Origin: Candidatus Scatocola faecipullorum
Lineage (GTDB): Bacteria > Pseudomonadota > Alphaproteobacteria > RF32 > CAG-239
NCBI GenBank assembly: GCA_018714685.1
Contig: DVNC01000021.1
Coordinates: 76,758-140,757, forward strand
Reading direction: 5' to 3'
Length of the DNA stretch: 64,000 nucleotides
Positions within the stretch are counted from its first letter, which is position 1. Every line of letters starts with the position of its first letter. The notes beneath the pieces were generated by a model. That model made no database searches. It saw only the letters and a program-made list of their open reading frames with translations, and had not been told where the DNA came from. The translations under genes were made by a program, and so were the position numbers. Positions 1 to 64,000 of the stretch are shown here, one piece after another.

Positions 1-21
1 AAAGATTCAGTTGAAGAATAG
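1..21 (+). CDS. rpsF: 3' end of 30S ribosomal protein S6 gene (partial, runs off left edge)
   Basis: In-frame ...KDSVEE-TAG ends 11 nt before rpsR. rpsF-rpsR-rplI is the conserved order. Only 6 codons are visible. Confidence 0.3.
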
Positions 22-32
22 GAGACAACGTT

Positions 33-260
33 ATGGCTAAACAAGTATTCTTTAGAAGAAAAAAAGCTTGTCCGTTTTCCGGTGAAGACGGTCTTAAAAT
101 CGACTACAAAGATGTAAAACTGCTGTCCAGATACATCTCTGAAAAAGGAAAAATCATTCCGAGCCGTATCACTTCCGTTTCTGCTAAAAAACAAAGAGAA
201 CTGGCCAGAGCAATCAAACGTGCTCGTTATATCGGTCTGCTTCCGTTTGTGGCACAATAA
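33..260 (+). CDS. rpsR: 30S ribosomal protein S18
   Basis: 75-aa ORF with the S18 pattern FRRKKACPF...[37 protein letters not shown] lies 7 nt upstream. Confidence 0.95.
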
Positions 261-278
261 GTTGAAGGAGAGAAAACT

Positions 279-767
279 ATGGAAATTATCCTTTTGGAAC
301 ATGTTGATAAATTAGGTAAAATGGGCGACAAAGTAAACGTTAAAAACGGTTATGCCCGTAACTACCTGTTGCCGCAGAAGAAAGCTTTGCGCGCTACCGA
401 AGCTAATGTTGCTTATTTTGAAAAACAGAAAGCCGAACTGGAAGCCCACAACAAGAAATTGCTGGAAGCTGCCACGGCTAAAGCCGAAGCTCTGAAAGGC
501 TTCAGCGCCATGTTGATCCGTCAGGCTGCCGAAACCGGTCAGCTGTATGGTTCCGTTACCATTCGCGACATTGCTTCCGCTATCAAAGCTGCCGGTTTTG
601 ATGTTGAACGCCGTTGCGTTTATATGGAAAGCCCGATTAAAGATCTGGGTATCTACGAAGTTAAGCTGAACCTGCATCCGGAAGTTACTCAGACCATTCT
701 GGTTAACGTTGCCAGAACAGAAGATGATGCGAAGAAGCAGGCAAAGGCTTATTCTCCCGCAGAATAG
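279..767 (+). CDS. rplI: 50S ribosomal protein L9
   Basis: MEIILLEHVDKLGKMGDKVNVKNGYARNYLLPQKKAL is the canonical L9 N-terminus. The gene follows rpsR. Confidence 0.95.
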   Translation: MEIILLEHVDKLGKMGDKVNVKNGYARNYLLPQKKALRATEANVAYFEKQKAELEAHNKKLLEAATAKAEALKGFSAMLIRQAAETGQLYGSVTIRDIASAIKAAGFDVERRCVYMESPIKDLGIYEVKLNLHPEVTQTILVNVARTEDDAKKQAKAYSPAE

Positions 768-786
768 AACTTTGTCCGGCTGGGGT

Positions 787-866
787 TAGAGCAATTTTGC
801 GAAGCGTTAAAATTTCATGTACACAGGTGTACGTTAGAATTTTTTAGTTTCCCGGAAATCGTTCTA
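787..866. repeat. GTAC-centred palindromic element, copy A (after rplI)
   Basis: Outer arms tagagcaattt / aaatcgttcta, centre catGTACacagGTGTACg. The left part caattttgcgaagcg resembles cagattttgcgag of copies B, G and J. Confidence 0.6.
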
Positions 867-908
867 TTTACGCAGGCTGTTCAAAGTTTATCTTTAATTC
901 TGAAAAAC

Positions 909-941
909 ACCCTCTGTGAAAAAACAGGGGGTATTTTTTTT
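909..941 (+). terminator. Rho-independent terminator after rplI
   Basis: Hairpin accctctg-tgaaaaaa-cagggggt followed by a T8 run. Confidence 0.65.
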
Positions 942-1082
942 ATGGCAATTTGTTTTGCCGCGATGCGGAGAGAGCACGACGGGCAGGTCAGGCCGGAGGA
1001 GGGCGGAAAAAATATGCCGAAGGGTAACCGCAGAACAAGATTTCAAAAGGTATGAACGGACGGTGACAGAAACGGAAAGGTT

Positions 1083-1772
1083 TCAGCGGCAGTATTGTTC
1101 GGGAAAAAGTTTGAAATGCAGCCACAAAATTAAAGCATAGGTTATGGTGGCGCTGAAAAAGACGTCAGAGACAAAATGTGAGCCTTGGGCTATGCGGGCA
1201 ATTCCGGTGGCTATTCCGAGGATAATAACCGCGCTTATTCCCCATTTGCGGTACCGGTGCGGAAGCAGCAGTGCCAGAGCCAGGCTCCAGAAGATGACGG
1301 CCGTGTGTCCGGACATGAAAGAGCAGTCCCAATCGCATTGGTTGGAAATGACCATCGGCGAGGTAAAATTTTTGTTTCCGCCGAATTCGATAATCTGATA
1401 AGGGCGGGCGCGTCCCCAGAAAGTTTTGAAAATTCCGTTAACGATTAAAATCGGGCCGAGCAGCATGGAGCCGGTGGTAAGGAGCATTACTTTGGTGTTT
1501 ATGCCCCAAAGCCAGCGGCGGCGCAGCAGTCCCCACCCCCAGATTAAGCCGAAAGCAGCGGCAATTCCGATGAATATTTCCGGCAAGCCCCGGCGCAAAA
1601 AGGGAAAAAAGCCCCAATCGCCGAGGTAAAAACGGTTATCTCGGAAGAAAAAAGCGCTGACCGCCAAATCCAACTGCGGGGAAACGGCCACAATCATAAA
1701 TAAAGCGCAGATAATCCAGAAATTGAGCTGCGGCGGCGTGCAGACCGGTTTGTTCATATCAGCCGTCCTCAA
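1083..1772 (-). CDS. PAP2-family membrane phosphatase
   Basis: Multi-TM ORF with PAP2 motifs SGH (FMSGHTAV) and ARIAQGSHFVSD. The start could instead be the MNKP Met at 1757. Confidence 0.8.
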   Translation of the reverse strand: MRTADMNKPVCTPPQLNFWIICALFMIVAVSPQLDLAVSAFFFRDNRFYLGDWGFFPFLRRGLPEIFIGIAAAFGLIWGWGLLRRRWLWGINTKVMLLTTGSMLLGPILIVNGIFKTFWGRARPYQIIEFGGNKNFTSPMVISNQCDWDCSFMSGHTAVIFWSLALALLLPHRYRKWGISAVIILGIATGIARIAQGSHFVSDVFFSATITYALILWLHFKLFPEQYCR

Positions 1773-2865
1773 GGTGCAGCAAAACGGTGATGCTTATGAG
1801 CGCGGCAATCAGGGTCGGCGTCCATACGGCCATGAAAGGCGGAATATAGCCGTTGAGCCCGAAAGCATAAATAACCTGAGACAGAAAGTAAAAGATAAAG
1901 CCGGTGGATACGCCGCCGACGATCAGGAACATAACGCCGCCGCGCCGGTTGTTGGGGCGGAGGGCGAAAACCGCGGCAATTAAAATCATGGCGCAGAGCA
2001 GAAACGGTGAGGCCAGCAAAGACAGATAGTGCAGGTAGTGTTTCAAAGCCGAGAAACCGGATTTTTCATAAAAGCGGATAGTGTCTGGCAAATCCCAGAA
2101 GGAAATGGATTCCGGATCAACAAAGTTTTCCTTGATGCGGTCAAGGGTCAGGCTGGTGGTATATTTGACGCTGGGCAGGGCAATGGTGGCTTTGCCGGCC
2201 TCATAAACTTTAACGTCTTTCAGTTCAAAGCCGTTGCTGTCGTCCAGCGTGGCGGCAAAAGCTTCAACCCGGCGGATAAGCTGGGCATTGCGGTCCATTT
2301 CCATAATCGTGACTTCCCGCAGGAGCAGGCTGTTGTTTTCCTGATGAAGGTTGCGCGCCTGGATGACCAGAACCGTGTCTTTGTTGACTGCTTCTCTGGT
2401 CCAGAGGCCTTTATCGGTAAATAAAACGGCATTGGGGTTGCGGGTTTTGAAACGGTAGTCCATGGTTTCATAAAGTTCATACATTTTAGATGAAACCGGG
2501 TTGATGACAGTGATGTTGACGATGCCGATTAAAAAAGTGGTGACCAGTACCGGGAACAGAAAACCCCAGATAGACACTCCGGCCGCGCGGATAATGACAA
2601 ATTCGTTGCTTTTGCTCAAACGCCAGAAAGTTATCATGGCGGCAATCATCATCACAAAAGGAAAGACCATGTCTATCGTCTGCGGAAGTTTGGTGACGGC
2701 CATTTGGATGACAAAGAGGAAGCCGACGTCTTCTCCGGCGGCACGGCGGAGCATTTCAATCAGTTCAAAGATAAAAACCACGCCGAGCACCATCAGCAGC
2801 ACCCCCAGGAAGTTGAGGATAATCTGTTTGCTGAGATAACGGCCGAGAATAGAATTTGGATTCAT
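1759..2865 (-). CDS. lptG: LPS export ABC permease, LptF/LptG family (LptG-like)
   Basis: 368 aa. The N-terminus ILGRYLSKQIILNFLGVLL, the RAAGVSIW motif and the central periplasmic domain between TM blocks are typical of YjgP/YjgQ permeases. Confidence 0.75.
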   Translation of the reverse strand: MNPNSILGRYLSKQIILNFLGVLLMVLGVVFIFELIEMLRRAAGEDVGFLFVIQMAVTKLPQTIDMVFPFVMMIAAMITFWRLSKSNEFVIIRAAGVSIWGFLFPVLVTTFLIGIVNITVINPVSSKMYELYETMDYRFKTRNPNAVLFTDKGLWTREAVNKDTVLVIQARNLHQENNSLLLREVTIMEMDRNAQLIRRVEAFAATLDDSNGFELKDVKVYEAGKATIALPSVKYTTSLTLDRIKENFVDPESISFWDLPDTIRFYEKSGFSALKHYLHYLSLLASPFLLCAMILIAAVFALRPNNRRGGVMFLIVGGVSTGFIFYFLSQVIYAFGLNGYIPPFMAVWTPTLIAALISITVLLHLEDG

Positions 2866-2928
2866 GTTTTTTACACTTTGGTTGCTATATTGGGCTTAAG
2901 ATATAAAAAAAACCTTTATTTGACAAGC

Positions 2929-3861
2929 TTAATCTCGGCGGTTGATTTCAGAAAGAATTTTCTTTTCGGTTTCCGGCTGATCCTGCTTGGCTTCAACGAC
3001 TTCCCGGCGGATTTTGCGGGTGCGGGAAAAAAGCTCGAACAGTTTGTCGCCTTCATCCCAGCGGATGTTGCGTTCCAGTGCAATCAGGTCTTCGACAAAG
3101 CGTTGTATCAACTCAAGAATTGTGGTTTTGTTGTTGAGCAGAATGTCGCGCCACATGGTGGGGTCGGAGCCGGCAATGCGGGTGAAATCGCGGAAACCGG
3201 AGGCCGAGTATTTGATGATTTCTTTTTGTTCGTATCCTTCCAGATCGGCAACGGTGCCGACAATGGAAAAGGCGATCAGGTGCGGCAAATGAGAAACGGC
3301 CGCCATCACTTTGTCGTGATGTTCGGGAGTCATGGAATCAACCCGCATTTTGGCGTGAGCCCAGAGTTTGGAAATCTTTTCGACGGCAGCATCGGAGGAG
3401 CGTTCGTACGGGGTCATAATGAACCAGCGCCCTTCAAACAGTGTGTCAAAGCCGGCTTCGGGGCCTGATTTTTCGGTTCCTGCCACCGGGTGCCCGGGAA
3501 CGACCGAAACTTTTGAATCGGGCGGCAGATTGGCTTCAATTTCCCGAATGACATATTTTTTGATTGATCCGACGTCGGTAATGACAGCGTCATTTTTGAG
3601 AAACGGGGCAATTTCTCTGATGATTTTGCCGTAAGCACCAACCGGGGCGGAGAGAACAATCAGGTCGGCGTTTTTGACGCTGTCGGCTATATTTTTGTGA
3701 ATTTCATCCACGATGCCCAGTTCGAGCGCTTTCTGCATATACTGCGGTTTGACGTCATAACAGGAAATGCGCCGGGCAAGGCCGTCCCTTTTGATGACTC
3801 TTGCCAGAGAGGAACCGATTAAACCGATGCCGATAACAGTTACTTTACCAAATAAAGACAT
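2929..3861 (-). CDS. tyrA: Prephenate/arogenate (cyclohexadienyl) dehydrogenase
   Basis: N-terminal Rossmann motif VTVIGIGLIGSSLA, HPVAGTE active-site block and TyrA-family length of 310 aa. Confidence 0.8.
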   Translation of the reverse strand: MSLFGKVTVIGIGLIGSSLARVIKRDGLARRISCYDVKPQYMQKALELGIVDEIHKNIADSVKNADLIVLSAPVGAYGKIIREIAPFLKNDAVITDVGSIKKYVIREIEANLPPDSKVSVVPGHPVAGTEKSGPEAGFDTLFEGRWFIMTPYERSSDAAVEKISKLWAHAKMRVDSMTPEHHDKVMAAVSHLPHLIAFSIVGTVADLEGYEQKEIIKYSASGFRDFTRIAGSDPTMWRDILLNNKTTILELIQRFVEDLIALERNIRWDEGDKLFELFSRTRKIRREVVEAKQDQPETEKKILSEINRRD

Positions 3862-3869
3862 GGATTTTC

Positions 3870-4799
3870 CTAATCAAAGTAACCGAGTGACAGATATCTT
3901 TCGACGGCAGAAGCCAGAATGACGACCATATTTTTTCCGGCCATTTCCGGTTTCTGCCCGACTTTGATTGCGGCGGCCAATGCGGCGCCGGAAGACAGGC
4001 CGACCGGCAGACCTTCGGTGCGGGCAACGGTCTTGGCCATATCGATGGCTTCTTCGGACGTGACGTCAACCACTTCATCAACCAATGCGGGATCGTAAAA
4101 TTTGGGGACAAAACCGGCACCGATGCCGAGAATTTTATGAGGGCCGGGTTTTCCGCCGTTTAAAACCGGGCTTTCCGCCGGTTCAACCGCGACAACATAT
4201 AAATCGGGGTTGCAGGTTTTAAGCGCGGAAGCAATGCCGGTCAGAGTACCGGAAGTGCCGACGGCGCTGACGAGGCAATCGACCTCGCCGCCGGTGTCTT
4301 CCATGATTTCCATGCTGGTGCCGAGGCGGTGGGCATCGGGATTGGCTTCGTTTTCAAACTGTCGCAGCAGGATGACGTCCGGGCTCTTTTCAGCGAGAAT
4401 GTCCGCTTTGGCAATGGAACCTTTCATGCCGTCTTCCGCCGGGGTCAGAATGACTTCCGCTCCAAAGTGACGTATCAGTTTAATGCGCTCCTGCGACATA
4501 TTTTCCGGCATGACAATCACCAGTTTGTAGCCTTTGGCGGCGCACAAGGCGGCCAGCGCAATGCCGGTGTTGCCGGATGTGGCTTCGACGAAAACGGTAT
4601 TTGCGTTGATTTTGCCTGATTTTTCCGCTTTATCCAGCATGCTGAGGGCAATGCGGTCTTTGACCGAAAACAGGGGATTGTAAAATTCACACTTGGCAAG
4701 CAGGCGCGCTTTGAGACGGTAATTCTTTTCCAGTTTGTGCAGGCGAAGCAGCGGCGTGTGTCCGACCATTTCGGTGACAGAGTTATATATTTTCTTCAT
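3870..4799 (-). CDS. cysK: Cysteine synthase A (O-acetylserine sulfhydrylase)
   Basis: PLP-lysine motif NPLFSVKDRIA, the TSGNTGIALA loop, 309 aa. Confidence 0.9.
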   Translation of the reverse strand: MKKIYNSVTEMVGHTPLLRLHKLEKNYRLKARLLAKCEFYNPLFSVKDRIALSMLDKAEKSGKINANTVFVEATSGNTGIALAALCAAKGYKLVIVMPENMSQERIKLIRHFGAEVILTPAEDGMKGSIAKADILAEKSPDVILLRQFENEANPDAHRLGTSMEIMEDTGGEVDCLVSAVGTSGTLTGIASALKTCNPDLYVVAVEPAESPVLNGGKPGPHKILGIGAGFVPKFYDPALVDEVVDVTSEEAIDMAKTVARTEGLPVGLSSGAALAAAIKVGQKPEMAGKNMVVILASAVERYLSLGYFD

Positions 4800-4898
4800 T
4801 TTTTCCTCGATTGGTGTTTATAAAGCGGAATTTGTGCTTTAATAAGTCTAACGCATTGAGTAGTATAACTATAATATTAAAAAATTAAAAATAAAGAA

Positions 4899-5477
4899 AT
4901 GAAAAAAATAAAAACCCTGGTTTTTACATTCTTATTGCTGTTTTTTTCAGCCAATCTGGTTCAGGCCATGAGTTTGGATGAAATTTACCGTGACGTTGTG
5001 CGTTCGGACAACCGCGGTTATCTGCCGATGTTTGTTAAAAACAGAACTGCGCCGGATTTTTTGGACGAGGAGGTTGTGCTGAAAGACGTTCCGGAACCTA
5101 AGCCGGAAGATACCAGTCCGGTTAATCCGGATTTGGAAATTGTAAAACTGGAAAACCAGAGGAAAATCCACGAGGCCAAACTTCGTGCGGAGCTGGCAGA
5201 ATGGCAGGCGGTGCTGGACAATGTCCGTGCCGGGAAAGTGACGCCGGTGGAGCTGCGGGCTTTGGAGCTCAAAGCGGAGCAGAGCGATCCGCAGGCGGTT
5301 GAAATTCTGGGCTGGATTTATGCCCGCGGGGTAGGGGTAAAGCCGGATTTAATCAAATCGTTCAAATTTTATCAGAAGGCAGCGGATATCGGGGTTCCCG
5401 ACGCATCGCTCAATGCAGCGAAAGTTTATAAAATTATGCCGCGCCGTCTGCGTGAGCAGTTAATTTCCTATCAGTAG
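4899..5477 (+). CDS. Secreted Sel1-like repeat protein
   Basis: Signal peptide MKKIKTLVFTFLLLFFSANLVQA. The C-terminus AVEILGWIYARGVGVKPDLIKSFKFYQKAADIGVPDA fits the Sel1/SLR repeat pattern. Confidence 0.7.
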   Translation: MKKIKTLVFTFLLLFFSANLVQAMSLDEIYRDVVRSDNRGYLPMFVKNRTAPDFLDEEVVLKDVPEPKPEDTSPVNPDLEIVKLENQRKIHEAKLRAELAEWQAVLDNVRAGKVTPVELRALELKAEQSDPQAVEILGWIYARGVGVKPDLIKSFKFYQKAADIGVPDASLNAAKVYKIMPRRLREQLISYQ

Positions 5478-5535
5478 TTTTTAACCGATTGATTAGTTGT
5501 CGTTAGCCTGAGAAATGAGGCTTGTTTATGGTTTG

Positions 5536-5564
5536 TTGACAAATAAGCGCTGATATGATATTCT
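5536..5564 (+). promoter_or_regulatory. Candidate sigma70-type promoter for the Cys-rich protein gene
   Basis: TTGACA-N17-TATTCT, about 40 nt upstream of the 5604 start. Confidence 0.35.
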
Positions 5565-5603
5565 GACAATGGCTTTGGTTCAGTTATATCTATGAGGTGT
5601 ATT

Positions 5604-7763
5604 ATGAAAAACATTAGTTCATACTTGTGCGCCCTGTTTCTGGCTGGCTTTTTTGCGGCTGAAGCAGAGGCTTTGACGTATTCTGATTCTCCTTCATGGT
5701 ACACCGGTCTCATAGGCAAAAGTCAAAACCAAATTCTTGAACCAAAGCCCTTGGGCGACATTTCCCGACTGCTCAAGCTGGCGAAAGTTCATTTTATTGT
5801 TGACAGCAACGACAAGCTCGGTTTTGACAATATTGAACAGAGTTTTGACCATGACAATATTAACCGCTGTAAGGCCCTGGGCTTTAACAAGACCGGCGCC
5901 TGCGGCTCAAATCAAAGGGTGTCGCGCTACTGCCCTTATGACAATTCATATTATGACCAGTGCTGCGACATGAACTTTGCCTATTCCAAAGGCGAATGCT
6001 CTTATCCCAACACCATCAGCGGAAACTCCTGCGGCGGGAAATTCAAATGCTATTGCGACAGAAGCCTGTATCCTTATACCGCCACTTCTTGCCCTTCGCC
6101 GAAAATTCATAATGAAGACAAATGTGCCGAGGTAACTTATTCGGCAGGTAAAGCCGCGACCAATATTTATTATTCCGATTGTCTTTGTCCGTCTTCCTGG
6201 ATTACCTGCGACAGTTCAATCCATCAGAAAGGAAACGGGCAGAAATGTGAATATAACGGCGTTACCACTTATGCTTCATGCAGCTGTGAGCCCGGGTACA
6301 GTCTGCTTTGTGAGGAGTTCGGGCCGAAGTCGCCGATGGATTATTGTTTCCTGAAAGGAACGAAATATTACAAAACCTGCAAGACGGAAAAAGACGTTTG
6401 CGACAGTCTGGGATACAAATATTCCAAAGACAGTCCGTGTGATGCGGACTCGGTGATTGCAAGTTACTGTCCGCGGGGAAGCGGCAACACATATTTCTCA
6501 TGCAAAATCGATCCGGACAAATATTGCAAAAACCGTGGTTTTACAACATCTGCCTGCGGTGAATTTCAAACAGTCAGTTCCGAGAAATGCAATGTGCCGG
6601 GGTTTGGGGTACAGGGACAGTATCGCAAATGCAGCCATACCTGCAAGAGCCGTTTAGCGGCGGCTTATCCCAATTACAATTTTGACGGAGTGCGTTCGTC
6701 TAACGGCGGAACGATGGTCTATACCAAAAATGTGGTTGATAATAATCTGAGCGCTTCCAGCAACAGTTATTTCAAATCGGCCTATTCATTCCGAAACAAT
6801 TATTCGGAATGTGCCAATGTCGGCAAGCCGACGGTAACGGTTAATACCTCCGGCAGTACGGTAACTATTCTCTCCGGTATTAATTTGAGCGATGTAAACG
6901 TAAAACTGAATTTGAGCAACGGTTCGAGATATAACGTTAAATTGGACCGCCCGACAACATTTAACAATGCGACGGTTTCAACCAGCCAAACCGCCAAGAT
7001 GACGGTTTACAAAACAACGCTGTATGTTGAAGGGGGAACGAATCTTACGGGAATTAACCAGTTGGATGTTGAAGGCGAACAAAATGACGGAACGTCGGCG
7101 AATTCGTATATTTATGTGAGAGGGGCGGCTTCTTTGGGCAATGTTTATCTGTTCGGGCGTTCCCGCCTTTATGTGAGCGATACCAGCGGTTCGTCTTCGG
7201 CCAGAAATGTTTATATCGGCTGGCGGTATAACAACAGCAACGGCAATCGCGAAGATCACGGCCGGGCGCTGTTTGAACTGGCGGCCAATTCCAAATTTAA
7301 AGTAACCGGAACTGTTGAAATCGAAACCCGATGGGGCGATGCGCCTTTGTCGGGCAGCGGCGGTCCGGCTTTGTATATGCGTGATAAGTCGCAGCTTTAT
7401 GCCGATTATATAAAGAGTTATAATGCAGAGCATTTTATCGGTTATTATGCCATTGTCTGTGCGCGTAACTATTGGCTGCAAAATAAAAATGACCGTGGCT
7501 ATACCAAGATTAAATTCGGGCGGTATGCCAAACTTTTGACCAGAGACGGTTCCGGCTATTTCCGGGCATCATCGGGGGCAACATCCGGTAATTGTTATGC
7601 TTCCGGCTGTAATAATGTTCAGGAGATTATCAGTAAGTTTAAGTCATCGGATGTTGAATTGTCTGGTGCGGGGCATCATGACAAGTGGGCGATGTCTGTA
7701 CAATGGAGCCGTCCGGATACGACGGGCGCTTATAATACCTATTGCGGCAAGTGGTATTACTGA
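5604..7763 (+). CDS. Large secreted cysteine-rich repeat protein with beta-helix-like C-terminal half (no assignable family)
   Basis: GAGGTG precedes the ATG at 5604. Signal peptide MKNISSYLCALFLAGFFAAEAEA. About 29 Cys fall between residues ~90-350 in recurring Y-x-x-C-x-C modules. The Asn/Ser/Thr/Gly-rich C-terminal half looks like an adhesin passenger. Confidence 0.8.
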   Translation: MKNISSYLCALFLAGFFAAEAEALTYSDSPSWYTGLIGKSQNQILEPKPLGDISRLLKLAKVHFIVDSNDKLGFDNIEQSFDHDNINRCKALGFNKTGACGSNQRVSRYCPYDNSYYDQCCDMNFAYSKGECSYPNTISGNSCGGKFKCYCDRSLYPYTATSCPSPKIHNEDKCAEVTYSAGKAATNIYYSDCLCPSSWITCDSSIHQKGNGQKCEYNGVTTYASCSCEPGYSLLCEEFGPKSPMDYCFLKGTKYYKTCKTEKDVCDSLGYKYSKDSPCDADSVIASYCPRGSGNTYFSCKIDPDKYCKNRGFTTSACGEFQTVSSEKCNVPGFGVQGQYRKCSHTCKSRLAAAYPNYNFDGVRSSNGGTMVYTKNVVDNNLSASSNSYFKSAYSFRNNYSECANVGKPTVTVNTSGSTVTILSGINLSDVNVKLNLSNGSRYNVKLDRPTTFNNATVSTSQTAKMTVYKTTLYVEGGTNLTGINQLDVEGEQNDGTSANSYIYVRGAASLGNVYLFGRSRLYVSDTSGSSSARNVYIGWRYNNSNGNREDHGRALFELAANSKFKVTGTVEIETRWGDAPLSGSGGPALYMRDKSQLYADYIKSYNAEHFIGYYAIVCARNYWLQNKNDRGYTKIKFGRYAKLLTRDGSGYFRASSGATSGNCYASGCNNVQEIISKFKSSDVELSGAGHHDKWAMSVQWSRPDTTGAYNTYCGKWYY

Positions 7764-7765
7764 CA

Positions 7766-7800
7766 AAGAAAAGCCGTCTCGGGTGAGGCGGCTTTTTGTT
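7766..7800. terminator. Bidirectional terminator between convergent genes
   Basis: Hairpin agccgtctc-gggt-gaggcggct flanked by an A-rich run on the left and a T-rich run on the right. Confidence 0.5.
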
Positions 7801-8298
7801 TTATTTTTTGATATTGAACAGGTGCTGAAAAGCCAGCCAATGTGTGTAGTTGATTTTTGTTTTGGCAGAAAAAATGTCCTGTATGTTCAGCCAGGCGGCA
7901 TTGCCGTTTTCCGGCGTGCGCCAGGGCGAGACGGAAGTGTCAAAACCATAGGAAGAAGCATCATAGACAATAAAAGTCTGATCATAAACGCAGTATTCTC
8001 CGAAAGGGCGGGCATCCTCGGCAAAATAATTGACAATCTGCTGGTAAGATTTTTCGCCCCAGTCAAGTTCAAACTCAATGCCGGTTTCTTCATACAGCTT
8101 GCGGTAAAGGCAGCCGCGGAAGTCTTCCCGGCGTGAAACCGTACCGCCCGGAAATTCGGGAACGGATACCTGCGGCGGATAAGTAACCAGAACTTTTTCG
8201 TCTTTTACCAGAATGGCAAAATAGCCTTTCTGGTGCAGGGGGATAATTTCATCGGCATATTTTTCATGACCGCGACGGTCATAAAAGATGTCACTCAT
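7801..8298 (-). CDS. Nudix hydrolase
   Basis: Nudix box GGTVSRREDFRGCLYRKLYEETGI (GX5EX7REUXEEXGU). The gene overlaps the gmk stop by 8 nt. Confidence 0.8.
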   Translation of the reverse strand: MSDIFYDRRGHEKYADEIIPLHQKGYFAILVKDEKVLVTYPPQVSVPEFPGGTVSRREDFRGCLYRKLYEETGIEFELDWGEKSYQQIVNYFAEDARPFGEYCVYDQTFIVYDASSYGFDTSVSPWRTPENGNAAWLNIQDIFSAKTKINYTHWLAFQHLFNIKK

Positions 8299-8968
8299 TC
8301 GCTTCGGCTTCCTTAATCAATTCGTTGACAAACTTCTTCAGTCCGGTTTGACGGACGCGTTTCATTCGTTCGCCGGAAATAATTTTCTGCACTTTGATAA
8401 TGGTTTCTTCAAGATTTACGTTGACGATGACATAGTCAAATTCGTCCCAATGGGTGATTTTATCGAGAATCATGTTCATTCGTTTATCGATGATTTCTTT
8501 GCTGTCGGTGCCGCGGTTTTCAAGCCGGCGGCGGAGTTCTTTGATGGAGGGCGGCAGCAGGTAAATGGTGACGACGTCATCTTTGGCTTTTTCTTTCATT
8601 TGGCGCGCGCCGGCCCAGTCCATGTCGAACAGCACGTCTTCACCGACGTTGATGAAACTGTCAACTTCAGAGCGCAGCGTTCCGTAACGGGAACCGTATT
8701 GGGAATCGACATATTCGTAAAAAGCGTCCTGAGCCAGAAATTCGTCATATTGTTTGTCGGTGATGAAATAGTAGTCAACGCCGTCAACTTCGCCTTCGCG
8801 GGGTTGGCGGGTGGTTACCGAAACCGAGAACTTGATGTTGGGGTCGCGGCGCAGAATTTCTTTGACAACAGCGCTTTTTCCGGTGCCGGAAGGGGCCTCG
8901 ATGATAAACATGGCGCCGCGGCGGACTTTTTTCAGACGGTCGATGATTTCTTCCATAATGTGCTCCAT
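8291..8968 (-). CDS. gmk: Guanylate kinase
   Basis: P-loop RRGAMFIIEAPSGTGKS and the TTRQPREGEVDGVDYYF motif. Confidence 0.9.
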   Translation of the reverse strand: MEHIMEEIIDRLKKVRRGAMFIIEAPSGTGKSAVVKEILRRDPNIKFSVSVTTRQPREGEVDGVDYYFITDKQYDEFLAQDAFYEYVDSQYGSRYGTLRSEVDSFINVGEDVLFDMDWAGARQMKEKAKDDVVTIYLLPPSIKELRRRLENRGTDSKEIIDKRMNMILDKITHWDEFDYVIVNVNLEETIIKVQKIISGERMKRVRQTGLKKFVNELIKEAEANE

Positions 8969-9041
8969 TTAGCTGATGACTTTTATTTTTAATGCCTATA
9001 ATATATCCGTTAATTGTTAAAAAGTCTTTAGGAAAATAGCC

Positions 9042-9809
9042 ATGATCAGGAACAAAAACGTTTTAATTACCGGAGCCAGTTCAGGCATCGGCGAAGCTTT
9101 GGCCGTGTATTATGCCCAAAACGGCGCGGCCAATTTGTTTATCTGCGGGCGCAATGCGGAACGTCTGGCCAAAGTGCGCGAGGCATGCGAACGGTATGGG
9201 GCAAAGGTTTCTGCCGAAGTGCTGGACGTGACGCAGCGCGAGGCGGTTAAAAACTGGGTGGAGCGTTGCAATGTATCGGCGAATTTGAACATTGTGATTG
9301 CCAATGCCGGGACCGGGACAATCAATGAAACCGAAGAGGCGGTGCTGAACACTTTTAATACCAATGTCAACGGCGTGATTAATACGGTGCTTCCGGCGCT
9401 GGCGGCATACCGGAGCCGTCCGTCCCGTTATCACGGAGACATGGCGGTGGCGGTTATCAGCTCAATGGCCGGTTATCACGGTTTGCCGACCTGTCCGGCA
9501 TACAGTGCCAGCAAAGCCTGTGTGAAAGCCTGGGGCGAAGCGCTGCGTCCGGTTTTAAAACGTGAGGGAATCCGGATGAGCGTTGTTTGCCCGGGGTTTG
9601 TGCGGTCACGAATTACGGATCAGAACACCTGTCCGATGCCTTTTTTTATGGAGGCACCGCAGGCGGCGGAGATTATTGCCAGAGGTATTGAAGCCGATAA
9701 GGGGATTATTGCTTTTCCGTGGCCGTTGCGGCTGGCGGTGTGGCTGGCGTCGATTGTGCCGAACTGTCTGAGCGATTTGATATACGGCCGTCTGCCGCCG
9801 AAGGCATAG
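9042..9809 (+). CDS. Short-chain dehydrogenase/reductase (SDR)
   Basis: TGASSGIGEA cofactor motif, NAG, and YSASK catalytic motif. 255 aa. Confidence 0.85.
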   Translation: MIRNKNVLITGASSGIGEALAVYYAQNGAANLFICGRNAERLAKVREACERYGAKVSAEVLDVTQREAVKNWVERCNVSANLNIVIANAGTGTINETEEAVLNTFNTNVNGVINTVLPALAAYRSRPSRYHGDMAVAVISSMAGYHGLPTCPAYSASKACVKAWGEALRPVLKREGIRMSVVCPGFVRSRITDQNTCPMPFFMEAPQAAEIIARGIEADKGIIAFPWPLRLAVWLASIVPNCLSDLIYGRLPPKA

Positions 9810-11088
9810 TTTTGCCCCGGGGATATTTGCGGCGTTCCAGACGCATGAGAATCCAGAGCAGGGCAAGACCGGGTATCATCATCAGGGTCGTTATCAAGAA
9901 AAAGGCCGGCCAGGAGATAATTTCTTTCATATAGCCGCTGCTGGCGGCAAAAACGTCGCGGGCCAGGCTCATTAATGACGAAAGCAGCGCATACTGGGTA
10001 GCGGTATAAGCGACATTGCAAAGCGAAGACAGATAGGCAACCAGTGCGGTGGAGGCCATGCCGCCGGCGATGTTGTCAAATGAGAGAGTCAGCATCAGCA
10101 TGGGAACGCTGTGGCCGACATAAGCCTGAACGACATACATCAAATTGGATATTCCCTGCAAAATGCCGCAAAGCATCAGCCCCTTAAGCATATTCATCCG
10201 GCTCATGACCAGTCCGCCGACCAGCCCGCCGAAAATGGTGGCTCCCATGCCGAAGATTTTGGAAACAAAAGCAATTTCGCCTTTGCTGAATCCCATATCG
10301 TGATAGAAGGGAAAAGCCATCGGGGCCATATAGGAATCGCTCATGCGATAGAAAAAAATAAATGCCAGTATTAATGCCCAGTCGTTTCTTTTCATAAAGT
10401 CAACGAAAGGATCGTAAACGGCTTTATTCATAAAGTCGTTGAAATTTTTGTAAGACTGTTCGCTGAATTTTTCGGCTTTGGAGGGCTCGCGGGAGAGCAG
10501 AATGGTGAGAATGCCGACAAGCGTGCCGAGCGCCATCAGCAGGTAAACTTGGTTCCAGCTCATGAAAGAGGCCATCCAGATGGCACCGGCACCGGAAGCA
10601 ATGGTGCCGATGCGGTAGCCGATGATATAGACAGCGACGCCGGCCCCTTGTTCTTTGAGGGAAAAACTTTCGATACGGTAGGCGTCGAGAACAACGTCCT
10701 GTGAAGCGGAGGCAATAACGACAATGACGCAGAGCACAGCCAGCAGGCGAAGATTGGCTGCGGGGTCAACGGTGGAAATGAGAGCGATGCCCGCCATCAA
10801 AAGCAGCTGGAAAAAAAGAGCCCAGCCCCGGCGGCGTCCGAGCAGACCGAATCCGGGGAGTTTCAGCCGGTCGAGCAGCGGCGCCCACAGCCATTTGAAA
10901 CTGTAAGGAAGTTTGACGAGAGAAAAAAGCCCGATGGCAATATAGGAAATGCCTTCATCTTTCAGCCAGAGATTAAGCGTGCTGAAAACCAATAAAAGCG
11001 GAAAGCCGCTGGAAAAGCCCAGTCCGACCATGATGAGCATGCGGGGATTGAAGTAAACCCGCAGCGCTTTTATCCATTTCATAAGCAT
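9706..11088 (-). CDS. ampG: AmpG-family muropeptide MFS permease
   Basis: N-terminus LGFSSGFPLLLVFSTLNLWLKDEGISYIAIGLFSLVKLPYSFKWLWAPLLDR is characteristic of AmpG. About 12 predicted TM segments. Confidence 0.85.
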   Translation of the reverse strand: MLMKWIKALRVYFNPRMLIMVGLGFSSGFPLLLVFSTLNLWLKDEGISYIAIGLFSLVKLPYSFKWLWAPLLDRLKLPGFGLLGRRRGWALFFQLLLMAGIALISTVDPAANLRLLAVLCVIVVIASASQDVVLDAYRIESFSLKEQGAGVAVYIIGYRIGTIASGAGAIWMASFMSWNQVYLLMALGTLVGILTILLSREPSKAEKFSEQSYKNFNDFMNKAVYDPFVDFMKRNDWALILAFIFFYRMSDSYMAPMAFPFYHDMGFSKGEIAFVSKIFGMGATIFGGLVGGLVMSRMNMLKGLMLCGILQGISNLMYVVQAYVGHSVPMLMLTLSFDNIAGGMASTALVAYLSSLCNVAYTATQYALLSSLMSLARDVFAASSGYMKEIISWPAFFLITTLMMIPGLALLWILMRLERRKYPRGKTMPSAADGRISNRSDSSAQSTPATPPAATATEKQ

Positions 11089-11317
11089 TTAATTCTCCCT
11101 GTGTTTTTACTTTAGGGCAGAGAGGTTAAATTTTATCTAATAAGCGGCGGATAAGTTTATAAAATTTTAAAAGTAATTCTTATTATCAGTTTTGCACAGG
11201 TCGTTCCCGTAAAAACAAAGGTTTGGCGAAAAGTTTAAATTTGCTGTTTACGCCGCGTTTCGAAGCGGCTATTGTCAAGAAAAACTAACTTCACGGGAAG
11301 ATAAAAGGACTTAGATT

Positions 11318-13603
11318 ATGGCGGATATTCAAATAGTTAAAAGAGACGGCCGGCGGCAGTCGTATGATAATAAAAAAGTGGCGGCCGTGGTTGCCCGAGC
11401 CGCGGCCGGGTTTGAGCTGGATGTTTCTCCTCTGCTGGACGCGGTGAACAATTATGTCAAGGAGGGTATCGGCAGCCAGGAAGTGATGAATTTTCTGATT
11501 TTGACGGCGTTGAATTTGACCAGTGTGGAAAATCCGGATTGGAAAAACGTTGCGGGGCGATTGAAACTGTTTGATCTGTATAAGAAGACGGCTTTGGCAA
11601 GGAACTGCAATCATTGTTATGACCGTCTGTACGATTATCCGGTCTTTTTGCAGCAGATGTGGGCGGATGGTTGTTATGACCGGGAATGGCAGGCGAAATA
11701 TTCGGCGGAAGAACTGGCCGAAGCCGGAACCTTTATTAAACCGGCGTATGATTTGGTGTATGATTATGCCGGCATCAATTTGCTGATTAAGCGTTATTTG
11801 TGCGAATACAACGACCGGATTGCCGAGCTGCCGCAGGAAATGTTTCTGACGATTGCCCTGCTGATTGAGCAAAATGAAAAGCCGGAAAATCGCATGGCGC
11901 AGGTAAAAGATACCTATGAAAAACTGGCTAACCGGAAAATTTCGCTGGCAACGCCGCTGCTGATGAATCTGCGGCGGCCGCACGGCAATTTGAGTTCCTG
12001 TTTCATTACGGTTATGGATGACAACCGGGAATCGATTTTTTATGTGATTGATCAGATTTCCGCCATTTCAAAGTTTGGCGGCGGTGTCGGTGTCAACATT
12101 TCCCGGGTGCGCTGCAAAGGGGCGCGCATTAAGGGGATTAAAAATTCCTCCGGCGGCGTGATTCCCTGGATCAGAATTATCAACGACACGGCGGTAGCGG
12201 TCAATCAGCAAGGAAAACGCAAAGGGGCCGTAACCGTTTCGCTTGATATGTGGCATATGGATATTGAAGATTTTCTTCAGCTGCGGACGGAAAACGGCGA
12301 CCAGCGAATGAAAGCCTATGATATCTTTCCGCAGGTGGTGGTGCCGGATTTGTTTATGAAGAAAGTGGAAGCCGATGAAGACTGGCTGGTGGTTGACCCC
12401 TCGGAAGTGCGGACAAAATATCAGGTTGAATTGGGCGATTTGTGGGGGGAAGAATTTAACCGGGTCTATGAGCAGCTTTATTTGGATGCGCAGTTCGGCA
12501 AGCTGGAGATGTTTAAGTTTATTTCGGCGAAGGAGCTGCTGAAAAAAGTGATGCGCTCGCAGATTGAAACAGGTATGCCTTATATCGCTTTCAAGGATAC
12601 GCTGAACAAGTATAATCCGAACAAGCATGACGGCGTGATTGTCGGTACAAACCTGTGTACGGAATCGCACAGCAACGTCAAGCCGACACGGTTTGATGCG
12701 GAGCGAATCGAAAACGGCAAGATTATCCGCGAAATGAGCGGCGGTTTGGTTCATGTCTGCAATCTGGTGTCTATCAATCTGGCCAATGTTGACAGCGATG
12801 AAGAACTGGAAAGCATTTGCCGGACTTCGGTGCGGATTTTGGATAATGCGATTGATTTTACCGAAGTGCCGATTTTGGAAGGGCGGCAGCATAATCTGCG
12901 CTATCGCACCATCGGGGTCGGGGCGATGGGGCTGGCCGACCATTTGGCCAAGAACAATATTCCTTATATCAATTCGGCCGATTATGTTGATGAGCTGTTT
13001 GAAAAAATGGCAATTTACAATATTCGTGCCAGTATTGCGGCCGCACGAGAAAAAGGAACGTTTGAGGCTTATGAGGGTTCTGACTGGCAAAAAGGGATTA
13101 TTATGGGCAAACGCCAATTATGGTTTAATGCCAATTCCAAACATAAAGAGGCCTGGAACGACATTTTCAGAGACTTGCAGAAATACGGCATTCGCAATTC
13201 GCAAATCAGTGCGATTGCTCCGAATACAAGTTCGTCGCTGATTCAAGGGTGCAGCGCCTCGGTGCTGCCGGTTTACAGCAAGTTTTTTGTGGAGACGCAC
13301 GGCAAAGGAAGCATTCCCAACTGTCCGCCTTTTATCAAGGACAAATTCTGGTTTTATCAGGAAAACCGCAATATTAACCAGAAGGTGGTGATTGAGGTGA
13401 TGTCGCGGATTAACAAGTGGATTGACACCGGCATTTCAATTGAGCTGATGTATAATCTTAACCGCAATATCCGGGCGCGGGATATTTATGAAACGATTAT
13501 GGATGCCTGGAAAAAAGATATTAAAACCCTTTATTATACGCGGACGATTCAGAAAGACGGTTCGGCTTCCGAAAAAAGCGAATGTGTCAGCTGCGCCGGT
13601 TAA
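11318..13603 (+). CDS. nrdA: Ribonucleoside-diphosphate reductase alpha subunit (class I)
   Basis: ATP-cone N-terminus VKRDGRRQSYDNKKV, active-site block GTNLCTES, C-terminal CxxC tail ECVSCAG. 761 aa. Confidence 0.95.
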   Translation: MADIQIVKRDGRRQSYDNKKVAAVVARAAAGFELDVSPLLDAVNNYVKEGIGSQEVMNFLILTALNLTSVENPDWKNVAGRLKLFDLYKKTALARNCNHCYDRLYDYPVFLQQMWADGCYDREWQAKYSAEELAEAGTFIKPAYDLVYDYAGINLLIKRYLCEYNDRIAELPQEMFLTIALLIEQNEKPENRMAQVKDTYEKLANRKISLATPLLMNLRRPHGNLSSCFITVMDDNRESIFYVIDQISAISKFGGGVGVNISRVRCKGARIKGIKNSSGGVIPWIRIINDTAVAVNQQGKRKGAVTVSLDMWHMDIEDFLQLRTENGDQRMKAYDIFPQVVVPDLFMKKVEADEDWLVVDPSEVRTKYQVELGDLWGEEFNRVYEQLYLDAQFGKLEMFKFISAKELLKKVMRSQIETGMPYIAFKDTLNKYNPNKHDGVIVGTNLCTESHSNVKPTRFDAERIENGKIIREMSGGLVHVCNLVSINLANVDSDEELESICRTSVRILDNAIDFTEVPILEGRQHNLRYRTIGVGAMGLADHLAKNNIPYINSADYVDELFEKMAIYNIRASIAAAREKGTFEAYEGSDWQKGIIMGKRQLWFNANSKHKEAWNDIFRDLQKYGIRNSQISAIAPNTSSSLIQGCSASVLPVYSKFFVETHGKGSIPNCPPFIKDKFWFYQENRNINQKVVIEVMSRINKWIDTGISIELMYNLNRNIRARDIYETIMDAWKKDIKTLYYTRTIQKDGSASEKSECVSCAG

Positions 13604-13624
13604 CAGCAAAGAAAGGATAGCGAT

Positions 13625-14659
13625 ATGCAAAGAAAGAAACTTTTTAACGTCAGCGGAAACGATGATATTACCAACCGGCGGATGGTCGGCGGCAATGTAA
13701 CCAATCTGTTTAATCTGAACAATGTCAAATATCAGTGGGCCAACAAGCTGTATCGCCTGATGATGGAAAACTTTTGGATTCCGGAGAAGGTTTCGCTGTT
13801 TGACGACAAGCGGGCTTATGACGAATTGACGCCGGCCGAACAAAAAGCTTATGACGGCATATTGTCTTTTTTGGTTTTTCTTGACAGTATTCAGACCAAT
13901 AATCTGCCGAATATCAGCGATTATATTACCGCTCCGGAGGTTAATCTGATTCTGGCCATTCAGACTTATCAGGAAGCAGTACACTCGCAGAGTTATGCTT
14001 ATATCATCGAAAGCATTATTCCGGCGGCAAAACGGGAGGAAATTTATAACAAATGGCGCGAAGACAAGGTTCTGCTGGAACGCAACAAATATATCGCCGA
14101 GATTTATCAGGATTTTATCGATAACCGTAATGACAAAAATTTTGCCCGGGTGCTGGTGGCCAATTTTCTGTTGGAGGGTCTGTATTTTTATAACGGATTT
14201 AATTTCTTTTATAATCTGGCTGCCCGTTCGCTGATGATCGGAACGGCCGACGAAATTAAATATATTAACCGCGACGAGCTGACCCACTGCGTGATTTTTG
14301 CCAATATTATCAAAGAAATCCGCCAGGAAAGGCATGATTTTTTCAATGATGACGAGATTTATGAAATGTTTGCCAAAGCAACCGAGCAGGAAATCAACTG
14401 GAGCAATCATATTATCGGCAATCGGGTGATGGGCATTACGCCGGAAACGATTGAGCAATATACCAAATTTATGGCTAACAAACGTCTGAAAGAAATCGGA
14501 ATGCAACCGTTGTTTGAGGGATTTGACAGCAATCCGTACAAGCAGCTGGAAAATATTGCCGACACGAACGGAGCCGGCAGCGTGAAAGGCAATTTCTTTG
14601 AGGCCAATGTTTCTTCCTATAACCAGAGTACGGCGATTGAGGGTTGGGAGGAAATCTGA
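13625..14659 (+). CDS. nrdB: Ribonucleoside-diphosphate reductase beta subunit
   Basis: Di-iron/tyrosyl motif QEAVHSQSYAYII and a second EGLYF...E..H block. Starts 21 nt after nrdA. Confidence 0.95.
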   Translation: MQRKKLFNVSGNDDITNRRMVGGNVTNLFNLNNVKYQWANKLYRLMMENFWIPEKVSLFDDKRAYDELTPAEQKAYDGILSFLVFLDSIQTNNLPNISDYITAPEVNLILAIQTYQEAVHSQSYAYIIESIIPAAKREEIYNKWREDKVLLERNKYIAEIYQDFIDNRNDKNFARVLVANFLLEGLYFYNGFNFFYNLAARSLMIGTADEIKYINRDELTHCVIFANIIKEIRQERHDFFNDDEIYEMFAKATEQEINWSNHIIGNRVMGITPETIEQYTKFMANKRLKEIGMQPLFEGFDSNPYKQLENIADTNGAGSVKGNFFEANVSSYNQSTAIEGWEEI

Positions 14660-14688
14660 CTGTACGAAAAAAACGTGTTCTGTTTGCA

Positions 14689-14727
14689 AAGCCTTGCTTT
14701 CGTTTCCGTAAAGCAGGGCTTTTGTTT
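14689..14727 (+). terminator. Rho-independent terminator after nrdB
   Basis: Hairpin aagccttgcttt-cgtttccgt-aaagcagggctt followed by ttgttt. Confidence 0.6.
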
Positions 14728-14908
14728 ATAAATCAAAAGTATATAAATATAGAACTAAAGTTGAATTTTAAATTCTTTTTCTCAATTTTTGGTATTTTAT
14801 TTATTTATAAAACAATAAATAGTTAGATTATAGTTGCATAATTTTCTTTTATGTTCTATTAAATAAACAGAGGGGTACAATTTTCCATTAATAGTTTGGG
14901 GAAATGCA

Positions 14909-15373
14909 ATGGTTAAGGACAATTATGCTATGGATACTAAAGACGAAGATATCGTCGGTCAGCCTAATCCCGTTGATATTTATGTTGGCAGCAGACTGAA
15001 ACTCAGGAGATTGATTTTAGGAATTTCGCAGAAAAAAATGGCTGAAAAACTGGGGATTACCTTTCAACAGGTGCAGAAATATGAAAACGGCATTAACCGC
15101 ATCAGCGCCAGCCGTCTCTGGGACATCAGCAAGCTTTTGAAAGTTCAGGTCGAATATTTTTTTGACGGCATGAACGAAAGCATTCAGGCACAAAGCCCGC
15201 GCAGTTTGAGAAAAAATACAATCCGCAGCCGGCAGGAAATCGGGGAATCTTTCGATGATCCGATGCTGCGGCAGGAATCTATCCGGCTTATTAAGGCCTA
15301 TTCCCGTATCAATAATGAGAAATTGTGTCGTAAACTGTTAGATTTGATGATTGAGATGTCACTGCCGAAATGA
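14909..15373 (+). CDS. XRE-family helix-turn-helix transcriptional regulator
   Basis: GSRLKLRRLILGISQKKMAEKLGITFQQVQKYENGINRISASRLWDISKLL is a Cro/C1-type HTH. It follows a long AT-rich upstream region. Confidence 0.8.
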   Translation: MVKDNYAMDTKDEDIVGQPNPVDIYVGSRLKLRRLILGISQKKMAEKLGITFQQVQKYENGINRISASRLWDISKLLKVQVEYFFDGMNESIQAQSPRSLRKNTIRSRQEIGESFDDPMLRQESIRLIKAYSRINNEKLCRKLLDLMIEMSLPK

Positions 15374-15377
15374 AAAT

Positions 15378-15917
15378 TCAACGGTGCCGCCGCAGTAAAA
15401 TATACAAGGCCCCGGAGCCTCCGAGTTTGGCCGGAGGATGATTGAAAGCGAGAATCAACGGGCGGAGTTCGCGACTGTTGAGCCAACGGGGTACACTTTC
15501 TTTCAGCTTGCCTTTAGGCGTAAAAACGTCTGTCTCTTCGGAACGGGTGAGGCCTTTGCCGGTAATGATGATAATGCAACGTTTGTTTTGCAGGTAAGCT
15601 TTCTGTACAAAGCCGAAAACGGCCTCAAAGGCGTCGTCTTCACGGTAACCGTGCAAATCAAGCACCTCTTCGACGGGAAATTCGCAGCGCTTAAAACGTT
15701 TGGCCATGCTGCCGTCCATGCCTTCGGTATCGCCGACGGCAAGTTCGGGAAGAATTTCCCCCCGGTAGGCTGCCGCCAAGTTGACGCTTGGTTTGATTTC
15801 GGGCAGTATCACCGGTTTGGACGGCGGTATTTCTCGGACGGGAAGTTTGCGGATATCCCGGGTAATTTCCTCCCATAAGGCGTTGTCTTCGGAATCATTC
15901 GGCTGCGGCTTGTTCAT
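15378..15917 (-). CDS. Smr-domain protein
   Basis: C-terminal Smr domain LDLHGYREDDAFEAV...IIITGKG...GGSGALYILLRR. The start is set at MNKPQP (ATG 15917) rather than the longer track ORF, which overlaps the upstream gene. Confidence 0.8.
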   Translation of the reverse strand: MNKPQPNDSEDNALWEEITRDIRKLPVREIPPSKPVILPEIKPSVNLAAAYRGEILPELAVGDTEGMDGSMAKRFKRCEFPVEEVLDLHGYREDDAFEAVFGFVQKAYLQNKRCIIIITGKGLTRSEETDVFTPKGKLKESVPRWLNSRELRPLILAFNHPPAKLGGSGALYILLRRHR

Positions 15918-16398
15918 TGTCGGCAGCCTTGTCAGCAGGAGTGTTTTCCGTTTCAACCATATAGTCGGCAAAATTGCGGACGACAAATTCTTTCCAGTCG
16001 CCTTCGGGCGAAACACAGCCTGATTTTTTATCCTGCGCATTGACCAGAACGATACCGCCGAATTCCCAAAGCTTGACGCAGTTGTCATAGCTGCTGGTAA
16101 AATAGTCTTTGGTTCGCTGAATAAGGCAGCGGTCAACTTTCTTTTTGAAATATGCAGTATAAATCATAATCATGGCAATCATAAACGACAGCCCGAAAAT
16201 GACGCTGACGCTTAAAATCAAAATCAGCCCGGTTAAAACCGGGGTGAGAACCGGGAGCAGATTTTCCCAGGCGTCATAGACGGGAGAGCCGGGGCGGTTG
16301 ATTTTGCCGTAGTCCAGATAAATGCGCAGCTGGTCTTTTTCGATTGCCTTGTTAAGCGCTTTATAGATTAAGAGGTCGGCTTTGCTGGGTTTACTCAT
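15895..16398 (-). CDS. Hypothetical membrane protein (two central TM helices)
   Basis: 167-aa ORF tightly packed between mltA (1-nt gap) and smr (23-nt overlap). Hydrophobic core LLPVLTPVLTGLILILSVSVIFGLSFMIAMIMIY. I recognise no family. Confidence 0.55.
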   Translation of the reverse strand: MSKPSKADLLIYKALNKAIEKDQLRIYLDYGKINRPGSPVYDAWENLLPVLTPVLTGLILILSVSVIFGLSFMIAMIMIYTAYFKKKVDRCLIQRTKDYFTSSYDNCVKLWEFGGIVLVNAQDKKSGCVSPEGDWKEFVVRNFADYMVETENTPADKAADNEQAAAE

Positions 16399-16399
16399 G

Positions 16400-17617
16400 T
16401 CAGTTGGCCTTGTTTTGCGGAATTAGAATAAAATAACGGCCGGCGGAGTTCATCTTTCCGGCTTTTTCAAGAACGTCGTCTTTGCCGGAACCCCAGAAAT
16501 AATCGCCGCGAATCGGTCCTTTGATGGCGCTGCCGATATCCTGGGCGACGACCAGCTTTTCAATTTTTTCACGGTCGGGACCGGTCGTTTCCAGCCAAAT
16601 CAGACTGCCGAGAGGAATGTATCTGCGGTCAACGGCGAGGCTGCGGCCGGCATGGAGCGGTACGCCGTGCGCACCGATGGGGCCGTCGGCCCGGGAGATG
16701 CGGTGAAAGATAAAGCGTTTGTTTTCGCGCATTTCGCGGGCGGCAATTTCCGGATTGGCTTTCAGCCATTTTTTTATGTTGCCCATGGTGGCTTCGCCGG
16801 GTTTGATGTAGCCTTTTTCAAGCAAAATGCTGCCGATGCCTTTAAACGGGTGGCCGTTATTGTCGGCATAGCTGATGCGAACCGTTCTTCCGTCGGGCAG
16901 AGTAGCAACGGCAGAACCCTGAATCTGCATGATGTTGATGTCGATATTGCTGTCACCCCAAAGGATAACCGGTGCGGAGATGTTGTTTTTTTCAATTTCT
17001 TCGCGGGTATAATAAGGAATCAGTTTCTGATCTTTTACGCGGCCGATAAGACGTTTGGAAGGCAGCGAAGGATCAAAATCGCGCGGGTTAAATTCTATCA
17101 AATCCAGCGGTTTGCCGTAGATGGGAAATTTGTAAATACCGGTTTGAATCGGCGAGGCGTTAATGGCCGCTTCGTAATAAGAAGTAAATTTTCCCTGATC
17201 GGAACCGTCGGCAATTACCAAAAACGGCAGAAAGTTGCTTTCAAGAAAATATTTGAATTCCACGGCGGTGGAGATGTCCGCATTTATCAGGCGTTGACAA
17301 GCCAGCTGGTAAGCGGCAGTCGGAATTCTTAATTCGGAATCCGACAGGAAAGGGCCTTTTTCCTTCAAGATTTTAAGACAGCTGTGTTTAAAGCCGCTCA
17401 AAGCTTCGACCAGATTATCGTTTTTCCAGTTGGGAAGGTCTTTAAATTGCCGGGCTTCCAGTTTTATTTTTGGCTGCGGCGGTGTGACGGGTACCGGTGT
17501 TTTATCAATGGAAATCTGCGGCAGTTCTTCAACCTGCTGCGGTTTGGGGGAAGATTCCTCTTTGCCGCAGGAAGCCAGCAACAGAGAGAGGACTATCAGC
17601 GAAAACAGTTTTTTCAT
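16400..17617 (-). CDS. mltA: Membrane-bound lytic murein transglycosylase A (lipoprotein)
   Basis: Lipobox LLLASCG. MltA-specific and 3D-domain blocks (YFEAA.., IGRSLAVD, DIGSAIKGPIRGDYFWG). Confidence 0.9.
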   Translation of the reverse strand: MKKLFSLIVLSLLLASCGKEESSPKPQQVEELPQISIDKTPVPVTPPQPKIKLEARQFKDLPNWKNDNLVEALSGFKHSCLKILKEKGPFLSDSELRIPTAAYQLACQRLINADISTAVEFKYFLESNFLPFLVIADGSDQGKFTSYYEAAINASPIQTGIYKFPIYGKPLDLIEFNPRDFDPSLPSKRLIGRVKDQKLIPYYTREEIEKNNISAPVILWGDSNIDINIMQIQGSAVATLPDGRTVRISYADNNGHPFKGIGSILLEKGYIKPGEATMGNIKKWLKANPEIAAREMRENKRFIFHRISRADGPIGAHGVPLHAGRSLAVDRRYIPLGSLIWLETTGPDREKIEKLVVAQDIGSAIKGPIRGDYFWGSGKDDVLEKAGKMNSAGRYFILIPQNKAN

Positions 17618-18276
17618 TATTTTTTAGTCGATACCAGTAGCCAGTTGGGGTTAGTGGAAGTCAGGCAGCGTTCAAACGTCCAGACATCGGTAATATTCTG
17701 AATGAAATTTTCGTCGCCTTCAATGATTTCGTCATCTTTGTTTTTTAACAGGTTAACCTGTTCGGAAACGAATTTGACGGTGATTTTGGCAATATCGTTT
17801 TTGGATATTTTAGCCGCAGTGATTTCGGCCTGATCAAAGCCGATAAGGTCGGTTTCGGCGCTGATGCCTTCGGCCCGGCGCTTTTCGATAATTTCCTGAA
17901 ATTTCTTTATCAGGGATTTGCTGACCAGATTTTCCAGCGTTTCGGTGTCGCCTTTGCTGAAAGCGGTTACAATGATTTCAAAGGCGCGTTTGGCTCCGGT
18001 AATAAAGCGTTCTTTGTTGAAACCGGGAATTTTGACCAGCGTTTTATCCAAATCGCTCATGTTTTCTTCCGGAACGGAATCTTTTTCAACGGCCGTCTGT
18101 TGCTGTTTCTCGGCTTCTTTGACAATCATGTCAAAGATTTTGGCCGCGCTTTCTTCGGAAATTTTGGTGCGGGTAATTTCCGTATCGGGACGGGTTCCGA
18201 GCAGACTCCTGAGTTTCTGAAAAATCAGAATAACCGCAACCAAGAGAATGATAATATCAAGAGAACCCATTTCCAA
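17617..18276 (-). CDS. Tim44-like domain membrane protein
   Basis: N-terminal TM helix plus a C-terminal Tim44-like fold (FITGAKRAFEIIVTAFSKGD...WTFERCL...NPNWLLVST). Its position next to secB is the usual alphaproteobacterial one. Confidence 0.85.
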   Translation of the reverse strand: MEMGSLDIIILLVAVILIFQKLRSLLGTRPDTEITRTKISEESAAKIFDMIVKEAEKQQQTAVEKDSVPEENMSDLDKTLVKIPGFNKERFITGAKRAFEIIVTAFSKGDTETLENLVSKSLIKKFQEIIEKRRAEGISAETDLIGFDQAEITAAKISKNDIAKITVKFVSEQVNLLKNKDDEIIEGDENFIQNITDVWTFERCLTSTNPNWLLVSTKK

Positions 18277-18408
18277 TACCTTTCATTTTGTCATCTGTTA
18301 TCATATATAGCTTTTTATGAGGCATTTATCAACCATAAATGTTTGACCTCGGAATTTATTTGTTGTAGCCTGAGCCTAACCGTTATTATAGCACAAAGGA
18401 TGTTTAAA

Positions 18409-18867
18409 ATGAGTGAAGAACAGCAGAAACAAGCCGGAAACGAAAATAATCCGCAGCCGGCGATTATGGTTAATACCCAGTATATTAAGGACCTGTCCCT
18501 GGAAATTCCGCATGCGCCGGAGATTTTCCGCGAACTGACCGAAGCCCCGAAAGTCGATATTCACGTTGATGTCGATGCTCAGAAACTGCATGACAATTTT
18601 TATAATGTCAGTCTGAGTTTTAAAATGGACGGCGATATTAAGGACAAAAAACTGTTTATCCTTGAACTGGTTTATTCTGCTGTAGTGGCGCTGAATGTGC
18701 CGGAAGAACATCTGGAGCCGGTTTTGCTGATTGAAATTCCGCGGCTGATTTTTCCGTTTGCCCGCAATGTGATCACCAATTGCCTGGTTGAGGGCGGTTT
18801 GCCGCCGTTTATGATTAATCCGATTGATTTTGTCGCAATGTATCAGCAACGGAAACAGACACACTAA
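18409..18867 (+). CDS. secB: Protein-export chaperone SecB
   Basis: NTQYIKDLSLEIPHAPEIF...LIEIPRLIFPFARNVI...GGLPPFMINPIDF matches SecB. The start is at MSEEQQ with AAGGA upstream, so the longer track ORF is rejected. Confidence 0.9.
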   Translation: MSEEQQKQAGNENNPQPAIMVNTQYIKDLSLEIPHAPEIFRELTEAPKVDIHVDVDAQKLHDNFYNVSLSFKMDGDIKDKKLFILELVYSAVVALNVPEEHLEPVLLIEIPRLIFPFARNVITNCLVEGGLPPFMINPIDFVAMYQQRKQTH

Positions 18868-18932
18868 AAAAAAGACTGGATTTTTTAAAAGAAGTGTGTT
18901 AGGTATATTGACATATTAAATGAATTATTGGA

Positions 18933-18958
18933 AGTGGGGTCGAAAGCCCCGCTTTTTT
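18933..18958 (+). terminator. Hairpin plus T-run after secB and upstream of rimP
   Basis: agtgggg-tcgaaag-ccccgct followed by tttttt. Confidence 0.5.
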
Positions 18959-18974
18959 GTTAGGAAAAACCGAT

Positions 18975-19493
18975 ATGCAAAAAAAACATGTTTTACAGGA
19001 TATGCTGGAGCCGGTCATCAGCGGGCTGGGATACGAAACTGTCCGTATTCTGACGATCGGTCAGGCGAATCCGACCCTGCAGATTATGATCGACAAGCTT
19101 GACGGCAGCGATATTGTGGTGGAGGACTGTGCTACGGTCAGTCGCAAAATTTCCGAAGTGCTGGATGCCAATGATCCGATTAAAGACAAATATAATCTGG
19201 AGGTCAGTTCTCCGGGGCTTGACCGGCCGTTGACCAAGCCGGCGCATTTTGTCCGTTTTGCCGGTTATGAAGCCAAGGTTGAGACGGATGAAGCCATTGA
19301 AAACCGCAAGAGGTTTAAAGGCAAAATTACCGGTTTGGACGAGGAAAACAAAGTTCATCTGGAAATGGACGGCCGGGAATATGTTATTCCCTTTGATGCG
19401 GTCAGCAAAGCCAAAATCGTGATTACCGACGAGTTGCTGCAGAAGTATGTCGATGAGCATCCCGAGTGCGGCGAACATGTGATTGAAGAATAA
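18975..19493 (+). CDS. rimP: Ribosome maturation factor RimP
   Basis: LEPVISGLGYETVRI...YNLEVSSPGLDRPL is the RimP signature. The ATG at 18975 has AGGAA upstream. First gene of the nusA operon. Confidence 0.9.
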   Translation: MQKKHVLQDMLEPVISGLGYETVRILTIGQANPTLQIMIDKLDGSDIVVEDCATVSRKISEVLDANDPIKDKYNLEVSSPGLDRPLTKPAHFVRFAGYEAKVETDEAIENRKRFKGKITGLDEENKVHLEMDGREYVIPFDAVSKAKIVITDELLQKYVDEHPECGEHVIEE

Positions 19494-19533
19494 CTAACAA
19501 CGTTTTGTAATAATTAGGACTAACGAGGATAAA

Positions 19534-21063
19534 ATGCAAAGAATCGAAAATATGCCCAGACCTGAAATTATTTTGGTTGCCGATACGGTAGCCCGTGAGA
19601 AAAACATTGATAAAGAAGATGTTTTTGAAGCAATGGAAATTGCCATTCAGAAGGCTGCCCGTTCCAAATACGGTTTCGAACACGACATTCGTGCGACGAT
19701 TGACCGCAAAACCGGCGCCATCAGTCTGGCCCGTTACCGTGAAGTGGTTGATGAGATTGTTCCGGCGGAAGGCGAAGAAGACGACAGTCAGAATGCAACC
19801 AAAATTTTGCTGGAGGATGCTTTGGCTTACGATGAAAATGCCAAAGTCGGCGATTTTATCATTGATGAGCTGCCGCCGATCGATTTCGGCCGCATTGCCG
19901 CCCAGACCGCAAAGCAGGTTATTGTTCAGAAAGTTCGCGATGCCGAACGTAATAAACAATTTGAAGAATACAAAGAAAAAGTCGGTACGATTATTAACGG
20001 AACCATCAAACGAATCGAGTTCGGCAATGTTATTCTCGATATCGGCAAAGCGGAAGCCATTCTGCGCCGCGATGAAATTATTCCGCGGGAAAAATTCAAA
20101 AACGGCGACCGGGTTCGCGCTTATGTCCTTGATGTTCGCCGCGAGAATAAAGGGCCGCAGATTTTCCTTTCCCGTACTTGTCCGGAATTCTTGGCCAAGC
20201 TGTTTACGCAGGAGGTTCCGGAAATTTATGACGGCGTGGTTAAAATTATGGGCGTTGCCCGTGATCCGGGTTCAAAAGCGAAAATTGCCGTTAAAGCCGA
20301 TGATATGACGGTTGACGCCGTCGGTGCCTGCGTCGGTTTGCGCGGTATTCGCGTTCAGGCGGTGGTTACCGAACTGCAGGGCGAAAAAATCGATATTGTT
20401 CCTTATTCCGAAGACAAGGCTCAGTACATTGTCAGTGCTTTGGCTCCGGCCGAAGTGACCAAAGTCGTTTTGGATGAAGAAAACAACCGTATTGAAGCGG
20501 TTGTTCCGCAGGAGCAGTTCTCCATTGCCATCGGCCGCCGCGGACAAAATGTTAAACTGGCTTCCCAGCTGCTGGGCTGCGATATTGACGTTTTGACCGA
20601 AGAACAGGAACAGGAACGCCGCTCAAATGAAAATAAAGTTCGTTCACAACGCTTTATGGAAGCCTTGGACGTTGACGAGATGATTGCGCATCTGTTGATT
20701 GCCGAAGGTTTCTCTACCGTGGACGAAGTTGCATTGGTTCCGCTGAGCGAACTGTCCGAAATTGAAGGTTTTGATGAAGACGTTGCTTCCGAATTGCAGT
20801 CCAGAGCCAAGGCCTTTATCGAAAAACGCAATGCCGAATTTGCCAAGAAGAGTGAAACTCTCGGTATTGACGAGAAACTCAAAGGCATTGAAGGGCTGGA
20901 TCAGGATATGATTTTGACACTGGCCGATAAAGGTGTTAAAACCATTGACGACTTGGGCGATTTAGCCGCAGACGAACTGATGGAAATGCTCGGGGAGAAT
21001 GTTCTTTCCGAAGTAGAAGCTAATCGGATTATTATGGCGGCTCGCGCCCACTGGTTTGAATAA
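19534..21063 (+). CDS. nusA: Transcription termination/antitermination factor NusA
   Basis: 509 aa with S1, KH (IGRRGQNVKLASQL) and C-terminal HhH repeats. Confidence 0.97.
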   Translation: MQRIENMPRPEIILVADTVAREKNIDKEDVFEAMEIAIQKAARSKYGFEHDIRATIDRKTGAISLARYREVVDEIVPAEGEEDDSQNATKILLEDALAYDENAKVGDFIIDELPPIDFGRIAAQTAKQVIVQKVRDAERNKQFEEYKEKVGTIINGTIKRIEFGNVILDIGKAEAILRRDEIIPREKFKNGDRVRAYVLDVRRENKGPQIFLSRTCPEFLAKLFTQEVPEIYDGVVKIMGVARDPGSKAKIAVKADDMTVDAVGACVGLRGIRVQAVVTELQGEKIDIVPYSEDKAQYIVSALAPAEVTKVVLDEENNRIEAVVPQEQFSIAIGRRGQNVKLASQLLGCDIDVLTEEQEQERRSNENKVRSQRFMEALDVDEMIAHLLIAEGFSTVDEVALVPLSELSEIEGFDEDVASELQSRAKAFIEKRNAEFAKKSETLGIDEKLKGIEGLDQDMILTLADKGVKTIDDLGDLAADELMEMLGENVLSEVEANRIIMAARAHWFE

Positions 21064-21075
21064 AACGCGTTCTAT

Positions 21076-21175
21076 GGCCGGCTAGTACAGATTTTGCGGG
21101 TCGGGAAAATGCTCATGTACTTCTGTGTACACTCCGCTTTTCCCACCCTGAAATCTTACTATCCGGCTCATATAA
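21076..21175. repeat. GTAC-centred palindromic element, copy B (nusA-ylxR spacer)
   Basis: ggccggctagtacagattttgcgggtcgggaaaatgctcatGTACttctGTGTACactccgcttttccc...gaaatcttactatccggctcatataa. Identical to copy G at most positions by eye. Confidence 0.75.
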
Positions 21176-21207
21176 CCTATTTTGTTTTTTTATTAACAGG
21201 TTTGTTT

Positions 21208-21780
21208 ATGGTTAAAGAAGATAAGGAACGGAAAGACATTGTCAGCGGGAAGGTAATGGAAAGCAAGGATTTGCTGCGTTTTACCGTGACGCCGGACAAT
21301 CAGGTTATTCCTGATTTCAGGAAACGGCTGCCCGGCAAAGGGATTTATGTGGCCTGTTCTTTGTCGGCATTAAAGGTTGCTGCGGCGAAAAATCTATTTG
21401 CCAAAGCGCTTAAAAAGAATGTAAAAGTAAGTGACGGCCTTATTCCGATGGTGGAGGCCATTTTAAGAAAAAAAGGTTTGGAGGCTGTTTGTCTGGCCAA
21501 AAAAGCCGGGGACTTGGTAACCGGTTTTGAAAAAGTCAGCGAAGCGCTGCGTAAGGACAAAGCGGCTTTTATTCTTGAGGCTAAAGACGCCGGGGCTGAC
21601 GGGCATGCCAAAATGCTTTCGCTGGCCAAAGGGGTTGAGGTTTTCGCGTTGTATGATGTTGAGGAGTTGGACAAGGCATTAGATCGGGTTAATACGGTCC
21701 ATGCGGCATTTTTGAAAAACAGGATGTCTGACATGGTTTATACGGAGTTTAAAAGACTGGACAAGTTTTTAAATTCTTAA
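21208..21780 (+). CDS. YlxR/DUF448-family RNA-binding protein
   Basis: [27 protein letters not shown] matches the DUF448 core, and the nusA-infB position is conserved. The upstream part of the track ORF is a translated repeat and is rejected. Confidence 0.8.
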
Positions 21781-21817
21781 GACGAAGAAGAATATTGAAT
21801 TACGGAGATGGAAATAT

Positions 21818-24283
21818 ATGACAGAAGATAATGCAAAGAGCAAATTAACATTATCGGGAAAATCGACGCTTACTCTCAAAAATCTGGGTGATAAGGCTCA
21901 TACGCACGAAGGCAAAAAAGTTGTGCAGGTGGAAGTACGCAAAAAAAGAGTGATTAATCCGAATGCGCAGCCGGCCGAAAACAATGTTAAGATTGACGAA
22001 GCAACGGCTATGAAACTGAAGCTGATTGCCGAAGCCAAAGAGCATGAGGCCCGCCGCCGTCAGGAAGAAGAGGAGAAAGAACGTCTGCGCCGTCAGGAAC
22101 GCGAACAGGAAGAAAAAGAGCGTTTGGCGCGTCAGGCTGCGGAAGAAGCCAAAAAGGCGGAAATGGTGAAAGAAATCAAATCGGCCCAGATTACAGCTCC
22201 GGTAGTCGAAGCCGAGGAAAAATCTTTTAAGACCAAAGATAAAAAATCAAAAGATTATGATGATGACGAAGATGAAGAGGAAAATTCTTCAAAAAAATTC
22301 CGCAAAGCTTCCGACCTTGAAAAAAGCCGCGAAGATGTATTTGAGCAGGAACGCAAAAAAGTTATGAAACGGAGTTTTGAACCGCAGCGCCGGGGTGGAA
22401 AAGTTAATCTGCACAGCATCGGCAGCGGTGATGACGACGATGACGATTATGGTTTCGGCGGGCCGCGGCGCCGCTTTAAGAAAAAACAGCCTAAACCGGT
22501 TCAACCGGTTCAGCCGCAGGAAAAGGTTATTAAAGAAGTTATTATTCCTGAAATTATTACGGTTCAGGAGCTGGCTAACCGTATGGCCGAGAAGAGTGCC
22601 GATGTTATCAAAAAGCTAATGTCTCTGGGGGTTATGGCAACCATTAACCAGCCGATTGATGCCGATACGGCGCAAATCGTGGTCGAAGAACTGGGACACA
22701 AGTTTAAGCGCGTGGCCGACAGCGATGTTGAAGAAGCTATCAAGGGTGCGGAAGATACGCCGGATCAGATGCTGCCGCGGGCACCGGTGGTTACGGTTAT
22801 GGGGCACGTTGACCATGGTAAGACTTCTTTGCTGGATGCCTTGCGCGAGACAAACGTTGCCGCACGCGAAGCCGGCGGTATTACCCAGCATATCGGTGCA
22901 TATCAGATTGTGACGCCGAAAGGTGACAAGATTACCTTTATTGATACGCCGGGTCACGAGGCCTTTTCGGAAATGCGCGCGCGCGGTGCCAAAGTGACCG
23001 ATATTGTGGTTTTGGTCGTGGCTGCCAATGATGGCATTATGCCGCAGACAATTGAAGCTATCCGCCATGCTCAGGCGGCGGAAGTGCCGATTGTTGTGGC
23101 TATTAACAAAATTGACCTGCCGGGCGCCGACCCGATGAAAGTTAAGACTGCTTTGCTGCAGCACGGCATTGCGGTGGAGGAACTGGGCGGCGAATCGCTT
23201 TGTGCGGAAGTTTCGGCAAAGAAGCGCATCAATATCGATAAGTTGTTGGAAGCTATTCTGCTGCAGGCTGAGATTCTGGATTTGAAAGCGAATCCGAACC
23301 GGACGGCTGACGGTACGGTCATTGAAGCCAAAATGGAAAAAGGCCGCGGTTCGGTGGCAACGGTTTTGGTTCAGCGCGGAACGCTCAAGGTCGGCGACAT
23401 TTGTATTGCCGGCAAAGAATGGGGACGTGTTCGTGCCATGTTTAATGAAATGGGGCACAAAGTTCAGGAAGCCGGTCCGGCAACTCCGGTAGAAGTTCTC
23501 GGTTTGCAGGGAACACCTGCGGCCGGTGACGATTTTACGGTTGTTGCTGATGAAAATCAGGCTCGTGAAGTAACCAATTATCGTATCCGCAAAGAACGTG
23601 ACGCCAAACTGGTAAAAAGCGCCAAGTCAGCGATGGAACAGATGCTGGATAAAATTAAATCCGGCGAAATCAAACACTTGCCGGTTATTATCAAAGCTGA
23701 CGTTCAAGGGTCGATTGAGGCAATTGAAGGAACGTTGAACAAGTTGTCGAATGATGAAGTCAGTGTTCAAATTCTGCACTCGGCGGTCGGTCCGATTTCC
23801 GAATCCGACATTACGCTGGCGAAAGCTTCAAACGCTTTTGTAATCGGGTTTAACGTTCGTGCCATTCCGCAGGCGCGGGATATGGCCCGTCGCGACGGTG
23901 TTGATATTCGTTATTATTCAATTATCTACGATGTGGCCGATGACGTGAAGAAAGGTTTGGAAGGCATGCTGTCGCCCGAACTCAAAGAGAAGATTCTCGG
24001 TTATGCCGAAATCCGCAATGTCTTTAATATTACCGGGGTGGGCAAAGTTGCCGGCTGTATGGTTACCGAAGGGCTGGTCAAACGCGGTGCAAAAGTCCGC
24101 CTGCTGCGTGACAACGTCGTTATCCATGACGGCAATCTCGGCCAACTCAAACGTTTCAAAGAAGACGTCAAGGAAGTTAAAGAAGGCTATGAATGCGGTA
24201 TGAGCTTTGAAAACTATAATGACATTCAGGTCGGTGACTTTATTGAATGTTATGAGATAGAGGCTATTGCCGCCAAACTGTAA
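21818..24283 (+). CDS. infB: Translation initiation factor IF-2
   Basis: 821 aa with a charged low-complexity N-terminus, then the GTPase [25 protein letters not shown] and NKID. Confidence 0.97.
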
Positions 24284-24297
24284 ATGTTTCTGACCGG

Positions 24298-24383
24298 GAA
24301 CTGGCAGGGAAATTGCAGGACGGAAGTGTCCTTCCGTACGTTTGTGTATGTTTCGGTACTTCCGCCTTTATTTTCCCAGCCTG
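24298..24383. repeat. GTAC-centred palindromic element, copy C (after infB)
   Basis: ctggcagggaaattgcaggacggaagtgtccttccGTACgtttGTGTATgtttcggtacttccgcctttattttcccagcc. Inner arms ggacggaagt / acttccgcc. A degenerate F-type copy may follow at about 24400-24500. Confidence 0.7.
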
Positions 24384-24576
24384 CAACATTTTAAGTGAGG
24401 GGCATTATGCCGGTTATTTTGTTGAATATGCATGTCGTTCAAAAGCAACGGTGCCGCATGTTCCTTTCTCAGAACCGTCGGTGAGAGCAGGGGCAAAAAT
24501 TAAGAATTAGTTTTCCCGGCCGGGCATATTTTCAGGTTGAGGTCAGGAATATCAAGTTAGGATAAGGAATAAGAAA

Positions 24577-24966
24577 ATGGCAGTAAAAGAACAATCGCAG
24601 AGACAGCTGCGGGTCGGGCAGGAAATCAAACGGATTTTGGCCGGATTTATTCAAAAAGGGGAAATTCGTAATCTGGAGGGAATTGACACGATTGTGACGA
24701 TTACCGAAGTGACGGTGTCTCCTGATTTGAAATATGCGTCGGTTTATCTGATGACGCTGAACAATGCTCATTTGCAGGAAGTTGTCGGCGGTTTGCAGCT
24801 GGCGGCCAACTATCTGCGCAAGCAAATTGCCGAAAAGATGCAGCTGCGTTACGCTCCGGAGCTGGTCTTTAAGGTTGACAAGACTTTTGAGGAAGTTGAT
24901 AAGATCGAAAAGCTGCTGCGGGATCCTAAAGTGGCTCATGATTTGCAGCAGCCCGATGAAGAATAA
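24577..24966 (+). CDS. rbfA: Ribosome-binding factor A
   Basis: RQLRVGQEIKRILAGFIQKGEI...ITEVTVSPDLKYASVY...LRYAPELVFKVD is the RbfA pattern. Confidence 0.9.
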   Translation: MAVKEQSQRQLRVGQEIKRILAGFIQKGEIRNLEGIDTIVTITEVTVSPDLKYASVYLMTLNNAHLQEVVGGLQLAANYLRKQIAEKMQLRYAPELVFKVDKTFEEVDKIEKLLRDPKVAHDLQQPDEE

Positions 24967-24992
24967 AAAAGCCTCCGAAAGGAGGCTTTTTT
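24965..24992. terminator. Bidirectional rho-independent terminator
   Basis: aaaaaa-gcctcc-gaaa-ggaggc-tttttt, between convergent rbfA and the amidotransferase gene. Confidence 0.8.
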
Positions 24993-25008
24993 ATACGTCT
25001 GTTTGCTT

Positions 25009-25911
25009 TTACAAGCTTTTTTGCTTATGTTGCAGACAGATTTGTTCAAATAATTTTTGCTGATGACGGGAAGCTTCTTCGGCTATCCAGTCATAGATTT
25101 TCTGCATCCGTTTATCACCGATGGCGGCAAAATCTTCGGGGTGCCATTGAATGCAGAGCAGGTGTTTTTCTGCGTTTCCCCAAGCTTCGGGAGTTCCGTC
25201 CGAGGCCGTTGCATAGATTTTCATATCGGAAATCGTATCATTCGGCATCATTGCTTCCCGGTGGCGGGAATTGGTCAGAATATGTCCTTCGCCGATAATG
25301 TCGGCCAGAGGCGTAAACGGTGCAACAAATACATCGTGCGCGGCCAGTTCTTTGGTTTTATGTTCCAGCGGCGTTTGGGTGTATTCCTTAACGCTGCGGT
25401 ACATACGCATGCCGTGCATGCTTCCCAAAAGCTGGGCGCCGGCGCAGATTCCCAAAATCGGCAGACCGTTTTTTTCGGCTTTCATGATTGAGGAGATGTA
25501 AGCGTGCGAACGCGTACCCGGGCGGCTGCCGTTCGGTTTCAGCGGATCGGTGTAAAATTCGTTCGGCGAATCGAAAGCTCCGCCGGGCAGAATTAAACCG
25601 TTGATACCGTCCATCTGGTCAAGATTCTCATTATAAGTAAGAAATCTTAAGCTTGCTCCGGACTGAGCCATTGCTTTCAGATAAGGCATATCAACCGTAT
25701 AGTGCCCTTTTTCACGTCCCATCAGGAATGCAACCACAGGCCCTCCTTTACGGACTTCCGTGTCGGGTGCCAGTTCCTGCAGTGCTTCGTTGCTCAACTC
25801 CAGAATCGGAATTATATTCCGGTCTGTCAATTTTTTTACTTCTTTGTCGCTGATGCCGTAGGCATTGTATTCCGGAAGGAATTGCAGCGAGACAGTTTGT
25901 TTTGTTTGCAT
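25009..25911 (-). CDS. Class I glutamine amidotransferase, peptidase C26 / PuuD-like
   Basis: Nucleophile elbow GICAGAQLLG and the IQWHPE histidine block. 300 aa. Confidence 0.8.
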   Translation of the reverse strand: MQTKQTVSLQFLPEYNAYGISDKEVKKLTDRNIIPILELSNEALQELAPDTEVRKGGPVVAFLMGREKGHYTVDMPYLKAMAQSGASLRFLTYNENLDQMDGINGLILPGGAFDSPNEFYTDPLKPNGSRPGTRSHAYISSIMKAEKNGLPILGICAGAQLLGSMHGMRMYRSVKEYTQTPLEHKTKELAAHDVFVAPFTPLADIIGEGHILTNSRHREAMMPNDTISDMKIYATASDGTPEAWGNAEKHLLCIQWHPEDFAAIGDKRMQKIYDWIAEEASRHQQKLFEQICLQHKQKSL

Positions 25912-26064
25912 TTGTTTGTTTTTTTAGGTTCATAAAAATAGCAATTTCATTCAAAATAGCACCAATTGCGTGTTTTGTCAAAATGTTTGTCGAACAGGGC
26001 TTGCCAAAAACATAAGTTTGTATATAATCGGGACGATAGTTTTTATTATAAATGTTTGATAATT

Positions 26065-27069
26065 ATGGATGTATTGAAAGATTTTGAACTGCGTCAGGTC
26101 GGAAGCAGACTGGTTTTGAGACAGATATGCCCGCCTGATTTTGAGATGAGAACGATTATTGCTGCCGATAAGATTGTGGAGCAAAAGGAAGATTTTTTCG
26201 TGCTCGGCTACAATGAAAAATTTTTCTGTTTATGCCGCTATGATAAGCAAAACAGATGCCTTTGTTCAAAAATAGGCTGTGACGATTATGTCCGGCTCGG
26301 TAAGAAAATTCTGTTTTTGCAGAATATGATGTGGCAGCTGTGGGATGAAGATTTTCAGCTCCATTTTCTGGGCGAATCCGTCGATCAGAAAAAAACGGTA
26401 TTTGTCCGTAAACTTTTCGAAGGCAAAACATGGAACGGGCTTTATTTGCTCAGCTATTTTGAGGGAAACCGGCTCTGTCAAGTCAGGTGCAGCGATTATC
26501 AGAAGACTGAAGGGAAAAGCATTCCCTGTCTGCAAGCTGATATTGCCAAGCTTAAAATAGAAGGTGTTTGGTGTTTTCTCAATATCTTTTCGCGAGGAAA
26601 ATGGTGCCATTGTCCGGGGATGAAAGCTCCGGAATACGGCGTTGAGCGAAAGGTCGTTCTGAGTGAGAAGCCGATGGCTTCTTGGGCGGACTATCATCAT
26701 TTTGTGGAGACATTTCAAAGCAGCAAGTCCGGTTTTGGCTGGATTGCGGATTTTGAAGAAAAATTTGCTAATGCTCTGTGGGAGGGCAAGGATCCTTTCT
26801 TTGATGTGGTCTTACTGCCGTTATTCGGCAGTTGCGGTGAAAGTTTCGGCGTTAAGGTTATTGCCCGGACGCGCAGAATTTTTGAAGGAGAAACACAAGG
26901 TATTTATCAGGTGCTGGCTAAGGACGTGTTTTATAAGCAGGATGCCGATGAGGTTGAAATGGGGCAGTTTGATGGGAAAGACTGTCTTTATGTCCGCTAT
27001 GGCAACAAAGTGCATAAAGTTGTTTGTCAACCGACGGTGATAGGGGCTAAATTGCAGTTAATCGAATGA
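26065..27069 (+). CDS. Hypothetical protein (Cys/Trp/Phe-rich orphan)
   Basis: The long ORF has no recognisable motif, TM segment or signal peptide. The start is uncertain (MDVLKDFEL at 26065, or further upstream at 25966). A strong terminator follows. Confidence 0.5.
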   Translation: MDVLKDFELRQVGSRLVLRQICPPDFEMRTIIAADKIVEQKEDFFVLGYNEKFFCLCRYDKQNRCLCSKIGCDDYVRLGKKILFLQNMMWQLWDEDFQLHFLGESVDQKKTVFVRKLFEGKTWNGLYLLSYFEGNRLCQVRCSDYQKTEGKSIPCLQADIAKLKIEGVWCFLNIFSRGKWCHCPGMKAPEYGVERKVVLSEKPMASWADYHHFVETFQSSKSGFGWIADFEEKFANALWEGKDPFFDVVLLPLFGSCGESFGVKVIARTRRIFEGETQGIYQVLAKDVFYKQDADEVEMGQFDGKDCLYVRYGNKVHKVVCQPTVIGAKLQLIE

Positions 27070-27073
27070 TAAA

Positions 27074-27099
27074 AGCGCTTCTCAGGAAGCGCTTTTTTT
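27074..27099 (+). terminator. Rho-independent terminator
   Basis: agcgcttc-tcag-gaagcgct followed by T7. Confidence 0.75.
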
Positions 27100-27149
27100 G
27101 TTGCCAGAGGCAGAGATATCCGTTAAGAAAGTAATAAAAGGAAAAGAAG

Positions 27150-28058
27150 ATGAGACGAAAAAAAGGCGAAGACATTAACGGCTGGCTGATAGTCGATAAA
27201 CCGCGGGACATCGGGTCAACCCAAGTGGTGAACCTGACCCGGCGGCTGTTTAATGCCAAAAAGAACGGACATGCGGGCACATTGGATCCGTTTGCCACCG
27301 GAATTCTGCCGATTGCTTTCGGCGAGGCAACCAAGCTGCTGCCTTATGTGACGGACGGCCGCAAAGAATATGAATTTGTCGTGCAGTGGGGAAAAGCGAC
27401 CGATACGGGAGATTCCGAAGGAAAAATTGTCAGCGAATCGGATAAAATTCCCGACCGGGAAGAAATTTTGGCGGTTATCCCGCAGTTTGTGGGGCAGATC
27501 AATCAGGTGCCGCCGGCTTATTCGGCCATTAAAATCAACGGCCGTCGGGCTTATGCTTTGGCGCGCAGCGGCGAAGAAGTCAGCATTCCCGAGCGGACGG
27601 TGGAAGTTTATGCCCTGGAGCTGCTGGAGGAACTGCCGGAAGGACAGGCCAGATTCCGGGTGGAATGTTCGAAAGGAACTTATGTGCGCAGTCTGGGTCG
27701 CGATTTGGCTGAAAAACTGGGAACCTGCGGCTTTTTGCAGGAGCTGCGGCGGACAAAATGCGGTCAATTTGGCCTTGAGTCAAAAATTTTACTGGAAAAT
27801 ATAAAAAATATAGTGCATAGTGATGCCCTAAAAGAAATTTTGCTTCCGTTAGAAACATCCCTGCGCGACATCGCGGAGATTGCTGTTTCGGAAGTTGACG
27901 CAGACAAGCTGAAAAAAGGACAAGGCGTTTCGCCCCGGGCTTATGACATTGATAAGCTCATCGGCCGGGAGGCGGCGGCGTTTTGCAACGGCAGTTTGAT
28001 TGCAATCGTGCGAATCGAGGAAAAAAGAATTTCCCCGCTTCGGGTTTTTAATTTGTGA
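27150..28058 (+). CDS. truB: tRNA pseudouridine-55 synthase
   Basis: GWLIVDKPRDIGSTQVV...GHAGTLDPFATGILPIAFGEATKL contains the catalytic Asp motif. Confidence 0.95.
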   Translation: MRRKKGEDINGWLIVDKPRDIGSTQVVNLTRRLFNAKKNGHAGTLDPFATGILPIAFGEATKLLPYVTDGRKEYEFVVQWGKATDTGDSEGKIVSESDKIPDREEILAVIPQFVGQINQVPPAYSAIKINGRRAYALARSGEEVSIPERTVEVYALELLEELPEGQARFRVECSKGTYVRSLGRDLAEKLGTCGFLQELRRTKCGQFGLESKILLENIKNIVHSDALKEILLPLETSLRDIAEIAVSEVDADKLKKGQGVSPRAYDIDKLIGREAAAFCNGSLIAIVRIEEKRISPLRVFNL

Positions 28059-28079
28059 ATAAACGAAAAGGAAAAATAG

Positions 28080-28349
28080 ATGTCGATTACAAATGAAAAA
28101 AAACAGGAATTAATTAAAGAATTCGGCCAGACCCCGGGTGACACCGGTTCTCCGGAAGTTCAGATTGCCATCTGGACCTACAGAATCAACTCTCTGATTG
28201 AGCACTTCAATACGCATCAGAAAGATCTGCACTCCCGTTTGGGCTTGATGAAGATGGTCAGCCGTCGTCGTCACCTGTTGGATCACCTGAAATCAAAAAG
28301 CGAAAGTCGGTATCAGGATCTGATTAAGAAGCTCGACCTCCGTAAATAA
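28080..28349 (+). CDS. rpsO: 30S ribosomal protein S15
   Basis: 89 aa. [11 protein letters not shown]...[30 protein letters not shown]-like S15 pattern. Confidence 0.97.
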
Positions 28350-28472
28350 GATTGATTTTATGCGGTATCTAAAGCAAAAAATGCGAGTACGAAAAAATTC
28401 ATGTACTTTTATGTACATTAAAATTTTTTCGTCTCTGTTTTTCACTTTATCTACTCCCCTAAAATCAATCTT
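28348..28472. repeat. GTAC-centred palindromic element, copy D (rpsO 3' UTR)
   Basis: Perfect 13-nt terminal inverted repeat aagattgatttta / taaaatcaatctt. Inner perfect inverted repeat acgaaaaaatt / aattttttcgt. Centre catGTACttttatGTACa. The left end overlaps the rpsO TAA. Confidence 0.85.
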
Positions 28473-28540
28473 CGGGGGTTTAGGTGTTCAGCCTAAATCA
28501 AACCTTAAAGTAATTCGTTTTATGGTTTGAGAAAATTTTT

Positions 28541-28573
28541 GAATGCGGGGCGGGTGCGTTCCGCATTCTTTGT
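28541..28573 (+). terminator. rpsO terminator/attenuator hairpin in the rpsO-pnp spacer
   Basis: Perfect 8-bp stem gaatgcgg...ccgcattc followed by tttgt. A second hairpin cctgc-tttcg-ggcagg lies downstream in the pnp leader. Confidence 0.5.
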
Positions 28574-28660
28574 AAAAAAATCCTGCTTTCGGGCAGGTGG
28601 CCGGAGCGGGAGGGCCTGCGCCGGTTGATGATTGTAAGAGAATATGAAAGGAAAGATTTT

Positions 28661-30781
28661 ATGATCGATTTTAAAGTTGTCCGCAAGGAAATGGAATGGG
28701 GCGGACGCAAGTTGGTATTGGAAACGGGTAAGTTAGCACGCCAGGCGCAGGGCGCGGTTGTGGTTACCTATGGCGAAACAGAAGTAATTGCAACGGTATG
28801 TGCAGCAAAAGAGGCAAAGGCTGATCAGGATTTCTTTCCTTTGACTGTCAATTATCAGGAAAAATACTATGCAACGGGTAAAGTTCCCGGCGGTTTTATG
28901 AAACGCGAAGGCAAACCCAGCGAGCGCGAAGTTTTGCTTTCCCGTTTGATTGACCGTCCGATCCGTCCGCTGTTTCCCGATGCTTTCAAAAATGAAGTTC
29001 AGGTTATCTGCACGGTTTTGTCGCATGACCAAAACACCGATTCAGACATTCCGGCGATGATTGCCGCTTCTGCCGCTTTGAGCATTTCCGGCATTCCGTT
29101 TTTGGGGCCGATTGCTTCTGCCAAAGTCGGTTACAAAGACGGAAATTATATTTTGAACCCGACGGTTTCCCAGATTAAAGAGTCTGATTTGGAACTGGTT
29201 GTGGCCGGTACCAAGGAAGGCGTGCTGATGGTTGAGTCCGAGGCGCAGGAACTTTCCGAAGAGACGATGCTCGGTGCCGTTATGTTCGGTTTTGAAAACT
29301 TTCAGCCGGTTATTAAACTGATTGAAGAGTTGAAAGCCGAAGCCGGTAAAGAAGCTTGGGAAGCTCCGGTCTTTCCGCCGGAATTTGACGAGCTTTACAA
29401 AAAGCTGGCCGACGGTTATACCGCAGAGTTTGAAGCCGCTTTCAAAGAGACCGACAAGCTGAAACGCGGTGATTTGATTGCTGCCGCTTCGGAAAAATTC
29501 AAAGCGACTTTGGATCCGGAAAACGAGTTTGAACAGCGTTATGCTCAAGATGCGATTGAAAAGCTGATGCATCATGTTATGCGCGAAAGCGTTTTGACGA
29601 CCGGACACCGTATTGACGGCCGCGATACCAAAACCGTACGCCCGATTCAGTGCGAAGTTGACGTTTTGCCGATGGCACACGGTTCGGCTATTTTCACCCG
29701 CGGCGAAACCCAGGCTCTGGTGGTTACCACATTGGGAACCGGCGAAGATGCGCAGATTGTTGACGGTTTGATGGACGAGTATAAAGAAGACTTTATGCTG
29801 AACTATAACTTCCCGCCGTTTTCCGTCGGCGAGTGCGGCCGTATCGGCAGCCCGGGACGTCGTGAAATCGGTCACGGAAAATTGGCCTGGCGTGCGGTTC
29901 ATCCGATGCTGCCGAAAGACAAGGACAGTTTCCCTTATACCATTCGCGTAGTTTCGGAAATTATGGAATCGAACGGTTCGTCTTCAATGGCTACCGTTTG
30001 CGGAACGACCATGTCGTTAATGGCCGCCGGCGTACCGATGGCCAAACCGGTTGCCGGTATTGCCATGGGGCTGATTAAGGAAGATGACGGCCGGGTTGCC
30101 ATTCTGACCGATATTCTCGGTGATGAAGACCATCTGGGCGACATGGACTTTAAGGTTGCCGGTACTAGAGACGGCGTTACCGCTTTGCAGATGGATATTA
30201 AAATCACTTCCATTACCAAAGAAATTATGGAAAAGGCTTTGGCTCAGGCTCATGAAGGCCGTATCCATATTCTGGGTGAAATGGCTAAAGCAATTGAGGC
30301 GCCGCGTCCGCATGTTTCTGACAAGGCTCCGCGAATTATCGCGATTAAAATTCCGGTTGATAAAATCCGTGAAGTTATCGGTTCCGGCGGTAAGGTTATT
30401 CGTGAAATTACCGAGAAAACCAATTCCAAAATCGATATTTCCGATGACGGCATTATCCGTATTGCCACTTTGAAAAAAGAAGACGGCGATGCCGCTTTGG
30501 AATGGATTATGGGCATTGTGGCCGAACCGGAAGAAGGCAAAATCTATAAAGGTGTCATTACCAAAATTATGGATTTCGGCGCATTTGTTCGTTTCTTGGG
30601 AACGACTGAGGGTCTGGTCCACATTTCCGAAGTCAAAAATGAACGAATCGCTTCGGTTTCCGACTTCTATAAAGAAGGCGATACCATGTGGGTTAAATGC
30701 ATCGGCCAGGATAACCGGGGCAAGATTAAACTCTCGGCCAAGAGAGTTAATCAGGAAACCGGCGAAGACCTGGAGAAATAA
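28661..30781 (+). CDS. pnp: Polyribonucleotide nucleotidyltransferase (PNPase)
   Basis: Two RNase PH domains plus KH and S1. The start is at [29 protein letters not shown], with GAAAGGAAAG upstream. Confidence 0.97.
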
Positions 30782-30803
30782 CCGGCTGCTAACGAAAATA
30801 AAA

Positions 30804-30831
30804 AAGGTTTGGATTTCCAAACCTTTTTTTT
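30804..30831 (+). terminator. Rho-independent terminator after pnp
   Basis: aaggtttgg-attt-ccaaacctt followed by a T-run. Confidence 0.85.
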
Positions 30832-30898
30832 ATTTGACGTCAGAAAGGTCCGGGATTATAAAAAGAGTAAATTTTAATTACTGTTTAAATTTATTTTT

Positions 30899-31423
30899 AT
30901 GAAAGATTATTGGTTATGGATTGGAGGAACAATGATTTTCCTCAATTTTGCGAACTTTTTGTATGCCGAATTCCGAATTTCGGTGATGAGTATTGCCAAA
31001 CAGCGTCTTTGGGCGTTTTATGTGATGCTGACGCTGATGTTTGAAGCCTTTATCGGAGTGCTGTCGGTTTTTGAATTATTGTCGGAACGGCCCGATAAAT
31101 ATCTCTGGCTGATTACAGGCGGGGCAAGCGTTGTTTTTTCGTGCTTTTCGATAATCGTTTTGCGTCAGCAGTTTGTCAGGGCCCTGGAAGGCGGCGTTTA
31201 TACATTTAAAATTACGGACAAGAGCTATCGTCCGACCCGGCTGTTTGGCGAATTTGACACGGCGGTCAGCCGCAGACCGCTGTCGGCGGAGTTGGATGTG
31301 AAAAACAAAGACCGTTACAAAATCGGAGATACGTTGTCGGTGGCGGTCAGTTATTGTTCTTATGATCCGTTCGATTTTTTCGGCCTGACGGAAAGTACGA
31401 TAATCGTCGTTCCTTACGGCTGA
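30899..31423 (+). CDS. Hypothetical membrane protein (3 TM plus small C-terminal domain)
   Basis: 174-aa ORF with hydrophobic N-terminal helices, an AT-rich upstream region and its own terminator. I recognise no family. Confidence 0.5.
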   Translation: MKDYWLWIGGTMIFLNFANFLYAEFRISVMSIAKQRLWAFYVMLTLMFEAFIGVLSVFELLSERPDKYLWLITGGASVVFSCFSIIVLRQQFVRALEGGVYTFKITDKSYRPTRLFGEFDTAVSRRPLSAELDVKNKDRYKIGDTLSVAVSYCSYDPFDFFGLTESTIIVVPYG

Positions 31424-31430
31424 CATTTTG

Positions 31431-31470
31431 CAAAAACCTCCCCGTCTGCGGCGGAGGTTTTTGCTTGTTT
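31431..31470 (+). terminator. Rho-independent terminator
   Basis: caaaaacctcc...ggaggtttttg stem followed by cttgttt. Confidence 0.65.
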
Positions 31471-31551
31471 AATTGACAATGCGTTTCTAATGTTTATAAT
31501 AACGGCAAAATCATTTATTTTCTGAATTATTAATCTTAAAAACTATAAACT

Positions 31552-32064
31552 ATGAAACTTGTTGTTTTAATGTATGTCTTGCTGGCTTTTTTTATGGTGA
31601 GATATGCGAACAAGCTTTGGGCCTTTAAAGCAATGTCCCGCCTGCAGGATATTCAGATGCAGATTATGCTATTCGGATTGTGGGTTGTTGTTATGCTCTA
31701 TTCGCAGCAGTTGTCGGCTTGGCCGGGGTTGTTCTGTTTTGCCGCGGCGGCAGTCTATAAATTCTGGATAGATATCCGTTTGTGGCGGCGGGCAAAAAGC
31801 GGGCTCCGTTATCCTTGTCTTTTGCTGCAGAAAGGCGACGGTATTGTCAGAGGGATGATGGTGACACATGTCAGCAACATTCCGGTTATTGCGGTGCAGA
31901 TGCTGAGCCATTATCCGCAGGAAGGCGAATATTACTGGTGCCGGGTTGTTCGGTATTCGTTTTGGTCCGCCCGGGTGGAAGTAGAGCTTTTGGAAAAAAT
32001 GGACTGGGGAGAAAAGGAAAAGTTTCTGGTCAGCCGAAAGCTGAGAAATCTGGGGCTGGCTTAG
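31552..32064 (+). CDS. Hypothetical membrane protein (3 TM plus small C-terminal domain)
   Basis: 170-aa ORF with the same architecture as the preceding orphan. I recognise no family. Confidence 0.5.
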   Translation: MKLVVLMYVLLAFFMVRYANKLWAFKAMSRLQDIQMQIMLFGLWVVVMLYSQQLSAWPGLFCFAAAAVYKFWIDIRLWRRAKSGLRYPCLLLQKGDGIVRGMMVTHVSNIPVIAVQMLSHYPQEGEYYWCRVVRYSFWSARVEVELLEKMDWGEKEKFLVSRKLRNLGLA

Positions 32065-32090
32065 TTTGTTAATCTTCAAAAAACATAGTT

Positions 32091-32393
32091 ATGGAAATGA
32101 TTATTATGCTTGCGGTTATTGCCGCATTGATTGCTTTGGTGTATTGGAAAAATGTTAAAAACGACGTTTCCGTTTCTGCCGGGCAAAGACCCGAAGAGCA
32201 GGAAGTTACGGCCAAACTGGATTATTTTTCCGAAGCGACCGGCTGGCATGCCACGTTTTATAACGGCAGCGTTTTGTGCCACGGCGTTTTTGTTAATTTG
32301 AGTGAAGGACAAGGCCGCTCCGGCGTGTCGCTTCCTGCGGTCGTCGTGGGGAAGCCGGAAGGAGATCGGGAGTTTTATTCTTTGCGCGCCTGA
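32091..32393 (+). CDS. Hypothetical single-pass membrane protein
   Basis: 100-aa ORF starting 26 nt after the previous gene. N-terminal TM helix MEMIIMLAVIAALIALVYW. A terminator follows immediately. Confidence 0.4.
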   Translation: MEMIIMLAVIAALIALVYWKNVKNDVSVSAGQRPEEQEVTAKLDYFSEATGWHATFYNGSVLCHGVFVNLSEGQGRSGVSLPAVVVGKPEGDREFYSLRA

Positions 32394-32394
32394 A

Positions 32395-32427
32395 AAGAGG
32401 GGAGGTTTTCTCCCCTCTTCGGTTTTT
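32395..32427 (+). terminator. Rho-independent terminator
   Basis: Perfect 10-bp stem aagaggggag / ctcccctctt followed by cggttttt. Confidence 0.8.
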
Positions 32428-32437
32428 AAAAAAGCGC

Positions 32438-32466
32438 TTGAAATATCTGAAATAAAGTTGTAAAAG
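32438..32466 (+). promoter_or_regulatory. Candidate promoter of rplY-pth
   Basis: TTGAAA-N17-TAAAAG. Confidence 0.35.
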
Positions 32467-32474
32467 CATTCTTA

Positions 32475-32503
32475 CCTGTGCAACACCCCTGGAGGTGCAC
32501 AGG
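32475..32503 (+). promoter_or_regulatory. Leader hairpin upstream of rplY
   Basis: Perfect 8-bp stem cctgtgca...tgcacagg followed by gatttgttt, lying between the candidate promoter and the rplY RBS. Confidence 0.35.
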
Positions 32504-32534
32504 GATTTGTTTAATTTATTTAAGGAATACAAAG

Positions 32535-32825
32535 ATGGCAGATATTACTTTTGACGCAAAACTGCGTGAAAAAGCAGGTAAGGGGGCAGCTCGTGCATGT
32601 CGTCGTGAAGGCCGCGTTCCCGCGGTTATTTATGGCGGTAACAAAGAAGCCCTGATGATCAGCTTGGATCCGGTTCAGCTGGAAAAAGCTTTGGACATGG
32701 TCGGTTTCTATGACGCCGATATCGAAATCAATGTTGACGGCAAAAAACATAAGGTTGTTTGCCAGGATGTTCAGTTTCATCCGGTAAGCGATATGCCGTT
32801 GCACGTCGATTTCCTCAGAAAATAG
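32535..32825 (+). CDS. rplY: 50S ribosomal protein L25 (short form, no Ctc C-terminal domain)
   Basis: REKAGKGAARACRREGRVPAVIYGGNKE...VQFHPVSDMPLHVDF is the L25 fold. 96 aa. AAGGAA RBS. pth lies downstream as usual. Confidence 0.85.
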   Translation: MADITFDAKLREKAGKGAARACRREGRVPAVIYGGNKEALMISLDPVQLEKALDMVGFYDADIEINVDGKKHKVVCQDVQFHPVSDMPLHVDFLRK

Positions 32826-32933
32826 TTTTATAGACTATCTAAGGCGATTTTACGCGGACTCAAAATTTACGTACTTCTTGTGCGCTGAAATTTTTCTTGC
32901 CGTTAGAAATCGCCTTATTTATGTCTCTAAAAC
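32825..32933. repeat. GTAC-centred palindromic element, copy E (after rplY)
   Basis: Outer inverted repeat gttttatagac / gtctctaaaac. Perfect inner inverted repeat taaggcgattt (32840) / aaatcgcctta (32907). Centre acGTACttcttGTGCGc. Begins at the last base of the rplY TAG. Confidence 0.7.
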
Positions 32934-32957
32934 CGTTTTTTCAAATAGGGAGAGAAA

Positions 32958-33545
32958 ATGTTTTTAATTGTCGGTTTGGGTAATCCCGGGGCAGAATATG
33001 CCAAGACCCGTCATAATGTCGGTTTTATGGTGGCGGACGCCATTCATGACAAGTATGGTTTTGCGCCTTATAAGGCAAAGTTTGACGGTTTGATCAGCGA
33101 GGGAAAAATTGACGGTGAGAAAGTTTATTTGCTTAAACCGCAGACTTATATGAACCTTTCCGGCAATTCGGTGGTCAAAGCGGCTGCCTTTTATAAAATT
33201 CTGCCGCAGAATATTGTCGTTATCCATGATGACATGGATTTGAAAATTACTCAGATAAAGGCCAAGCTCGGCGGCGGTGCCGGCGGGCATAACGGTTTGA
33301 AAAGCATTGATGCGGCGATTGGTCCGAATTATAACCGTGTTCGTCTGGGCATCGGTCATCCGGATAACGGTTTGCCGCCGTCTGCGGTGGTTAATCATGT
33401 TTTGGCGGGTTTTTCAAAAGCCGATCAGGCGGTTTTGGAGCATAATATTTTATTGGTAACCGAGAATATCGGCCTGCTTTTGAAGGACGGTGTCGCCGCC
33501 TTTTCAAATCGAATCGGAAATCTGAATAAATCTACCCTGAAATAG
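32958..33545 (+). CDS. pth: Peptidyl-tRNA hydrolase
   Basis: MFLIVGLGNPGAEYAKTRHNVGF...HNGLKSI is the Pth signature. Confidence 0.95.
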   Translation: MFLIVGLGNPGAEYAKTRHNVGFMVADAIHDKYGFAPYKAKFDGLISEGKIDGEKVYLLKPQTYMNLSGNSVVKAAAFYKILPQNIVVIHDDMDLKITQIKAKLGGGAGGHNGLKSIDAAIGPNYNRVRLGIGHPDNGLPPSAVVNHVLAGFSKADQAVLEHNILLVTENIGLLLKDGVAAFSNRIGNLNKSTLK

Positions 33546-33611
33546 TTGACTTTTCTCCTGCCAGCTAATAGCCTGAACAGGCAATTTTGCAATTAAACAG
33601 GGAGAATAATC

Positions 33612-34616
33612 ATGGAAAAACAGCCGAAAGTATCGGTTATTATTCCGGTTTATAATGTTGAACAATATCTTTCCCGATGTTTGGACAGCGTTATCAGCCA
33701 GAATTTTAACGATATGGAAATTATTTGTATCAATGACGGTTCGAAAGATGCTTCTCTGCGAATTCTGGAAGAATATGCCGGCAAAGACAGCCGGATTGTT
33801 ATTATAGACAAGAAAAATGCAGGAGTTTCGGCCGCCCGGAATGACGGAATTGCCGCCGCAAAAGGTGAATATCTCGCGTTTTTGGACGGGGATGACTTTT
33901 GGGAGGCGGATTGTCTGGCAAAGATTTATCAGGAAGCCAAGCATAATCATTCCGATATCGTGATTTTTGCGCATAATCTATGGGAAAATGATCAAAAGAT
34001 TATCTGGGATAATCCCTTGCTTGAAGGTATTTGCGGGGAAATGGATTTAAATGACGAAGCTGCCATTTATGCTTTTTCTGCGGTTATCTGGAATAAACTG
34101 TATCGCAGGGATTTTATTCTGGCTAATGACATTGTTTTTCCCGTCGGGATTAAAATTGCCGAAGATACGATTTTCAGTATGGTTTGTTATTTTAGCAAAC
34201 CTGTCTGCCGGTATATTCCCGAGCATTTCTATAATTACCGGATGAATCGGAAAGATTCTGCAACAGCTGATTTGGGCTGTGTTCAAGGAGAAGTTGTTGC
34301 TTTTAAATATTTGGAGAAAATGCCGATTTATCAGTGTCAGCCTCAGACGGTTAAGTTGAAAATTGTTCATAAGTTTCTGAGCGGTTTGGAAGGGCATCTT
34401 AATCGTTTTGCTCTATGGGGCAATGAAGAATATATGAAAATCAGAGATGATTTTGTTGCTTATCTGAAAAAAGCTTATGGTTCTTCGGTTATAGAGAAAA
34501 TGACGCATTTTAAGAAGCTGAAACCGGCAGAGAAAATTTTCAGCGTCAAAAATTCTCACTGCAAGAAGTTTAAAATTATTCGTTTTCTGGGGCTGACGTT
34601 TAAAATAAAAAGATAG
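33612..34616 (+). CDS. Glycosyltransferase family 2
   Basis: VSVIIPVYNVEQYLSRCLDSVISQNFNDMEIICINDGSKD...FLDGDD is the GT-A/GT2 N-terminal domain with a DxD motif. Confidence 0.85.
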   Translation: MEKQPKVSVIIPVYNVEQYLSRCLDSVISQNFNDMEIICINDGSKDASLRILEEYAGKDSRIVIIDKKNAGVSAARNDGIAAAKGEYLAFLDGDDFWEADCLAKIYQEAKHNHSDIVIFAHNLWENDQKIIWDNPLLEGICGEMDLNDEAAIYAFSAVIWNKLYRRDFILANDIVFPVGIKIAEDTIFSMVCYFSKPVCRYIPEHFYNYRMNRKDSATADLGCVQGEVVAFKYLEKMPIYQCQPQTVKLKIVHKFLSGLEGHLNRFALWGNEEYMKIRDDFVAYLKKAYGSSVIEKMTHFKKLKPAEKIFSVKNSHCKKFKIIRFLGLTFKIKR

Positions 34617-34758
34617 CTCCGGCAGTTTTGCGGCGTTTGGCGCGGCAGGCGATTTATGCGGTTTCGGACAAAATAAACCGAAACAACAATAAAAGGTTTT
34701 AATTTAAAATAATTTAGTTATTATCTCCTCTACAGAGTCTTGTTCCGAGGAGATGATT

Positions 34759-35829
34759 ATGTCCCAGCCCTTAGTTTCAGTTATCATTCCCATTTACAAA
34801 GTTGAAGAGTTTCTGCCGGATTGTTTGGAATCGGTCATTCATCAGACATACAGCGATTTGGAAATTATCTGTGTCAATGACGGTTCGCCGGACCGTTGTG
34901 AAGACATTCTTAAAGATTATGCCATGCTTGACCGCCGGATTAAAGTGATTAACAAAGTCAACGGCGGTTTGTCTTCGGCGCGGAATGCCGCTTTGCCGGT
35001 TGCTCAGGGGGAATATGTCTTTTTTCTTGATTCCGACGATTGGCTGAGTTTGGATTGTATTGAAAATTTGGTTAAGGATATGTTGCGGAGCAAGGCCGAC
35101 ATTGCTTGTGTTCATGATATTTTGTCTTATTATCAGCCGAAGCGAATCGATCGGCAGCGGATGCTTTCCGGGCATGAGTCCGGCACTTTTGAAATTACCA
35201 ACGAAATACTTAAACAATTGTGGGTGGTGGCCTGGGGAAAGCTTTACCGCCGCCAGACGCTGCTTGATCTGGGGATGAAGTTTCCCGAGGGATATATTTA
35301 TGAGGATGAGTATTTTCACCATGTGTTGCTGCCGCACTTGAAAAAAATCGTCATCAGTGACGGCGGTGCCTATTATTACCGCCAGCGGGACAATTCGATT
35401 ATGAGCAGCCGAAAACTGCGCAGCGGCAAAGATAATTTGGTTATTTTCCAGCGCATTTTTGACTATTATAAAGAGCAGCACTGGTTGGGTAAATTTGATT
35501 TGCCGGGGCGTATTTTGGTGACGGGATTTACCAATAACGAAAATCCGGCAGCTTATTATGAGCAGGTTAAAGCTTTGCTGCATAAGCTCGGCGTTTCTTA
35601 TGACGATATGGCCAGGAACGAACTGTTGAAAGGGTTGATGGAAAGCGCCGATTATAAGAGCTATTGCCGCTGCGAAACCTGTTGCAAGGTTAAAAAAGCG
35701 GTCAAAGGGATGCGCAAGTCTCTGTTGCGTTTGAAAATCGGACGCAAAACACATATTGCGCTGTTGGGGCTGACGCTGTTTCACAAAGCCAAAGGCGAAA
35801 GAACGGTTTTGTTCGGGTTTAAGCTGTAG
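34759..35829 (+). CDS. Glycosyltransferase family 2
   Basis: VSVIIPIYKVEEFLPDCLESVIHQTYSDLEIICVNDGSPD...FLDSDD. GAGGAG lies 6 nt before the ATG at 34759. Confidence 0.85.
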   Translation: MSQPLVSVIIPIYKVEEFLPDCLESVIHQTYSDLEIICVNDGSPDRCEDILKDYAMLDRRIKVINKVNGGLSSARNAALPVAQGEYVFFLDSDDWLSLDCIENLVKDMLRSKADIACVHDILSYYQPKRIDRQRMLSGHESGTFEITNEILKQLWVVAWGKLYRRQTLLDLGMKFPEGYIYEDEYFHHVLLPHLKKIVISDGGAYYYRQRDNSIMSSRKLRSGKDNLVIFQRIFDYYKEQHWLGKFDLPGRILVTGFTNNENPAAYYEQVKALLHKLGVSYDDMARNELLKGLMESADYKSYCRCETCCKVKKAVKGMRKSLLRLKIGRKTHIALLGLTLFHKAKGERTVLFGFKL

Positions 35830-35912
35830 AGTGCCAGAATAGGCTTGAAATCTCTGACTCTATCAGGTATAAGACTCCTTAATTTGAGATTGAAAATTAA
35901 GGAGTTTTTATT

Positions 35913-37022
35913 ATGGGTTTTAATTGCGGAATCGTCGGTTTGCCGAATGTGGGAAAATCAACTTTGTTTAATGCCCTGACGCAGACCATTGCAGCGCAGG
36001 CGGCCAATTTTCCCTTTTGTACGATTGAGCCGAACACCGGACGGGTGGCCGTTCCCGATGCCCGGCTGGATAAACTGGCCGAGATTGTCAAACCGCGGAT
36101 GGTGACTCCGACACAGCTGGAATTTGTCGATATTGCCGGTTTGGTAAAGGGAGCCTCCAAAGGCGAGGGACTGGGTAATCAGTTTCTGGCCAATATCCGC
36201 GAGGTTGATGCGATTATTCACGTTTTACGCTGTTTTGAGAATGATAATATTACCCATGTCGAAGGGTCGGTTGACCCTATCCGCGATGCGGAAATCGTTG
36301 AAACCGAATTGATGATTGCCGATTTGGAATCACTGGAAAAGCGTTATGACCAGGTACAGAAAAAAGCCAAAACCGGCGAGAAGGAATATGTGGTGCGTGA
36401 GGCGGTCATGCGTCCGGTTATTGAGGCACTGAAGGCCGGAAAACCGGCTCGTACCGCTGCGCCGGCGCCAACGGAAAAAGATGCCTGCAAAGAATATAAA
36501 ATGCTGCAGCTGCTGACGGCCAAGCCGGTTTTGTATGTTTGCAACGTTGATGAAGATTCCGCCGCTACGGGCAATAAATTTTCAGATATGGTTATGACCA
36601 AAGCTGCTGCCGAAGGGGCGGGTGCGGTTATCATTTCCGCCGAAATCGAATCGGAAGTGGCGCAGCTGGAATCGGAAGAAGAGAAGAAGGAATTTCTTGC
36701 CTCTCTGGGGCTGGAAGAAACCGGTCTGGCAAAAATCATCCGGGCAGGTTACAAACTTTTGGGGCTGGAAACCTATTTTACCGCCGGGCCGAAAGAAGTG
36801 CGTGCCTGGACATTTCTGAAAGGTTCAAAAGCGCCGGTTTGTGCCGGTATCATTCACTCCGATTTTGAACGCGGTTTTATTCGTGCGGAAACGATTTCAT
36901 ACGATGACTTTGTCAAATACGGTTCCGAACAGGCCTGTAAAGATGCCGGTAAAATGCGTTCGGAAGGCAAAGATTATGTTGTAAAAGACGGGGATATGAT
37001 GAATTTCCTCTTCAATGTTTGA
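35913..37022 (+). CDS. ychF: Redox-regulated ATPase YchF
   Basis: [19 protein letters not shown]...[10 protein letters not shown] and the C-terminal TGS-like domain ending MNFLFNV. Confidence 0.97.
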
Positions 37023-37028
37023 TTTTGC

Positions 37029-37237
37029 TAAAGGCTTGTCATGCTTGTAATTTTTTCACTCGTGTAGCTGGATGTACACGTCGTTCAAAAGTTACTTCGC
37101 AGCACAAGCCTTTATCAAAATCAACGTTTAAAAGCTTGCCATACTTGTAATTTTTATTCGTGTAGCTGGATGTACACGTTGTTCAGAAGTTACTTCGCAG
37201 CATAAGCCTTTATTGAAATCAACGTTTAAAAGTTTGT
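37029..37237. repeat. Tandem duplication (about 2.1 copies of a 98-100 nt unit) of an F-type palindromic element
   Basis: Units start at 37029, 37129 and (partial) 37227. Each has arms aaggcttgt / acaagcctt (copy 2: ataagcctt) and centre gtgtagctggatGTACAcg. Confidence 0.85.
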
Positions 37238-37296
37238 TCTGTCGGTGATTGGAACAATTTTACGAAATGCCGGAAAAAATTTTTTTGGACAAAAAT

Positions 37297-37325
37297 TTGA
37301 CTCTTGTCGTAAGTTGTGTTATTTT
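37297..37325 (+). promoter_or_regulatory. Candidate promoter of the orphan gene at 37369
   Basis: TTGACT-N17-TATTTT. Confidence 0.3.
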
Positions 37326-37368
37326 AGCGGTCAAGATTAAATTATTATAAACCCAAATACCTAAGATT

Positions 37369-37890
37369 ATGTGCAAGAGAATAGAGGAACTGGTTGCGGA
37401 TCAGTTCAGAAACTTTACTGGTGTTGTTGTTAAAGATGAAAATCAACTGTTGAATCTGGAGGTTTTTCCGCAAAAGCGCGAACCGTTTAAGCAGTTGCTA
37501 CGCAATGTGCTTCCCGATTTGCGGCTGAGATCATCTTACGGTTTGGTTACCGTCGCCGATTTTGCCGGTTATGTGGAGAAAGAGGAAGACAAGCGTACGG
37601 CTTTCTTTCAGAAAGGCTTGGAAATTGCCCGACAGATGACCGGAAACAATGCTTTGACCCTTGAGGACGACTTATATGCCGAGTTGCGTCCTCGGGAGGA
37701 ACATCACGGAACCAATGCCTATCTTTCCGAGCAATGCCGTTATTTTGTGCAGGCCAATAAGGTTTACACGGCATGGGCTAACGGTTTGAAGGGCAGGCAC
37801 TGGGCTTATTATCCGCCGGTTTCTGCATTGGAAAAGTGTCGGAAGCTGCGGGATATGATTGATTTATATTATCGCCGCGGCAAGTTCTGA
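37369..37890 (+). CDS. Hypothetical protein
   Basis: 173-aa ORF with no recognisable motif, flanked by a candidate promoter and a hairpin/T-run. Confidence 0.5.
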   Translation: MCKRIEELVADQFRNFTGVVVKDENQLLNLEVFPQKREPFKQLLRNVLPDLRLRSSYGLVTVADFAGYVEKEEDKRTAFFQKGLEIARQMTGNNALTLEDDLYAELRPREEHHGTNAYLSEQCRYFVQANKVYTAWANGLKGRHWAYYPPVSALEKCRKLRDMIDLYYRRGKF

Positions 37891-37907
37891 TACGGCCGGG
37901 CTTATTG

Positions 37908-37941
37908 AGGGAGCATCTTTAACGGTGCTCCTTTTGCTGTT
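37908..37941 (+). terminator. Possible rho-independent terminator
   Basis: ggagca-N10-tgctcc followed by ttttgctgtttt. Confidence 0.45.
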
Positions 37942-38010
37942 TTAAAAGCTTGCGCTGAAGATGATTTGGAGCTATGGAGAAAGAAAACCATTCTGGAGAG
38001 GAGATTTAAA

Positions 38011-38487
38011 ATGCGTCTGGCGTTGTTTCAACCTGACATTCCGCAAAATACCGGCACATTATTGCGTCTTGGAGCATGTTTGGACATTGAGCTTGATATC
38101 ATAGAGCCGTGCGGGTTTATTTTCTCCGAGAGGACCTTAAAACGGGCGGGAATGGATTATCTGGACATGGTGAGATACCGTCGTCACCATTCCTGGGAGC
38201 ATTTTTTGCAATATCGGGCCGAGCATCCGGAAGAATACGGACGAATCGTGCTTTTGACAACACATGCCAGCGAGCCTTATTATAATTTTGAATTTCGGCC
38301 GAACGATATTATCCTGATGGGACGCGAATCGGCCGGCGTGCCGGAGGAAGTACATCAAACCGCCGATGCCCGCCTGCTGATTCCGATGAATCACAATGCA
38401 CGGTCAATCAATGTGGCCGTGTCGGCGGTGATGGTGGTGGGGGAGTGTCTTCGCCAAGTAAACGGTTTTCCTGCTATGGAGGATTAA
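38011..38487 (+). CDS. trmL: tRNA (cytidine/uridine-2'-O)-methyltransferase TrmL (SpoU/TrmH family)
   Basis: MRLALFQPDIPQNTGTLLRLGAC...LLMGRESAGVP...IPM...RSINVAVSA are the SPOUT knot motifs. GGAGAGGAG RBS. Confidence 0.9.
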   Translation: MRLALFQPDIPQNTGTLLRLGACLDIELDIIEPCGFIFSERTLKRAGMDYLDMVRYRRHHSWEHFLQYRAEHPEEYGRIVLLTTHASEPYYNFEFRPNDIILMGRESAGVPEEVHQTADARLLIPMNHNARSINVAVSAVMVVGECLRQVNGFPAMED

Positions 38488-38576
38488 TACAGATTTTGCG
38501 AGTGGGGAAATGCTCGTGTACTAAGGTGTACACTCCGCTTTCTCCTCTCTAAAATCTTATTACTCCTCTCATATAA
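38479..38576. repeat. GTAC-centred palindromic element, copy G (overlaps the trmL 3' end)
   Basis: ggaggattaatacagattttgcgagtggggaaatgctcgtGTACtaagGTGTACactccgctttctcctctctaaaatcttattactcctctcatataa. Confidence 0.8.
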
Positions 38577-38690
38577 GTCTCTGCGGGTAGCTGATACTGC
38601 TTTTTTTTGATTGATTCTTTGTACCGGTATGATATGACAAAACAAAATCAAGTTATTTTGTTTTTATTATCAACTAAAAAACTAATTTTT

Positions 38691-39476
38691 ATGAAACAGT
38701 ATTTAGATTTGCTGTCGGATATCATGGAGCATGGTATCGATAAAAGTGACCGTACCGGTACAGGAACCCGTTCGGTTTTCGGCCGCCAGCTGCGATTTGA
38801 CTTAACCAAAGGTTTTCCTTTGCTGACGACCAAAAAGCTTTATACCCGGGCGATTATTCATGAGTTGTTATGGTTTATCAAAGGGGATACGAATATTAAG
38901 TATCTGCATGACAATAACGTGACCATCTGGGATGAATGGGCAGATGAAAACGGAGATCTCGGTCCGGTTTACGGTGCACAATGGCGGAATTGGAACGGTG
39001 AGGGAATCGATCAGCTGAAAGACCTGGTTAATCAGCTGAAGCATAATCCTGACAGCCGCCGTATGATTGTGACGGCGTGGAATCCGTCTCAGCTCGGGCA
39101 GATGCAGCTGCCGCCCTGTCATATGATGTATCAGTGTTATGTTGCCGAGGGCCGGTTGTCGCTGATGTTATATCAGCGCAGCTGTGACAGTTTTCTCGGG
39201 GTGCCCTTTAATATTGCATCTTATGCTTTGTTGACAATGATGCTGGCACAGGTATGCGGGTTGGAAGCTTATGAATTTATTCATACTTTCGGCGATACGC
39301 ATATTTATTCCAATCACTTTGAGCAGGTTAAGGAGCAGTTAAGCCGGACTCCGCGCCCGCTTCCGACGATGACCCTTAATTCCGAAGTCAGAAATCTGGA
39401 AGATTTTGTGTATGAAGATTTTCGTTTGGATGGATACGATCCCTGGCCGACGATTAAGGCGCCGGTTGCGGTTTAA
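38691..39476 (+). CDS. thyA: Thymidylate synthase (ThyA type)
   Basis: [19 protein letters not shown]...LPPCH..YQ..V...[21 protein letters not shown] is the ThyA signature. Confidence 0.97.
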
Positions 39477-39509
39477 CGTTTGTATAGCGGCTCTTTTGAA
39501 CCGAAGGAT

Positions 39510-39551
39510 AAAAGCCTCTCTGAATTTGTTTCGGGAGGCTTTTCTTTATTT
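39510..39551 (+). terminator. Rho-independent terminator after thyA
   Basis: aaaagcctctc-N12-gggaggctttt followed by a T-rich tail. Confidence 0.6.
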
Positions 39552-39671
39552 GACAAAAATTTTTGATTTTTAGACTAGCAATGACCTCAAAAATGTGGTA
39601 TAGTCCCTCCCGTAGTCAGAACGATATATTCACAATCAATCAGCTTCAAATAAACAGAACAGGACAGATAA

Positions 39672-40178
39672 ATGAATAAAAAAACTTCATCTGCTATTGC
39701 ATTCAACTCCGGTGATTATGTTGTTTATCCGGCACACGGCGTCGGTAAAGTTGCCGATATTTCCAAACAGAAAATTGCCGGTTCGGAGTTGGAATTGATC
39801 GTTGTTAATTTTGCCAAAGACAAAATGACTTTGCGTATTCCGATGGCCAAAGCCGAGAATGTCGGATTACGCAAAATCTCTGAAGCTTCGACCATGAATG
39901 ACGCCTTAAACGTTTTGAAAGGCAAGGCCAAAGTTAAAAAGATTATGTGGTCACGCCGCGCCCAGGAATACGAGAACAAAATCAATTCCGGCAATCCGGT
40001 TGCCATTGCGGAGGTTGTCCGCGATTTGTACCGCAATGAAAATCTGGCCGAACAATCTTACAGCGAACGTCAAATCTATGAGCAGGCGCTTGACCGCTTG
40101 GCCAACGAAGTTGCCGTTTGCGACAATATTACTTCGGAAGAGGCTACTAAAAAGTTGCTTTCCATCCTCGCAAAATAA
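39672..40178 (+). CDS. carD: CarD-family transcriptional regulator
   Basis: FNSGDYVVYPAHGVGKVADI...MTLRIPM is the CarD/TRCF RNAP-interacting domain. 168 aa. Confidence 0.9.
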   Translation: MNKKTSSAIAFNSGDYVVYPAHGVGKVADISKQKIAGSELELIVVNFAKDKMTLRIPMAKAENVGLRKISEASTMNDALNVLKGKAKVKKIMWSRRAQEYENKINSGNPVAIAEVVRDLYRNENLAEQSYSERQIYEQALDRLANEVAVCDNITSEEATKKLLSILAK

Positions 40179-40188
40179 TTTGTATAAA

Positions 40189-40280
40189 GGGTAACTAATA
40201 CAGAAATATCAGGGCGGAAGTGTCCTCACGTACTAAAGTGTATGCTCCGGTACTTCCACCTTTATTTCTTATTATTTACC
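40189..40280. repeat. GTAC-centred palindromic element, copy H (after carD)
   Basis: Outer arms ggtaactaatacagaaata / tatttcttattatttacc, inner arms ggcggaagt / acttccacc, centre acGTACtaaaGTGTATg. Confidence 0.7.
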
Positions 40281-40319
40281 TCATTCTCCAAATTATTTTT
40301 AGAAGAAATATATAAAAAA

Positions 40320-40347
40320 GAGTCCCTAAATCGGGACTCTTTTTTTT
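40320..40347 (+). terminator. Rho-independent terminator
   Basis: gagtccc-taaatc-gggactc followed by T8. Confidence 0.75.
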
Positions 40348-40494
40348 GCGACTCCGATTAAGAAAAGACTCAAATTGCAAGAAAAATTTTGCTCCTCAAA
40401 ATAGGTGGGGATAATGCTGTGAACAAGTAAAGACTCAGTTTGCGAATCAGTGTCGGCTTATTTATTAATAAATTATTAATTAATTGCAAACGGG

Positions 40495-40914
40495 ATGAAG
40501 ATGATGTTTGAAGAGAATGAGCCGGTTGTTGCTTCCAGCGATGATATCGTAATTACGGCCTGTCCGACTTTGGTCGAGGAAAACAGAGCGACGCAGGAGT
40601 TTCTGTGGGGTTATTATTTCTGTATTGAAAACAATTCTTCCGAGCGTATTCAGCTGGTGGGCAAAAGCTGGAACATTACCGATGACAAAGGCAACCGTTT
40701 TTGTGATGATTCGGCCGGTTTCAAAGGCGAGATTCCCGAGCTGGAGCCCGGCGAAAGTTTTGAGTTCACCAGTCTGGCGCCGCTGACATCGCCGCATGCG
40801 GTTTTTTACGGCAGCTGCCGAATCCGCAAAGAAGGCCGAACCGAATCCAAAGACATTAAGATTCCGACATTTACGATGTCGGTACCTCTACGGCAGTCGG
40901 CTTGTTTGAATTAG
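40495..40914 (+). CDS. apaG: ApaG (DUF525) protein
   Basis: YYFCIENNSSERIQLVGKSWNITDDKGN...GFKGEIPELEPGESFEFTS is the ApaG pattern. Three alternative Met starts lie within 9 nt. Confidence 0.85.
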   Translation: MKMMFEENEPVVASSDDIVITACPTLVEENRATQEFLWGYYFCIENNSSERIQLVGKSWNITDDKGNRFCDDSAGFKGEIPELEPGESFEFTSLAPLTSPHAVFYGSCRIRKEGRTESKDIKIPTFTMSVPLRQSACLN

Positions 40915-40917
40915 AAA

Positions 40918-40947
40918 AAGGCTCCGTTTTCGGAGCCTTTGTTTTTT
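40918..40947. terminator. Bidirectional rho-independent terminator
   Basis: aaggctccg-tttt-cggagcctt with A-rich and T-rich flanks, between convergent genes. Confidence 0.8.
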
Positions 40948-41575
40948 AATATTCCTGAATATAGTTACTGTCTTGAACGTACATGTTCAGATATTGATGA
41001 ATGTTGCGTTCCATGCGAAGGTTGAATTCATCAAACAGTTTGGTCACCATGCCGTTCCAATATTTTTCCTTTTCGGCAATATCGGTGTCGGCGGGAATAA
41101 TCAGTTCGCGCCAGGCCTGGATTTCGGTTTCGGCGTTGGATAGTTTCTGCGGGTCGCTGATGCGGATGACAACATTCAGCGTTGCACGGTATTTCATGCG
41201 GTCTCTTTCAAAAACCTTATCGGTGGTTTCCAGCTCTTCGGTTACGCTGGCATCTTTGATGATGAACTGGGCAACTTTGTCGGAAGAGAAGTCAACCGCT
41301 TCCAGCCTGTCGCGAGCCCAGGTCTTAGCAGTCTTTTCGATTGAAATGGGGAACAGGTGTTCAACGTTCGGCCGGCGGAAAGACGGCGTAAATTCGGAGA
41401 TAACGTCAACTTTGCTGACTTTGAGCTTAATCGGTTTCTGATCTTCAAAACGCAGTTCGGTGTAGCGGGCCGGCTCGTCGCCTTCATAGCTGCCGAAAAT
41501 CGCGGAGCAGCCGCCGGTCAGGCCGATTAACAGGACTGTAAATAAAATTTTTCGGATTGAGAACATAGCTTTCAT
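40946..41575 (-). CDS. Putative lipoprotein
   Basis: Lipobox LIGLTGGCS. 209 aa. I recognise no family. Confidence 0.6.
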   Translation of the reverse strand: MKAMFSIRKILFTVLLIGLTGGCSAIFGSYEGDEPARYTELRFEDQKPIKLKVSKVDVISEFTPSFRRPNVEHLFPISIEKTAKTWARDRLEAVDFSSDKVAQFIIKDASVTEELETTDKVFERDRMKYRATLNVVIRISDPQKLSNAETEIQAWRELIIPADTDIAEKEKYWNGMVTKLFDEFNLRMERNIHQYLNMYVQDSNYIQEY

Positions 41576-41649
41576 CTCTCTGCAGTTATTCTTTTGCCCT
41601 AATATATCGCCGGAAGTTTAAGATTTGCTTAATGGACTCGCCGCCGCGA

Positions 41650-41683
41650 AGAAAAGAAAAAGGCAGGAAATTCTGTCCTGCCC
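41650..41683 (-). terminator. Rho-independent terminator of the small Met/His-rich gene
   Basis: ggcagga-N7-tcctgcc, with an A-run on the + strand (a T-run on the - strand) at 41650-41661. Confidence 0.55.
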
Positions 41684-41701
41684 GGAGAAAGAAAAAGTTT
41701 T

Positions 41702-41995
41702 TCAGTTGTTCATCATTTTTTGATGGTCGTCCATAATCCGGCGGTGTTCATCCATAATTTTTTTCTGGTTGTCCTGCAGGTTTCGGATGTCACTTTTCAT
41801 GGTTTTGTGTTCGTCCATGATTTGGGCGTGCTGATCCCTGATTTGTTTGATTTCTTTTTGCATATTGTCATGCTGTTGCTGCATTTCGGCAGACATGGCC
41901 GGCATGGCTGACGGGTTCTGCGCATTGGCGGTTCCCGAATCGCAGCCCATGAGGGCAAAAGCCGAAACGGCTAAGACGGCAAAGGTTTTGTTCAT
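41702..41995 (-). CDS. Small Met/His/Asp-rich coiled-coil lipoprotein
   Basis: Lipobox FALMGCDSG. The mature part is dominated by M, H, D and Q, with IMDEH / IMDDH repeated three times. Confidence 0.55.
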   Translation of the reverse strand: MNKTFAVLAVSAFALMGCDSGTANAQNPSAMPAMSAEMQQQHDNMQKEIKQIRDQHAQIMDEHKTMKSDIRNLQDNQKKIMDEHRRIMDDHQKMMNN

Positions 41996-42089
41996 TCCGA
42001 TTCTCCTTAATTTTTTGATTACGGGAATGATGTAATCGCTGCCGCCTTAATATCAAGTCTGCTTAAACTTTTGTTATAGCCGCGGGCTT

Positions 42090-43013
42090 TTAATGGGAGA
42101 GAAGCTCTCCTTTGTCGAAGCTGTAAACTTCGCCGCAGAAATGACAGGTGGCGGTAATCTTGTTATTTTCGCACATGTCTTCAATATCTTTGTCTGCCAT
42201 GGCGTGCAGTGTGTTAAACAGCTTGTCGCGGCTGCAGCGGCAGCCGAAATGATATTCTTTGGTTTTGGTAATTTCCAGCTTGTTGGCATGAAACAGACGG
42301 GTAAGAATTTCTTCGGCGGAAAGTTTCTCGTCAAAAACTTCTTCGGCTTTCAGGCTTTGGGCGAAAATGACGGCTTCGTTCCAGGCTTCGTTTAAAGCTT
42401 CGGTATCGTCAGAGATTTTGCCGCCGTTGTCAGGCAGTTTTTGCAACAGAATGCCGGCCGCTTTCCAGCTTTCGCCGTCTTTGTCGGGCGCCTGAAGAAA
42501 AAGCTGCAGATAGGTTTCAATTTGTTCCGATTGTTTGAAATAGCGCAAAGCGCATTCGCTTAAGTTTTTGCCCTGCAAATCGACAATGCCCTGATAAAGA
42601 TCGGTTTCCGGCCCTTGGTCAACGGTGAAGGCCAGATGTCCGTTACCCATGTAGTGCGGCGCAGCAAGCAGTTCGTCGGTGTCGCTTTTCCTTAATTCCA
42701 GCGCTTTATCAAGCATCTCCTGGTTAACGTTGGCGCAAGCGCGTATTCTGCCCTCGGAAGTGACGTCAACCACCACCATGGTTACCGGTCCGCTGCTTTG
42801 GGTTTGCAGCGTGAACAGGCCGTTATATTTAATGGTGCTGGAAAGCAGGGCGCCGAGGGCGGTACTTTCGGCAACGACGGCCGAAACCTGACGGGGATAT
42901 TGGTGGCGGCCGAGAATGGTGTTGACGACCTTGTCCAAACGGACCAGACGTCCCATGAAAGCGCCGTTGTCAATATGAAAAGATGTGCAATTGTCAAAAT
43001 TATTGTTAACCAC
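42090..43013 (-). CDS. hslO: Hsp33 redox-regulated chaperone
   Basis: C-terminal zinc centre CRCS...CHFCGEVYSF (CxC...CxxC). 307 aa. Confidence 0.92.
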   Translation of the reverse strand: MVNNNFDNCTSFHIDNGAFMGRLVRLDKVVNTILGRHQYPRQVSAVVAESTALGALLSSTIKYNGLFTLQTQSSGPVTMVVVDVTSEGRIRACANVNQEMLDKALELRKSDTDELLAAPHYMGNGHLAFTVDQGPETDLYQGIVDLQGKNLSECALRYFKQSEQIETYLQLFLQAPDKDGESWKAAGILLQKLPDNGGKISDDTEALNEAWNEAVIFAQSLKAEEVFDEKLSAEEILTRLFHANKLEITKTKEYHFGCRCSRDKLFNTLHAMADKDIEDMCENNKITATCHFCGEVYSFDKGELLSH

Positions 43014-43073
43014 CGGATTGTTCCTTTATATACTGAATTAAACTAAGCAATATGTAGTTTCTTTCGGGAGATT

Positions 43074-43646
43074 TTGCAAGTGGTAGAAGACGAAGCCAAA
43101 AAAATTCAGCGCCGTCCGGCTAAAAAAGTGACCAAGACAAGGTTAAAAAACATAGGCCTTTATTACTTGGAGCGCTTTGAATCATCGGTTGACAATCTGC
43201 GGCAGGTGCTGACCAAGCGGGTGAATGACTATGCTTTTCAGAATCCCGGTTATGACAAGAGCGAAGCCTTGGGGTGGATTGAAGAACTGCTGGCTGATTT
43301 TGAACGTTACGGATATCTGAATGACAGCCGCTATGCCGAACTGAAAATTCGCGATTATCTGGCAGCCGGAAAGTCTGCCCGCTATATTAAAGGGAAACTG
43401 TTGCAGAAAGGCATTGGGGAAGACGAGGCGGAACGTTTGCTTGCCGAGCAGGATTATAACCCGGAAGAACTGGCGCTGAGGCTGGCAAAGAAGAAAAAAA
43501 TCGGTCCTTTTCGGGCAGATGAAGAAACCCGGCGTGAGAATCGCCGTAAGGATTTGGCCGTTTTGGTGCGTGCGGGTTTTGATTATGCGGTGGCGCAAAA
43601 AGTTCTGGGAAGCGATTATTCGGAAGAAGAATATTATGGAGACTGA
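43074..43646 (+). CDS. recX: RecA regulator RecX
   Basis: Three-helix repeats with YLNDSRYAE and LLQKGI. The start is TTG at 43074 or GTG at 43080 (GGGAG upstream). Confidence 0.85.
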   Translation: MQVVEDEAKKIQRRPAKKVTKTRLKNIGLYYLERFESSVDNLRQVLTKRVNDYAFQNPGYDKSEALGWIEELLADFERYGYLNDSRYAELKIRDYLAAGKSARYIKGKLLQKGIGEDEAERLLAEQDYNPEELALRLAKKKKIGPFRADEETRRENRRKDLAVLVRAGFDYAVAQKVLGSDYSEEEYYGD

Positions 43647-43670
43647 TTGTTAACCAGTCTCCGTTGGCGG

Positions 43671-43910
43671 TTAGTCAATCCATTCGATTTTTAATTTTTT
43701 ATCCAGGCAGGACGCAATATAATTGCACTGGGCAAGGTCGGGATTGGCTCGTCCTTCTTCGATGGCATTGATGAAAGACGAGGGAATATCGGTCATGCTT
43801 TCCCAAAGGTGCAATTCCAAACCTTGTTTCTGTCGCTGCTGTCGGCAGGCATCGCCAAATTCTCGGCGGAGTTGTTTGAGATTTCTTAAACGTTGATTTT
43901 TTTCTATCAT
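43671..43910 (-). CDS. Small XRE-like helix-turn-helix protein
   Basis: 79 aa. SMTDIPSSFINAIEEGRANPDLAQCNYIASCL resembles the second half of a Cro/C1 HTH. No partner gene is present. Confidence 0.45.
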   Translation of the reverse strand: MIEKNQRLRNLKQLRREFGDACRQQRQKQGLELHLWESMTDIPSSFINAIEEGRANPDLAQCNYIASCLDKKLKIEWID

Positions 43911-43931
43911 AATTAAGCTCCTGTTCGTTTG

Positions 43932-43964
43932 TTAAAACAAAACCGCCTTAAAGAAATAAGGCGG
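43932..43964 (-). terminator. Rho-independent terminator on the minus strand, about 170 nt downstream of truA
   Basis: Perfect stem ccgcctta / taaggcgg with aaaacaaaa on the + strand (ttttgtttt on the - strand). Confidence 0.6.
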
Positions 43965-44136
43965 AGGAGCTCAAAAACTGTCGAATTACAGTCGGTCTTA
44001 TTCGTCCGCGAGGGCTTAGTTCAACCACTCCTCCAAAGAGGATTGCTTTAAATTCGAGATGTTTTTGAGACACCACAGCCGTTCTGGCAGCTGCAGGGTT
44101 ATGATAGCGGTTTCAGGTTAAAAAGCAATTAAAATG

Positions 44137-45108
44137 TTAATAAACGACTTTGGTTAAGTATAATCCGCAGGCAGGGGCGTTGACCCCGGCGGCGGCACGG
44201 TTCTTCGCCTCTAATATCCGTTTGACATCTTCGGGGTGCAAATGTCCGTCGCCGACCATCTTCAGCGTGCCAACCATATTACGCACTTGGTGGTGCAGGA
44301 AAGAGCGGGCTTCGACAATGAAATGAATTTCTTCTCCTCTGACCTCAATATCCAGTCTGTCCAGCGTTTTAACCGGGGATTTGGCCTGGCATGCCGCGGC
44401 GCGGAAAGAACTGAAATCATGGTGCCCGATAAGATAACCGGCTCCCTCACGCATTTTTTCAACATCCAAAGGCACCGGAACCCACCAAACCCGGTTTTTT
44501 TCCAATACGGCCGGAGCCCGGCGGTTAAGAATCCGGTAGAGGTAACCGCGTCCTCTGGCGCTGAAACGGGCATGGAAATCATTTCCGACTTTTTCAACCG
44601 CAATAACGCTGACCGGAGCTTCCATTTCGCGCAAACGGGCGTTTATCGCTTCCCGTAACTTCCAATCGACCAAATCTTCTTTTAAGTCGAAATGTGCAAC
44701 CTGAGCTGTGGCATGGACGCCGGCGTCTGTTCTTCCTGCTCCGGAAACAATGATTTTATCGGTCTTCTGCAGGCGTCTTCCGGTGCCCGCGTCCTCACGT
44801 ACGTCTATGTACGCTGCGGTTCTGCGCTCCGTGGAGCCACCAGCATAAGCCTCACTAAAATCATTGTTGAAAAAAGCATCGGTCTTCTGCAGGCGTCTTC
44901 CGGTGCCCGCCTCCTCATACAATTCTTGAATGGGGAAATCCTCTTCTGATTTTTCCTTGTTATTAAGAGAGCAGGTATCCGTGTCGTTGACAGGAGTGAA
45001 GCAGTTCAGGGCTTTTTGCAAATAGTCCTGCACCGAGGGGCCGTCCAGTTGTTCCTGCCAGCCGAGGAGGCTGGTTCCGTCATATTCGATTGTTATTTTG
45101 TAGCGCAT
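44137..45108 (-). CDS. truA: tRNA pseudouridine-38/39/40 synthase TruA carrying an in-frame repeat insertion
   Basis: MRYKITIEYDGTSLLGWQEQ...SVQ and the catalytic GAGRTDAGVHA. 323 aa, versus about 250-270 aa for TruA proteins I know. Confidence 0.9.
   Translation of the reverse strand: MRYKITIEYDGTSLLGWQEQLDGPSVQDYLQKALNCFTPVNDTDTCSLNNKEKSEEDFPIQELYEEAGTGRRLQKTDAFFNNDFSEAYAGGSTERRTAAYIDVREDAGTGRRLQKTDKIIVSGAGRTDAGVHATAQVAHFDLKEDLVDWKLREAINARLREMEAPVSVIAVEKVGNDFHARFSARGRGYLYRILNRRAPAVLEKNRVWWVPVPLDVEKMREGAGYLIGHHDFSSFRAAACQAKSPVKTLDRLDIEVRGEEIHFIVEARSFLHHQVRNMVGTLKMVGDGHLHPEDVKRILEAKNRAAAGVNAPACGLYLTKVVY
44747..44917. repeat. GTAC-centred palindromic element, copy I, plus a duplicated left arm, inside the truA ORF
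   Basis: Terminal inverted repeat acaatgatttta (44747) / taaaatcattgt (44856). Centre cacGTACgtctatGTACgctgcggt. An exact 33-nt repeat occurs at 44758-44790 and 44878-44910. Confidence 0.8.
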
Positions 45109-45179
45109 TTTGTTCCGTATAAATCAATAGGGGCTTTACTGCCCCTATTGATAACTTAATTTCAGAGATTAATCAATAC

Positions 45180-46199
45180 TTACTCGGCGGCGGCAATTGC
45201 AGAATTGCTGCTGTTTTTCAGAAACCCGAGTTTTTCCTGAACCTCCCAGATAACTTTCAGGGCGTTCAAAGCCATTTCGCCGGTAATGCGCGGGGTGGCT
45301 TCACCGCGGATGCAGGCCAGAAAGTGGCCGAGTTCGGCAGACAACGGCTGGTTGGTCGGAATAAACAGCTGTTCAACGCTGCCTTTCAGACCGTAATGCA
45401 TCCATTCGGGGATTTCTTCCTGATTGACATAGGGCATGCGTCCCTGTGAGTGAACGTTGATGCTCTGGTTGATGAAATCCATGTCGATATAGTTGGTGTC
45501 GGTGGTGACCGTCAGGGTGCGGACGCGCGCCTGAGTAATGCGGCTGGCCGTGAGGTTGGCGGTTACGCCGTTTTCAAATTCAACCAGTGCGGTGATGTAG
45601 TTTTTGCCGTCCGGCTGGTCAGGCGTTTTAACCGCAGAAGCCTGAACGTTGGCAACCGGAGATTTAACCAGCGACTGAATAACTTCAATATCGTGAATCA
45701 TCAAATCCATTGAAACGTCAACGTCGGTAATACGGCCGGAAGCGGCAGACATTCTCTGTGCCGTCAGCGAGCGGATGCGGGTGCTGTCGGAGAGGATTTT
45801 GTGCATCTGTTCAACCGCGGGGTTAAACTGTTCGATGTGGCCGACAAGCAAAACAACATTGTTCTTCCGGGCGGCATCAATCAGAATGCGGCATTCTTCT
45901 TCAGAGCAGGCCAACGGTTTTTCCATCAGGCAGTGAATGCCTTTGTTGAGGAAAAAGCTGCCGACGTTGCAGTGGGTGACCGATGTGGTAACCACGCTGA
46001 CGGCGTCAACGCTGGCGGCAACTTCTTCCATAGAAGAAAAAGCTTTGATGCCGAAGGTTTCGGCAGCTGCTTTGGCGGCGTCGGAGAAAATGTCATAAAC
46101 GCCGACCAAATCGACTCCCGGCAGAGATTTGTATGTTTTCAGGTGGTTTTTGCCCATCATACCGGCGCCGATAACAGCAACTTTAATGTTGTTTGACAT
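45180..46199 (-). CDS. Gfo/Idh/MocA-family NAD(P)-dependent oxidoreductase
   Basis: IKVAVIGAGMMGKNHLKTY Rossmann N-terminus, EKPLA motif. 339 aa. Confidence 0.85.
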   Translation of the reverse strand: MSNNIKVAVIGAGMMGKNHLKTYKSLPGVDLVGVYDIFSDAAKAAAETFGIKAFSSMEEVAASVDAVSVVTTSVTHCNVGSFFLNKGIHCLMEKPLACSEEECRILIDAARKNNVVLLVGHIEQFNPAVEQMHKILSDSTRIRSLTAQRMSAASGRITDVDVSMDLMIHDIEVIQSLVKSPVANVQASAVKTPDQPDGKNYITALVEFENGVTANLTASRITQARVRTLTVTTDTNYIDMDFINQSINVHSQGRMPYVNQEEIPEWMHYGLKGSVEQLFIPTNQPLSAELGHFLACIRGEATPRITGEMALNALKVIWEVQEKLGFLKNSSNSAIAAAE

Positions 46200-46358
46200 G
46201 AATTTTACCTCTAAAGTTAAGTTTATGCTGAAATTATTTGGTTTACTAATAGCAAATTTCTTGCTAAAAAGCTCTTAAAAAGATGTTACATATTGTTACA
46301 AAATGCAGCATTTACCCGTAACCCCTGGTTCTGTTAGCTTTTGATAAGGTTTACGCTG

Positions 46359-48140
46359 ATGGCGGATATGATTAAAAAAGTTCTAAGTGTTTCATTTTTG
46401 GTAATTTTGGCTTCGTGCCGTTCTGCTCCCGTAGCGCAAACCGGCGAAGCGGTCATTGAGCAGGAAACGGCCGTTATCAATCCCGAGCCGGTCAAGGGGC
46501 GGGTGGACGTTTACGAATCAATGGCGCGCAGCGTCAAGTACAATACCGGCGCCACCCTGCGCGAGCTGCGGAAGAAGGTGGTCTATGACAAAAACACCAA
46601 TCCGCGCAGCATTGTCAACAATATCCTTAAAATGAAGAACCTTAATCAGAATCCGCTGTATGACAGTTTGCGCGCGCTTGACTTTGCGATTATTTATGCT
46701 GCGGTCAATTTGAGCGACGACGAGCATTTTACCAGCGCCTATTTGAATGCCAAGGCTTCGCAGACTGCGGCTCTGGCTGCGATTAAGGCGCACAAGGACG
46801 CTTTGTTTGCACAGCGAAAGATTAAGGAAATCGAGCGCATGGTTAAGCGGGAGCAGCGCGAGGTCGATACGCTGAAAGCCAAGCAAGACCGCCTGGGTGT
46901 GCTGAACAGCGATGACGAGGCCTATAAAAAAGGGCTGGAGGTTGTTATCTATAAATTGTCGGAAATTAAGAAAAAGCTGGAGGAAGAAGTTGTCCTTTAC
47001 CGCCAGGTTACAAGGATTGACAGTGATAAGCTGACGCTGGAAGGACGCCGCTTTTATGAAATGGACGATTTGGACGCCGGGCTTAAGGCCGGTGATTTTC
47101 AGGCTTCGGCATTTGCAAACCGACAGGAATTCAAATTGGCGGACGAGCTGAACAGGCAATACAGTTATGAGCAGGTACGCACCATGCTGCGGCATGAGTA
47201 TCCGCAGGTGGAACGTCTGGAAATCAACGGTTTTGACATTGAGGATCCGGTTTATTTGAAAGAATTGCAGCAACGGGCCGATTTTCAGTCCAATTATCTG
47301 GCAGACAAGGTCAGACAGTATATGGAAGCCGGCAATGGCGGTGCCAGACGGGCACTGCGGCAGGAGGCCTTTGAAGAGATGGCGACGGCGATCATGACGC
47401 AGAATGAAGTGGCCTATAATGTGGTTATGCGGGCAGATTTGGATGATGAGGCGGTCAACAAAAGAATTGCCGAGCTGAAAAAAACGATAGCGGAAGGCGA
47501 AAAACGCTATCGTCCGGGCGTTAATCAGAAAATAGACCTGCTGGAACAGAAAACGGCTCTGATTAATTTAGAGCGGCAGGCCAGCCAGATTTTGGCCGAA
47601 AAGGCAATGGCAATCCGCGCCCTGTATTTTTATGCCGGATTTAATCCGTTTACACCCAAGCTGACGGAAGCGCCGGTCAAGGATATCAGCGGCAATTTGA
47701 AGGTCGGTTTTAACAAAGACGTGGTCGAAATGCTGGCGAAAAAAGTTCCGCAGCCGGAGACTCCGCTGAAAACGGAGAAAAACGACTGGGCCAAGCAGGA
47801 CAACTGGCTGGAAAAACTGCTGGAAGGAAAAGACAAACCGCAGAGCGAATCGGTCAATATACGGCGTTATGTCGGTAATTTCGAGCTTTATGAGGGGGCG
47901 GTCTATAACAAGCGCAAGATTATGCAGCTGGGCTCTTACCGGCAAAAGGAAAATGCGGATATGGACTGGAAGATGCTGAAAGAGCTTTATCCCGAACTGC
48001 GGGCATACAGTCCGGTGGTGGAAAAGGCACAAGTCAAGGGCGCGCCGATGTATCGCCTGATTATCAGACAGGAAAACGGAGGTCTGATGGATTTGTGCAA
48101 TAAGCTGCGGGCAGATAAAACGGACTGTCTGCTGCGTTAA
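46359..48140 (+). CDS. Coiled-coil lipoprotein with a C-terminal SPOR (peptidoglycan-binding) domain
   Basis: Lipobox LVILASCRS, a long helical/charged middle, and the C-terminus IMQLGSYRQKENADMDWKMLKE...APMYRLIIRQENGG...LCNKLRADKTDC, which fits the SPOR pattern. Confidence 0.7.
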   Translation: MADMIKKVLSVSFLVILASCRSAPVAQTGEAVIEQETAVINPEPVKGRVDVYESMARSVKYNTGATLRELRKKVVYDKNTNPRSIVNNILKMKNLNQNPLYDSLRALDFAIIYAAVNLSDDEHFTSAYLNAKASQTAALAAIKAHKDALFAQRKIKEIERMVKREQREVDTLKAKQDRLGVLNSDDEAYKKGLEVVIYKLSEIKKKLEEEVVLYRQVTRIDSDKLTLEGRRFYEMDDLDAGLKAGDFQASAFANRQEFKLADELNRQYSYEQVRTMLRHEYPQVERLEINGFDIEDPVYLKELQQRADFQSNYLADKVRQYMEAGNGGARRALRQEAFEEMATAIMTQNEVAYNVVMRADLDDEAVNKRIAELKKTIAEGEKRYRPGVNQKIDLLEQKTALINLERQASQILAEKAMAIRALYFYAGFNPFTPKLTEAPVKDISGNLKVGFNKDVVEMLAKKVPQPETPLKTEKNDWAKQDNWLEKLLEGKDKPQSESVNIRRYVGNFELYEGAVYNKRKIMQLGSYRQKENADMDWKMLKELYPELRAYSPVVEKAQVKGAPMYRLIIRQENGGLMDLCNKLRADKTDCLLR

Positions 48141-48147
48141 AAAATAT

Positions 48148-48176
48148 TTGTCAAAAGGCGGCAGATAAGTTAAAAT
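48148..48176 (+). promoter_or_regulatory. Candidate promoter of the pentapeptide/T4CP gene pair
   Basis: TTGTCA-N17-TAAAAT, 39 nt upstream of the ATG at 48215. Confidence 0.4.
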
Positions 48177-48214
48177 GGCGGTTAGTCTGTAAATTAGGGA
48201 GCTGGCGCGGTAAG

Positions 48215-49474
48215 ATGGCTGAGGACGAAAAGAATAATTTTGACGGAAGTCCGTCTCACAGAGAAAAAACGGCAGAAAAGAAGCGTTCCGATTATGCCGT
48301 CCGCAGCAAAATGCCGGAACGGGACGAGAATGAAGGCGCTGATACAGGGTTTTCCTGGAGTGCGGTGGCTCATCGGGACAGTGCGGCGAATGCCGCGGCG
48401 CTGGGACCGGATAATTTTATGTCTAACCGGATAGAATTCGGCGGCAAGAATCTTGAAAACGGCAAATTTGCCAATGAAAATTTTGAAAATGCCAATTTTT
48501 CGGTAGCAAACCTGAAAGGCGTCGATTTTTCCGGCGCAAACCTGAAAGGCGTCGATTTTTCCGGTGCCGATTTGAGCGATGCTAATCTTTCCGGTGCCGA
48601 TTTGAGCGGTGCCGTGCTTTCCAATGCGGTTCTGAAGCACACGAATTTCAGCGGGGCGGTTCTGAACGGAGTGGTTCTGACCGATGCCGATCTGGATAAT
48701 GCTATTTTGCTGGATATTACGATTGATGCCATTGCATTGGAAGATTTGCAGGAACTGGTCGAATATCTGGCTAAATATGCGCCGCATAAGCTTAATCTGG
48801 CCAAAATGAATCTGACGATGTTCAATTTGGCCAAAATCGATCTGAAGAATCTTAATTTGCGTGGGGTTGATTTTACCGGCTGCGATTTTACCGGCGTTAA
48901 TATCATGGAGCTTGATTTAAGCGAGTGTATTATTACGCCGCAGCAGATAGCCCAGGCTTTGGGGCGGGTGCCGAATGCCGAGGAACTGCGGCGGATTATG
49001 GCGCCGAAGGTTAAGCCGAAAGGGCCGAAGTCGCAGGGTATTGACCTGACCGATTTGTTTTTTGACAACGGCAAAGAAGCCGGTGTTTGGGAAACTGCGA
49101 AAGACAAAGGTATTTCCACCGCGAAGATTGTGGACATGATCAAGGCAGGGCACAAGGTTTATCGTCGGGTGGTCAAGCGTCCGGAAGGGAACAGGTTTGA
49201 AGCGGCGGCCAAAGAAAGCGCCGAACGCAAAGAAGCTCAGGTATCCAACTCCAATGAAGAACTCAAGAAAGTTTTGGAAGAAAACAAAAGGGCGCTGATT
49301 GAGAAACATAAGCGGGAGGAACTGGAAGCCCGCCGGAACAAAAAAATGGAGCTGGAACAGGCGCTGGCCCGGGAAAACGAACAGGAAAAAACGCCCGAAA
49401 AAACCGAACAGCCAAAAATCAGGCCGTTGACGGCGGAGCGGATTGCGTCGTTCCGCGACCGTTCAAGAGATTAG
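48215..49474 (+). CDS. Pentapeptide-repeat protein with a Lys/Glu-rich C-terminal tail
   Basis: Two blocks of A(D/N)LxG-type pentapeptides: NFSVANLKGVDFSGANLKGVDFSGADLSDANLSGADLSGAVLSNAVL... and LNLRGVDFTGCDFTGVNIMELDLSEC. Confidence 0.85.
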   Translation: MAEDEKNNFDGSPSHREKTAEKKRSDYAVRSKMPERDENEGADTGFSWSAVAHRDSAANAAALGPDNFMSNRIEFGGKNLENGKFANENFENANFSVANLKGVDFSGANLKGVDFSGADLSDANLSGADLSGAVLSNAVLKHTNFSGAVLNGVVLTDADLDNAILLDITIDAIALEDLQELVEYLAKYAPHKLNLAKMNLTMFNLAKIDLKNLNLRGVDFTGCDFTGVNIMELDLSECIITPQQIAQALGRVPNAEELRRIMAPKVKPKGPKSQGIDLTDLFFDNGKEAGVWETAKDKGISTAKIVDMIKAGHKVYRRVVKRPEGNRFEAAAKESAERKEAQVSNSNEELKKVLEENKRALIEKHKREELEARRNKKMELEQALARENEQEKTPEKTEQPKIRPLTAERIASFRDRSRD

Positions 49475-49480
49475 CCGGCA

Positions 49481-51850
49481 ATGAGAGAAAAACTTTATCT
49501 GGAATCCGATAGTTCTTTTTTCAGACGTTTTGTGCTGCTGCCGATTATCGTTTTGCTGATGGTGGTCGGTTTTGTCCTGTCGGCGGTGGTTTTTCTGAGC
49601 CTTTCCCATGTGATGTTTTATGGTTTCAATGAACAGTCGCTGGCAGATTTGGGGCATTTCTGGCTGAGTTGTCTGACCCGTCCGCAAAGGCTGTGGGAGG
49701 CTTATGCCGAGTGGTTTTACGTTTTCCGGCTGGCGGCGGCTTATCACAAGCTTGTGCCGGCCAGCTTTATGCCTTTGCTGGGGCCGCTGCTGTTTATCGG
49801 CGCAACGGTGTGGGCTTATGTCAAGAGTCCGAGTTCGTTTAAGCTGTGGTATCGACTGAAAAATCATTATGCCAAATTTGAAGATGTTCAGAAAATGGGC
49901 ATTTTGAACGGAACTCTGTTTGCCTTGGGGCGTTTTCAGAATCAGGTGCTGCGGTTGTGTCGTCCGCTGTCGGTTTTTGTCTGGGGCGGTGAGGGGTTAG
50001 GCAAAAGCAGCTGCGTTTCCCTTCCGTCGGTTCTCGAATCTGATGATACCTGTCTGGCGGTGGCCGACAGCACGGGAATTCTGGCAAAATATTCAAGCGG
50101 TTACCGGTCGCGGTTGGGTAAGGTTTTTTATTTTAACTGGGGTTTGACCGATGTGCCGGAAAAGGGCGAATTCTGGCCGCGTTGGAATCCGGTGTCGCCT
50201 AAGGATCTGCCGGTTCGCGGCGAGGGGCGTCTGGCTTATATCAAAATGTTGGTTTCCTGCCTTTTCCCTTCCGAAAAGCATAATTTTTGGGAAAAAATCA
50301 GTCAGACTGCTTTGGAAGGATTGCTGCTGTTTTATGTTTCCAAAATCGAACAGGCCATGGCCAATGACTATTTTCTCAGCGGTTTGCTTGAAAAAGGCCG
50401 GATAGCCAAAGAAGACAGAGAACTTTTGCAGAGCTATTACCGGGCAATGAATCCGGAATTGGCGGCGCCGGCGCTGAAAGCTTTGGAGAGCGGGAAACTG
50501 ACGCTGGACAATTATCTGCCGGTGGGCAGTTGGGAAAATGTTTCCGAATCCTGGCGGGGAAAGGAGTTTTGTCTGCCGATGTTTGCCGACTGCCTGATGC
50601 AGCGTTATTTTGCAATTACACAGGAAGACGAAGAAAAAGCCGCGGTCGGCGGATTTAAGGTTATGCTGGGCGAGTTTATCAAAGAAGCGCAGGTTTTCGG
50701 TTATGACCGCCGCGCCATTCAGGTTATGCAGCAGTTGTACTATATGACCCGCAAACAGCGGCGGATTATCTTTACCATGCTGATGGCTCCGCTGACGGTT
50801 TTCCGCAAGAGCACCATCCGGTCGCGCACCAGTTTGAGCGATTTTTCCCTGAACCAGCTGCGCGGCATTTGTGAAGACGGCAGTTGGCGGGTTACCACGC
50901 TCTACACCGTGGCGGATGCGGTGAAATCTTCCGGGTTTATGAGCCGCTTTCTGATTGATATGCTTATTGCGCATAATCTGCGCCCGCGTTCGGAGGAAGG
51001 GCCTTTTGCGCTGGCTTTTGTTCTGGATGATTTCGAACGTTTGCCGAAACTTTCAAAGCTGGCGGCAGGACTGACACAAGGGCCCGAACTCAGAATGTCT
51101 TTCCTGATGCTGACGGACGGGCTGCACCTGATTCAGAACAAATACGGCATGGAAGAGCTGGAAGATATTATCGGCAACAGTTCGGTCAAGCTGATGATGG
51201 CCGAAGACAAGCGTCGGATGAGCGAGCATTTTAACAAACTGGCGGTTTACGGAACCCGTTCGGTTCAGATTCCGGCGGTGGATGCGGGAGCCTTTTACAA
51301 GGTTAAGAAAGGGTTGGCCGATGCCAATTATTATCACCGAATTGCCAGAGATTTGATGAATCATCCGAAGACGGTATCCTTTGACAAATCGCATTATCTG
51401 CTTTTGGTGGAAGGTTTTTATCATCTGCCGGTAAATATTTCTTCCAATAATTTTCTTCGCGACGGCAAGCTGAAAAGCAAGGCTGCCTGCGGTGCCAGTT
51501 ATATTCTTGATGAAACGCTGGCGGCGCAGCGCAATGTGCAGGATGTGGATGCGCCGGATTTGATTGCGGTTTTGCAGGAGGGCGGCATCAATATTGAAAA
51601 AGAGGAAGACGTCGATATTTATCTGGAAGACAAGTATGACGAGGTGGTCGAAACGCTGGAGGAAGATTCCGACGTGCAGACGGTGTGGGCGGAGGAAATT
51701 TCAAACCGGTGGAATTCGGCGCCCTCGGCGGCAGAAAATCCGCAGGATCTGAGGGTGAAGAATGATGACTGGTGGCTGGACGAGGAGGCTTTTAAAACGG
51801 CGGACAGCGATAATGCGAATCCTTTTGAAAGCTTGAACGAAAAGAATTAA
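49481..51850 (+). CDS. VirD4/TraG-family type IV coupling protein-like ATPase (divergent, orphan)
   Basis: Two N-terminal TM helices, Walker A VWGGEGLGKSSCVSLPSVLE, the RWNPV block, Walker B FVLDDFERLPKL, then LMLTDGLHLIQNKYG, and an acidic C-terminal tail. Starts 6 nt after the previous stop. Confidence 0.75.
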   Translation: MREKLYLESDSSFFRRFVLLPIIVLLMVVGFVLSAVVFLSLSHVMFYGFNEQSLADLGHFWLSCLTRPQRLWEAYAEWFYVFRLAAAYHKLVPASFMPLLGPLLFIGATVWAYVKSPSSFKLWYRLKNHYAKFEDVQKMGILNGTLFALGRFQNQVLRLCRPLSVFVWGGEGLGKSSCVSLPSVLESDDTCLAVADSTGILAKYSSGYRSRLGKVFYFNWGLTDVPEKGEFWPRWNPVSPKDLPVRGEGRLAYIKMLVSCLFPSEKHNFWEKISQTALEGLLLFYVSKIEQAMANDYFLSGLLEKGRIAKEDRELLQSYYRAMNPELAAPALKALESGKLTLDNYLPVGSWENVSESWRGKEFCLPMFADCLMQRYFAITQEDEEKAAVGGFKVMLGEFIKEAQVFGYDRRAIQVMQQLYYMTRKQRRIIFTMLMAPLTVFRKSTIRSRTSLSDFSLNQLRGICEDGSWRVTTLYTVADAVKSSGFMSRFLIDMLIAHNLRPRSEEGPFALAFVLDDFERLPKLSKLAAGLTQGPELRMSFLMLTDGLHLIQNKYGMEELEDIIGNSSVKLMMAEDKRRMSEHFNKLAVYGTRSVQIPAVDAGAFYKVKKGLADANYYHRIARDLMNHPKTVSFDKSHYLLLVEGFYHLPVNISSNNFLRDGKLKSKAACGASYILDETLAAQRNVQDVDAPDLIAVLQEGGINIEKEEDVDIYLEDKYDEVVETLEEDSDVQTVWAEEISNRWNSAPSAAENPQDLRVKNDDWWLDEEAFKTADSDNANPFESLNEKN

Positions 51851-51910
51851 AAGCTGTTATTTTGCAAATAATCTGTTAAGATAAAGCGTTAAAAAAATAC
51901 GAATCGAAAG

Positions 51911-53227
51911 ATGATGGAAGAGACCCTTTTTTCAAATAACGTCAAACGTCCTTTGGCTGACCGCCTGCGTCCGCAAAGCCTTAAAGAGGTTGTGGGGCAG
52001 GAACATATTGTCGGCGATGATGCGCCGTTGGGACGAATGATTAAAAGCGGCAAGATTACCTCCTTTATTCTCTGGGGGCCTCCCGGCTGCGGAAAAACAA
52101 CAATCGCCCGTTTGATTGCCGAGAATACAAATTTATATTTTGAGCAGATTTCCGCCGTTTTTTCCGGCGTGGCCGATTTGAAACGGGTGTTTCAGTATGC
52201 GCAGGAACGTCGGGCCACGCAGGGAAAAGGCACTTTGCTGTTTGTCGATGAAATTCACAGGTTTAACAAATCGCAGCAGGACGGCTTTCTGCCCTATGTG
52301 GAAGACGGCACGATTATTCTGGTCGGAGCAACGACGGAGAATCCTTCTTTTGAACTTAACGCGGCGTTGCTGTCGCGGTGTCAGGTTTTTGTTTTGAACC
52401 GTCTGAACGAAGATAATTTTGAAGAACTGCTGGCGCGGGCAGAACGGGAGACCGGACGGAAGCTTCCGGTTGACGGAGAAGCGCGGCAGATTATGAAATC
52501 GACCGCCGACGGGGACGGTCGGTATATCCTTAATTTGGCGGAAAGTGTCTGGGCTTATGCCAAAGAAGGAGAGGTTTTTGACAAAGACAGCATTCTGAAA
52601 GTCATCCGTTCACGGGCACCGATTTATGACAAGGGGCGTGACGGTCACTATAACCTGATTTCGGCAGTGCATAAATCGCTGCGCGGTTCCGATGTCGATG
52701 CGGCGTTATATTGGGCAGCGCGTATGCTGGAGGCGGGAGAGGATCCGAAATATCTGCTGCGGCGGCTGACCCGTTTTGCCGTTGAAGACGTTTCGTTGGC
52801 AGAGCCTAATGCCGTAACTCAGGCCATTGCCTGCTGGGAGACATACGAGCGGCTTGGTTCGCCGGAAGGCGATTTGGCGATTATGCAGTTGGTGGCTTAT
52901 CTGGCGACGGCGCCGAAATCCGTGGGCGTTTACAAAGCGATGTATAAAGCCCGGGAACTTGCCCGCAAGACCGGTTCGCTGATGCCGCCGAAAAATATTC
53001 TGAACGCGCCGACCAAACTGATGAAACAATTGGGTTACAGCGAAGGATATGAATATGATCCCGATTGCGAAGACGGCTTTTCCGGTGCCAATTACTTTCC
53101 CGACGGCATGAGTCGGGTTAAGATTTATTTTCCGGTTGACCGCGGCTTTGAACGGGAGATTAAGAAGAGGGTGGAGTATTTTGATAAACTCCGGAAGGAA
53201 AAGCAAAATCGCAAGGCGGAAAACTAA
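51911..53227 (+). CDS. rarA: Replication-associated recombination protein A (AAA+)
   Basis: LADRLRPQSLKEVVGQEHI...LWGPPGCGKTTIARLIA...LFVDEIHRFNK plus the MgsA C-terminal domain. Confidence 0.95.
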   Translation: MMEETLFSNNVKRPLADRLRPQSLKEVVGQEHIVGDDAPLGRMIKSGKITSFILWGPPGCGKTTIARLIAENTNLYFEQISAVFSGVADLKRVFQYAQERRATQGKGTLLFVDEIHRFNKSQQDGFLPYVEDGTIILVGATTENPSFELNAALLSRCQVFVLNRLNEDNFEELLARAERETGRKLPVDGEARQIMKSTADGDGRYILNLAESVWAYAKEGEVFDKDSILKVIRSRAPIYDKGRDGHYNLISAVHKSLRGSDVDAALYWAARMLEAGEDPKYLLRRLTRFAVEDVSLAEPNAVTQAIACWETYERLGSPEGDLAIMQLVAYLATAPKSVGVYKAMYKARELARKTGSLMPPKNILNAPTKLMKQLGYSEGYEYDPDCEDGFSGANYFPDGMSRVKIYFPVDRGFEREIKKRVEYFDKLRKEKQNRKAEN

Positions 53228-53309
53228 TACAGATTTTGCGAGCAGCCAACAGCCTCACGTACTTCTGTGTACGCTGCGGTGTTGTCTCTCTGAAATCTTA
53301 TTATTTTCC
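53218..53309. repeat. GTAC-centred palindromic element, copy J (overlaps the rarA 3' end)
   Basis: ggaaaactaatacagattttgcgagcagccaacagcctcacGTACttctGTGTACgctgcggtgttgtctctctgaaatcttattattttcc. Confidence 0.8.
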
Positions 53310-53347
53310 TCGCCTATCGACATGAGGGATTTTAAGGACAAGCACAA

Positions 53348-53704
53348 ATGACTGTTTTCAGTGTTTTTTTAGGCGGAGGAATCGGCTCGGTTTTACGCTG
53401 GCTGGTAACCTCGAGAATAGCTTCGCATTGGGGCGTTATGCTGGCCAATGTTTTCGGGGCGATGCTTATCGGCATGGCATCGGAATATTTTTTAAGCCGG
53501 GCGGATTTGCGGCCGGAGGTGCGCAGTTTTATTGTTACCGGTTTTTTAGGCGGTTTTACGACTTTTTCGACTTATTTGCTTGATTTTAATCATTTGCTCA
53601 GTCATGAAAAATGGTCGGAAGCCGGCATTTATCTGGCGGGATCGATTGTGGTCGGTTTTGCTTTTTTGCTTGCCGGATCCAGACTGATGAAACTGTTTCT
53701 GTAG
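53348..53704 (+). CDS. crcB: Fluoride channel CrcB/FluC
   Basis: GGGIGSVLRW...GFLGGFTTFSTY. 118 aa, 4 TM. Confidence 0.9.
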   Translation: MTVFSVFLGGGIGSVLRWLVTSRIASHWGVMLANVFGAMLIGMASEYFLSRADLRPEVRSFIVTGFLGGFTTFSTYLLDFNHLLSHEKWSEAGIYLAGSIVVGFAFLLAGSRLMKLFL

Positions 53705-53723
53705 CTTGACGCCGGGTTAAAAG

Positions 53724-53762
53724 TAACTTATATTTCGGCTATGTTATAAGTTATTTTGTTTT
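53724..53762 (+). terminator. Possible AT-rich terminator after crcB
   Basis: Perfect 9-bp inverted repeat taacttata-N12-tataagtta followed by ttttgtttt. Confidence 0.4.
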
Positions 53763-53779
53763 ACTAAAATTATAATTAT

Positions 53780-54199
53780 ATGGAAAAAGTCAAAAAAGAC
53801 GGTGAAATCGTGAGGGAAACTGCCAAAGCAGCGGTTGTTCACGGCGGCCGGAAAGTTTTGCTGATTGCGGCCGGGGCTGTTGTTCCGGTGCGGCAAAGAG
53901 AGGATAACCTGACGGATGTTTCAGCAGCCGAGAGGCCGGACTTTTCCGGCGGAAGCAGAGGCAGTCTGAAAGCTTTTGCACAGGAACTGATCAATCTGAC
54001 GACAAAGGAAGTTCGTGCTTTGGCCGAGATTTTGAAAGAAGAGTACGGTATTGTGCCTGCGGAACCCCTGATTATCGAAGAGTCTCCGCATCCGGCGGAC
54101 GGGAAACGGCAGCAAACCGTGCCGGTGCTCCGCCGAAAGCAGAACCATTATGTTCCGAAAAAGCTGGGAAAGGTCAACAGCCGCCCGAAGAAAAGATGA
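53780..54199 (+). CDS. Hypothetical protein with a bL12 N-terminal-domain-like segment and a basic tail
   Basis: 139-aa [28 protein letters not shown] resembles the L7/L12 dimerisation helix-hairpin. No SD is present, and TATAAT ends 3 nt before the ATG. A terminator follows. Confidence 0.4.
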
Positions 54200-54209
54200 T
54201 TTTAAACCA

Positions 54210-54246
54210 ACGGCCGTAACAAAAAAGTTATGGCTGTTTGTTTTTT
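54210..54246 (+). terminator. Rho-independent terminator
   Basis: acggccgtaac-aaaaaa-gttatggctgt (two G-U pairs) followed by ttgtttttt. Confidence 0.55.
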
Positions 54247-54304
54247 AAATTTGTAAATCAGCAAAGATTAATTTAAACTGGCGGAAGTTTAAGAGAGGAA
54301 TAAA

Positions 54305-55240
54305 ATGCCGGGAGTGGAAATAAAAAAGGTGAAAGCGGAAGATGACGGAATGCGTCTGAACCGCTGGTTTATGAAATATTATCCCAATCTGACGCTGGGG
54401 CGGCTGCAAAAACTGTTGCGGACGAAGCAAATCAAAGTTGACGGCAAACGGGCCGAAACATCGCTGAAACTGGCGGCAGGCAGTGAAGTGAGAGTACCGC
54501 CGATGGATGAACAGCCGGAGACCGGAGCGAATCGTTCGGAAATTTCCCGCCGTGATGCGGAGTTTATTCTCTCTCTGGTTATTTATAAAGACGACAATAT
54601 CATTGTTTTGAACAAACCCTCCGGTTTGGCGGTGCAGGGCGGTACCAACACCAGCCGCCATGTTGACGGTATGTTGGAGGCATTGCGGTTTGAATTGAAT
54701 GAAAAGCCCAAACTGGTGCACCGGATTGATAAAGATACCAGCGGGGTTTTGGTTCTGGCGCGCAACCGGACATGGGCGGACAGGCTGACTAAGGCTTTTC
54801 GGGAGCATACGCTGCCGAAGACTTATCTGGCACTGGTTAATTCCTGTCCGAAAAATCCGGCCGGGGAGATTAAGGCTCCGTTGGAAAAATGTGGCGAAAA
54901 GAGTTTGGTCGGCCCGGATGGCAAGCCGGCAGCAACGGTCTATAAAACGCTGGATGAGGTGGGCAGCAAGTTTGCTTTGGTTGAGGCTTCGCCTTTGACC
55001 GGACGGACGCATCAAATTCGTGCGCATATGGAATATATCGGTTGTCCGATTGTGGGGGACGATAAATATTTCGGCGGCGAAAAACGGCAAAAATACGCCT
55101 CAATTCCGGATAAACTCTATTTGCATGCATACAAAATCGATTTATCTGCCTTATATAATAAGAAAACAGTTATCAAAGCGGCTTTGCCGGAGCATTTTAA
55201 AAAAGCTTTGGCTGCGCTCGGAATTGAATTTAAGGGGTAA
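54305..55240 (+). CDS. rluC: RluA-family 23S rRNA pseudouridine synthase (RluC-like, with S4 domain)
   Basis: N-terminal S4 domain (RLNRWF...), catalytic HRIDKDTSGVLVLA, and GRTHQIRAH. Confidence 0.85.
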   Translation: MPGVEIKKVKAEDDGMRLNRWFMKYYPNLTLGRLQKLLRTKQIKVDGKRAETSLKLAAGSEVRVPPMDEQPETGANRSEISRRDAEFILSLVIYKDDNIIVLNKPSGLAVQGGTNTSRHVDGMLEALRFELNEKPKLVHRIDKDTSGVLVLARNRTWADRLTKAFREHTLPKTYLALVNSCPKNPAGEIKAPLEKCGEKSLVGPDGKPAATVYKTLDEVGSKFALVEASPLTGRTHQIRAHMEYIGCPIVGDDKYFGGEKRQKYASIPDKLYLHAYKIDLSALYNKKTVIKAALPEHFKKALAALGIEFKG

Positions 55241-55246
55241 GACAGA

Positions 55247-57385
55247 ATGAAAAAGTTTTTTAAGTTTATCGGTATTTTGTTTTTGGTTTTAATTGTCGCA
55301 CTTGTCGGCGGCGGCTATTATTTTATCAAGAATTTTGACCTTAATAAATATAAAAGCTATGCCGAAGATTTGGTTTATAAAGAAACCGGACGGAAACTGG
55401 CTCTGAACGGCGAGGCCGATTTGGGAATTTCGCTGGTGCCGACTTTGGTTTTGAATGATGTTTCGCTGTCTAATGCTTCTTGGGCGTCTCAGCCGCAAAT
55501 GCTGAAAGTCAAACAACTGGAAATCAGCTTTGCTGTTTTGCCGCTGCTGCACAAAGAAATTATGATTAACAATATCAACCTGGTGGCGCCGGAAATTTAT
55601 CTGGAACAGAATGCCGTCGGTCAGGCAAACTGGGAGTTCAGCAAACCGGCAGACGGCGAGACAGCGGCGGTAAAGGCTGCCGAAGCGGAGCTTCCTCAGG
55701 CGGCAGAACGGGTTAAAACGGCGGAAAAAGCCGGTCCCGCAGCGGCGGTGTTGGCCGGTTTTGCCGCAAAAAACGTTTCGATTGAAAATGGTTTGGTCCG
55801 TTTTTCCGACCAGAAGGCCAAGCAGACGGTTAATTTGCAGATTAACAGCTTTAATTTTTCCGCCGACGGGATGGATGCTCCGATAACGGCAGATTTTGAT
55901 TTGCTGTATGACAATCAGCCGATAAAAGGGAATACCGTTTTGGGATCCATTAATCAGTTTTTGGCAGCCGCCGAGCCTTTTCCGGTTAAGCTGACGGCCG
56001 GTGCCTACGGGGTAAACGTCAATGCGGACGGAACCGTTGCCGATATGATGAAGAATCCTGTTTTCGATTTTAATGCCAATATTTATAATCCGGCCGGAAA
56101 TTTCGATGCTCCGGAGACTACGCTGGCTGCCAAAATAAGCGGTGACATTAAAAAGGTGAAAGCGGATATTTCGACCCTGAATGTTGCCAACAATCTGATA
56201 ACCGGAACGGTAACTGCCGATTTAAACGGCAAAAAACCGTTGATTAATGCCAATTTGAGCAGTGACCGCTTTGACTTAACCAGTTTGAACCGGGCTCAGC
56301 CGCTGGCGTGGAATTTTCCCGGCATTATCGGCGAAGCGCAGGCTTCGCAGCTGGTGCCGAACACGCCGGTTCCTTACAGTGCTTTAAACAGTGTGAATGC
56401 CAATGCCGCGGTTCGGGTTAAACAGTTAATTATTAATCCGGCGATGACGGCTGAAAATGTGGTGCTGACAGCCAAACTGAACAACGGTGTTTTGACGGTT
56501 AATCCTCTGAAGCTGGATTTCGGCGGAGGAGATATCGATGCGTCGCTGACGGTTAATGCTCCGGCTCAGACAGTGGCTTTGAAGCTGAACAGTAAGAATA
56601 TTCTGCTGCAAAACATGCACAAGGAATTTCAGATTGAAGGAAAAGGGGACTTTGGTATCGAATCCGGCGGACAGACTTTGGTTTCGGCAGATTTGACAAC
56701 CGGAGGTGCAACCTATCGGCAGCTGGTTCAGCATTTGAACGGCCAGCTGGTGGCAATTGTTGACAAATCGGTTATTAAAACCGGTGCGCTGAAATTTATG
56801 ACCGGCAATGTTCTGACCCAGATTTTGAACATGATCAATCTTAATGTCGTCAAAAATCCGGAAATCAATCTTGCCTGTGCAGTAGTTCGAGCCGATTTTG
56901 CCAACGGCAAGGCTAATTTTCCGCAGAGTATTGCCGTTCAGTCCAATCAGATTACGTTGGTGAGCAATGGTGCGCTTAATTTGGTCAGCGACAAAATCGA
57001 TTTTACGGTAACGCCGACCCTGAGCATTAAAGATGCCAATGTTGCTCAGGCATTATCTTCATTTATCAAGGTGGGCGGAACATTGGAAAATCCGAAAATT
57101 GCCCTTGATGAAAAGCAGGCGCTGCAAACGATTGTCGGTGTTGCGACGACGGGGCCGGCTTTTCTGGGAGCGCAGCTGGTTTCGGAATCGAATTCGGCGC
57201 CTTGCTGGACGGCTTTGCAGGGGACGCCTTATTCGACCCGGTTTAAGGCGCCGAGCAAAACCTCAACCGTGACCAATGATGTGGTCAGCGGTACCAAAAA
57301 TGCCGTTAAGGATACCGGAAAGGCGATTGAAAAGAGCGTCCGGGGAATTCGCGACGGAGTTAAAGACTTGTTTAAATCATTTTAG
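55247..57385 (+). CDS. asmA: AsmA-family outer-membrane biogenesis protein
   Basis: N-terminal anchor followed by FDLNKYKSYAEDLVYKETGRKLALNGEADLGISLVPTLVLNDVSLSN. 712 aa of repetitive beta-rich sequence. Confidence 0.8.
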   Translation: MKKFFKFIGILFLVLIVALVGGGYYFIKNFDLNKYKSYAEDLVYKETGRKLALNGEADLGISLVPTLVLNDVSLSNASWASQPQMLKVKQLEISFAVLPLLHKEIMINNINLVAPEIYLEQNAVGQANWEFSKPADGETAAVKAAEAELPQAAERVKTAEKAGPAAAVLAGFAAKNVSIENGLVRFSDQKAKQTVNLQINSFNFSADGMDAPITADFDLLYDNQPIKGNTVLGSINQFLAAAEPFPVKLTAGAYGVNVNADGTVADMMKNPVFDFNANIYNPAGNFDAPETTLAAKISGDIKKVKADISTLNVANNLITGTVTADLNGKKPLINANLSSDRFDLTSLNRAQPLAWNFPGIIGEAQASQLVPNTPVPYSALNSVNANAAVRVKQLIINPAMTAENVVLTAKLNNGVLTVNPLKLDFGGGDIDASLTVNAPAQTVALKLNSKNILLQNMHKEFQIEGKGDFGIESGGQTLVSADLTTGGATYRQLVQHLNGQLVAIVDKSVIKTGALKFMTGNVLTQILNMINLNVVKNPEINLACAVVRADFANGKANFPQSIAVQSNQITLVSNGALNLVSDKIDFTVTPTLSIKDANVAQALSSFIKVGGTLENPKIALDEKQALQTIVGVATTGPAFLGAQLVSESNSAPCWTALQGTPYSTRFKAPSKTSTVTNDVVSGTKNAVKDTGKAIEKSVRGIRDGVKDLFKSF

Positions 57386-57397
57386 GATAAGGACACA

Positions 57398-57898
57398 ATG
57401 ACAGCAGACTTGAAAGCGATGGCAAAGGATGTGGCTCAGCATCGCGACGAAATTATTGAGCGGATGGTTAATTTTTCCCTGACGGATACTTTGTTGTTCC
57501 GCAATCCCGATGCAGAAGACCTGATCGCCGAAGAACGTCAGGTTTGGGATCCGATTGTCGAGTGGGCGAAAAAAAACATGGACGCCGATTTTAAGACCAG
57601 CGAGAGTTTGGAAGTTCCGATGGAAAATAATGCATCGCTGCCTCGTTTGCAGGTTTTTTTAGAAAAGCTTTCCGATAAAGAACTGGCGGCTTTTTATCAG
57701 ACCGGAAAAATTACAAAGTCGGTTTTGCTGGCCGCGGCGCTGGTCAAAAAGCAGATTACGGCCGATGAGGCTTTTCGCGCCGCTTTTCTGGAAGAAATCT
57801 GGCAGGCCGACAAATGGGGACATGATGCCGAAGCAGATCAGAGACGGGAAGTCATCCGGCAGGAACTGATTGACGTCGAGAAGTTTTTGGCCGAGTGA
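57398..57898 (+). CDS. ATP12-family F1-ATPase assembly chaperone (short, C-terminal part only)
   Basis: DTLLFRNPDAEDLIAEERQVWDPIVEWA...ITKSVLLAAALVKKQITADEAFRAAFLEEIWQADKWGHDAEA matches the ATP12 helical domain. Confidence 0.7.
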   Translation: MTADLKAMAKDVAQHRDEIIERMVNFSLTDTLLFRNPDAEDLIAEERQVWDPIVEWAKKNMDADFKTSESLEVPMENNASLPRLQVFLEKLSDKELAAFYQTGKITKSVLLAAALVKKQITADEAFRAAFLEEIWQADKWGHDAEADQRREVIRQELIDVEKFLAE

Positions 57899-58188
57899 TG
57901 GAAAAGGAAGTCTATCTGAAAATCAAAGGTCGGGTGCAAGGAATCGGTTTTCGCTGGTGGGCAGTTAAAACGGCAGAGGAAATCGGCGGCATTTCCGGCT
58001 GGGTTCATAATGCGGCAGACGGGTCGGTTGAAATTCTGATGAGCGGCGAAGAAGATAATATTGACCGGATGATTTTGGCCTGCCATGCAGGACCGCCGCT
58101 GGCTCGTGTGGACAGCGTGAGTTTTATTGTCGGGCGGCGGTCGGGATTTTTGCCGCCGATTGTGGCAGGTGTATTCAAAAGAGTTTGA
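57898..58188 (+). CDS. acyP: Acylphosphatase
   Basis: VYLKIKGRVQGIGFRWWAVKTAEEIGGISGWVHNAADGSVEILMSGEE. The ATG overlaps the ATP12 TGA (TGATG). Confidence 0.85.
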   Translation: MEKEVYLKIKGRVQGIGFRWWAVKTAEEIGGISGWVHNAADGSVEILMSGEEDNIDRMILACHAGPPLARVDSVSFIVGRRSGFLPPIVAGVFKRV

Positions 58189-58194
58189 AATCCA

Positions 58195-58270
58195 GGGCTT
58201 TCTCTGCGGGTTAAAAGTGTCCTTACCTACTTCTGTGTACGCTACGGTACTTTTGACGACTGTTATTCGA
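58195..58270. repeat. GTAC-centred palindromic element, copy K (after acyP, degenerate)
   Basis: gggctttctctgcgggttaaaagtgtccttaccTACttctGTGTACgctacggtacttttgacgactg. The centre is nearly identical to copy J. Confidence 0.55.
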
Positions 58271-58427
58271 CACATTCTCCAAACTTTTAGCGTTGTTGAT
58301 ATGGCCGACTAAGGCGTTTTTTTCGAACGGAAAGTTGCGCTGATTAATACCAAGGTTTAGGGTTGCATTTAAGGGATTGCTTCATACTTCTTGAAGGTAA
58401 ATTTATAAGCTTTAAGGAGAGAAGATT

Positions 58428-58766
58428 ATGAGCGAAGTAGCCAGAACCAAAGAAAATCTTGAGCATTGCCGCTGTATGGACTGCCCGTCATATACGCTGG
58501 GCTGCAAAGTTAAAAATATGCCGGGAAATGTCTATAAGCTGATGGGCGATTTGAATGACGTCGAACATTTTGAAGCTTTGTATTGCGCTTTTGAGAAAAG
58601 CCGGTGTATCGAGGAAGACCGCGGCTGTTTGTGTGAGCAATGTCCGGTTCATGCCCAGTATCATTTGAACCGTGAGGACTATTGTCTGAAAACCGGCGGA
58701 TTGACCGAACCCGAGGCGGCAGAGGCTTATCAAAATCATATTGAACAAGAACGGCTGAGGCATTAG
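58428..58766 (+). CDS. Cys-rich DUF2769-like protein
   Basis: CRCMDCPSYTLGC...LYCAFEKSRC...GCLCEQCPVH is the CxCxxCP-type pattern I associate with DUF2769. AAGGAGAG RBS. Confidence 0.55.
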   Translation: MSEVARTKENLEHCRCMDCPSYTLGCKVKNMPGNVYKLMGDLNDVEHFEALYCAFEKSRCIEEDRGCLCEQCPVHAQYHLNREDYCLKTGGLTEPEAAEAYQNHIEQERLRH

Positions 58767-58778
58767 GTCGAGAGCGAA

Positions 58779-59657
58779 ATGCCGCAGCAACCTAACGATA
58801 TTCTGCATTATTACCGTCTGGCAAGCCAGCAGGCCGCTTTGGCACAGACTCCGGAAGAAGAGGCTGCGGCCTATCGTCAGGTGGTCGATTTTTGCGAGGA
58901 CAGCCGGGTTTGCCGTCTGGATGACAGCATTAAACGCAATTCGGTCATGTTTTGGTCTTACAACAACATCGGCGATGCGTTGTTGAAAAAAGGGCGCAGC
59001 CTGTTGGGTTTTAAGGCTGCGTCTAAAAATTATGCCGAAGTCTTGCACAGTTATGATCAAGCGCTGCATTCGGCTCGTGATGCGGCGGAGAAGATTTCTA
59101 CGCTGAATAAAATGGCGCAGACTTATCGATTGATGGGGGACAAGGAAAACTGGATTAAAACGGAAGAGAAAGTGATTGAAAATCTGGCAGATTCATTTAA
59201 GCGCCCGGCTTATTTGAAACTGGCGGAACAGGCGGATGACTTGTCTCTGGCGGCAGCGTTGACGGAAAAAGCGCTTGACTATGTTTTGGCGGAAATGGTG
59301 TCGCTGCGGCAGAAATTCCGGAACTTGCTGGATATTTGCTCCAGGCTGGAAAAACTGTATCGTCGTTTAAAGGACGGGCGCAACCGGACGCGTCTGCTGG
59401 AACTTAAACGAAAGACCGTCCGACTGTTGATGTCGGCGCTTGAAAATAAAATAATCCGTGAGACGGACAGCAGGCGGAAATATGTCCTTTATGATGAGCT
59501 TATGAGGTTGGGAAATCATTATTTGGAAGATGACAGGTTGTGGAAGGTTCAGATTTTACAGCTGCTGAAAAGCGAATTGGCGGAAGGAGAAGTCTGGCAT
59601 TTGGACGGAACAAAATACAGCCGTAAAATTATTGATAAAATGTTGCGGAAAATATAA
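58779..59657 (+). CDS. Hypothetical all-helical (TPR-like) protein, paralogue 1
   Basis: 292-aa ORF starting 12 nt after the DUF2769-like gene. Shares the block Y..A....D...K.S.L...A.......NW with the next gene. Confidence 0.55.
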   Translation: MPQQPNDILHYYRLASQQAALAQTPEEEAAAYRQVVDFCEDSRVCRLDDSIKRNSVMFWSYNNIGDALLKKGRSLLGFKAASKNYAEVLHSYDQALHSARDAAEKISTLNKMAQTYRLMGDKENWIKTEEKVIENLADSFKRPAYLKLAEQADDLSLAAALTEKALDYVLAEMVSLRQKFRNLLDICSRLEKLYRRLKDGRNRTRLLELKRKTVRLLMSALENKIIRETDSRRKYVLYDELMRLGNHYLEDDRLWKVQILQLLKSELAEGEVWHLDGTKYSRKIIDKMLRKI

Positions 59658-59734
59658 ATTTTTAAGATAAAGCATCTGGACAGCGATAGTGAATGGTTGT
59701 ACCCTTAACAGAAAGGAGAAAGGGAGACAACCCG

Positions 59735-60316
59735 ATGAATGAAACAGCAGAACGAGTGGAAAAAGCCGGTGATATTAATGAAGCTTATCGGCTGGTTTAT
59801 ATTTACGGCAAAGAAAACCCCAAGGATATTGACGGTTTGATTGCTTTGAACAAACTGCTTATCAGCAAAACGGGAGACCGAGCCAATAATGCCAATGACC
59901 GCAACATCATTTATGAGGCCTATCGTTCGATTGCACGCTGCTATAAGAATAAAAATCTGTTGGGGTCAGGTTATCCTTATGATGCCAAAAACTATGAAAT
60001 GGCGGCAGATTATTATTTGAAAGCGTTTGACAAAGCTCCGGACAGCGGAACCAAACTCAGTTCGCTGGATGGTGCGGCTTCGATGTTTTGGAATTTGGAC
60101 CAAATGCAGAATTGGTGTCGGGTACGGCTGCAACAGGCGGAATTGCTTTCGGATAAGGATAAAACCCGGATTTATATGGATATTGCGCGGGAAACGGCAG
60201 ATGGCGAAGCGCAGCGCAGTTATTATCGGCTGGCATTAAAGTATGCTTCGTTTATGGCGGCAGCACCGAATATACGTGACGGAATTGTCGCCGTTCTGAA
60301 AGAACGTATCGGCTGA
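59735..60316 (+). CDS. Hypothetical all-helical (TPR-like) protein, paralogue 2
   Basis: The start is set at MNETAE, with AGGGAGA 7 nt upstream. Helical repeat composition. A terminator follows. Confidence 0.5.
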   Translation: MNETAERVEKAGDINEAYRLVYIYGKENPKDIDGLIALNKLLISKTGDRANNANDRNIIYEAYRSIARCYKNKNLLGSGYPYDAKNYEMAADYYLKAFDKAPDSGTKLSSLDGAASMFWNLDQMQNWCRVRLQQAELLSDKDKTRIYMDIARETADGEAQRSYYRLALKYASFMAAAPNIRDGIVAVLKERIG

Positions 60317-60322
60317 GATTAC

Positions 60323-60351
60323 AGAAGAGCCCTTCGGGGTTCTTTTTTCTT
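60323..60351. terminator. Bidirectional terminator with a UUCG loop
   Basis: agaagagccc-ttcg-gggttctttt followed by ttctt, between convergent genes. Confidence 0.6.
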
Positions 60352-61798
60352 ATTCTCTGTTGCAGAGTTGGGTGAATTCGGCTTTTTTGTGATCGAGCAT
60401 GGTTCGGTTTTCGCCGGTGAGCGGCGCCGGTTTGCGGGCAATGCAATATTGCGGCAACAGTTTTTTTATGTTTTCAATATTCAGCTCCGGAACTGTTTTT
60501 TGTTCTTCTTTTTCGTTGCGACAATATTGGATTTTGCATTTGTTAAAATCTATGCGGATTTTTTTGCCTTGTCCGGCGGAAACTTTGGCGGTGATTTCGC
60601 CGCTGTCGGCGTCTTCAAATTCGTCAAAAGTTATTCGCAGATTATCCAGTGTTCCGGGAAGGAGAAATTCAATGAATTCGCCTTTGTCAATGTAGTTGCG
60701 GATTTCAAAAATTGCTTGGTTGCCCTGCCATTCAACAATTGAACCGGCAAACAGCCAATCGCCCAATGTGCGGGTGTATTCATAGTTTTGGCTGATGTTG
60801 GTCAGTTTTCCGTCGTGAAAGCCGAGGCAATAACCGCGGTTCTGCAAGGTGTAGAGGTCATCCATATAGTGGCGGAAATCCCAATGTCGGGGATCGCTGT
60901 AATAATCGTCGATTGCCTGGCGGTAAGTGCGGGCGACAACAGCCGCATAGTATTCGGTTTTATTGCGGCCTTCGACTTTGAGCGAATCCATGCCGAGGTT
61001 CAGCAAATCAGGCAGGCGCGGCAGCAGGCACATATCTTTGGAGTTAAGCATATAGCCGCCGTGTTCGTCTTCGACGACTTCGTACAGTTCGCCGGGGCGG
61101 AATTCTTCTTCCAGCAGAAATTCAAAGGCGTCTTTGTTCTGGTCGTTGATTTCGATTTCTTTAACAGAGCCGTCTTTCAGGCGGAGATGAAGCTTATAAT
61201 GCCAGCGGCAGCAGTGGGCGCATTTGCCCTGGTTGGCGCTGCGGTCGGCAAGATAATTGGAAATCAGACAGCGGCCGGAGTAAGACATGCACATGGCGCC
61301 ATGCATAAAACATTCGAGCAGAATGTCAGGACATTGCCGGCGGATTTCCTGCATCTCCTCAAAGGTGACTTCCCGTCCGAGCACACAGAGTTTGGCTCCC
61401 TGCTGTTGCCAGAACTTGACGGCCAGAGAGGAGCAGATGTTGGCCTGAGTGGAAACGAAAAGGTTTAATTCCGGGGCGTGTTCTTTAACATACATGAAAA
61501 CGCCGGGGTCGGCAATGAGAACGCCGTCCGGCTGCAAATGACGCAGGGTTTCGACAAATTGCGGCAGCTTGGCGACGTCACGGTTATGCATAAACAGGTT
61601 TAAGGTCAGGTAGATTTTTTTGCCGTTTTGGTGAACAAACCTGATGCCTTCTTCCAAGTCTTCCAACGTCATTTTGGACTGGGCGCGGAGGCACATGTCC
61701 GGTGTTCCGGCGTAAACGGCATCGGCGCCGTAAAGAATTGCGGTTTTGAGTTTGACCAGTGAACCGGCCGGAAGCAGAAGTTCCGCTTTATCTAACAT
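60350..61798 (-). CDS. Peptidase U32-family protein (RNA/quinone hydroxylation-type)
   Basis: ELLLPAGSLVKLKTAILYGADAVY N-terminus and the Cys cluster HGAMCMSYSGRCLISNY...GKCAHCCRW typical of U32 proteins. 482 aa. Confidence 0.85.
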   Translation of the reverse strand: MLDKAELLLPAGSLVKLKTAILYGADAVYAGTPDMCLRAQSKMTLEDLEEGIRFVHQNGKKIYLTLNLFMHNRDVAKLPQFVETLRHLQPDGVLIADPGVFMYVKEHAPELNLFVSTQANICSSLAVKFWQQQGAKLCVLGREVTFEEMQEIRRQCPDILLECFMHGAMCMSYSGRCLISNYLADRSANQGKCAHCCRWHYKLHLRLKDGSVKEIEINDQNKDAFEFLLEEEFRPGELYEVVEDEHGGYMLNSKDMCLLPRLPDLLNLGMDSLKVEGRNKTEYYAAVVARTYRQAIDDYYSDPRHWDFRHYMDDLYTLQNRGYCLGFHDGKLTNISQNYEYTRTLGDWLFAGSIVEWQGNQAIFEIRNYIDKGEFIEFLLPGTLDNLRITFDEFEDADSGEITAKVSAGQGKKIRIDFNKCKIQYCRNEKEEQKTVPELNIENIKKLLPQYCIARKPAPLTGENRTMLDHKKAEFTQLCNRE

Positions 61799-61801
61799 TT
61801 T

Positions 61802-62581
61802 TTACTCCTCAATGGTTATGTTGTGAGTGTAAACATTCATTTTGCCGAGCGGGGTTTCTTCGACCTCTATGCGGGCAATAAACGGAATGCCGGTTTTTTT
61901 ATCGGCAAGAATCCAAAAATAAATCGGGCGGTCGGAGGTAAACTGCCAAAGCAGGTCGTCGCCTTCGGAGCCGAGCTTGTCAATATACATGGAACATTTG
62001 CTTGCTGTTCCGGTCAGCGGCGAAAACTGGTTGGGCGCCAGTTCTTCTTTACCCTCGTCTTTGAAGATAACGTCAAAGCGGCGTTTGCCGTCAAAAACCT
62101 CCATGCGGGAATCGCAGAATTTAACCTGATTGTATTGACGGGCAAGTTCGGCAAAAACAGTTTGAAGGTCGGTCGTTTCGTTGTTTTTGGGATCGGGTGT
62201 GATTTCAACCTTTTTTTCTTTGTCGTTTTTGGAGCTGATGCGGTAAACCGGTACGCCCTGTTCATTATAAATCAGTTCTTTTTTGCGTTTGGTGAAACGC
62301 GACTGTGATTGATATTTGTAGCTGGTGGTTTCAAGTTTGCCGTTTTTAATGTGTCCGGTGGTAGCATAGCGTGCTTCAAAGGGGTAAAGGGTGTCGAACA
62401 AGCCGAAAGTTTTGACTTTGGAGGCAACGGCATAACTGTCAGGGCTGAGCGCGTAGGTAAAGGATGTTTGACTGGCATTAAAAGGGCCGATGAAAACGGT
62501 GAAGTCATGCGTGACGCTGAAAGCGCCGGCTTCCCGGCACAGGCACAGCAGGGAGAATAACGTAAACAGAGTTTTTTTCAT
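61802..62581 (-). CDS. DUF3108-like secreted protein
   Basis: Signal peptide MKKTLFTLFSLLCLCREAGA and a beta-rich body resembling DUF3108. Separated from the U32 gene start by 3 nt. Confidence 0.5.
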   Translation of the reverse strand: MKKTLFTLFSLLCLCREAGAFSVTHDFTVFIGPFNASQTSFTYALSPDSYAVASKVKTFGLFDTLYPFEARYATTGHIKNGKLETTSYKYQSQSRFTKRKKELIYNEQGVPVYRISSKNDKEKKVEITPDPKNNETTDLQTVFAELARQYNQVKFCDSRMEVFDGKRRFDVIFKDEGKEELAPNQFSPLTGTASKCSMYIDKLGSEGDDLLWQFTSDRPIYFWILADKKTGIPFIARIEVEETPLGKMNVYTHNITIEE

Positions 62582-62668
62582 TGTGTTGCAGAGCTTTCTT
62601 AATAAAATATCAAAACTTGAGGGCTACAATAACATAAAATTAGTTTAAATAAAGGATTTTGTTGCGCA

Positions 62669-63613
62669 ATGACGGTTTTGAAGCATCCGGTGGTGGTAAT
62701 TGCCGGTCCGACGGCTTCCGGCAAGTCCGGTTTGGCGCTGGATTTGGCCGAGGCTTTAAACGGCGTGGTGATTAATGCGGATTCTATGCAGATTTATCAG
62801 GATACGCCGATAATTTCAGCGGTTCCTTCTGCTGCCGACAAGGCACGGGTACCACATCGGCTGTATGAGATTTTTCCGGCGGATGTCAACAGTTCGGTGG
62901 TGGATTGGCTGAATTTGGCAGCGGCGGAAATCCGCAGCGCCTGGCTGGCGCAGAAGCTGCCGGTGGTGGCGGGCGGTACCGGTTTGTATCTGGACAATCT
63001 GATTAACGGAACCACGCCCATACCCGAAACTTCGGCGGCGGTTAGACAGGAAGTGGCAGCATTGCTGCGGGAATACGGCGTGCAGGCTCTGCATGAAAAG
63101 CTGCGGGAATACGATCCGGCGACGGCGAAAAGGCTGAGCCCGAATGATACTACCAGGGTACGCCGGGCTTATGAAGTCTGGCGGGATACAGGCGTGCCTC
63201 TGAGTGTGTGGCACCGGAAACCGATGGTTAAAAAGCTGCCCGAAGCCTCGTTTGTGGTTATTAAAATCATTCCCGGACGTGAGGAGCTGGACAGCCGCTG
63301 TTACCGGCGCTGGGAACAAATGCTGGCAGCCGGAGCGCTTAAAGAGGCAGCGGAGCTTGCGGCCAGAAAGCTGGACAGCCGCCTGCCGGCGATGAAGGCG
63401 CTCGGTGTGCCGGAACTGCTGGCTTTTGTCGAAGGAAAATGCTCGCTGGACGAAGCCTCGGCGCAGGCTAAGCTGCACACCCGGCAATATGCCAAAAGAC
63501 AGATGACCTGGTTTAAGAATAAACTTGCCGCCGATATCGTGCTCGACTCCTGTTATAAGGGGAGTCCGGAAGAGCGGGAAAAAGTCATTTTTGATGTTAA
63601 AAAACGATTATAA
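62669..63613 (+). CDS. miaA: tRNA dimethylallyltransferase
   Basis: VVVIAGPTASGKSGLALDLA...INADSMQIYQD..I....P is the MiaA pattern. Confidence 0.95.
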   Translation: MTVLKHPVVVIAGPTASGKSGLALDLAEALNGVVINADSMQIYQDTPIISAVPSAADKARVPHRLYEIFPADVNSSVVDWLNLAAAEIRSAWLAQKLPVVAGGTGLYLDNLINGTTPIPETSAAVRQEVAALLREYGVQALHEKLREYDPATAKRLSPNDTTRVRRAYEVWRDTGVPLSVWHRKPMVKKLPEASFVVIKIIPGREELDSRCYRRWEQMLAAGALKEAAELAARKLDSRLPAMKALGVPELLAFVEGKCSLDEASAQAKLHTRQYAKRQMTWFKNKLAADIVLDSCYKGSPEEREKVIFDVKKRL

Positions 63614-63685
63614 GGGTTGCACAATAACGTAAAGGGTTATAAAACTCAAATAATAGTAAATTCAAATAATCCGGAGATATAATAA

Positions 63686-64000
<315 letters not shown>

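Follow-up and report, generated by a model that had tools for sequence, protein, structure and literature searches.

An RPE-1-related palindromic repeat carried in frame by the truA gene of a gut alphaproteobacterium

TruA is the tRNA pseudouridine 38-40 synthase, a tRNA-modifying enzyme. In the window analyzed here (the whole stretch of 64,000 nucleotides), the truA gene encodes a long additional segment shortly before the catalytic motif, which raises the question of where this segment came from and whether it serves the enzyme. The DNA belongs to an uncultured alphaproteobacterium of the human gut with 47% G+C and a genome of about 1.86 Mb. The source labels name an 'Alphaproteobacteria bacterium' MAG and human-gut metagenome contigs, not Rickettsia or Rickettsiales. 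The nearest species representatives are gut MAGs with inconsistent names (Azospirillum sp., Acetobacter sp., Rickettsiales bacterium UMGS1453). The insert is most probably old, tolerated selfish palindromic repeat DNA and not a domain acquired for function. The features concerned are collected in Table 1.

Table 1. Positions of the truA gene, its insert and the related intergenic repeats in the window.
Feature	Position	Strand	Basis or remark
truA ORF, 323 aa, open	44137..45108	minus	Profile and PDB matches
Whole extra segment, aa 36-116, 81 residues	44761..45003	minus	phmmer alignment to 1DJ0/2NQP
RPE-1-like hairpin element, 123 nt	44746..44868	+	13-nt inverted repeats at ends, fold
Direct repeat copy 1, hairpin left arm, aa 105-117, EDAGTGRRLQKTD	44758..44797	+	Repeat search
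Direct repeat copy 2, additional left arm, aa 65-77, EEAGTGRRLQKTD	44878..44917	+	Repeat search
Conserved apex, CCTCACGTAC-GTCTAT-GTACGCTGCGGT	44793..44820	+	Common to intergenic, RPE-1 and other hairpins
Codons 91-110, GSTERRTAAYIDVREDAGTG	44779..44838	minus	NCBIfam RPE1 match, profile positions 14-33 of 48
Second palindrome type, degraded remnant, encodes LNNKEKSEEDFPIQELYEE	44911..44967	minus	Comparison with L087, L090
120-nt (40-codon) unit missing in most conspecific strains	44798..44917	+	Equivalent placement 44758-44877 (repeat ambiguity)
Short intergenic member	21076..21168	+	Family model, fold z = -8.4
Short intergenic member	24303..24381	+	Family model, fold
Short intergenic member	38475..38573	+	Gives TAA stop to ORF 37966..38487
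Short intergenic member	40190..40280	+	Family model, fold
Short family member after rarA	53218..53309	+	Left end (CTAATACAG) gives rarA its stop codon
Truncated/degenerate intergenic member	58210..58257	+	Family model; fold not significant

The extra segment in truA

The ORF scored 174.2 bits against TIGR00071 (NCBIfam TruA), above the curated cut-off of 142.85, and matched Pfam PseudoU_synth_1 (PF01416) with an E-value of 1.8e-37 and the PDB entries 1DJ0/2NQP, by phmmer, with an E-value of about 1e-43. In the phmmer alignment, query residues 5-35 paired with residues 14-44 of E. coli TruA and query residues 117-323 with residues 49-252 (2NQP numbering). Between these blocks, 81 residues (243 nt) stand in the window protein and 4 in E. 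coli TruA, a net gain of 77. An earlier note on this DNA, made from its letters, had described an open frame of 323 aa with about 82 residues where characterized TruA proteins have about ten, and an insertion adding about 70-80 residues; both the translation and the alignment bear this out. The orthologue comparison that the note had proposed for fixing the borders set the extra segment at residues 36-116, and truA proteins of insertion-free relatives are 246-253 aa long. More distant gut relatives have about 5 residues at the site (..GFSHQ/KIEVFGAGRTD) and a length of 246 aa.

According to the alignment, the segment is located between helix alpha-1 and the K-I-I-V strand (strand 2) preceding the catalytic loop, and the site lies 11 residues N-terminal of the catalytic Asp. 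The catalytic motif GAGRTDAGVH occupies residues 123-132, with Asp128 corresponding to Asp60 of E. coli; the motif is unchanged in 25 truA relatives, with the Asp intact. The proposal that the K-I-I-V codons belong to the element and not to truA was not kept as a firm claim; insertion-free relatives read K-I-E-V, yet the copy in a hemW-like gene (see below) ends in KIIV.

An AF2 model built from a 25-sequence clade alignment gave pLDDT values below 30 throughout the segment. The model was poor overall (pLDDT 53.5, pTM 0.42) and was used solely to say that the insert is without confident structure; the segment may form a disordered surface loop. A promoter and terminator scan of the truA locus gave no signal exceeding shuffle expectation, and a tRNA/tmRNA scan gave no match.

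Hairpin anatomy and kinship with RPE-1

The hairpin is bounded by arms of 13 nt at 44746-44758 and 44856-44868 that are 100% complementary and each exceed by one base the terminal inverted repeats first described at 44747-44758 and 44856-44867. Folding of positions 44740-44875 produced one long hairpin on either strand (z about -3.8), and none of 200 shuffles was equally stable. The duplicated left arm was recovered at the same coordinates as before, as an exact 33-mer at 44758-44790 and 44878-44910, and could be extended to 40 nt at 98% identity. The spacing of the two copies is 120 nt, so that the peptide E(E/D)AGTGRRLQKTD is encoded twice, as the earlier note had read it. Even with up to 3 mismatches allowed, the window holds no third match to the 33-mer, and shuffles likewise expect none.

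The view that one complete element had been inserted holds for the RPE-1-like hairpin, but a second, degraded palindrome also contributes to the 77 residues. In its intact form (CCTCCCCTTAATGTTAAGGGGAGG..GGAGGGG..CCTCCCC, with the peptide PPLNVKGRLGG..), this second palindrome is present in truA of loci L004 and L087 and in hemW of locus L090. When nt 142-362 of window truA are aligned locally with nt 346-566 of L090 hemW, the alignment spans the second-palindrome stretch. The element had also been called antisense to the gene. The frame is indeed open through it, but the term is mere convention, as truA reads the strand and frame of the RPE1 peptide. On the coding strand, the apex translates as T-A-A-Y-I-D-V-R-E-D.

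The same apex occurs in eight further hairpins of the window, six of them clear copies and two degenerate. The near-identity of the element's centre to the copy after rarA, already noticed from the sequence, amounts to two mismatches between cacgtacgtctatgtacgctgcggt (44796-44820) and positions 53256-53280, with none such expected by chance. The six intergenic copies yielded a model that matched the truA copy over 35 nt only (44790-44824, E 2.9e-6). Because the arms differ from those of the intergenic copies, the truA copy is a distinct long subtype, set against the short intergenic ones. Stop codons in the short copies close the RPE1-peptide frame, and their orientation relative to transcription is opposite to that of the truA copy. 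The homologue of the rarA site in L086 is empty. As a separate observation, two genes upstream of intergenic copies take their stop codon from the left end of the repeat.

RPE-1, a Rickettsia palindromic element, was reportedly described by Ogata et al. (2000, 2002), and we know of no transposase for it. Against the RPE1 profile (TIGR01045), the window copy scored 22.2-24.7 bits, below the cut-off of 30 (E 1e-4, or 1.7e-5 for the insert alone). The profile matched 12 of the 25 truA relatives with a best E-value of 1.1e-8, and relatives reached 29.3-30.0 bits. Genuine RPE-1 copies scored 54-74 bits across nearly the whole profile. They were found on low-G+C contigs by a search with the truA apex, so that all 20 specified apex bases are present in them; one lies in frame within a LeuRS. 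Beyond the 25-nt search apex, the left 16-28 nt of the RPE-1 copies are similar to the truA copy (p 0.001-0.03), while on the right such similarity is confined to one copy of five and the outer arms are unalignable. The earlier note had likened the locus to the in-frame RPE insertions of Rickettsia. The TIGR01045 matches, together with the identical apex bases in genuine RPE-1 copies, support this parallel as probable homology beyond analogy.

Both elements are dispersed palindromic repeats of 100-150 nt forming one long hairpin (123 nt in truA), and both stand in frame, in one particular open frame, in housekeeping genes, at what in truA is a predicted loop. They have the same 25-nt apex, about 55-60 nt around it appear alignable, and the peptide core (S)TE(R)xTAAYIxVREDASTG matches. 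In contrast to RPE-1, the truA element resides in a human-gut alphaproteobacterium of 47% G+C and not in Rickettsia, has unrelated arms, and reaches its sub-cut-off profile score over the central 20 of 48 positions. It also differs in being bracketed by direct repeats of 27-40 nt, in its within-species tandem-unit variation, and in being joined to a second palindrome type. In Rickettsia, insertions of RPE-1, -2 and -3 usually keep the frame and sit at solvent-exposed sites (PMC3767692, PMC10969869).

Length alleles and evolution of the insert

Alleles differing by one whole unit were observed within the species. Loci L001 and L002 (protein P0003, 283 aa) contain one copy of the direct repeat and exactly 120 nt fewer than the window allele, with 99% identity elsewhere. 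The 283-aa allele is the common form, P0003 alone occurring on 351 contigs and in 635 index blocks. Expressed in units, most conspecific strains carry 0.3, the window 1.3, and related species 0.3-3, some of these species having the second palindrome type beside RPE-1-like units. The truA relatives range from 250 to 391 aa, and the reading frame was kept in every lineage despite the length changes.

The insertion is old and common to a clade with truA identity down to about 68%. Recent change concerns the 120-nt unit, which is acquired or deleted between the direct repeats. In a truA-pattern scan of contigs, the 80 loci listed were mostly distant alphaproteobacterial truA genes free of the insert, and the element was present in none of them (nhmmer); these loci supplied the ancestral loop sequence. 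No transposase or other mobilizing function was identified for the element, and no conspecific strain without the whole element was found; for these reasons, mobility is inferred from distribution.

A related locus exposes the duplicated target. In L206, TTGGCGCGGCAGGCTTCCACCACAAC(T/C) occurs twice, flanking an insert of 108 nt, whereas in L005, the empty allele, the homologous native codons occur a single time. Compared side by side, this filled/empty pair displays a 27-nt duplication of native truA codons. Native sequence is confined to the outermost stems and the direct repeats. The notion that the arms are wholly templated by each target was not retained as a general rule, as other subfamilies keep their arms between copies.

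A hemW-like ORF carries the same module in frame at its own 5' end, with the RPE part 95-98% identical and the copy stopping exactly at the end of the inverted repeat. The hemW-like gene and truA have a common block of about 225 nt. One predicted protein (P0123) fuses the N-terminal part of the hemW locus with the truA body; another, P0124 from the representative search, was a spurious repeat-protein match and was discarded. The earlier statement that the family can colonize coding sequence thus stands for the in-frame copies in truA and the hemW-like gene, but in-frame copies of the long type were found in these two genes only.

Taken as selfish repeat DNA, the insert would have arisen when the clade ancestor acquired an RPE-1-related hairpin and a second, now degraded palindrome in the short loop that joins helix alpha-1 to the strand leading to the catalytic Asp. 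On entry, about 27 nt of native truA codons would have been copied into a direct repeat. Because the RPE1-peptide frame is open and every added length is divisible by three, translation is proposed to turn the insert into a hydrophilic surface loop, probably disordered, which TruA tolerates. The locus would thereafter have behaved as a repeat with a period of 120-129 nt, from which whole units were added or removed; the position of a hairpin between direct repeats of 27-40 nt favors replication slippage or unequal recombination. The complementarity of the arms would have been kept by paired changes, owing either to selection for the hairpin, as DNA or as RNA, or to arm-to-arm templated correction.

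Such paired changes were evident. Among 12 truA and hemW copies, 13 of 40 consensus pairs showed compensatory double changes, compared with 4.8 +/- 1.3 in shuffles (none of 500 reaching the observed value), slid pairings gave at most 3, and 95.6% of cells were paired. These pairs lie in a coding region, third positions are much more conserved there than in the gene body, and invariant G-U pairs occur on the coding-sense strand, which would also fit a hairpin that is a functional cis-acting RNA or DNA structure (for instance one governing the stability or translation of the mRNA, or an antisense transcript), the peptide being a by-product. The kinship of related high-G+C hairpins with the Rfam sRNA sX9 (PMC3300014) points the same way. 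Nevertheless, this explanation is unlikely: most conspecific strains do without the apex-containing unit and nothing else has changed, copy number and content vary freely among species, and the intergenic copies face the opposite way relative to transcription. Moreover, quasi-palindrome arm-to-arm correction can give covariation without function, and the window copies match no Rfam family, even at E <= 10 in the search with 231 nt.

The codon positions separate the insert from the enzyme around it. In the truA body, between-lineage identity at codon positions 1, 2 and 3 was about 0.9, 0.95 and 0.45-0.59, respectively, which is the pattern of purifying selection at the protein level. In the insert, the corresponding values were 0.82-0.88, 0.85-0.94 and 0.79-0.98, with no codon-position pattern; the insert evolves in a DNA-like rather than a codon-like manner. 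This tells against an adaptive protein segment, such as an extra loop for binding tRNA or a partner, kept by protein-level selection, even though the frame survives large length changes in all lineages, the TAAYIDVRED core is conserved throughout the clade, and the site lies just ahead of the catalytic Asp. Most conspecific strains and several species also lack the segment or have less of it, the AF2 prediction gives it no structure, and the same peptide-coding DNA is found in an unrelated hemW-like gene and in noncoding spacers; we consider an adaptive origin very unlikely.

If the segment were just a tandem duplication or minisatellite born locally from truA sequence, palindromic by chance and without any tie to a dispersed element, this would account for exact repeats of 33-40 nt, a period of 120 nt, whole-unit variation in strains and species, and a direct repeat derived partly from native truA codons. 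Such an origin is nonetheless highly improbable, since the apex recurs in eight window hairpins, the hemW-like gene, RPE-1 and hundreds of metagenomic hairpins, the match to the RPE1 HMM is significant, and tandem amplification explains copy number and not origin. Finally, an assembly artefact or a decaying truA pseudogene is barely credible: assemblers can be misled by the block of about 225 nt that truA has in common with the hemW-like gene, as in the P0123 join, but truA lies on both flanks of the window copy, reads are longer than the 33-40-nt repeats, no catalytic residue is missing from the intact ORF, the gene body is under purifying selection, and independent assemblies (P0001, L138) carrying the long allele with private substitutions confirm that it is no artefact.

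Related repeat families and wider meaning

Selfish palindromic repeat DNA of this kind can be compared with several known systems. Slipped mispairing between direct repeats that flank a palindrome is known from the precise excision of Tn10 and Tn5. The likeness lies in a hairpin lost or gained as a unit, with one repeat copy left, as between the 323-aa and 283-aa alleles; Tn10/Tn5-type deletion is, however, a mechanism and not a family, and for truA it would be deduced from end products only.

The Wolbachia palindromic elements are said to have been described by Ogata et al. in 2005. Together with RPE-4, -6 and -7, they resemble the truA element as protein-coding palindromic repeats in Alphaproteobacteria, but they belong to another sequence family, recognized by an ATGAC motif. 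Their occupation of the same site in orthologues marks ancient insertions (PMC3767692).

REP/BIME, ERIC, Correia, RUP and BOX sequences and MITEs are small non-autonomous hairpin repeats, some of which fuse in frame with ORFs and can provide stop codons or terminators (PMC10969869). MITEs have fixed terminal inverted repeats derived from a parent IS and target duplications of 2-10 bp, whereas truA-type elements keep the apex, have locus-specific outer stems and show target duplications of 27 nt or longer. The outermost stems were found to differ from copy to copy and to include native flanking codons, and the duplications measured 27 nt (L206), 40 nt (window and L088) and about 55 nt (rarA site). 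A non-exhaustive look at the window and the loci revealed no parent IS. A blastn comparison of high-G+C and rickettsial-type hairpins with PLSDB plasmids gave no match, and a full-text literature search for the apex sequence returned unrelated primer matches only.

The truA apex recurs in hairpins from genomes of 32-77% G+C, including hundreds of metagenomic hairpins. High-G+C metagenomic hairpins retrieved with this apex scored 45-50 bits against sX9 (RF02228), whose gathering score is 44, and the apex hairpin motif (AUGUAC-N-GUACACU-CCGGU..) is the same. In contrast to the truA element, the sX9 sRNA strand is opposite to the sense of the RPE1 peptide, sX9 belongs to Gammaproteobacteria, and the window copies do not match its model. 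We know of no in-frame coding copies of sX9. Rfam scans found no family for the window copies, with sX9 absent at E <= 5 across the window; positions 44700-44930 (231 nt) and 53190-53340 gave no Rfam match at E <= 10, sX9 included. The sX9 RNA is a 75-nt Xanthomonas sRNA detected by Northern blot (PMC3300014), and its family has many copies (PMC9029176).

A tentative reading, to which we give somewhat less than even credence, is that RPE-1 may not be peculiar to Rickettsia but a single branch of a very widespread superfamily of long hairpins, to which the abundant Xanthomonas family sX9 and the gut-alphaproteobacterial copies would also belong. Such a superfamily could be defined by an apex of about 25-55 nt (..CGGAGCGCAG-ACC-GCAGCGTACA-N5-GTACGTGAGGA..CGAGCACCG..) and could extend over Alpha- and Gammaproteobacteria of 32-77% G+C. 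Its arms could vary with the host and, in part, with the local target, with outer stems made of native codons and their inverse copies, and its insertions could be bracketed by long target duplications. If this is true, the shared apex unites RPE-1, sX9 and the window hairpins and points to a conserved recognition motif. A mechanism that recognizes the apex and rebuilds the arms would then be implied, different from classical cut-and-paste transposition; fold-back or template-switch synthesis and a structure-specific enzyme would be candidates.

In-frame palindromic repeats have been seen as a curiosity of Rickettsia and Wolbachia tied to intracellular genome decay. The truA locus is a known kind of selfish insertion, newly placed outside Rickettsia in an abundant gut alphaproteobacterium. 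Here the process is caught in motion, with alleles one 40-codon unit apart coexisting in the population, and a filled/empty pair exposes the long target duplication. The locus offers a natural system for the tolerance of an enzyme toward large loop insertions beside its active site, and because thousands of metagenomic alleles exist, the origin and upkeep of such repeats can be studied.

The extra segment of TruA and its length alleles

The minus-strand ORF at 44137..45108 (323 aa) encodes TruA, as its matches in Pfam, NCBIfam and PDB sequence searches show. Against E. coli TruA (2NQP numbering), phmmer aligned two blocks, query residues 5-35 with 14-44 and 117-323 with 49-252, leaving 81 residues (36-116, nt 44761-45003) where E. 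coli TruA has four. At the same position, more distant gut alphaproteobacterial TruA proteins (246 aa) have about five residues (..GFSHQ followed by KIEVFGAGRTD). The site of insertion falls after helix alpha-1 and before the strand ahead of the catalytic loop, and the catalytic Asp (residue 128) is found 11 residues past the end of the extra segment. The insert peptide is hydrophilic, with pLDDT <30 in a predicted model that is poor overall.

The earlier note had interpreted this segment as an in-frame palindromic insertion that mirrors the RPE (Rickettsia palindromic element) insertions of Rickettsia; the finding is real and the interpretation essentially right. The inverted and direct repeats that it described were recovered (see table), as was the centre of the element, of which 25 nt recur after rarA with two mismatches; none of the three is expected in shuffled sequence. 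The stretch 44740-44875 folds into a single long hairpin on either strand (z ~ -3.8).

Synteny around truA was kept in every fetched locus. The closest relatives, 99% identical to the window TruA outside the insert, carry a 283-aa form, which is the commoner allele (P0003 alone on 351 contigs). Long alleles of 323 aa were found independently, and the two repeat copies of one of them, P0001, have diverged, so that the long form is no fresh duplication. Window residues 48-66 (nt 44911-44967) align with a second palindrome type, of which they are a degraded copy. Taken with the length states of the relatives, this marks the truA locus as an old insertion site that is now a length-variable repeat.

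Two further observations concern the surroundings of truA. Directly 5' of the gene, another subfamily of these hairpins (arms AGATAGAGTGATTTGAAAGGCAAAAGTACC...) is present in relatives as one to four copies in tandem, also where truA itself has no insert (L005). The neighbours at 46341-51850, a 599-aa protein without Pfam match, a pentapeptide-repeat protein and a VirD4/TraG-like type IV coupling protein, keep their order in all relatives fetched.

Positions of the repeats, alleles and matches (window, fetched loci L and protein matches P)
Sequence	Feature	Position	Strand	Remark
Window	inverted repeat, truA insert	44746-44758 / 44856-44868		13 nt, perfect
Window	direct repeat, truA insert	44758-44790 / 44878-44910		exact 33-mer; reaches 40 nt at 98%, spacing 120 nt
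Window	six intergenic hairpin copies	~21076, 24303, 38475, 40190, 53218, 58210	+	
Window	two degenerate copies	near 790-855 and 28370-28440	+	
P0003 and ~20 similar proteins	truA			283 aa; exactly 120 nt absent, one direct-repeat copy kept
P0001, L138	truA			323 aa; independent long alleles
L003	truA			338 aa; two full 123-nt units
L004	truA			391 aa; three 129-nt units around different palindrome (CCTCCCCTTAATGxTAAGGGGAGG ..)
L087	truA			345 aa; both palindrome types, repeat copy after each
L089	truA			265 aa; half apex and one arm
L207	truA			273 aa; apex with reduced arms
L005	truA			253 aa; insert absent
L005	tandem hairpins, other subfamily	9700-9995		
L206	tandem hairpins, other subfamily	2560-3000		
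L088	tandem hairpins, other subfamily	9930-10060		
L102	hemW-like ORF	6518-7753		411 aa
L090	hemW-like ORF	6236-7882		548 aa; DUF559-like (endonuclease) N-terminal part fused
L196	hemW-like gene			two units
L119	apex hairpin	332-454		example from L090-L205
L191	apex hairpin	4847-4969		example from L090-L205
L192, L165, L123	apex hairpins			examples from L090-L205
L119	sX9 match	325-401	-	Rfam RF02228
L117	sX9 match	3791-3867	-	Rfam RF02228
L163	sX9 match	914-995	+	Rfam RF02228

Related hairpins, RPE-1 and sX9

Every copy of the hairpin family elsewhere in the window lies on the plus strand, and the six clear ones stand directly 3' of the stop codons of plus-strand genes. Five of these six are near-perfect hairpins of 80-100 nt (z -4 to -8); the copy at 58210 is a truncated one without a significant fold (z -0.6). 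The stem sequence varies from copy to copy while complementarity is kept. The left end of the hairpin, CTAATACAG, holds the TAA stop codon of rarA (53224-53227) and also supplies that of ORF 37966..38487 (at 38485-38487). In the relative L086 the rarA site is empty (1949-1952), the rarA C-terminus is different (..KKQQGQ, then stop) and crcB lies 2 nt further on, which indicates that the insertions rewrote the C-termini of genes. An nhmmer model of the six intergenic copies matched the truA insert (E 2.9e-6) over only 35 nt (44790-44824), so that the truA copy represents a longer subtype whose arms are distinct. Rfam gave no match for any window copy.

Two other repeats were noted in the window. 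A tandem pair (37029-37236; unit ~98-100 nt, 37053-37138 and 37151-37236, 91% identical) lies in the spacer after ORF 35913..37022 and is unrelated to the hairpin family. A 123-nt direct repeat (33621-33743 / 34765-34887, 71% identity) lies within the adjacent ORFs 33612..34616 and 34753..35829, which are probably paralogous neighbours.

Residues 91-110 of the window TruA, GSTERRTAAYIDVREDAGTG, matched the "palindromic element RPE1 domain" of NCBIfam (TIGR01045) at 22-25 bits, under the cut-off of 30; the E-value was 1e-4 when the full-length protein was searched and 1.7e-5 when only the insert was. The model also matched 12 of 25 truA relatives (best E 1.1e-8). When metagenomes were scanned with the 20 specified bases of the hairpin apex, GCAGCGTACANNNNNGTACGTGAGG, at least 116 stretches were matched. 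Among the matches listed, some low-G+C contigs carry genuine RPE-1 copies: L147 (74 bits, in frame in LeuRS, ..GDTERSTAAYIKVREDASTGSTPKLPLEASY..), L145 (54 bits) and L186 (61 bits). To the left of the apex, 16-28 nt outside the scanned bases resemble the truA copy (p 0.001-0.03); to the right this was so in only one of five RPE-1 copies, and their outer arms could not be aligned with those of the truA copy. The truA element thus seems to have a core of ~55-60 nt in common with RPE-1.

Published work describes RPEs as specific to Rickettsia, apart from one family that Wolbachia shares; RPE-1, -2 and -3 are said to be frequent, to lie in frame and to be exposed to solvent (PMC3767692, PMC1779305, PMC10969869). 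The truA element differs in that it falls under the curated cut-off, and is therefore no strict member of RPE-1, and in that its host is not Rickettsia; according to source labels and contig names, the host is an uncultured human-gut alphaproteobacterium (47% G+C, genome ~1.86 Mb).

The apex was carried by at least 92 distinct metagenomic sequences, on contigs of 32-77% G+C. In almost all listed carriers it tops a hairpin of 120-170 nt, the arms of which differ completely and follow the base composition of the host. One contig (64% G+C) encodes a LigA 72-74% identical to that of Wenzhouxiangellaceae (Gammaproteobacteria). This spread suggests a superfamily far wider than Rickettsia.

The high-G+C apex hairpins reach 45-50 bits with the model of Rfam RF02228, the Xanthomonas sRNA sX9, whose gathering score is 44. 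The matching strand is the one opposite to the RPE1-peptide sense; on it the sX9 model starts at the apex and extends along one arm, so that RPE-1 and sX9 seem to have a common core. sX9, an RNA of 75 nt, has been verified by Northern blot and is among the most often annotated sRNAs because of its many copies (PMC3300014, PMC9029176). No report linking sX9 with RPE-1 was found in the part of the literature covered.

Evolution of the insert and its second host gene

In the truA body, between-lineage identity at codon positions 1, 2 and 3 was ~0.9, 0.95 and 0.45-0.59, the classical coding pattern. In the insert, the corresponding values were 0.82-0.88, 0.85-0.94 and 0.79-0.98; the three positions are equally conserved there, and third positions are far better kept than in the surrounding gene. 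Such equal conservation argues against selection on the insert peptide, and fits either constraint at the nucleotide level or insert copies that share a more recent ancestor than the genes do.

In an alignment of twelve long-type copies from truA and a hemW-like gene, the consensus hairpin comprised 40 pairs, 13 of which showed compensatory double changes. Shuffling yielded 4.8 +/- 1.3 pairs (0 of 500 shuffles reached 13), and sliding the pairing by 1-3 columns at most three. The outermost stem of the truA hairpin covaries with truA's own codons (left and right arms: window, AACAATGATTTTA and TAAAATCATTGTT; L086, AACAACGATTTTA and TAAAATCGTTGTT; L087, GACAATGATTTTA and TAAAATCATTGTC; L088, ATAAATCGGGTT and AACCCGATTTAT); in L088 the downstream arm consists of native truA codons (..RFI..).

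All catalytic and core residues are preserved, and the truA body evolves under purifying selection in the insert-bearing lineages; strains that have the 40-codon unit coexist with strains that lack it. On these sequence data, the insert would most economically be read as a tolerated, essentially neutral passenger loop.

In human-gut contigs, a hemW-like radical-SAM ORF that directly follows hslU also carries the truA-type module, in frame and at its 5' end, in the order second palindrome, repeat copy, RPE-1-like unit, repeat copy and KIIV. Its RPE part is 95-98% identical to the window truA copy, and the end of the block common to both genes coincides exactly with that of the inverted repeat. 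Some contigs have it fused to a DUF559-like endonuclease N-terminal part; the presence of this part and the unit number are polymorphic among contigs.

An exhaustive HMMER search of the 60-aa insert against 1.84 billion cluster representatives returned six proteins at E <= 1e-3. These included a truA fragment (P0122), a short truA allele (P0126), a hemW-like fusion ORF (P0121) and a hemW-like protein of another lineage with two RPE-1-like units and different arms (P0125). P0123, a 115-aa chimera, runs from the hemW-locus N-terminus MEKQLITYSRQLRSNQTNA through an RPE-like unit into the truA body, KIIVSGAGRTD.., and is either a true recombinant of the two loci or a metagenome misassembly via the common ~225-nt block. 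P0124 was rejected as a spurious match to an unrelated repeat protein. Accordingly, the long subtype does colonise coding sequence, but narrowly: truA and the hemW-like gene were the two host genes found.

Target duplication and proposed mode of change

In the filled locus L206, a 108-nt insert is bracketed by two copies of a native truA stretch, TTGGCGCGGCAGGCTTCCACCACAAC(T/C); the stretch codes for LARQASTTT, in the loop and the end of helix 1, and the left arm of the insert is complementary to it. The homologous stretch is present once in the empty locus L005. In the window and L088 the direct repeat, 40 nt long, takes in element sequence as well. The layout of the rarA-crcB spacer is the same, with a duplicated left arm: the rarA 3' end and left arm recur downstream of the element in L002, L004, L087 and L089, and the outer stem holds native rarA coding sequence and its inverse copy. 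In L004, ~125 nt of unrelated sequence split the apex loop of the hairpin after rarA (..CGTACTTCTG/CCAATTCCGACT...GCAGAACTCC/GGTGTCGCC..), which may be a nested insertion.

A classical MITE fits poorly, since the outer stems vary and the target duplications are long; no transposase was seen in the window or the fetched loci. We infer that the hairpin element would arrive with a long target duplication, and that the hairpin, once bracketed by direct repeats, would gain or lose whole units by replication slippage or unequal recombination, a textbook route for the deletion of palindromes between direct repeats. Such events would account precisely for how the 323-aa and 283-aa alleles differ.

The truA element is a protein-coding palindromic repeat of RPE type, a kind already known. 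Its interest is moderate and threefold: the host of this RPE-type element is non-rickettsial, the unit number is still polymorphic with the target duplication visible, and the element has its apex in common with both RPE-1 and sX9, a hint of a far larger and older superfamily.

Follow-up and report, generated by a model that had tools for sequence, protein, structure and literature searches.

A core-genome locus of gut Alphaproteobacteria pairs a pentapeptide-repeat protein with a degenerate VirD4-family paralog

This locus raises the question of what a VirD4/TraG-like coupling-protein gene does in a bacterial chromosome when its immediate companions encode a SPOR lipoprotein and a pentapeptide-repeat protein (PRP), and when the surroundings are purely housekeeping (gene order hsp33-recX-truA-gfo-g1-g2-g3-rarA). 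In the window, by which we mean the whole 64 kb stretch of DNA that was analyzed, the ORF list contains the three co-directional + strand genes described in an earlier sequence-only reading, and g3 starts 6 nt past the g2 stop, as that reading had it. The module is real, and uncultured gut Alphaproteobacteria keep it in their core chromosome; its g2-g3 pair is ancient and has had no function described so far. The genes lie as follows.

46359..48140, + strand: g1, 593 aa, lipoprotein derived from the TolC family (outer-membrane factors), with a C-terminal SPOR domain
48215..49474, + strand: g2, 419 aa, cytoplasmic pentapeptide-repeat protein (PF00805, E = 2e-33)
49481..51850, + strand: g3, 789 aa, VirD4/TraG-family coupling-protein paralog (PF02534)
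51911..53227: rarA, downstream of g3

The GC content of the region is unremarkable, and neither it nor the Pfam annotation of the window revealed an integrase, a relaxase or a compositional anomaly in the flanks. T4SS channel, relaxase and pilus genes, which had been called missing partners, are indeed absent from the Pfam annotation of ~1.3-61.9 kb of the window, and the search between g3 and rarA agreed with the earlier reading in finding no terminator-like site. That the three genes should co-occur in relatives is borne out by 54 of 57 species-level genomes, where they lie together between gfo and rarA; the g2-g3 pair is found in all 57, with g3 identity reaching down to 29% within this conserved locus. 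The arrangement next to gfo is kept from the 47% GC lineage of the window to the relatives L100 and L103 (29-31% GC), and g1 is missing beside g2-g3 in 3 of the 57 genomes, in L101 and L102, and in all 15 metagenome loci that carry the pair. All three genes are under purifying selection, with median dN/dS values of 0.082 (g1), 0.091 (g2) and 0.096 (g3) compared to 0.030 for gfo and 0.022 for rarA. The module is also the faster-evolving part of the locus, and separately there is one sign of allele replacement.

By sequence, g3 matches T4SS-DNA_transf (PF02534) with 63 bits against a cut-off of 20.1 and also TraG-D_C, and the best fold matches of its AF2 model (pLDDT 81, pTM 0.75) are Cag-beta (8dol, E = 3e-14), TrwB and DotL. 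The protein shares the membrane anchor, P-loop domain, all-alpha domain and acidic C-terminal tail of VirD4/TraG coupling proteins (T4CPs) such as Cag-beta, TrwB and plasmid VirD4, and its motifs are arranged as listed here.

49514..49825, + strand: N-terminal membrane anchor, hydrophobic helices at aa ~12-115 (model helices 13-47 and 93-115)
49985..50011, + strand: Walker A (GGEGLGKSS), GK[ST] in 59/59 orthologs
51014..51040, + strand: non-canonical Walker B (AFVLDDFER), Asp516 kept and Asp517 in place of the catalytic Glu
51101..51148, + strand: degenerate Gln motif (FLMLTDGLHLIQNKYG), canonical form LLIGQDLGQIxxKYG
51761..51793, + strand: C-terminal acidic Trp motif (NDDWWLDEEAF), then NPF

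The VirD4/TraG motif order recognized earlier therefore holds, but the Walker B catalytic Glu and the conserved Gln motif that should accompany it are gone. While G174 and K175 of Walker A are invariant among 17 homologs, position 517 is D in 51, N in 5, G in 3 and E in none of 59 orthologs, and Gln546 and Gln550 survive in only 2 and 1 of them, respectively. These states mark g3, a true VirD4-family fold judging by its model, as a catalytically degenerate paralog. The E-to-D change alone is no proof of inactivity, because an Asp-Asp Walker B also occurs in relatives whose other motifs are canonical. Compared to other VirD4/TraG proteins, g3 further carries an extra all-alpha-domain insertion and the WWLxExxF…NPF tail, adjoins no virB or relaxase genes, and is always preceded by a pentapeptide-repeat gene.

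A further difference is that g3 coexists with a canonical VirD4. In seven relatives' assemblies we found g3 together with a separate canonical VirD4 gene (T4CP2; PF02534, E = 1e-56), so that the label "orphan" given to the coupling ATPase is misleading: g3 is a second, degenerate paralog. T4CP2 and the virB genes are known from the genomes of relatives rather than shown for the window's own genome. The equivalent of position 517 is E in 22/22 T4CP2 and 2/2 plasmid VirD4 proteins, and both glutamines of the Gln motif are present in 22/22 T4CP2. Across the seven genomes T4CP2 has a mean identity of 89% and g3 one of 57%, and g3 evolves ~4x faster. An all-alpha-domain insertion (ANDYFL…NYLPIGSW) is common to g3 and T4CP2 and lacking from plasmid VirD4, which suggests that the gene was duplicated inside the chromosomal lineage. 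The g3 clade and ~1000-aa relatives (P0334, P0336, P0343, P0354) conserve the acidic Trp motif, which is absent from T4CP2. T4CP2 lies in the gene orders virB10-virB11-…-T4CP2 (L064) and T4CP2-…-virB8-virB9-virB10 (L163), gut alphaproteobacterial MAGs hold virB8-virB8-virB9-virB10-virB11 clusters, and the virB10 of the wider lineage is a giant of 2,100-2,200 aa with beta-flower repeats. A scattered chromosomal VirB-type system with duplicated virB8, and a retained paralog without catalytic residues (here g3), recall the rvh T4SS of Rickettsiales, in which RvhB4-II, RvhB8-II and RvhB9-II are reportedly degenerate duplicates. To our knowledge, VirD4 itself is not duplicated in Rickettsiales, and the two differ further in that the organisms carrying g3 are gut Rhodospirillales-like MAGs, not Rickettsiales, and in the giant virB10.

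The gene directly upstream, g2, encodes a protein without a signal peptide that matches only pentapeptide proteins in the PDB by sequence.

48422..48964, + strand: pentapeptide-repeat region, ~aa 70-250 (Pfam and NCBIfam stretches)
49412..49471, + strand: conserved basic C-terminal tail (…RIASFRDRSRD)

Like the DNA mimics Qnr, MfpA and AlbG, g2 is built of right-handed quadrilateral beta-helix repeats (PF00805), but it scores far under every Qnr and MfpA family cut-off, is double the length, has charged N- and C-terminal extensions as well as the basic tail, and is genetically coupled to a T4CP and not to gyrase-related functions. The Arg-rich terminal tail is present in all 58 g2 orthologs, and across relatives g2 (43-75% identity) is more conserved than g3 (29-65%), a pattern more in keeping with an intracellular partner than with an effector.

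PRP-T4CP pairs extend beyond the lineage to L100-L103 and 15 metagenome loci. In the 13 metagenome pairs examined, the gaps between the two genes range from -4 to 27 nt and the PRP tails are basic; the tails are basic in all 17 distant PRP partners examined, and in distant lineages with the pair the T4CP partner is canonical. L100 holds a tight co-directional cluster of genes for an outer-membrane factor (OMF), two HlyD-like proteins, an M50/HlyD protein, a PRP and a T4CP, a six-gene arrangement seen in this one genome only, and a ParA/MipZ-family gene lies near the locus in L100 and L103. The cagZ gene sits next to cag-beta, and the g2-g3 layout resembles CagZ-Cag-beta, TraM-TraD and DotM/DotN/IcmSW-DotL in that a gene for a small or medium cytoplasmic protein directly adjoins the T4CP gene. 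CagZ binds Cag-beta and regulates its ATPase, according to the title of entry 8dol, the g3 fold match. CagZ, TraM and DotM are unrelated to g2, whose pentapeptide repeats form a beta-helix, whose tail is basic, and whose binding to g3 we infer.

The third gene, g1, was correctly read as a SPOR lipoprotein, but its "coiled coil" rather consists of two long helical hairpins arranged as in TolC.

46359..46418, + strand: signal peptide and lipobox (L-A-S-C, Cys20), read from sequence
46500..47738, + strand: TolC-like helical domain with two long hairpins, at aa 122-218 and aa 327-425, and without beta-barrel strands
47898..48137, + strand: SPOR domain (peptidoglycan binding; PF05036, 23 bits against a cut-off of 21)

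Cys20 is invariant among 29 homologs. In Foldseek searches of the PDB with the AF2 model (pLDDT 83, pTM 0.70), the top ~45 matches are all TolC, CusC, OprM or MtrE, the SPOR domain matches that of RlpA (6i05, TM 0.69), and DSSP assigns no strand of at least 3 residues before aa 521. The syntenic OEP-positive protein of L100 aligns with g1 at 99.8% probability (hhalign, E = 1e-28), and compared to the OMFs of L100 and L103, g1 has a ~40 aa deletion at the position of the first barrel hairpin. By alignments and model, g1 is a homolog of TolC-family OMFs which has lost a beta-barrel hairpin and carries a SPOR domain. It shares an N-terminal lipidated Cys and two tandem repeats of long helical hairpins with TolC/NodT-family OMFs (PF02321; OprM, CusC), but has no Pfam OEP match itself, an added C-terminal SPOR domain, and no adjacent gene for a membrane-fusion protein or inner-membrane pump.

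Taken together, we tentatively favor, at somewhat less than even probability, a reading in which g2-g3 forms an accessory, non-hydrolyzing coupling-protein complex for the lineage's VirB-type secretion system and g1 is a loosely linked envelope lipoprotein. The pair is old and chromosomally inherited, a PRP with a basic tail translationally coupled to a VirD4-family T4CP. The canonical coupling role would be held by the slowly evolving T4CP2 as part of a scattered chromosomal VirB-type system, while g3, a paralogous copy that kept the membrane anchor, nucleotide-binding fold, Walker A and all-alpha domain and lost the catalytic Glu and Gln motif, may bind ATP, hydrolyze it poorly or not at all, and serve at the inner membrane as an accessory receptor or scaffold. 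The dedicated partner of g3 would be g2, which would dock by means of its Arg-rich tail and work as a regulator or adaptor (possibly a cofactor or plug that mimics DNA), not as a rapidly evolving effector. The decayed TolC-family lipoprotein g1, its barrel strands lost, would tether the outer membrane to peptidoglycan by its SPOR domain; whether or not it functions jointly with the pair, it is syntenic with g2-g3 in one subclade. Among the options of the sequence-only reading, that of a satellite serving a distant T4SS, adaptor or substrate included, is the best supported, though not proven.

Against an accessory VirB-coupling role stands the absence of virB genes within 10 kb of any of ~75 PRP-T4CP loci, and the conserved g1 adjacency together with the L100 cluster points instead to a TolC-type envelope system. 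The three proteins could then be a T4SS-independent trans-envelope machine, or its reduced remains, with g1 as a TolC-like duct, a VirD4-like hexamer as inner-membrane motor or receptor, and the PRP as substrate, plug or cofactor. Synteny next to gfo across the span in GC content and the homology of g1 to an OEP-positive OMF agree with such a machine; yet the six-gene cluster comes from a single genome, the module of the window has no membrane-fusion protein gene, g1 lacks a barrel hairpin and has no beta strands in its model, g1 is not beside the pair at many loci, and we know of no characterized T4CP that functions without a VirB4-type system, which makes the machine rather unlikely. It is unlikely, too, that g3 works on chromosomal DNA like FtsK/HerA or as a septal scaffold, with g2 as a DNA-mimic regulator and g1 brought to the septum by its SPOR domain. 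Denuded glycan at the septum is bound by such domains, in its fold g3 is a relative of HerA and FtsK-type translocases, and the locus is vertically inherited in the core genome near recX and rarA (and the ParA/MipZ-family gene in L100 and L103). However, the functions of neighboring genes are circumstantial, the closest sequence and fold relatives of g3 are VirD4, Cag-beta and TrwB, not FtsK, and a protein that has lost its catalytic residues is a poor candidate for a motor.

Quite unlikely is a secreted g2, sent by g3 as its dedicated coupling protein through the VirB channel into another cell. Secreted pentapeptide-repeat effectors exist (PipB2 and SopA are among the g2 search matches), and the basic Arg-rich tail conserved in every PRP partner examined resembles what are reportedly VirB/D4 C-terminal signals, but a core that is more conserved than its putative receptor, and that is maintained in very distant lineages, is atypical of effectors, a one-substrate T4CP conserved this deeply would have no precedent, and g3 seems to retain no hydrolysis-competent site. 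The closest plasmid homologs of g3, VirD4 genes ending virB2-virB11 plus MobA/L clusters, and the lack of T4SS genes in the 64 kb would suit the remnant of a decaying conjugative or integrative element, or a T4SS's own virD4 displaced from its operon. We reject both as very improbable: the ORFs are intact in 57 genomes at a dN/dS of ~0.09 (~0.08-0.10 across the module), conserved housekeeping genes flank the module, no mobile-element genes lie nearby, and seven relatives have a separate canonical VirD4 alongside g3, a gene that lies beside virB genes in some lineages. An anti-phage or anti-plasmid defense system was rejected as extremely improbable. T4CP/HerA-like ATPases are known in such systems (HerA-Sir2 and DndH are among the g3 fold matches) and the module evolves rapidly relative to its flanks with the sign of allele replacement, but the locus belongs to the fixed core genome and not to a variable island, dN/dS is low, no nuclease or effector domains were found, and PADLOC at E <= 0.1 returned only a weak DNA-binding HTH match for g1 (E = 0.043).

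One regional signal deserves mention, a promoter candidate that had been proposed upstream of g2.

48148..48176, + strand: sigma-70-like promoter candidate TTGTCA-N17-TAAAAT, upstream of g2

The site is present and matches 10/12 positions, but the region shows no clear excess of promoter-like sites over chance (10 observed compared to 6.1 +/- 2.8 expected from shuffles). At the start of the module, g1 has an alternative start codon, a TTG at 46341.

The locus consists of three co-directional genes, g1, g2 and g3, lying between an oxidoreductase gene (gfo) and rarA:

46359-48140, + strand: g1, 593 aa, lipoprotein with a SPOR domain
48215-49474, + strand: g2, 419 aa, pentapeptide-repeat protein (PRP)
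49481-51850, + strand: g3, 789 aa, VirD4/TraG-family type IV coupling protein (T4CP) paralogue, starting 6 nt past g2
51911: start of rarA, the next gene after g3

These open reading frames are exactly those proposed in the sequence-only reading, and their domains are backed by Pfam. The promoter it placed before g2 (TTGTCA-N17-TAAAAT) is indeed present at 48148-48176, but promoter-like matches in the region barely exceed those in shuffled sequence. As it had also noted, nothing terminator-like lies between g3 and rarA. The precomputed Pfam annotation, which covers about 60 kb of the window, contains only housekeeping genes (including ribonucleotide reductase, nusA/infB, pnp, hsp33, recX, truA, rarA, crcB, rluC and asmA) and bears out the reported absence of secretion partners, with no integrase, relaxase, VirB, Tra or Dot gene. 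GC content is even across the window, without a compositional island.

Co-localization of the three genes proved to be the rule in relatives. Homologues of g3 (n=79, about 780 aa) all come from metagenomes or metagenome-assembled genomes (MAGs) labelled Alphaproteobacteria, and we compared 80 loci from a scan with one genome per species together with one locus found by protein look-up. The 57 orthologous loci share the order hsp33-recX-truA-gfo-g1-g2-g3-rarA-(crcB)-rluC; g2 and g3 are paired in every one, and g1 is adjacent in 54. The carriers are MAGs from gut and rumen, Candidatus Scatocola (Rhodospirillales per NCBI) among them, and as all of them are uncultured the function of the module can only be approached inferentially. 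In three related genomes (L020, L038 and L057) g2-g3 is kept beside rarA and g1 is gone from the locus; g1 alone is missing in L038, and the whole truA-gfo-g1 block in the other two.

The module has diverged far faster than its flanks, with identities to the window of 30-61% for g1, 43-75% for g2 and 29-65% for g3, compared to 81-94% for rarA. Median dN/dS values are 0.082, 0.091 and 0.096 for g1, g2 and g3, and 0.030 and 0.022 for gfo and rarA. The three genes are under purifying selection, and the low values rule out a decaying remnant. Across g1-g3, synonymous sites have diverged roughly twice as far as in gfo and rarA when identical pairs of genomes are compared (for L040 against L032/L046, g3 dS is ~1.0 and gfo dS 0.18), which suggests that recombination has replaced alleles inside the module.

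By family and fold g3 belongs with the coupling proteins. It scores 63 bits against PF02534 (T4SS-DNA_transf; Pfam gathering score 20.1) and 24.9 bits against TraG-D_C (cut-off 22), and its AF2 model (pLDDT 81, pTM 0.75) has the T4CP fold of a nucleotide-binding domain with an all-alpha domain and an N-terminal membrane anchor. The best Foldseek match is Cag-beta (8dol, E = 3e-14, TM 0.61-0.65), further matches include TrwB (TM ~0.6), HerA and DotL, and VirB4 ranks lower. The Walker A motif is GGEGLGKSS, consistent with GxxGxGK[ST], with G174 and K175 invariant in 17 homologues. Both GK[ST] and the Walker B Asp516 are kept in all 59 g3 orthologues, as they are in T4CP2, a separate canonical VirD4 found in relatives (22 sequences), and in two plasmid VirD4s. 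The position of the catalytic Glu, however, is Asp in 51 of the 59 orthologues, Asn in 5 and Gly in 3, never Glu, compared to Glu in 22/22 T4CP2 and 2/2 plasmid VirD4 sequences, so that g3 departs from the hhhhDE pattern. The Gln motif that follows Walker B (QDxxQ...YG) is likewise lost: Gln546 survives in 2/59 and Gln550 in 1/59 g3 orthologues, whereas both are present in all T4CP2 (22/22) and plasmid (2/2) sequences. Among 334 representatives from an exhaustive profile search for g3 relatives (E <= 1e-30), the g3 clade is marked by a C-terminal WW[LM]x[DE]xxF...NPF, a non-canonical Walker B and no Gln motif. Since an Asp-Asp Walker B also occurs in some relatives whose other motifs are intact, the Glu-to-Asp change alone is no proof of inactivity; the combined motif losses nevertheless suggest that ATP hydrolysis by g3 is weak or absent.

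The sequence-only reading had allowed that g3 might be an ordinary, merely dislocated virD4, which can be rejected because seven assemblies contain canonical T4CP2 as well as g3. T4CP2 (~738 aa, PF02534 E = 1e-56, 28-30% identity to g3) is what the other 22 loci of the species-level scan hold, and in the seven genomes with both proteins its mean identity is 89%, compared to 57% for g3. Judged from these comparisons, g3 is a VirD4 paralogue and not the lineage's own VirD4. A plasmid search with g3 returned only five matches, all weak and all canonical VirD4s in virB clusters, the closest at the end of canonical virB2-virB11 plus MobA/L clusters. An insertion in the all-alpha domain (ANDYFL...NYLPIGSW) is common to g3 and T4CP2 and absent from these closest plasmid VirD4s, which argues for duplication within the chromosomal lineage. 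Duplication of a whole module was considered and rejected: the T4CP2 neighbours p420, p164, p323, p207, p182, p680 and p165 align with g1 or g2 at hhalign probabilities of at most 0.9%, and since they are not homologues the T4CP alone was duplicated. T4CP2 has a conserved cluster of its own (p164, p420, T4CP2, p207, p182; L063 8035-13237, with equivalents in L060, L062-L082 and L107-L180). Upstream are the membrane proteins p164 and p420, which have an N-terminal domain in common; downstream are two proteins of 207 and 182 aa, the latter SUKH_6-like, which may form a toxin/immunity or effector pair.

A channel for such a canonical coupling protein exists in the wider lineage. VirB11 homologues with 70-91% identity are common among gut alphaproteobacterial MAGs, where they lie in virB8-virB8-virB9-virB10-virB11 clusters, the virB8 duplication recalling the rvh system of Rickettsiales. 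The giant VirB10 (2,085-2,203 aa) carries beta-flower repeats ahead of its TrbI domain. At one locus the giant virB10 and virB11 are followed by T4CP2 (L064), and at another T4CP2 is followed by virB8-virB9-virB10 (L163).

virB clusters in gut alphaproteobacterial MAGs
L088: 176-10990
L089: 582-10993
L064: 7-7626
L163: 14157-19374

From these clusters and T4CP2 it follows that the wider lineage possesses a VirB-type system that is chromosomal and scattered and includes its own canonical coupling protein. Comparing the VirB11 matches with the g3-bearing assemblies by accession gave no match, so it is in the wider lineage that the virB system is seen, and tblastn with the lineage's VirB8-11 against the window and all compared loci gave matches in the T4SS loci only.

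The partner of g3 is the better conserved member of the pair. g2 matches PF00805 (E = 2e-33) in four stretches of tandem A(D/N)LXX repeats; against the Qnr/MfpA NCBIfam families it reaches at best 48 bits (cut-offs 240-500) and is not a member. T4CP relatives of about 1,000 aa with the WWL tail (P0334, P0336, P0343 and P0354) each have a PRP gene directly before them, and the pairing recurs in 15 further metagenome loci of other lineages with GC contents of 38-59%. In 13 pairs from these loci the T4CP is 720-780 aa long, Walker A (GxxxxGKT) is recognizable in most, Walker B is DE or DD, the Gln motif is retained in most, and between the PRP stop and the T4CP start there are -4 to 27 nt. A basic C-terminal tail (e.g. 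RDRSRD, SRGGNER, RDRGRE) ends all 58 g2 orthologues and every distant PRP examined. The PRP-T4CP pair is ancient. In another lineage the PRP is preceded by a 385-aa protein, which was tested as a counterpart of g1 and is not g1-like. Two unrelated lineages have a Peptidase_A24 (prepilin peptidase) gene immediately after the PRP-coupled T4CP or overlapping its end (L148 12235-12948; L104 2690-3394).

The lipoprotein g1 carries an invariant lipobox Cys20 and a C-terminal SPOR domain (PF05036, 23 bits, cut-off 21; RlpA SPOR 6i05, TM 0.69). In its AF2 model (pLDDT 83, pTM 0.70) two long helical hairpins precede the SPOR fold, giving the tandem antiparallel helices of an outer-membrane factor (OMF) repeat (122-179/184-218 and 327-382/388-425), and the top ~45 PDB fold matches are all TolC, CusC, OprM, MtrE or VceC. 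Direct sequence signals are weak: Pfam OEP (PF02321) gives no match at E <= 1, NodT gives E = 0.24, and the g1 profile finds a single marginal match among PDB sequences, Klebsiella TolC (E = 0.05). The decisive evidence for a TolC-family origin comes from the locus L100, where a 723-aa protein with an 88-bit OEP match is encoded between gfo and the PRP gene. The g1 profile aligns with it over 550 columns, SPOR end included, at 99.8% probability, and tblastn ties it to 53 g1 orthologues. The g1 model has none of the two beta-barrel hairpins per protomer, only 3-residue turns at the hairpin sites, and the first barrel hairpin has ~40 aa fewer than in the OMFs of L100 and L103. Profile and model together identify g1 as a decayed, barrel-less TolC-family derivative. 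We read it as tethering the outer membrane to peptidoglycan; its functional tie to g2-g3 is uncertain. At L100 (2307-13069; GCA_002410125.1, DHQH01000110.1) the OMF heads a tight co-directional six-gene cluster, which adjoins gfo just as g1 does in the window and is seen in no other genome: an OEP-type OMF whose end is SPOR-like, two HlyD-like genes, a Peptidase_M50/HlyD fusion, PRP and 1,022-aa T4CP.

Several readings of the module have to be weighed. A remnant of a conjugative system, one of the origins offered in the sequence-only reading, is rejected on the low dN/dS, the housekeeping context, the uniform GC and the lack of a relaxase, VirB4 or integrase. An anti-phage defence system is rejected as well; a PADLOC scan, one of the checks proposed in the sequence-only reading, gave no useful component match, with no match for g2 or g3 and one weak HTH match for g1 (E = 0.043). 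The reading we favour, tentatively and at somewhat less than even probability, is that g2 and g3 form an accessory coupling-protein complex of poor hydrolytic activity, kept alongside the canonical VirD4 that belongs to a VirB-type system. It would descend from an ancestral PRP-coupled T4CP, with g2 serving as a dedicated binding partner of g3 through its basic tail, in parallel to the T4CP partners in CagZ-Cag-beta, TraM-TraD and the DotL adaptors.

The main rival, which we consider doubtful, is an envelope system that has the TolC-like protein as its base and does not depend on a T4SS. In its favour, g3 has no T4SS or relaxase linkage within the 64-kb window, nor do virB or relaxase genes occur within 10 kb of the ~75 PRP-T4CP loci. 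A role in DNA handling or division, for which the fold match to HerA, ranked behind Cag-beta, might speak, is unlikely. That g2 is an effector and g3 its dedicated receptor is also unlikely: g2 is more conserved than g3, with a core still conserved in a 29% GC relative, and an intracellular partner fits this better than a secreted effector. Improbable, too, is that OMF-SPOR lipoprotein, PRP and VirD4-like ATPase form the core of an unrecognized envelope-spanning machine, in which a T4CP-type hexamer, not an ABC or RND pump, would sit on a TolC-type duct without a VirB channel, the window lineage being a reduced, non-hydrolysing derivative. At L100 such a machine would further comprise the HlyD-like adaptors and the M50/HlyD membrane protein, whose genes occur in no other compared locus.

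In type IV secretion the coupling protein is the gate for substrates, and the usual picture is of a single one for each system, its gene lying with those of the channel or the relaxase. In the present case many uncultured, host-associated Alphaproteobacteria have a second T4CP clade fixed in their core chromosome and always translationally coupled to a PRP, and in one lineage this T4CP has lost its catalytic residues under maintained purifying selection. If g2-g3 is indeed accessory or regulatory, a DNA-mimic-type beta-helix would be a new class of T4CP partner and g3 a naturally occurring pseudo-ATPase of the T4CP family. The module also documents a TolC-family protein that has lost its barrel and acquired a SPOR domain. 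Each domain family involved is already known; the conserved PRP-T4CP pairing, the core-genome, catalytically degenerate VirD4 paralogue and the SPOR-fused, barrel-less OMF appear undescribed in the searchable literature, which held nothing relevant on RF32 T4SS, T4CP with pentapeptide, orphan T4CP paralogues or TolC with SPOR.

Two minor features lie upstream of the module. A 79-aa open reading frame between recX and truA (43671-43910, - strand) is without a recorded Pfam match; the matching ENA contig has it annotated as a gene (L087 4344-4583). truA itself (44137-45108, - strand) carries an in-frame insert of ~75 aa, missing from many orthologues (BLAST coverage 74%), in which a 40-nt direct repeat at 44758-44797 and 44878-44917, spaced by 120 nt, encodes AGTGRRLQKTD twice.

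Follow-up and report, generated by a model that had tools for sequence, protein, structure and literature searches.

In conjugation and effector secretion, coupling proteins (T4CPs) are viewed as gatekeepers driven by ATP, and mobile or pathogenicity elements normally carry their genes along with those of the secretion machine. The prototypes of the VirD4 type, TrwB of R388 and VirD4 of A. tumefaciens (PF02534 / PF10412), adopt a hexameric-ATPase fold in which two transmembrane (TM) segments precede a RecA-like nucleotide-binding domain (NBD), and they also have an all-alpha domain. In the protein-translocating, CagZ-regulated Cagβ of H. pylori (PDB 8dol), the NBD is accompanied by a large all-alpha domain, and a helical extension at the C-terminus packs against the NBD. 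R375 of TrwB is an arginine finger and R241 of Cagβ a cis Arg finger, and the substitutions K244A, E551A/Q and R241A/K each abolish the ATPase activity of Cagβ, which is thought to read the basic C-terminal signal of CagA (PMC9886983). A cluster of positive charges at the C-terminus is the VirB/VirD4 signal (PMC3297438), and in T4CPs, the VirD4 type included, substrates or adaptors are received by C-terminal domains rich in Asp and Glu (PMC7434980). In Rickettsia, RalF and RARP-2 bind RvhD4 through their C-terminal tails, and the pentapeptide-repeat protein cREM-4 binds it as well (PMC11077975).

In this study, we analyzed a 64,000-nucleotide stretch of a Candidatus Scatocola faecipullorum contig (the window), in which a sequence-only reading had singled out a divergent, orphan T4CP with altered motifs and a long acidic tail. 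Our search of the literature on this lineage and secretion systems, on orphan T4CPs and on pairs of pentapeptide-repeat proteins and T4CPs found no account of the family to which this protein belongs.

A coupling-protein paralogue in the window

The open reading frame proposed for the 789-residue T4CP does begin with ATG on the + strand (Table 1), and it is not a chance occurrence, since homologues were found in 79 clusters and at 112 genome loci and its dN/dS is 0.04–0.12. Its product is a genuine and conserved membrane protein belonging to the coupling-protein family of type IV secretion. A single-sequence PDB search returned nothing useful, and a profile search and a fold search were therefore needed. 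Pfam matched the protein to PF02534 (T4SS-DNA_transf; 63 bits against a cut-off of 20.1) and PF12696 (24.9 bits against 22), and its best PDB profile match was Cagβ (E=1.9e-6). Cagβ (8dol) was also the top Foldseek match of its AF2 model (pLDDT 83, pTM 0.77), with an E of 3.7e-14 and a TMt of 0.61 at a sequence identity of ~13%, and further matches included TrwB (~1e-7) and DotL (6sz9, E=1.8e-5); the alignments to Cagβ and TrwB cover >540 columns. The NCBIfam models for VirD4, IncP TraG and Ti TraG all scored far below their cut-offs (16–54 bits against 250–728; the best were 54.1 against 250 and 43.2 against 674), and of the 1.84 billion representatives, no more than 369 match this protein at E<=1e-3. 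The VirD4/TraG assignment is thus borne out by both profile and fold searches, with neither support for a different P-loop family nor any clustering with ordinary VirD4 proteins.

Two related identities were examined and rejected. Pfam found no FtsK_SpoIIIE match, and the HerA-type structures matched by the model (E of 6e-6 to 1e-4), among them the defense ATPases SIR2-HerA, DndH and TdpAB (1e-5 to 1e-4), ranked behind every Cagβ chain and the majority of those of TrwB; an FtsK/SpoIIIE or HerA pumping ATPase was rejected because the T4CP profile and fold matches are better. The protein shares with DotL, the type IVB coupling protein of L. pneumophila, a long C-terminal tail, which in DotL receives effectors or adaptors (PMC7434980). 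However, no NCBIfam or Pfam model for a DotL/IcmO coupling protein matched, the structural match to DotL is weaker than those to Cagβ and TrwB, and the gene's neighbors encode a pentapeptide-repeat protein and RarA rather than DotM, DotN or IcmSW.

The architecture is that of a T4CP. The membrane segments, RecA-like NBD, all-alpha domain and hexameric-ATPase fold of TrwB and VirD4 are all kept, and, as in Cagβ, the all-alpha domain is large and a helical C-terminal extension packs against the NBD. The two TM helices that had been proposed coincide with hydrophobic segments at aa 10–49 and 91–114, recognized by hydropathy and AF2, which are linked by a ~45-aa loop; G48, Y75, W78 and P98 are near-invariant, and this N-terminal region is collinear with that of the canonical paralogue described below. 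All motifs listed in the sequence-only reading were present in the translation in the order given: HYAKFEDVQKMG (aa 129–140), WGGEGLGKSS (aa 168–177), AVADSTG (aa 193–199), FNW (aa 218–220), RWNPV (aa 234–238), FWEK (aa 269–272), the Walker B FVLDDFERLPKL (aa 513–524), LMLTDGLHLIQNKYG (aa 542–556) and, in the tail, the EEDVDIYLEDKYDEV... block (aa 708–731) and DDWWLDEEAF (aa 762–771).

Table 1. Positions in the window of the T4CP gene, its two upstream neighbors and their features.
Feature	Position	Strand	Evidence
Lipoprotein gene, 593 aa	46359..48140	+	Lipobox LASC, C20 invariant
SPOR (peptidoglycan-binding) domain of lipoprotein	47919..48113	+	PF05036, 23 bits vs cut-off 21
Promoter-like site before pentapeptide gene	48148..48176	+	TTGTCA-17-TAAAAT, 10/12; weak evidence
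Pentapeptide-repeat protein gene, 419 aa	48215..49474	+	PF00805
Arg-rich extreme C-terminus of pentapeptide protein (PKIRPLTAERIASFRDRSRD), candidate T4CP recognition signal	49412..49471	+	C-terminus-anchored logo
VirD4/TraG-family T4CP paralogue gene, 789 aa	49481..51850	+	ATG-start ORF, PF02534, AF2, Foldseek
N-terminal membrane region of T4CP	49508..49822	+	Hydropathy, AF2 helices 13–47 and 93–115, conservation
Walker A / P-loop WGGEGLGKSS	49982..50011	+	K175 conserved
AVADSTGI, counterpart of canonical (N)DPK(P/G)E	50057..50080	+	Columns 195–200, group 1 vs canonical relatives
All-alpha domain between Walker A and Walker B, ~aa 248–450	50222..50830	+	AF2 all helical
Walker B FVLDDFERLPKL	51017..51052	+	D516 invariant, catalytic Glu position = D517
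Region aligned to TrwB R375 / Q386	51077..51127	+	Profile alignment to TrwB 1e9r
Acidic C-terminal extension of T4CP, aa 680–789	51518..51847	+	Alignment of 38 family members, AF2 pLDDT

Chromosomal context and selection

The cassette or its flanks were matched by 69 related loci from uncultured gut Alphaproteobacteria, 56 of which have all eight genes in the order truA-GFO-LIPO-PENTA-T4CP-rarA-rluD-asmA. The T4CP is full-length and at the same chromosomal site in the 69 loci, at identities of 29–70%, and the core-genome position of its gene is conserved over 66 species-level genomes. With a dN/dS of 0.04–0.12 as compared to 0.008–0.035 for rarA, the T4CP is under purifying selection, yet is evolving much faster than its housekeeping neighbors. 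Its gene is vertically inherited, fixed in the chromosome and not on a mobile element: GC content is even over the region, scanning the window for tRNA genes and Rfam families returned nothing, and no integrase, relaxase, tRNA or GC anomaly was found at the locus. Sites returned by the promoter and terminator scan of the region were not above shuffled expectation.

The description of the T4CP as an orphan also stood, as no T4SS genes, including those for VirB/Trb channel components, a relaxase or VirB11, were found anywhere in the 64-kb window, nor in the ~10 kb on either side at the 69 loci. As a positive control, two canonical relatives (L093 and L094) adjoin virB10 (trbI) and virB11. The window T4CP therefore differs from TrwB and VirD4 in having no relaxase or T4SS linkage in the window or the 69 loci, and from Cagβ, whose gene is inside the cag T4SS island, in being encoded among housekeeping genes.

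The altered catalytic motifs described below and the lack of adjoining T4SS genes might be taken as signs that the gene is left over from an integrated conjugative or mobilizable element and is decaying. Synteny and selection effectively refute that reading, the gene being full-length at one site in 69 diverged loci and its dN/dS low. The absence of integrase, relaxase, tRNA and GC anomaly at the locus also opposes it, and we accord it almost no probability. The HerA-type defense ATPases among the Foldseek matches and the fast evolution of the cassette would suit an anti-phage defense system built on an FtsK/HerA-like ATPase. We consider this highly improbable, as none of the three cassette proteins matched PADLOC-DB, T4CP structures score far above HerA, there is no nuclease or SIR2-type effector, and the cassette occupies a fixed position, unlike a variable island.

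Replacement of catalytic residues

The altered motifs that had been noted are real and conserved clade-wide, although two of them need to be redefined. GGEGLGKS is a regular P-loop (GxxxxGK[ST]), and what it lacks is the Arg of the VirD4-type PTRSGK. K175 is kept in 54 of 55 orthologues, whereas position 172, three residues before the Lys and equivalent to the cis Arg finger R241 of Cagβ, is G in 43, S in five, E in four and R in two. In the Walker B, D516 is kept in 55/55 orthologues and the position of the catalytic Glu, 517, is D in 47, N in six, G in two and Glu in none; the window T4CP reads FVLDD in place of hhhhDE, and canonical relatives have E. Of the canonical (N)DPK(P/G)E, AVADSTGI retains the Asp alone and has lost the conserved Glu. 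In the block after Walker B, the Gln is replaced as had been stated, but the canonical Gln aligns with D546 and not with T545. Numbering of TrwB 1e9r residues as chain index + 70 placed Q386 at this position, which is N/D in the clade, and R375 at position 535, which is Pro here and variable (K/P/E/A) in the clade.

Compared with TrwB, then, the equivalents of E357, R375 and Q386 in the window clade are D, variable and N/D, respectively, and compared with Cagβ, an active ATPase with PTRSGK and a D-E Walker B, the window T4CP has Gly at the cis Arg finger position and Asp at that of the Glu. Both known arginine-finger positions, trans (TrwB R375) and cis (Cagβ R241), are replaced, whereas canonical relatives have a GR arginine and read APPGTGKT, NDPKPE, LDEF, GRGQK and AQD. 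Residues for nucleotide and Mg binding are retained (K175, T/S176 and D516), while the Walker B Glu, the trans and cis arginine fingers, the conserved Gln and the DPKxE Glu of characterized T4CPs are lost. From this combination we infer that the T4CP binds ATP and hydrolyzes it poorly or not at all, although, E-to-D being a conservative change, some residual ATPase activity is possible.

The same residues bear on whether the protein is an ordinary, active VirD4 that serves a conventional T4SS with distant virB genes, its DD Walker B and other changes being tolerated quirks of the lineage. Such a protein would be expected to show the full T4CP architecture, the intact P-loop Lys and Walker B Asp and the strong purifying selection that we observed; the near-invariant G48, Y75, W78 and P98 of the predicted periplasmic loop suggest that a membrane or periplasmic partner has been kept, and acidic C-terminal domains are normal among VirD4-type T4CPs (PMC7434980). 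We nevertheless think this unlikely. The clade as a whole has replaced four separate catalytic elements together, all of which are retained by the nearest relatives, mutation of the equivalent Glu or Arg abolishes the ATPase activity of Cagβ (PMC9886983), and none of the 69 loci adjoins virB10 and virB11 as the T4SS-linked canonical relatives do.

The acidic tail and the pentapeptide-repeat partner

The acidic tail of ~110 residues was correctly recognized and is conserved in the alignment of 38 family members. It has 31 D+E, eight K+R and four W residues, for a net charge of -23, and in the AF2 model is helical until ~aa 745 and disordered beyond, where a DDWW[LM].E[DE][AS]F motif and a terminal NPF are conserved. 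The tail is specific to the clade, canonical relatives being without it, and it may have a binding role.

The gene immediately upstream, whose stop codon ends 6 nt ahead of the T4CP start, encodes a pentapeptide-repeat protein (PF00805, 113.8 bits against a cut-off of 20.2) in which no signal peptide, TM or hydrophobic segment was found. A pentapeptide gene is immediately 5' of the T4CP gene in 54/54 orthologous loci, with gaps of -44 to +124 nt, and the pairing recurs in three other clades or contexts (L083, L089 and L090). The protein ends in ...RIASFRDRSRD, and its C-terminus is Arg-rich in every orthologous locus examined (n=54), Arg accounting for a share of 0.29 of the last ten residues versus 0.05 protein-wide and occupying position -6 in 38 of the 54 orthologues. 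It thus has the C-terminal Arg/Lys cluster of VirB/VirD4 substrates, and the partners from other clades likewise end in a basic tail. A link to DotG/IcmE (28.6 bits in NCBIfam, where the cut-off is 750) was rejected, since the match is one of repeat-level similarity only, and the repeats of DotG are not of the classical pentapeptide type (bioRxiv 10.1101/2023.03.22.533729).

RvhD4 offers a parallel, being the T4CP of an alphaproteobacterium, binding its substrates by their C-terminal tails and having a pentapeptide-repeat interactor. RvhD4, however, is part of the recognized rvh T4SS, and cREM-4 is ~950 aa long and is not reported as an upstream neighbor.

The upstream SPOR lipoprotein

The lipoprotein gene is a usual but not constant member of the cassette, being missing beside the pair in two loci (L043 and L065), and homologues of its product begin at M7 of the listed ORF. 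The AF2 model (pLDDT 81.6) has long helical hairpins, is essentially strand-free ahead of the C-terminal SPOR domain, and its SPOR domain matches that of RlpA (6i05, TMt 0.65) in Foldseek. The remaining Foldseek matches were weak ones to TolC/CusC/OprM (TM 0.3–0.45), and no Pfam OEP match and no PDB sequence match were obtained, NodT appearing at E=0.24 only. Identity as a TolC-type channel or outer-membrane factor was rejected on account of the lack of barrel strands, the weak TM-scores and the lack of a sequence match.

This lipoprotein enters into a further possibility, that the cassette is independent of any T4SS and that a domesticated, nucleotide-gated inner-membrane receptor sequesters, positions or exports the pentapeptide protein, with its DNA-mimic fold, via a non-VirB route, possibly with the SPOR lipoprotein, for an envelope, division or DNA-related function. 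The core-genome position across 66 species-level genomes is consistent with this, as are the pentapeptide–T4CP pairs and lone T4CPs of the wider clade, which have housekeeping genes and no VirB genes as neighbors, and catalytic degeneration would suit a non-motor role; the lipoprotein also has a SPOR domain, and its model matches TolC-family outer-membrane factors only. However, the TolC likeness is weak, with no beta-barrel strands and no sequence match, the lipoprotein gene is missing beside the pair in two loci, and the absence of VirB genes applies to the 64-kb window and to ~10 kb at the 69 loci. To our knowledge, no T4CP works without a T4SS, save the FtsK-like TraB, which is of another family, and this too counts against a T4SS-independent role, which we judge to be improbable.

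Canonical paralogues

Chromosomal T4CPs with canonical motifs occur in the same Alphaproteobacteria (group 2: L069-L083, P0076-P0079 and P0217). The window T4CP is 28% identical over 693 aa to a canonical paralogue (E=4e-100) and collinear with it, and unusual motifs such as PRWNP, ANDYFL and DNYLP.G.W are common to both groups over ~690 collinear residues. Group 2 genes are also chromosomal and unlinked to VirB genes, suspected VirB4 ORFs beside them having proved to be pheS and pheT, and some members have a pentapeptide-repeat protein with a basic C-terminus encoded directly 5'. In contrast to the window T4CP, group 2 retains APPGTGKT, (N)DPK(P/G)E, LDEF, the GR arginine and the Gln, is without the 100-aa acidic DDWW/NPF tail, and is mostly paired with a conserved membrane protein instead of a pentapeptide protein. 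HMM searches gave no evidence that the whole cassette is paralogous, as the lipoprotein was found at none of the group 2 loci and the pentapeptide protein in L083 only. Degenerate and canonical T4CPs were found together in one MAG only, BRZ_CI__bin121 (L062 and L081), and this co-occurrence could be a binning artefact.

Discussion

The explanation that we favor, though tentatively and at somewhat short of even odds, is that the window encodes a hydrolysis-impaired chromosomal T4CP paralogue which is a dedicated receptor for the upstream pentapeptide-repeat protein. Such a T4CP would bind ATP with little or no hydrolysis, as its motifs suggest, and would serve at the membrane as an anchored receptor or adaptor, not as a motor. 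The pentapeptide-repeat protein is its most likely client, being cytoplasmic and having a conserved Arg-rich tail of the VirB/VirD4-signal kind, for which the acidic, aromatic tail of the T4CP would be a likely docking site. The client may then be passed to a translocation route encoded elsewhere, which could be an unlinked channel, possibly with a canonical T4CP paralogue; the SPOR lipoprotein would be a frequent accessory, its gene being missing beside the pair in some loci. The absence of VirB/Trb, relaxase and VirB11 genes from the window and from ~10 kb of the 69 loci counts against that proposed route. In addition, the tight coupling of the two genes could be explained just as well if the pentapeptide protein were a regulator or a subunit of a complex, in the manner of CagZ with Cagβ, as if it were a substrate.

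The findings place a core chromosomal T4CP across a whole lineage of gut commensals, with a conserved loss of hydrolysis residues despite purifying selection, and tie it one-to-one to a single candidate client with a textbook-like basic C-terminal signal. If tail-to-tail recognition is true, this would be an unusually simple receptor–substrate pair for the reading of signals by T4CPs, and the T4CP would also exemplify a pseudo-ATPase inside the coupling-protein family. There is a modest chance that the pair is instead a fixed, T4SS-independent module in which a pseudo-ATPase receptor holds, gates or exports the pentapeptide protein, and the wider clade of housekeeping-embedded orphan T4CPs would then represent a previously unrecognized use of the scaffold. 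If these genomes prove to be without a VirB channel, the known roles of the T4CP scaffold will need to be extended.

Family and fold of the coupling protein

All of the motifs quoted in the sequence-only reading were found again, in the same order, in the VirD4/TraG-type coupling protein (T4CP), which has two hydrophobic segments (aa 10-49 and 91-114). Its proposed family placement held in profile searches, with 63 bits to T4SS-DNA_transf (PF02534, cut-off 20.1) and 24.9 bits to TraG-D_C (cut-off 22), and so did the proposal that it is not an ordinary VirD4, as every NCBIfam VirD4/TraG model scored far under its cut-off. When PDB sequences were compared with the family profile, Helicobacter pylori Cagβ matched at E=1.9e-6 and R388 TrwB at E=0.13. 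Modelling with AlphaFold2 on 38 homologues gave a confident structure (pLDDT 83, pTM 0.77), whose top Foldseek match in the PDB was Cagβ (E=3.7e-14, TMt 0.61), followed by most TrwB chains at ~1e-7 to 1e-5, with one HerA chain at 6e-6 among these, and DotL at 1.8e-5; other HerA-type ATPases and R388 VirB4 ranked lower. The modelled fold is that of a VirD4-type coupling protein, though a remote member. Only 369 of 1.84 billion representatives matched at E<=1e-3 in an exhaustive phmmer search, 72 of them at E<=1e-30, and a description of this family was not found in the searchable literature.

Coding features of the window
Feature	Coordinates	Strand	Product
Lipoprotein gene	start most likely 46359	+	593 aa
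Pentapeptide-repeat gene	stop 6 nt before T4CP	+	419 aa; PF00805, 113.8 bits
T4CP	49481-51850	+	789 aa, ATG start
Short motifs at T4CP tail end	51764-51847	+	T4CP aa 762-789
Cys-rich ORF	5592-7763	+	723 aa
ORF	25966-27069	+	
ORF	40946-41575	-	
ORF	58779-59657	+	
ORF	59693-60316	+	

Catalytic site

The ATP site had been described as altered, which is true in part. The Walker A sequence GGEGLGKS conforms to the regular P-loop pattern GxxxxGK[ST], the departure being the Gly at position 172. The Gln block after Walker B is indeed replaced, although the canonical Gln aligns with D546 and not with T545. TrwB residue numbers are chain index + 70, as checked on the profile alignment.

Catalytic residues in 55 orthologues, window-protein numbering
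Position	State in orthologues	Canonical state or counterpart
172, three residues ahead of P-loop Lys	Gly	Cagβ R241
K175, P-loop Lys	present in 54/55	kept
196-200	Asp alone retained	DPKxE
D516, Walker B Asp	present in 55/55	kept
517, after Walker B Asp	D47, N6, G2, never Glu	Glu
535	variable, K/P/E/A	TrwB R375
546	N or D	TrwB Q386

The ATPase activity of Cagβ is abolished by K244A, by E551A/Q and by R241A/K, and R375 is the trans arginine finger of TrwB (PMC9886983). The closest relatives outside the clade retain APPGTGKT, (N)DPK(P/G)E, LDEF, GRGQK and AQD, and a few intermediate relatives have DD with the Arg and Gln retained. One canonical paralogue is collinear with the window protein over 693 aa (28% identity, E=4e-100), an alignment that takes in both membrane region and all-alpha domain, and a single MAG, BRZ_CI__bin121, holds both the degenerate and the canonical type (L062 and L081, genome loci of relatives). 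From these residue patterns we infer a nucleotide-binding, hydrolysis-impaired paralogue. The alternative of an ordinary, active VirD4 belonging to an unlinked T4SS, on whose side stand K175 and D516, is unlikely beside the substitutions at the other positions.

Several canonical relatives (proteins P0238, P0292, P0295, P0324 and P0329) have large insertions exactly within the Walker A loop (APPG[CT]...HNTGKT), which look like inteins.

Inheritance of the cassette

The window has the gene content of an ordinary chromosome (lptF/G, tyrA, nrdAB, nusA-infB, truB, pnp, ychF, thyA, hsp33, truA, rarA, rluD-like, asmA, miaA), with no GC anomaly, no T4SS, relaxase or integrase gene and no match in tRNA and Rfam scans across its 64 kb. 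The Cys-rich ORF encodes a signal peptide and an N-terminal half extremely rich in Cys and has no Pfam family; the other four ORFs in the table (207-367 aa, no Pfam match at E<=1e-5) are positioned among housekeeping genes.

A scan of species-representative genomes yielded 112 relatives, 80 of which were retained, essentially all from MAGs of uncultured gut Alphaproteobacteria; Ca. Scatocola, filed under Rhodospirillales, is the sole named member. Synteny was compared in 69 loci (66 genomes and three metagenome contigs) with a tblastn match to the cassette or its immediate flanks. Fifty-six had all eight genes in order, namely truA(-), a GFO/IDH/MocA oxidoreductase(-), lipoprotein(+), pentapeptide-repeat protein(+), T4CP(+), rarA, rluD-like and asmA, and the remaining 13 end at a contig edge or are without one match. 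Compared with their window counterparts, the RarA proteins of the 69 loci were 82-96% identical, the oxidoreductases 69-94%, the T4CPs 29-70%, the lipoproteins 30-70% and the pentapeptide proteins 44-76%. Close pairs gave dN/dS values of 0.04-0.12 (T4CP), 0.05-0.15 (pentapeptide protein) and 0.03-0.17 (lipoprotein), compared with 0.008-0.035 in rarA. The fixed order in 69 loci, the identity ranges and dN/dS indicate that the cassette is vertically inherited, functional and fast-evolving. A decaying mobile-element remnant is extremely improbable and was rejected, as the synteny and dN/dS are both against it. A defence system is highly unlikely, with no PADLOC matches.

Compared within the same genome pairs (L005-L012, L017, L024-L062), the three cassette genes usually have a higher dS than adjacent rarA, often ~2x, which might come from codon-usage constraint on rarA or recombination of the cassette. 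In some relatives (L010-L012, L023-L025, L062) an extra 1.3-3 kb separates the T4CP from rarA. The L043 MAG is titled 'Lactobacillaceae bacterium', yet its cassette is the alphaproteobacterial one and its RarA identity is 82%, which makes an error of binning or labelling the probable source of that title.

Secretion channel

The gene had been called an orphan, and no VirB, Trb or Dot gene lies within ~10 kb of it. The same is true of canonical-motif relatives of the same lineage, which are flanked by housekeeping genes or by unknowns specific to the lineage. More distant canonical relatives occur in trbI-virB11-T4CP and virB11-T4CP arrangements (L093, L094), so the neighbourhood method detects T4SS linkage where present. 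An unlikely reading is a domesticated module independent of any T4SS, which would be in keeping with the lack of nearby channel genes.

Canonical-motif T4CP paralogues of related MAGs end a conserved block of ~six genes (at ~5-12 kb in each of L070, L071, L075, L076, L081 and L082), which is set among housekeeping genes. The partners within the block have no Pfam/NCBIfam match and include a 440-517-aa membrane protein (N-terminus MKPLL...RVIMLRNWHF) ending 8-18 nt ahead of the T4CP; the block could be unrecognised T4CP-associated machinery.

Other cassette proteins

The lipoprotein has the lipobox LASC with an invariant C20, and its model consists almost wholly of helices, forms two very long hairpins and ends in a SPOR domain (PF05036, 23 bits, cut-off 21). 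Foldseek returned only weak TolC/CusC/OprM-type matches (E 1.6e-4 to 1e-2, TM 0.3-0.45) and the RlpA SPOR domain; no barrel strands were predicted in the model and there was no sequence-level match. The gene is missing beside the pentapeptide-T4CP pair in L043 and L065, and its product is at most accessory.

The pentapeptide gene is directly upstream of the T4CP in 54/54 extracted orthologous loci (gaps -44 to +124 nt). Sequence analysis predicted neither a signal peptide nor a TM segment in its product, whose linker is variable and whose extreme C-terminus is Arg-rich in every orthologue (n=54), in the forms ...R[DG]R[SG]R[DE], ...RGRGxxER and ...SRGGNER. Arg is at position -6 in 38 of the 54, and the Arg fraction is 0.29 in the last ten residues versus 0.05 overall. 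A plain C-terminal cluster of positive charge functions as a VirB/VirD4 translocation signal (PMC3297438). Pentapeptide-T4CP pairs, each with a Lys/Arg-rich partner tail, also occur in three other clades and chromosomal contexts, with canonical motifs in L083 and L089 (P0078) and intermediate motifs in L090 (P0217); therefore the pairing appears, from these sequences, to predate the catalytic degeneration. The protein is larger, at 572-613 aa, in L024, L025 and L062.

Acidic tail and proposed role

The acidic tail noted earlier was borne out: the final 110 residues of the T4CP contain 31 Asp/Glu, 8 Lys/Arg and 4 Trp (net charge -23). This extension is conserved clade-wide in the blocks RNxQD..P.L, EE[DE][IV]D.YL.D.Y[DE]E, DIS.RW, DDWW[LM].E[DE][AS]F and a terminal NPF, and canonical relatives are without it. 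Its first part is modelled as helices (pLDDT ~70-90) and the final ~45 residues are disordered; conserved within that disordered end, DDWW[LM].E[DE][AS]F and NPF have the look of short linear motifs for binding. VirD4, TraD and DotL are known to receive substrates or adaptors through C-terminal domains rich in Asp and Glu (PMC7434980), so the tail as such is not new. In Rickettsia the coupling protein RvhD4 is bound by the pentapeptide-repeat protein cREM-4 and by the C-terminal tails of RalF and RARP-2 (PMC11077975).

The best-supported reading, a tentative one, is that a hydrolysis-impaired T4CP paralogue may act at the membrane as a receptor or adaptor dedicated to the pentapeptide-repeat protein encoded with it. 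The acidic, aromatic tail of the T4CP would recognise the Arg-rich pentapeptide C-terminus, and energy and channel would be provided from elsewhere.
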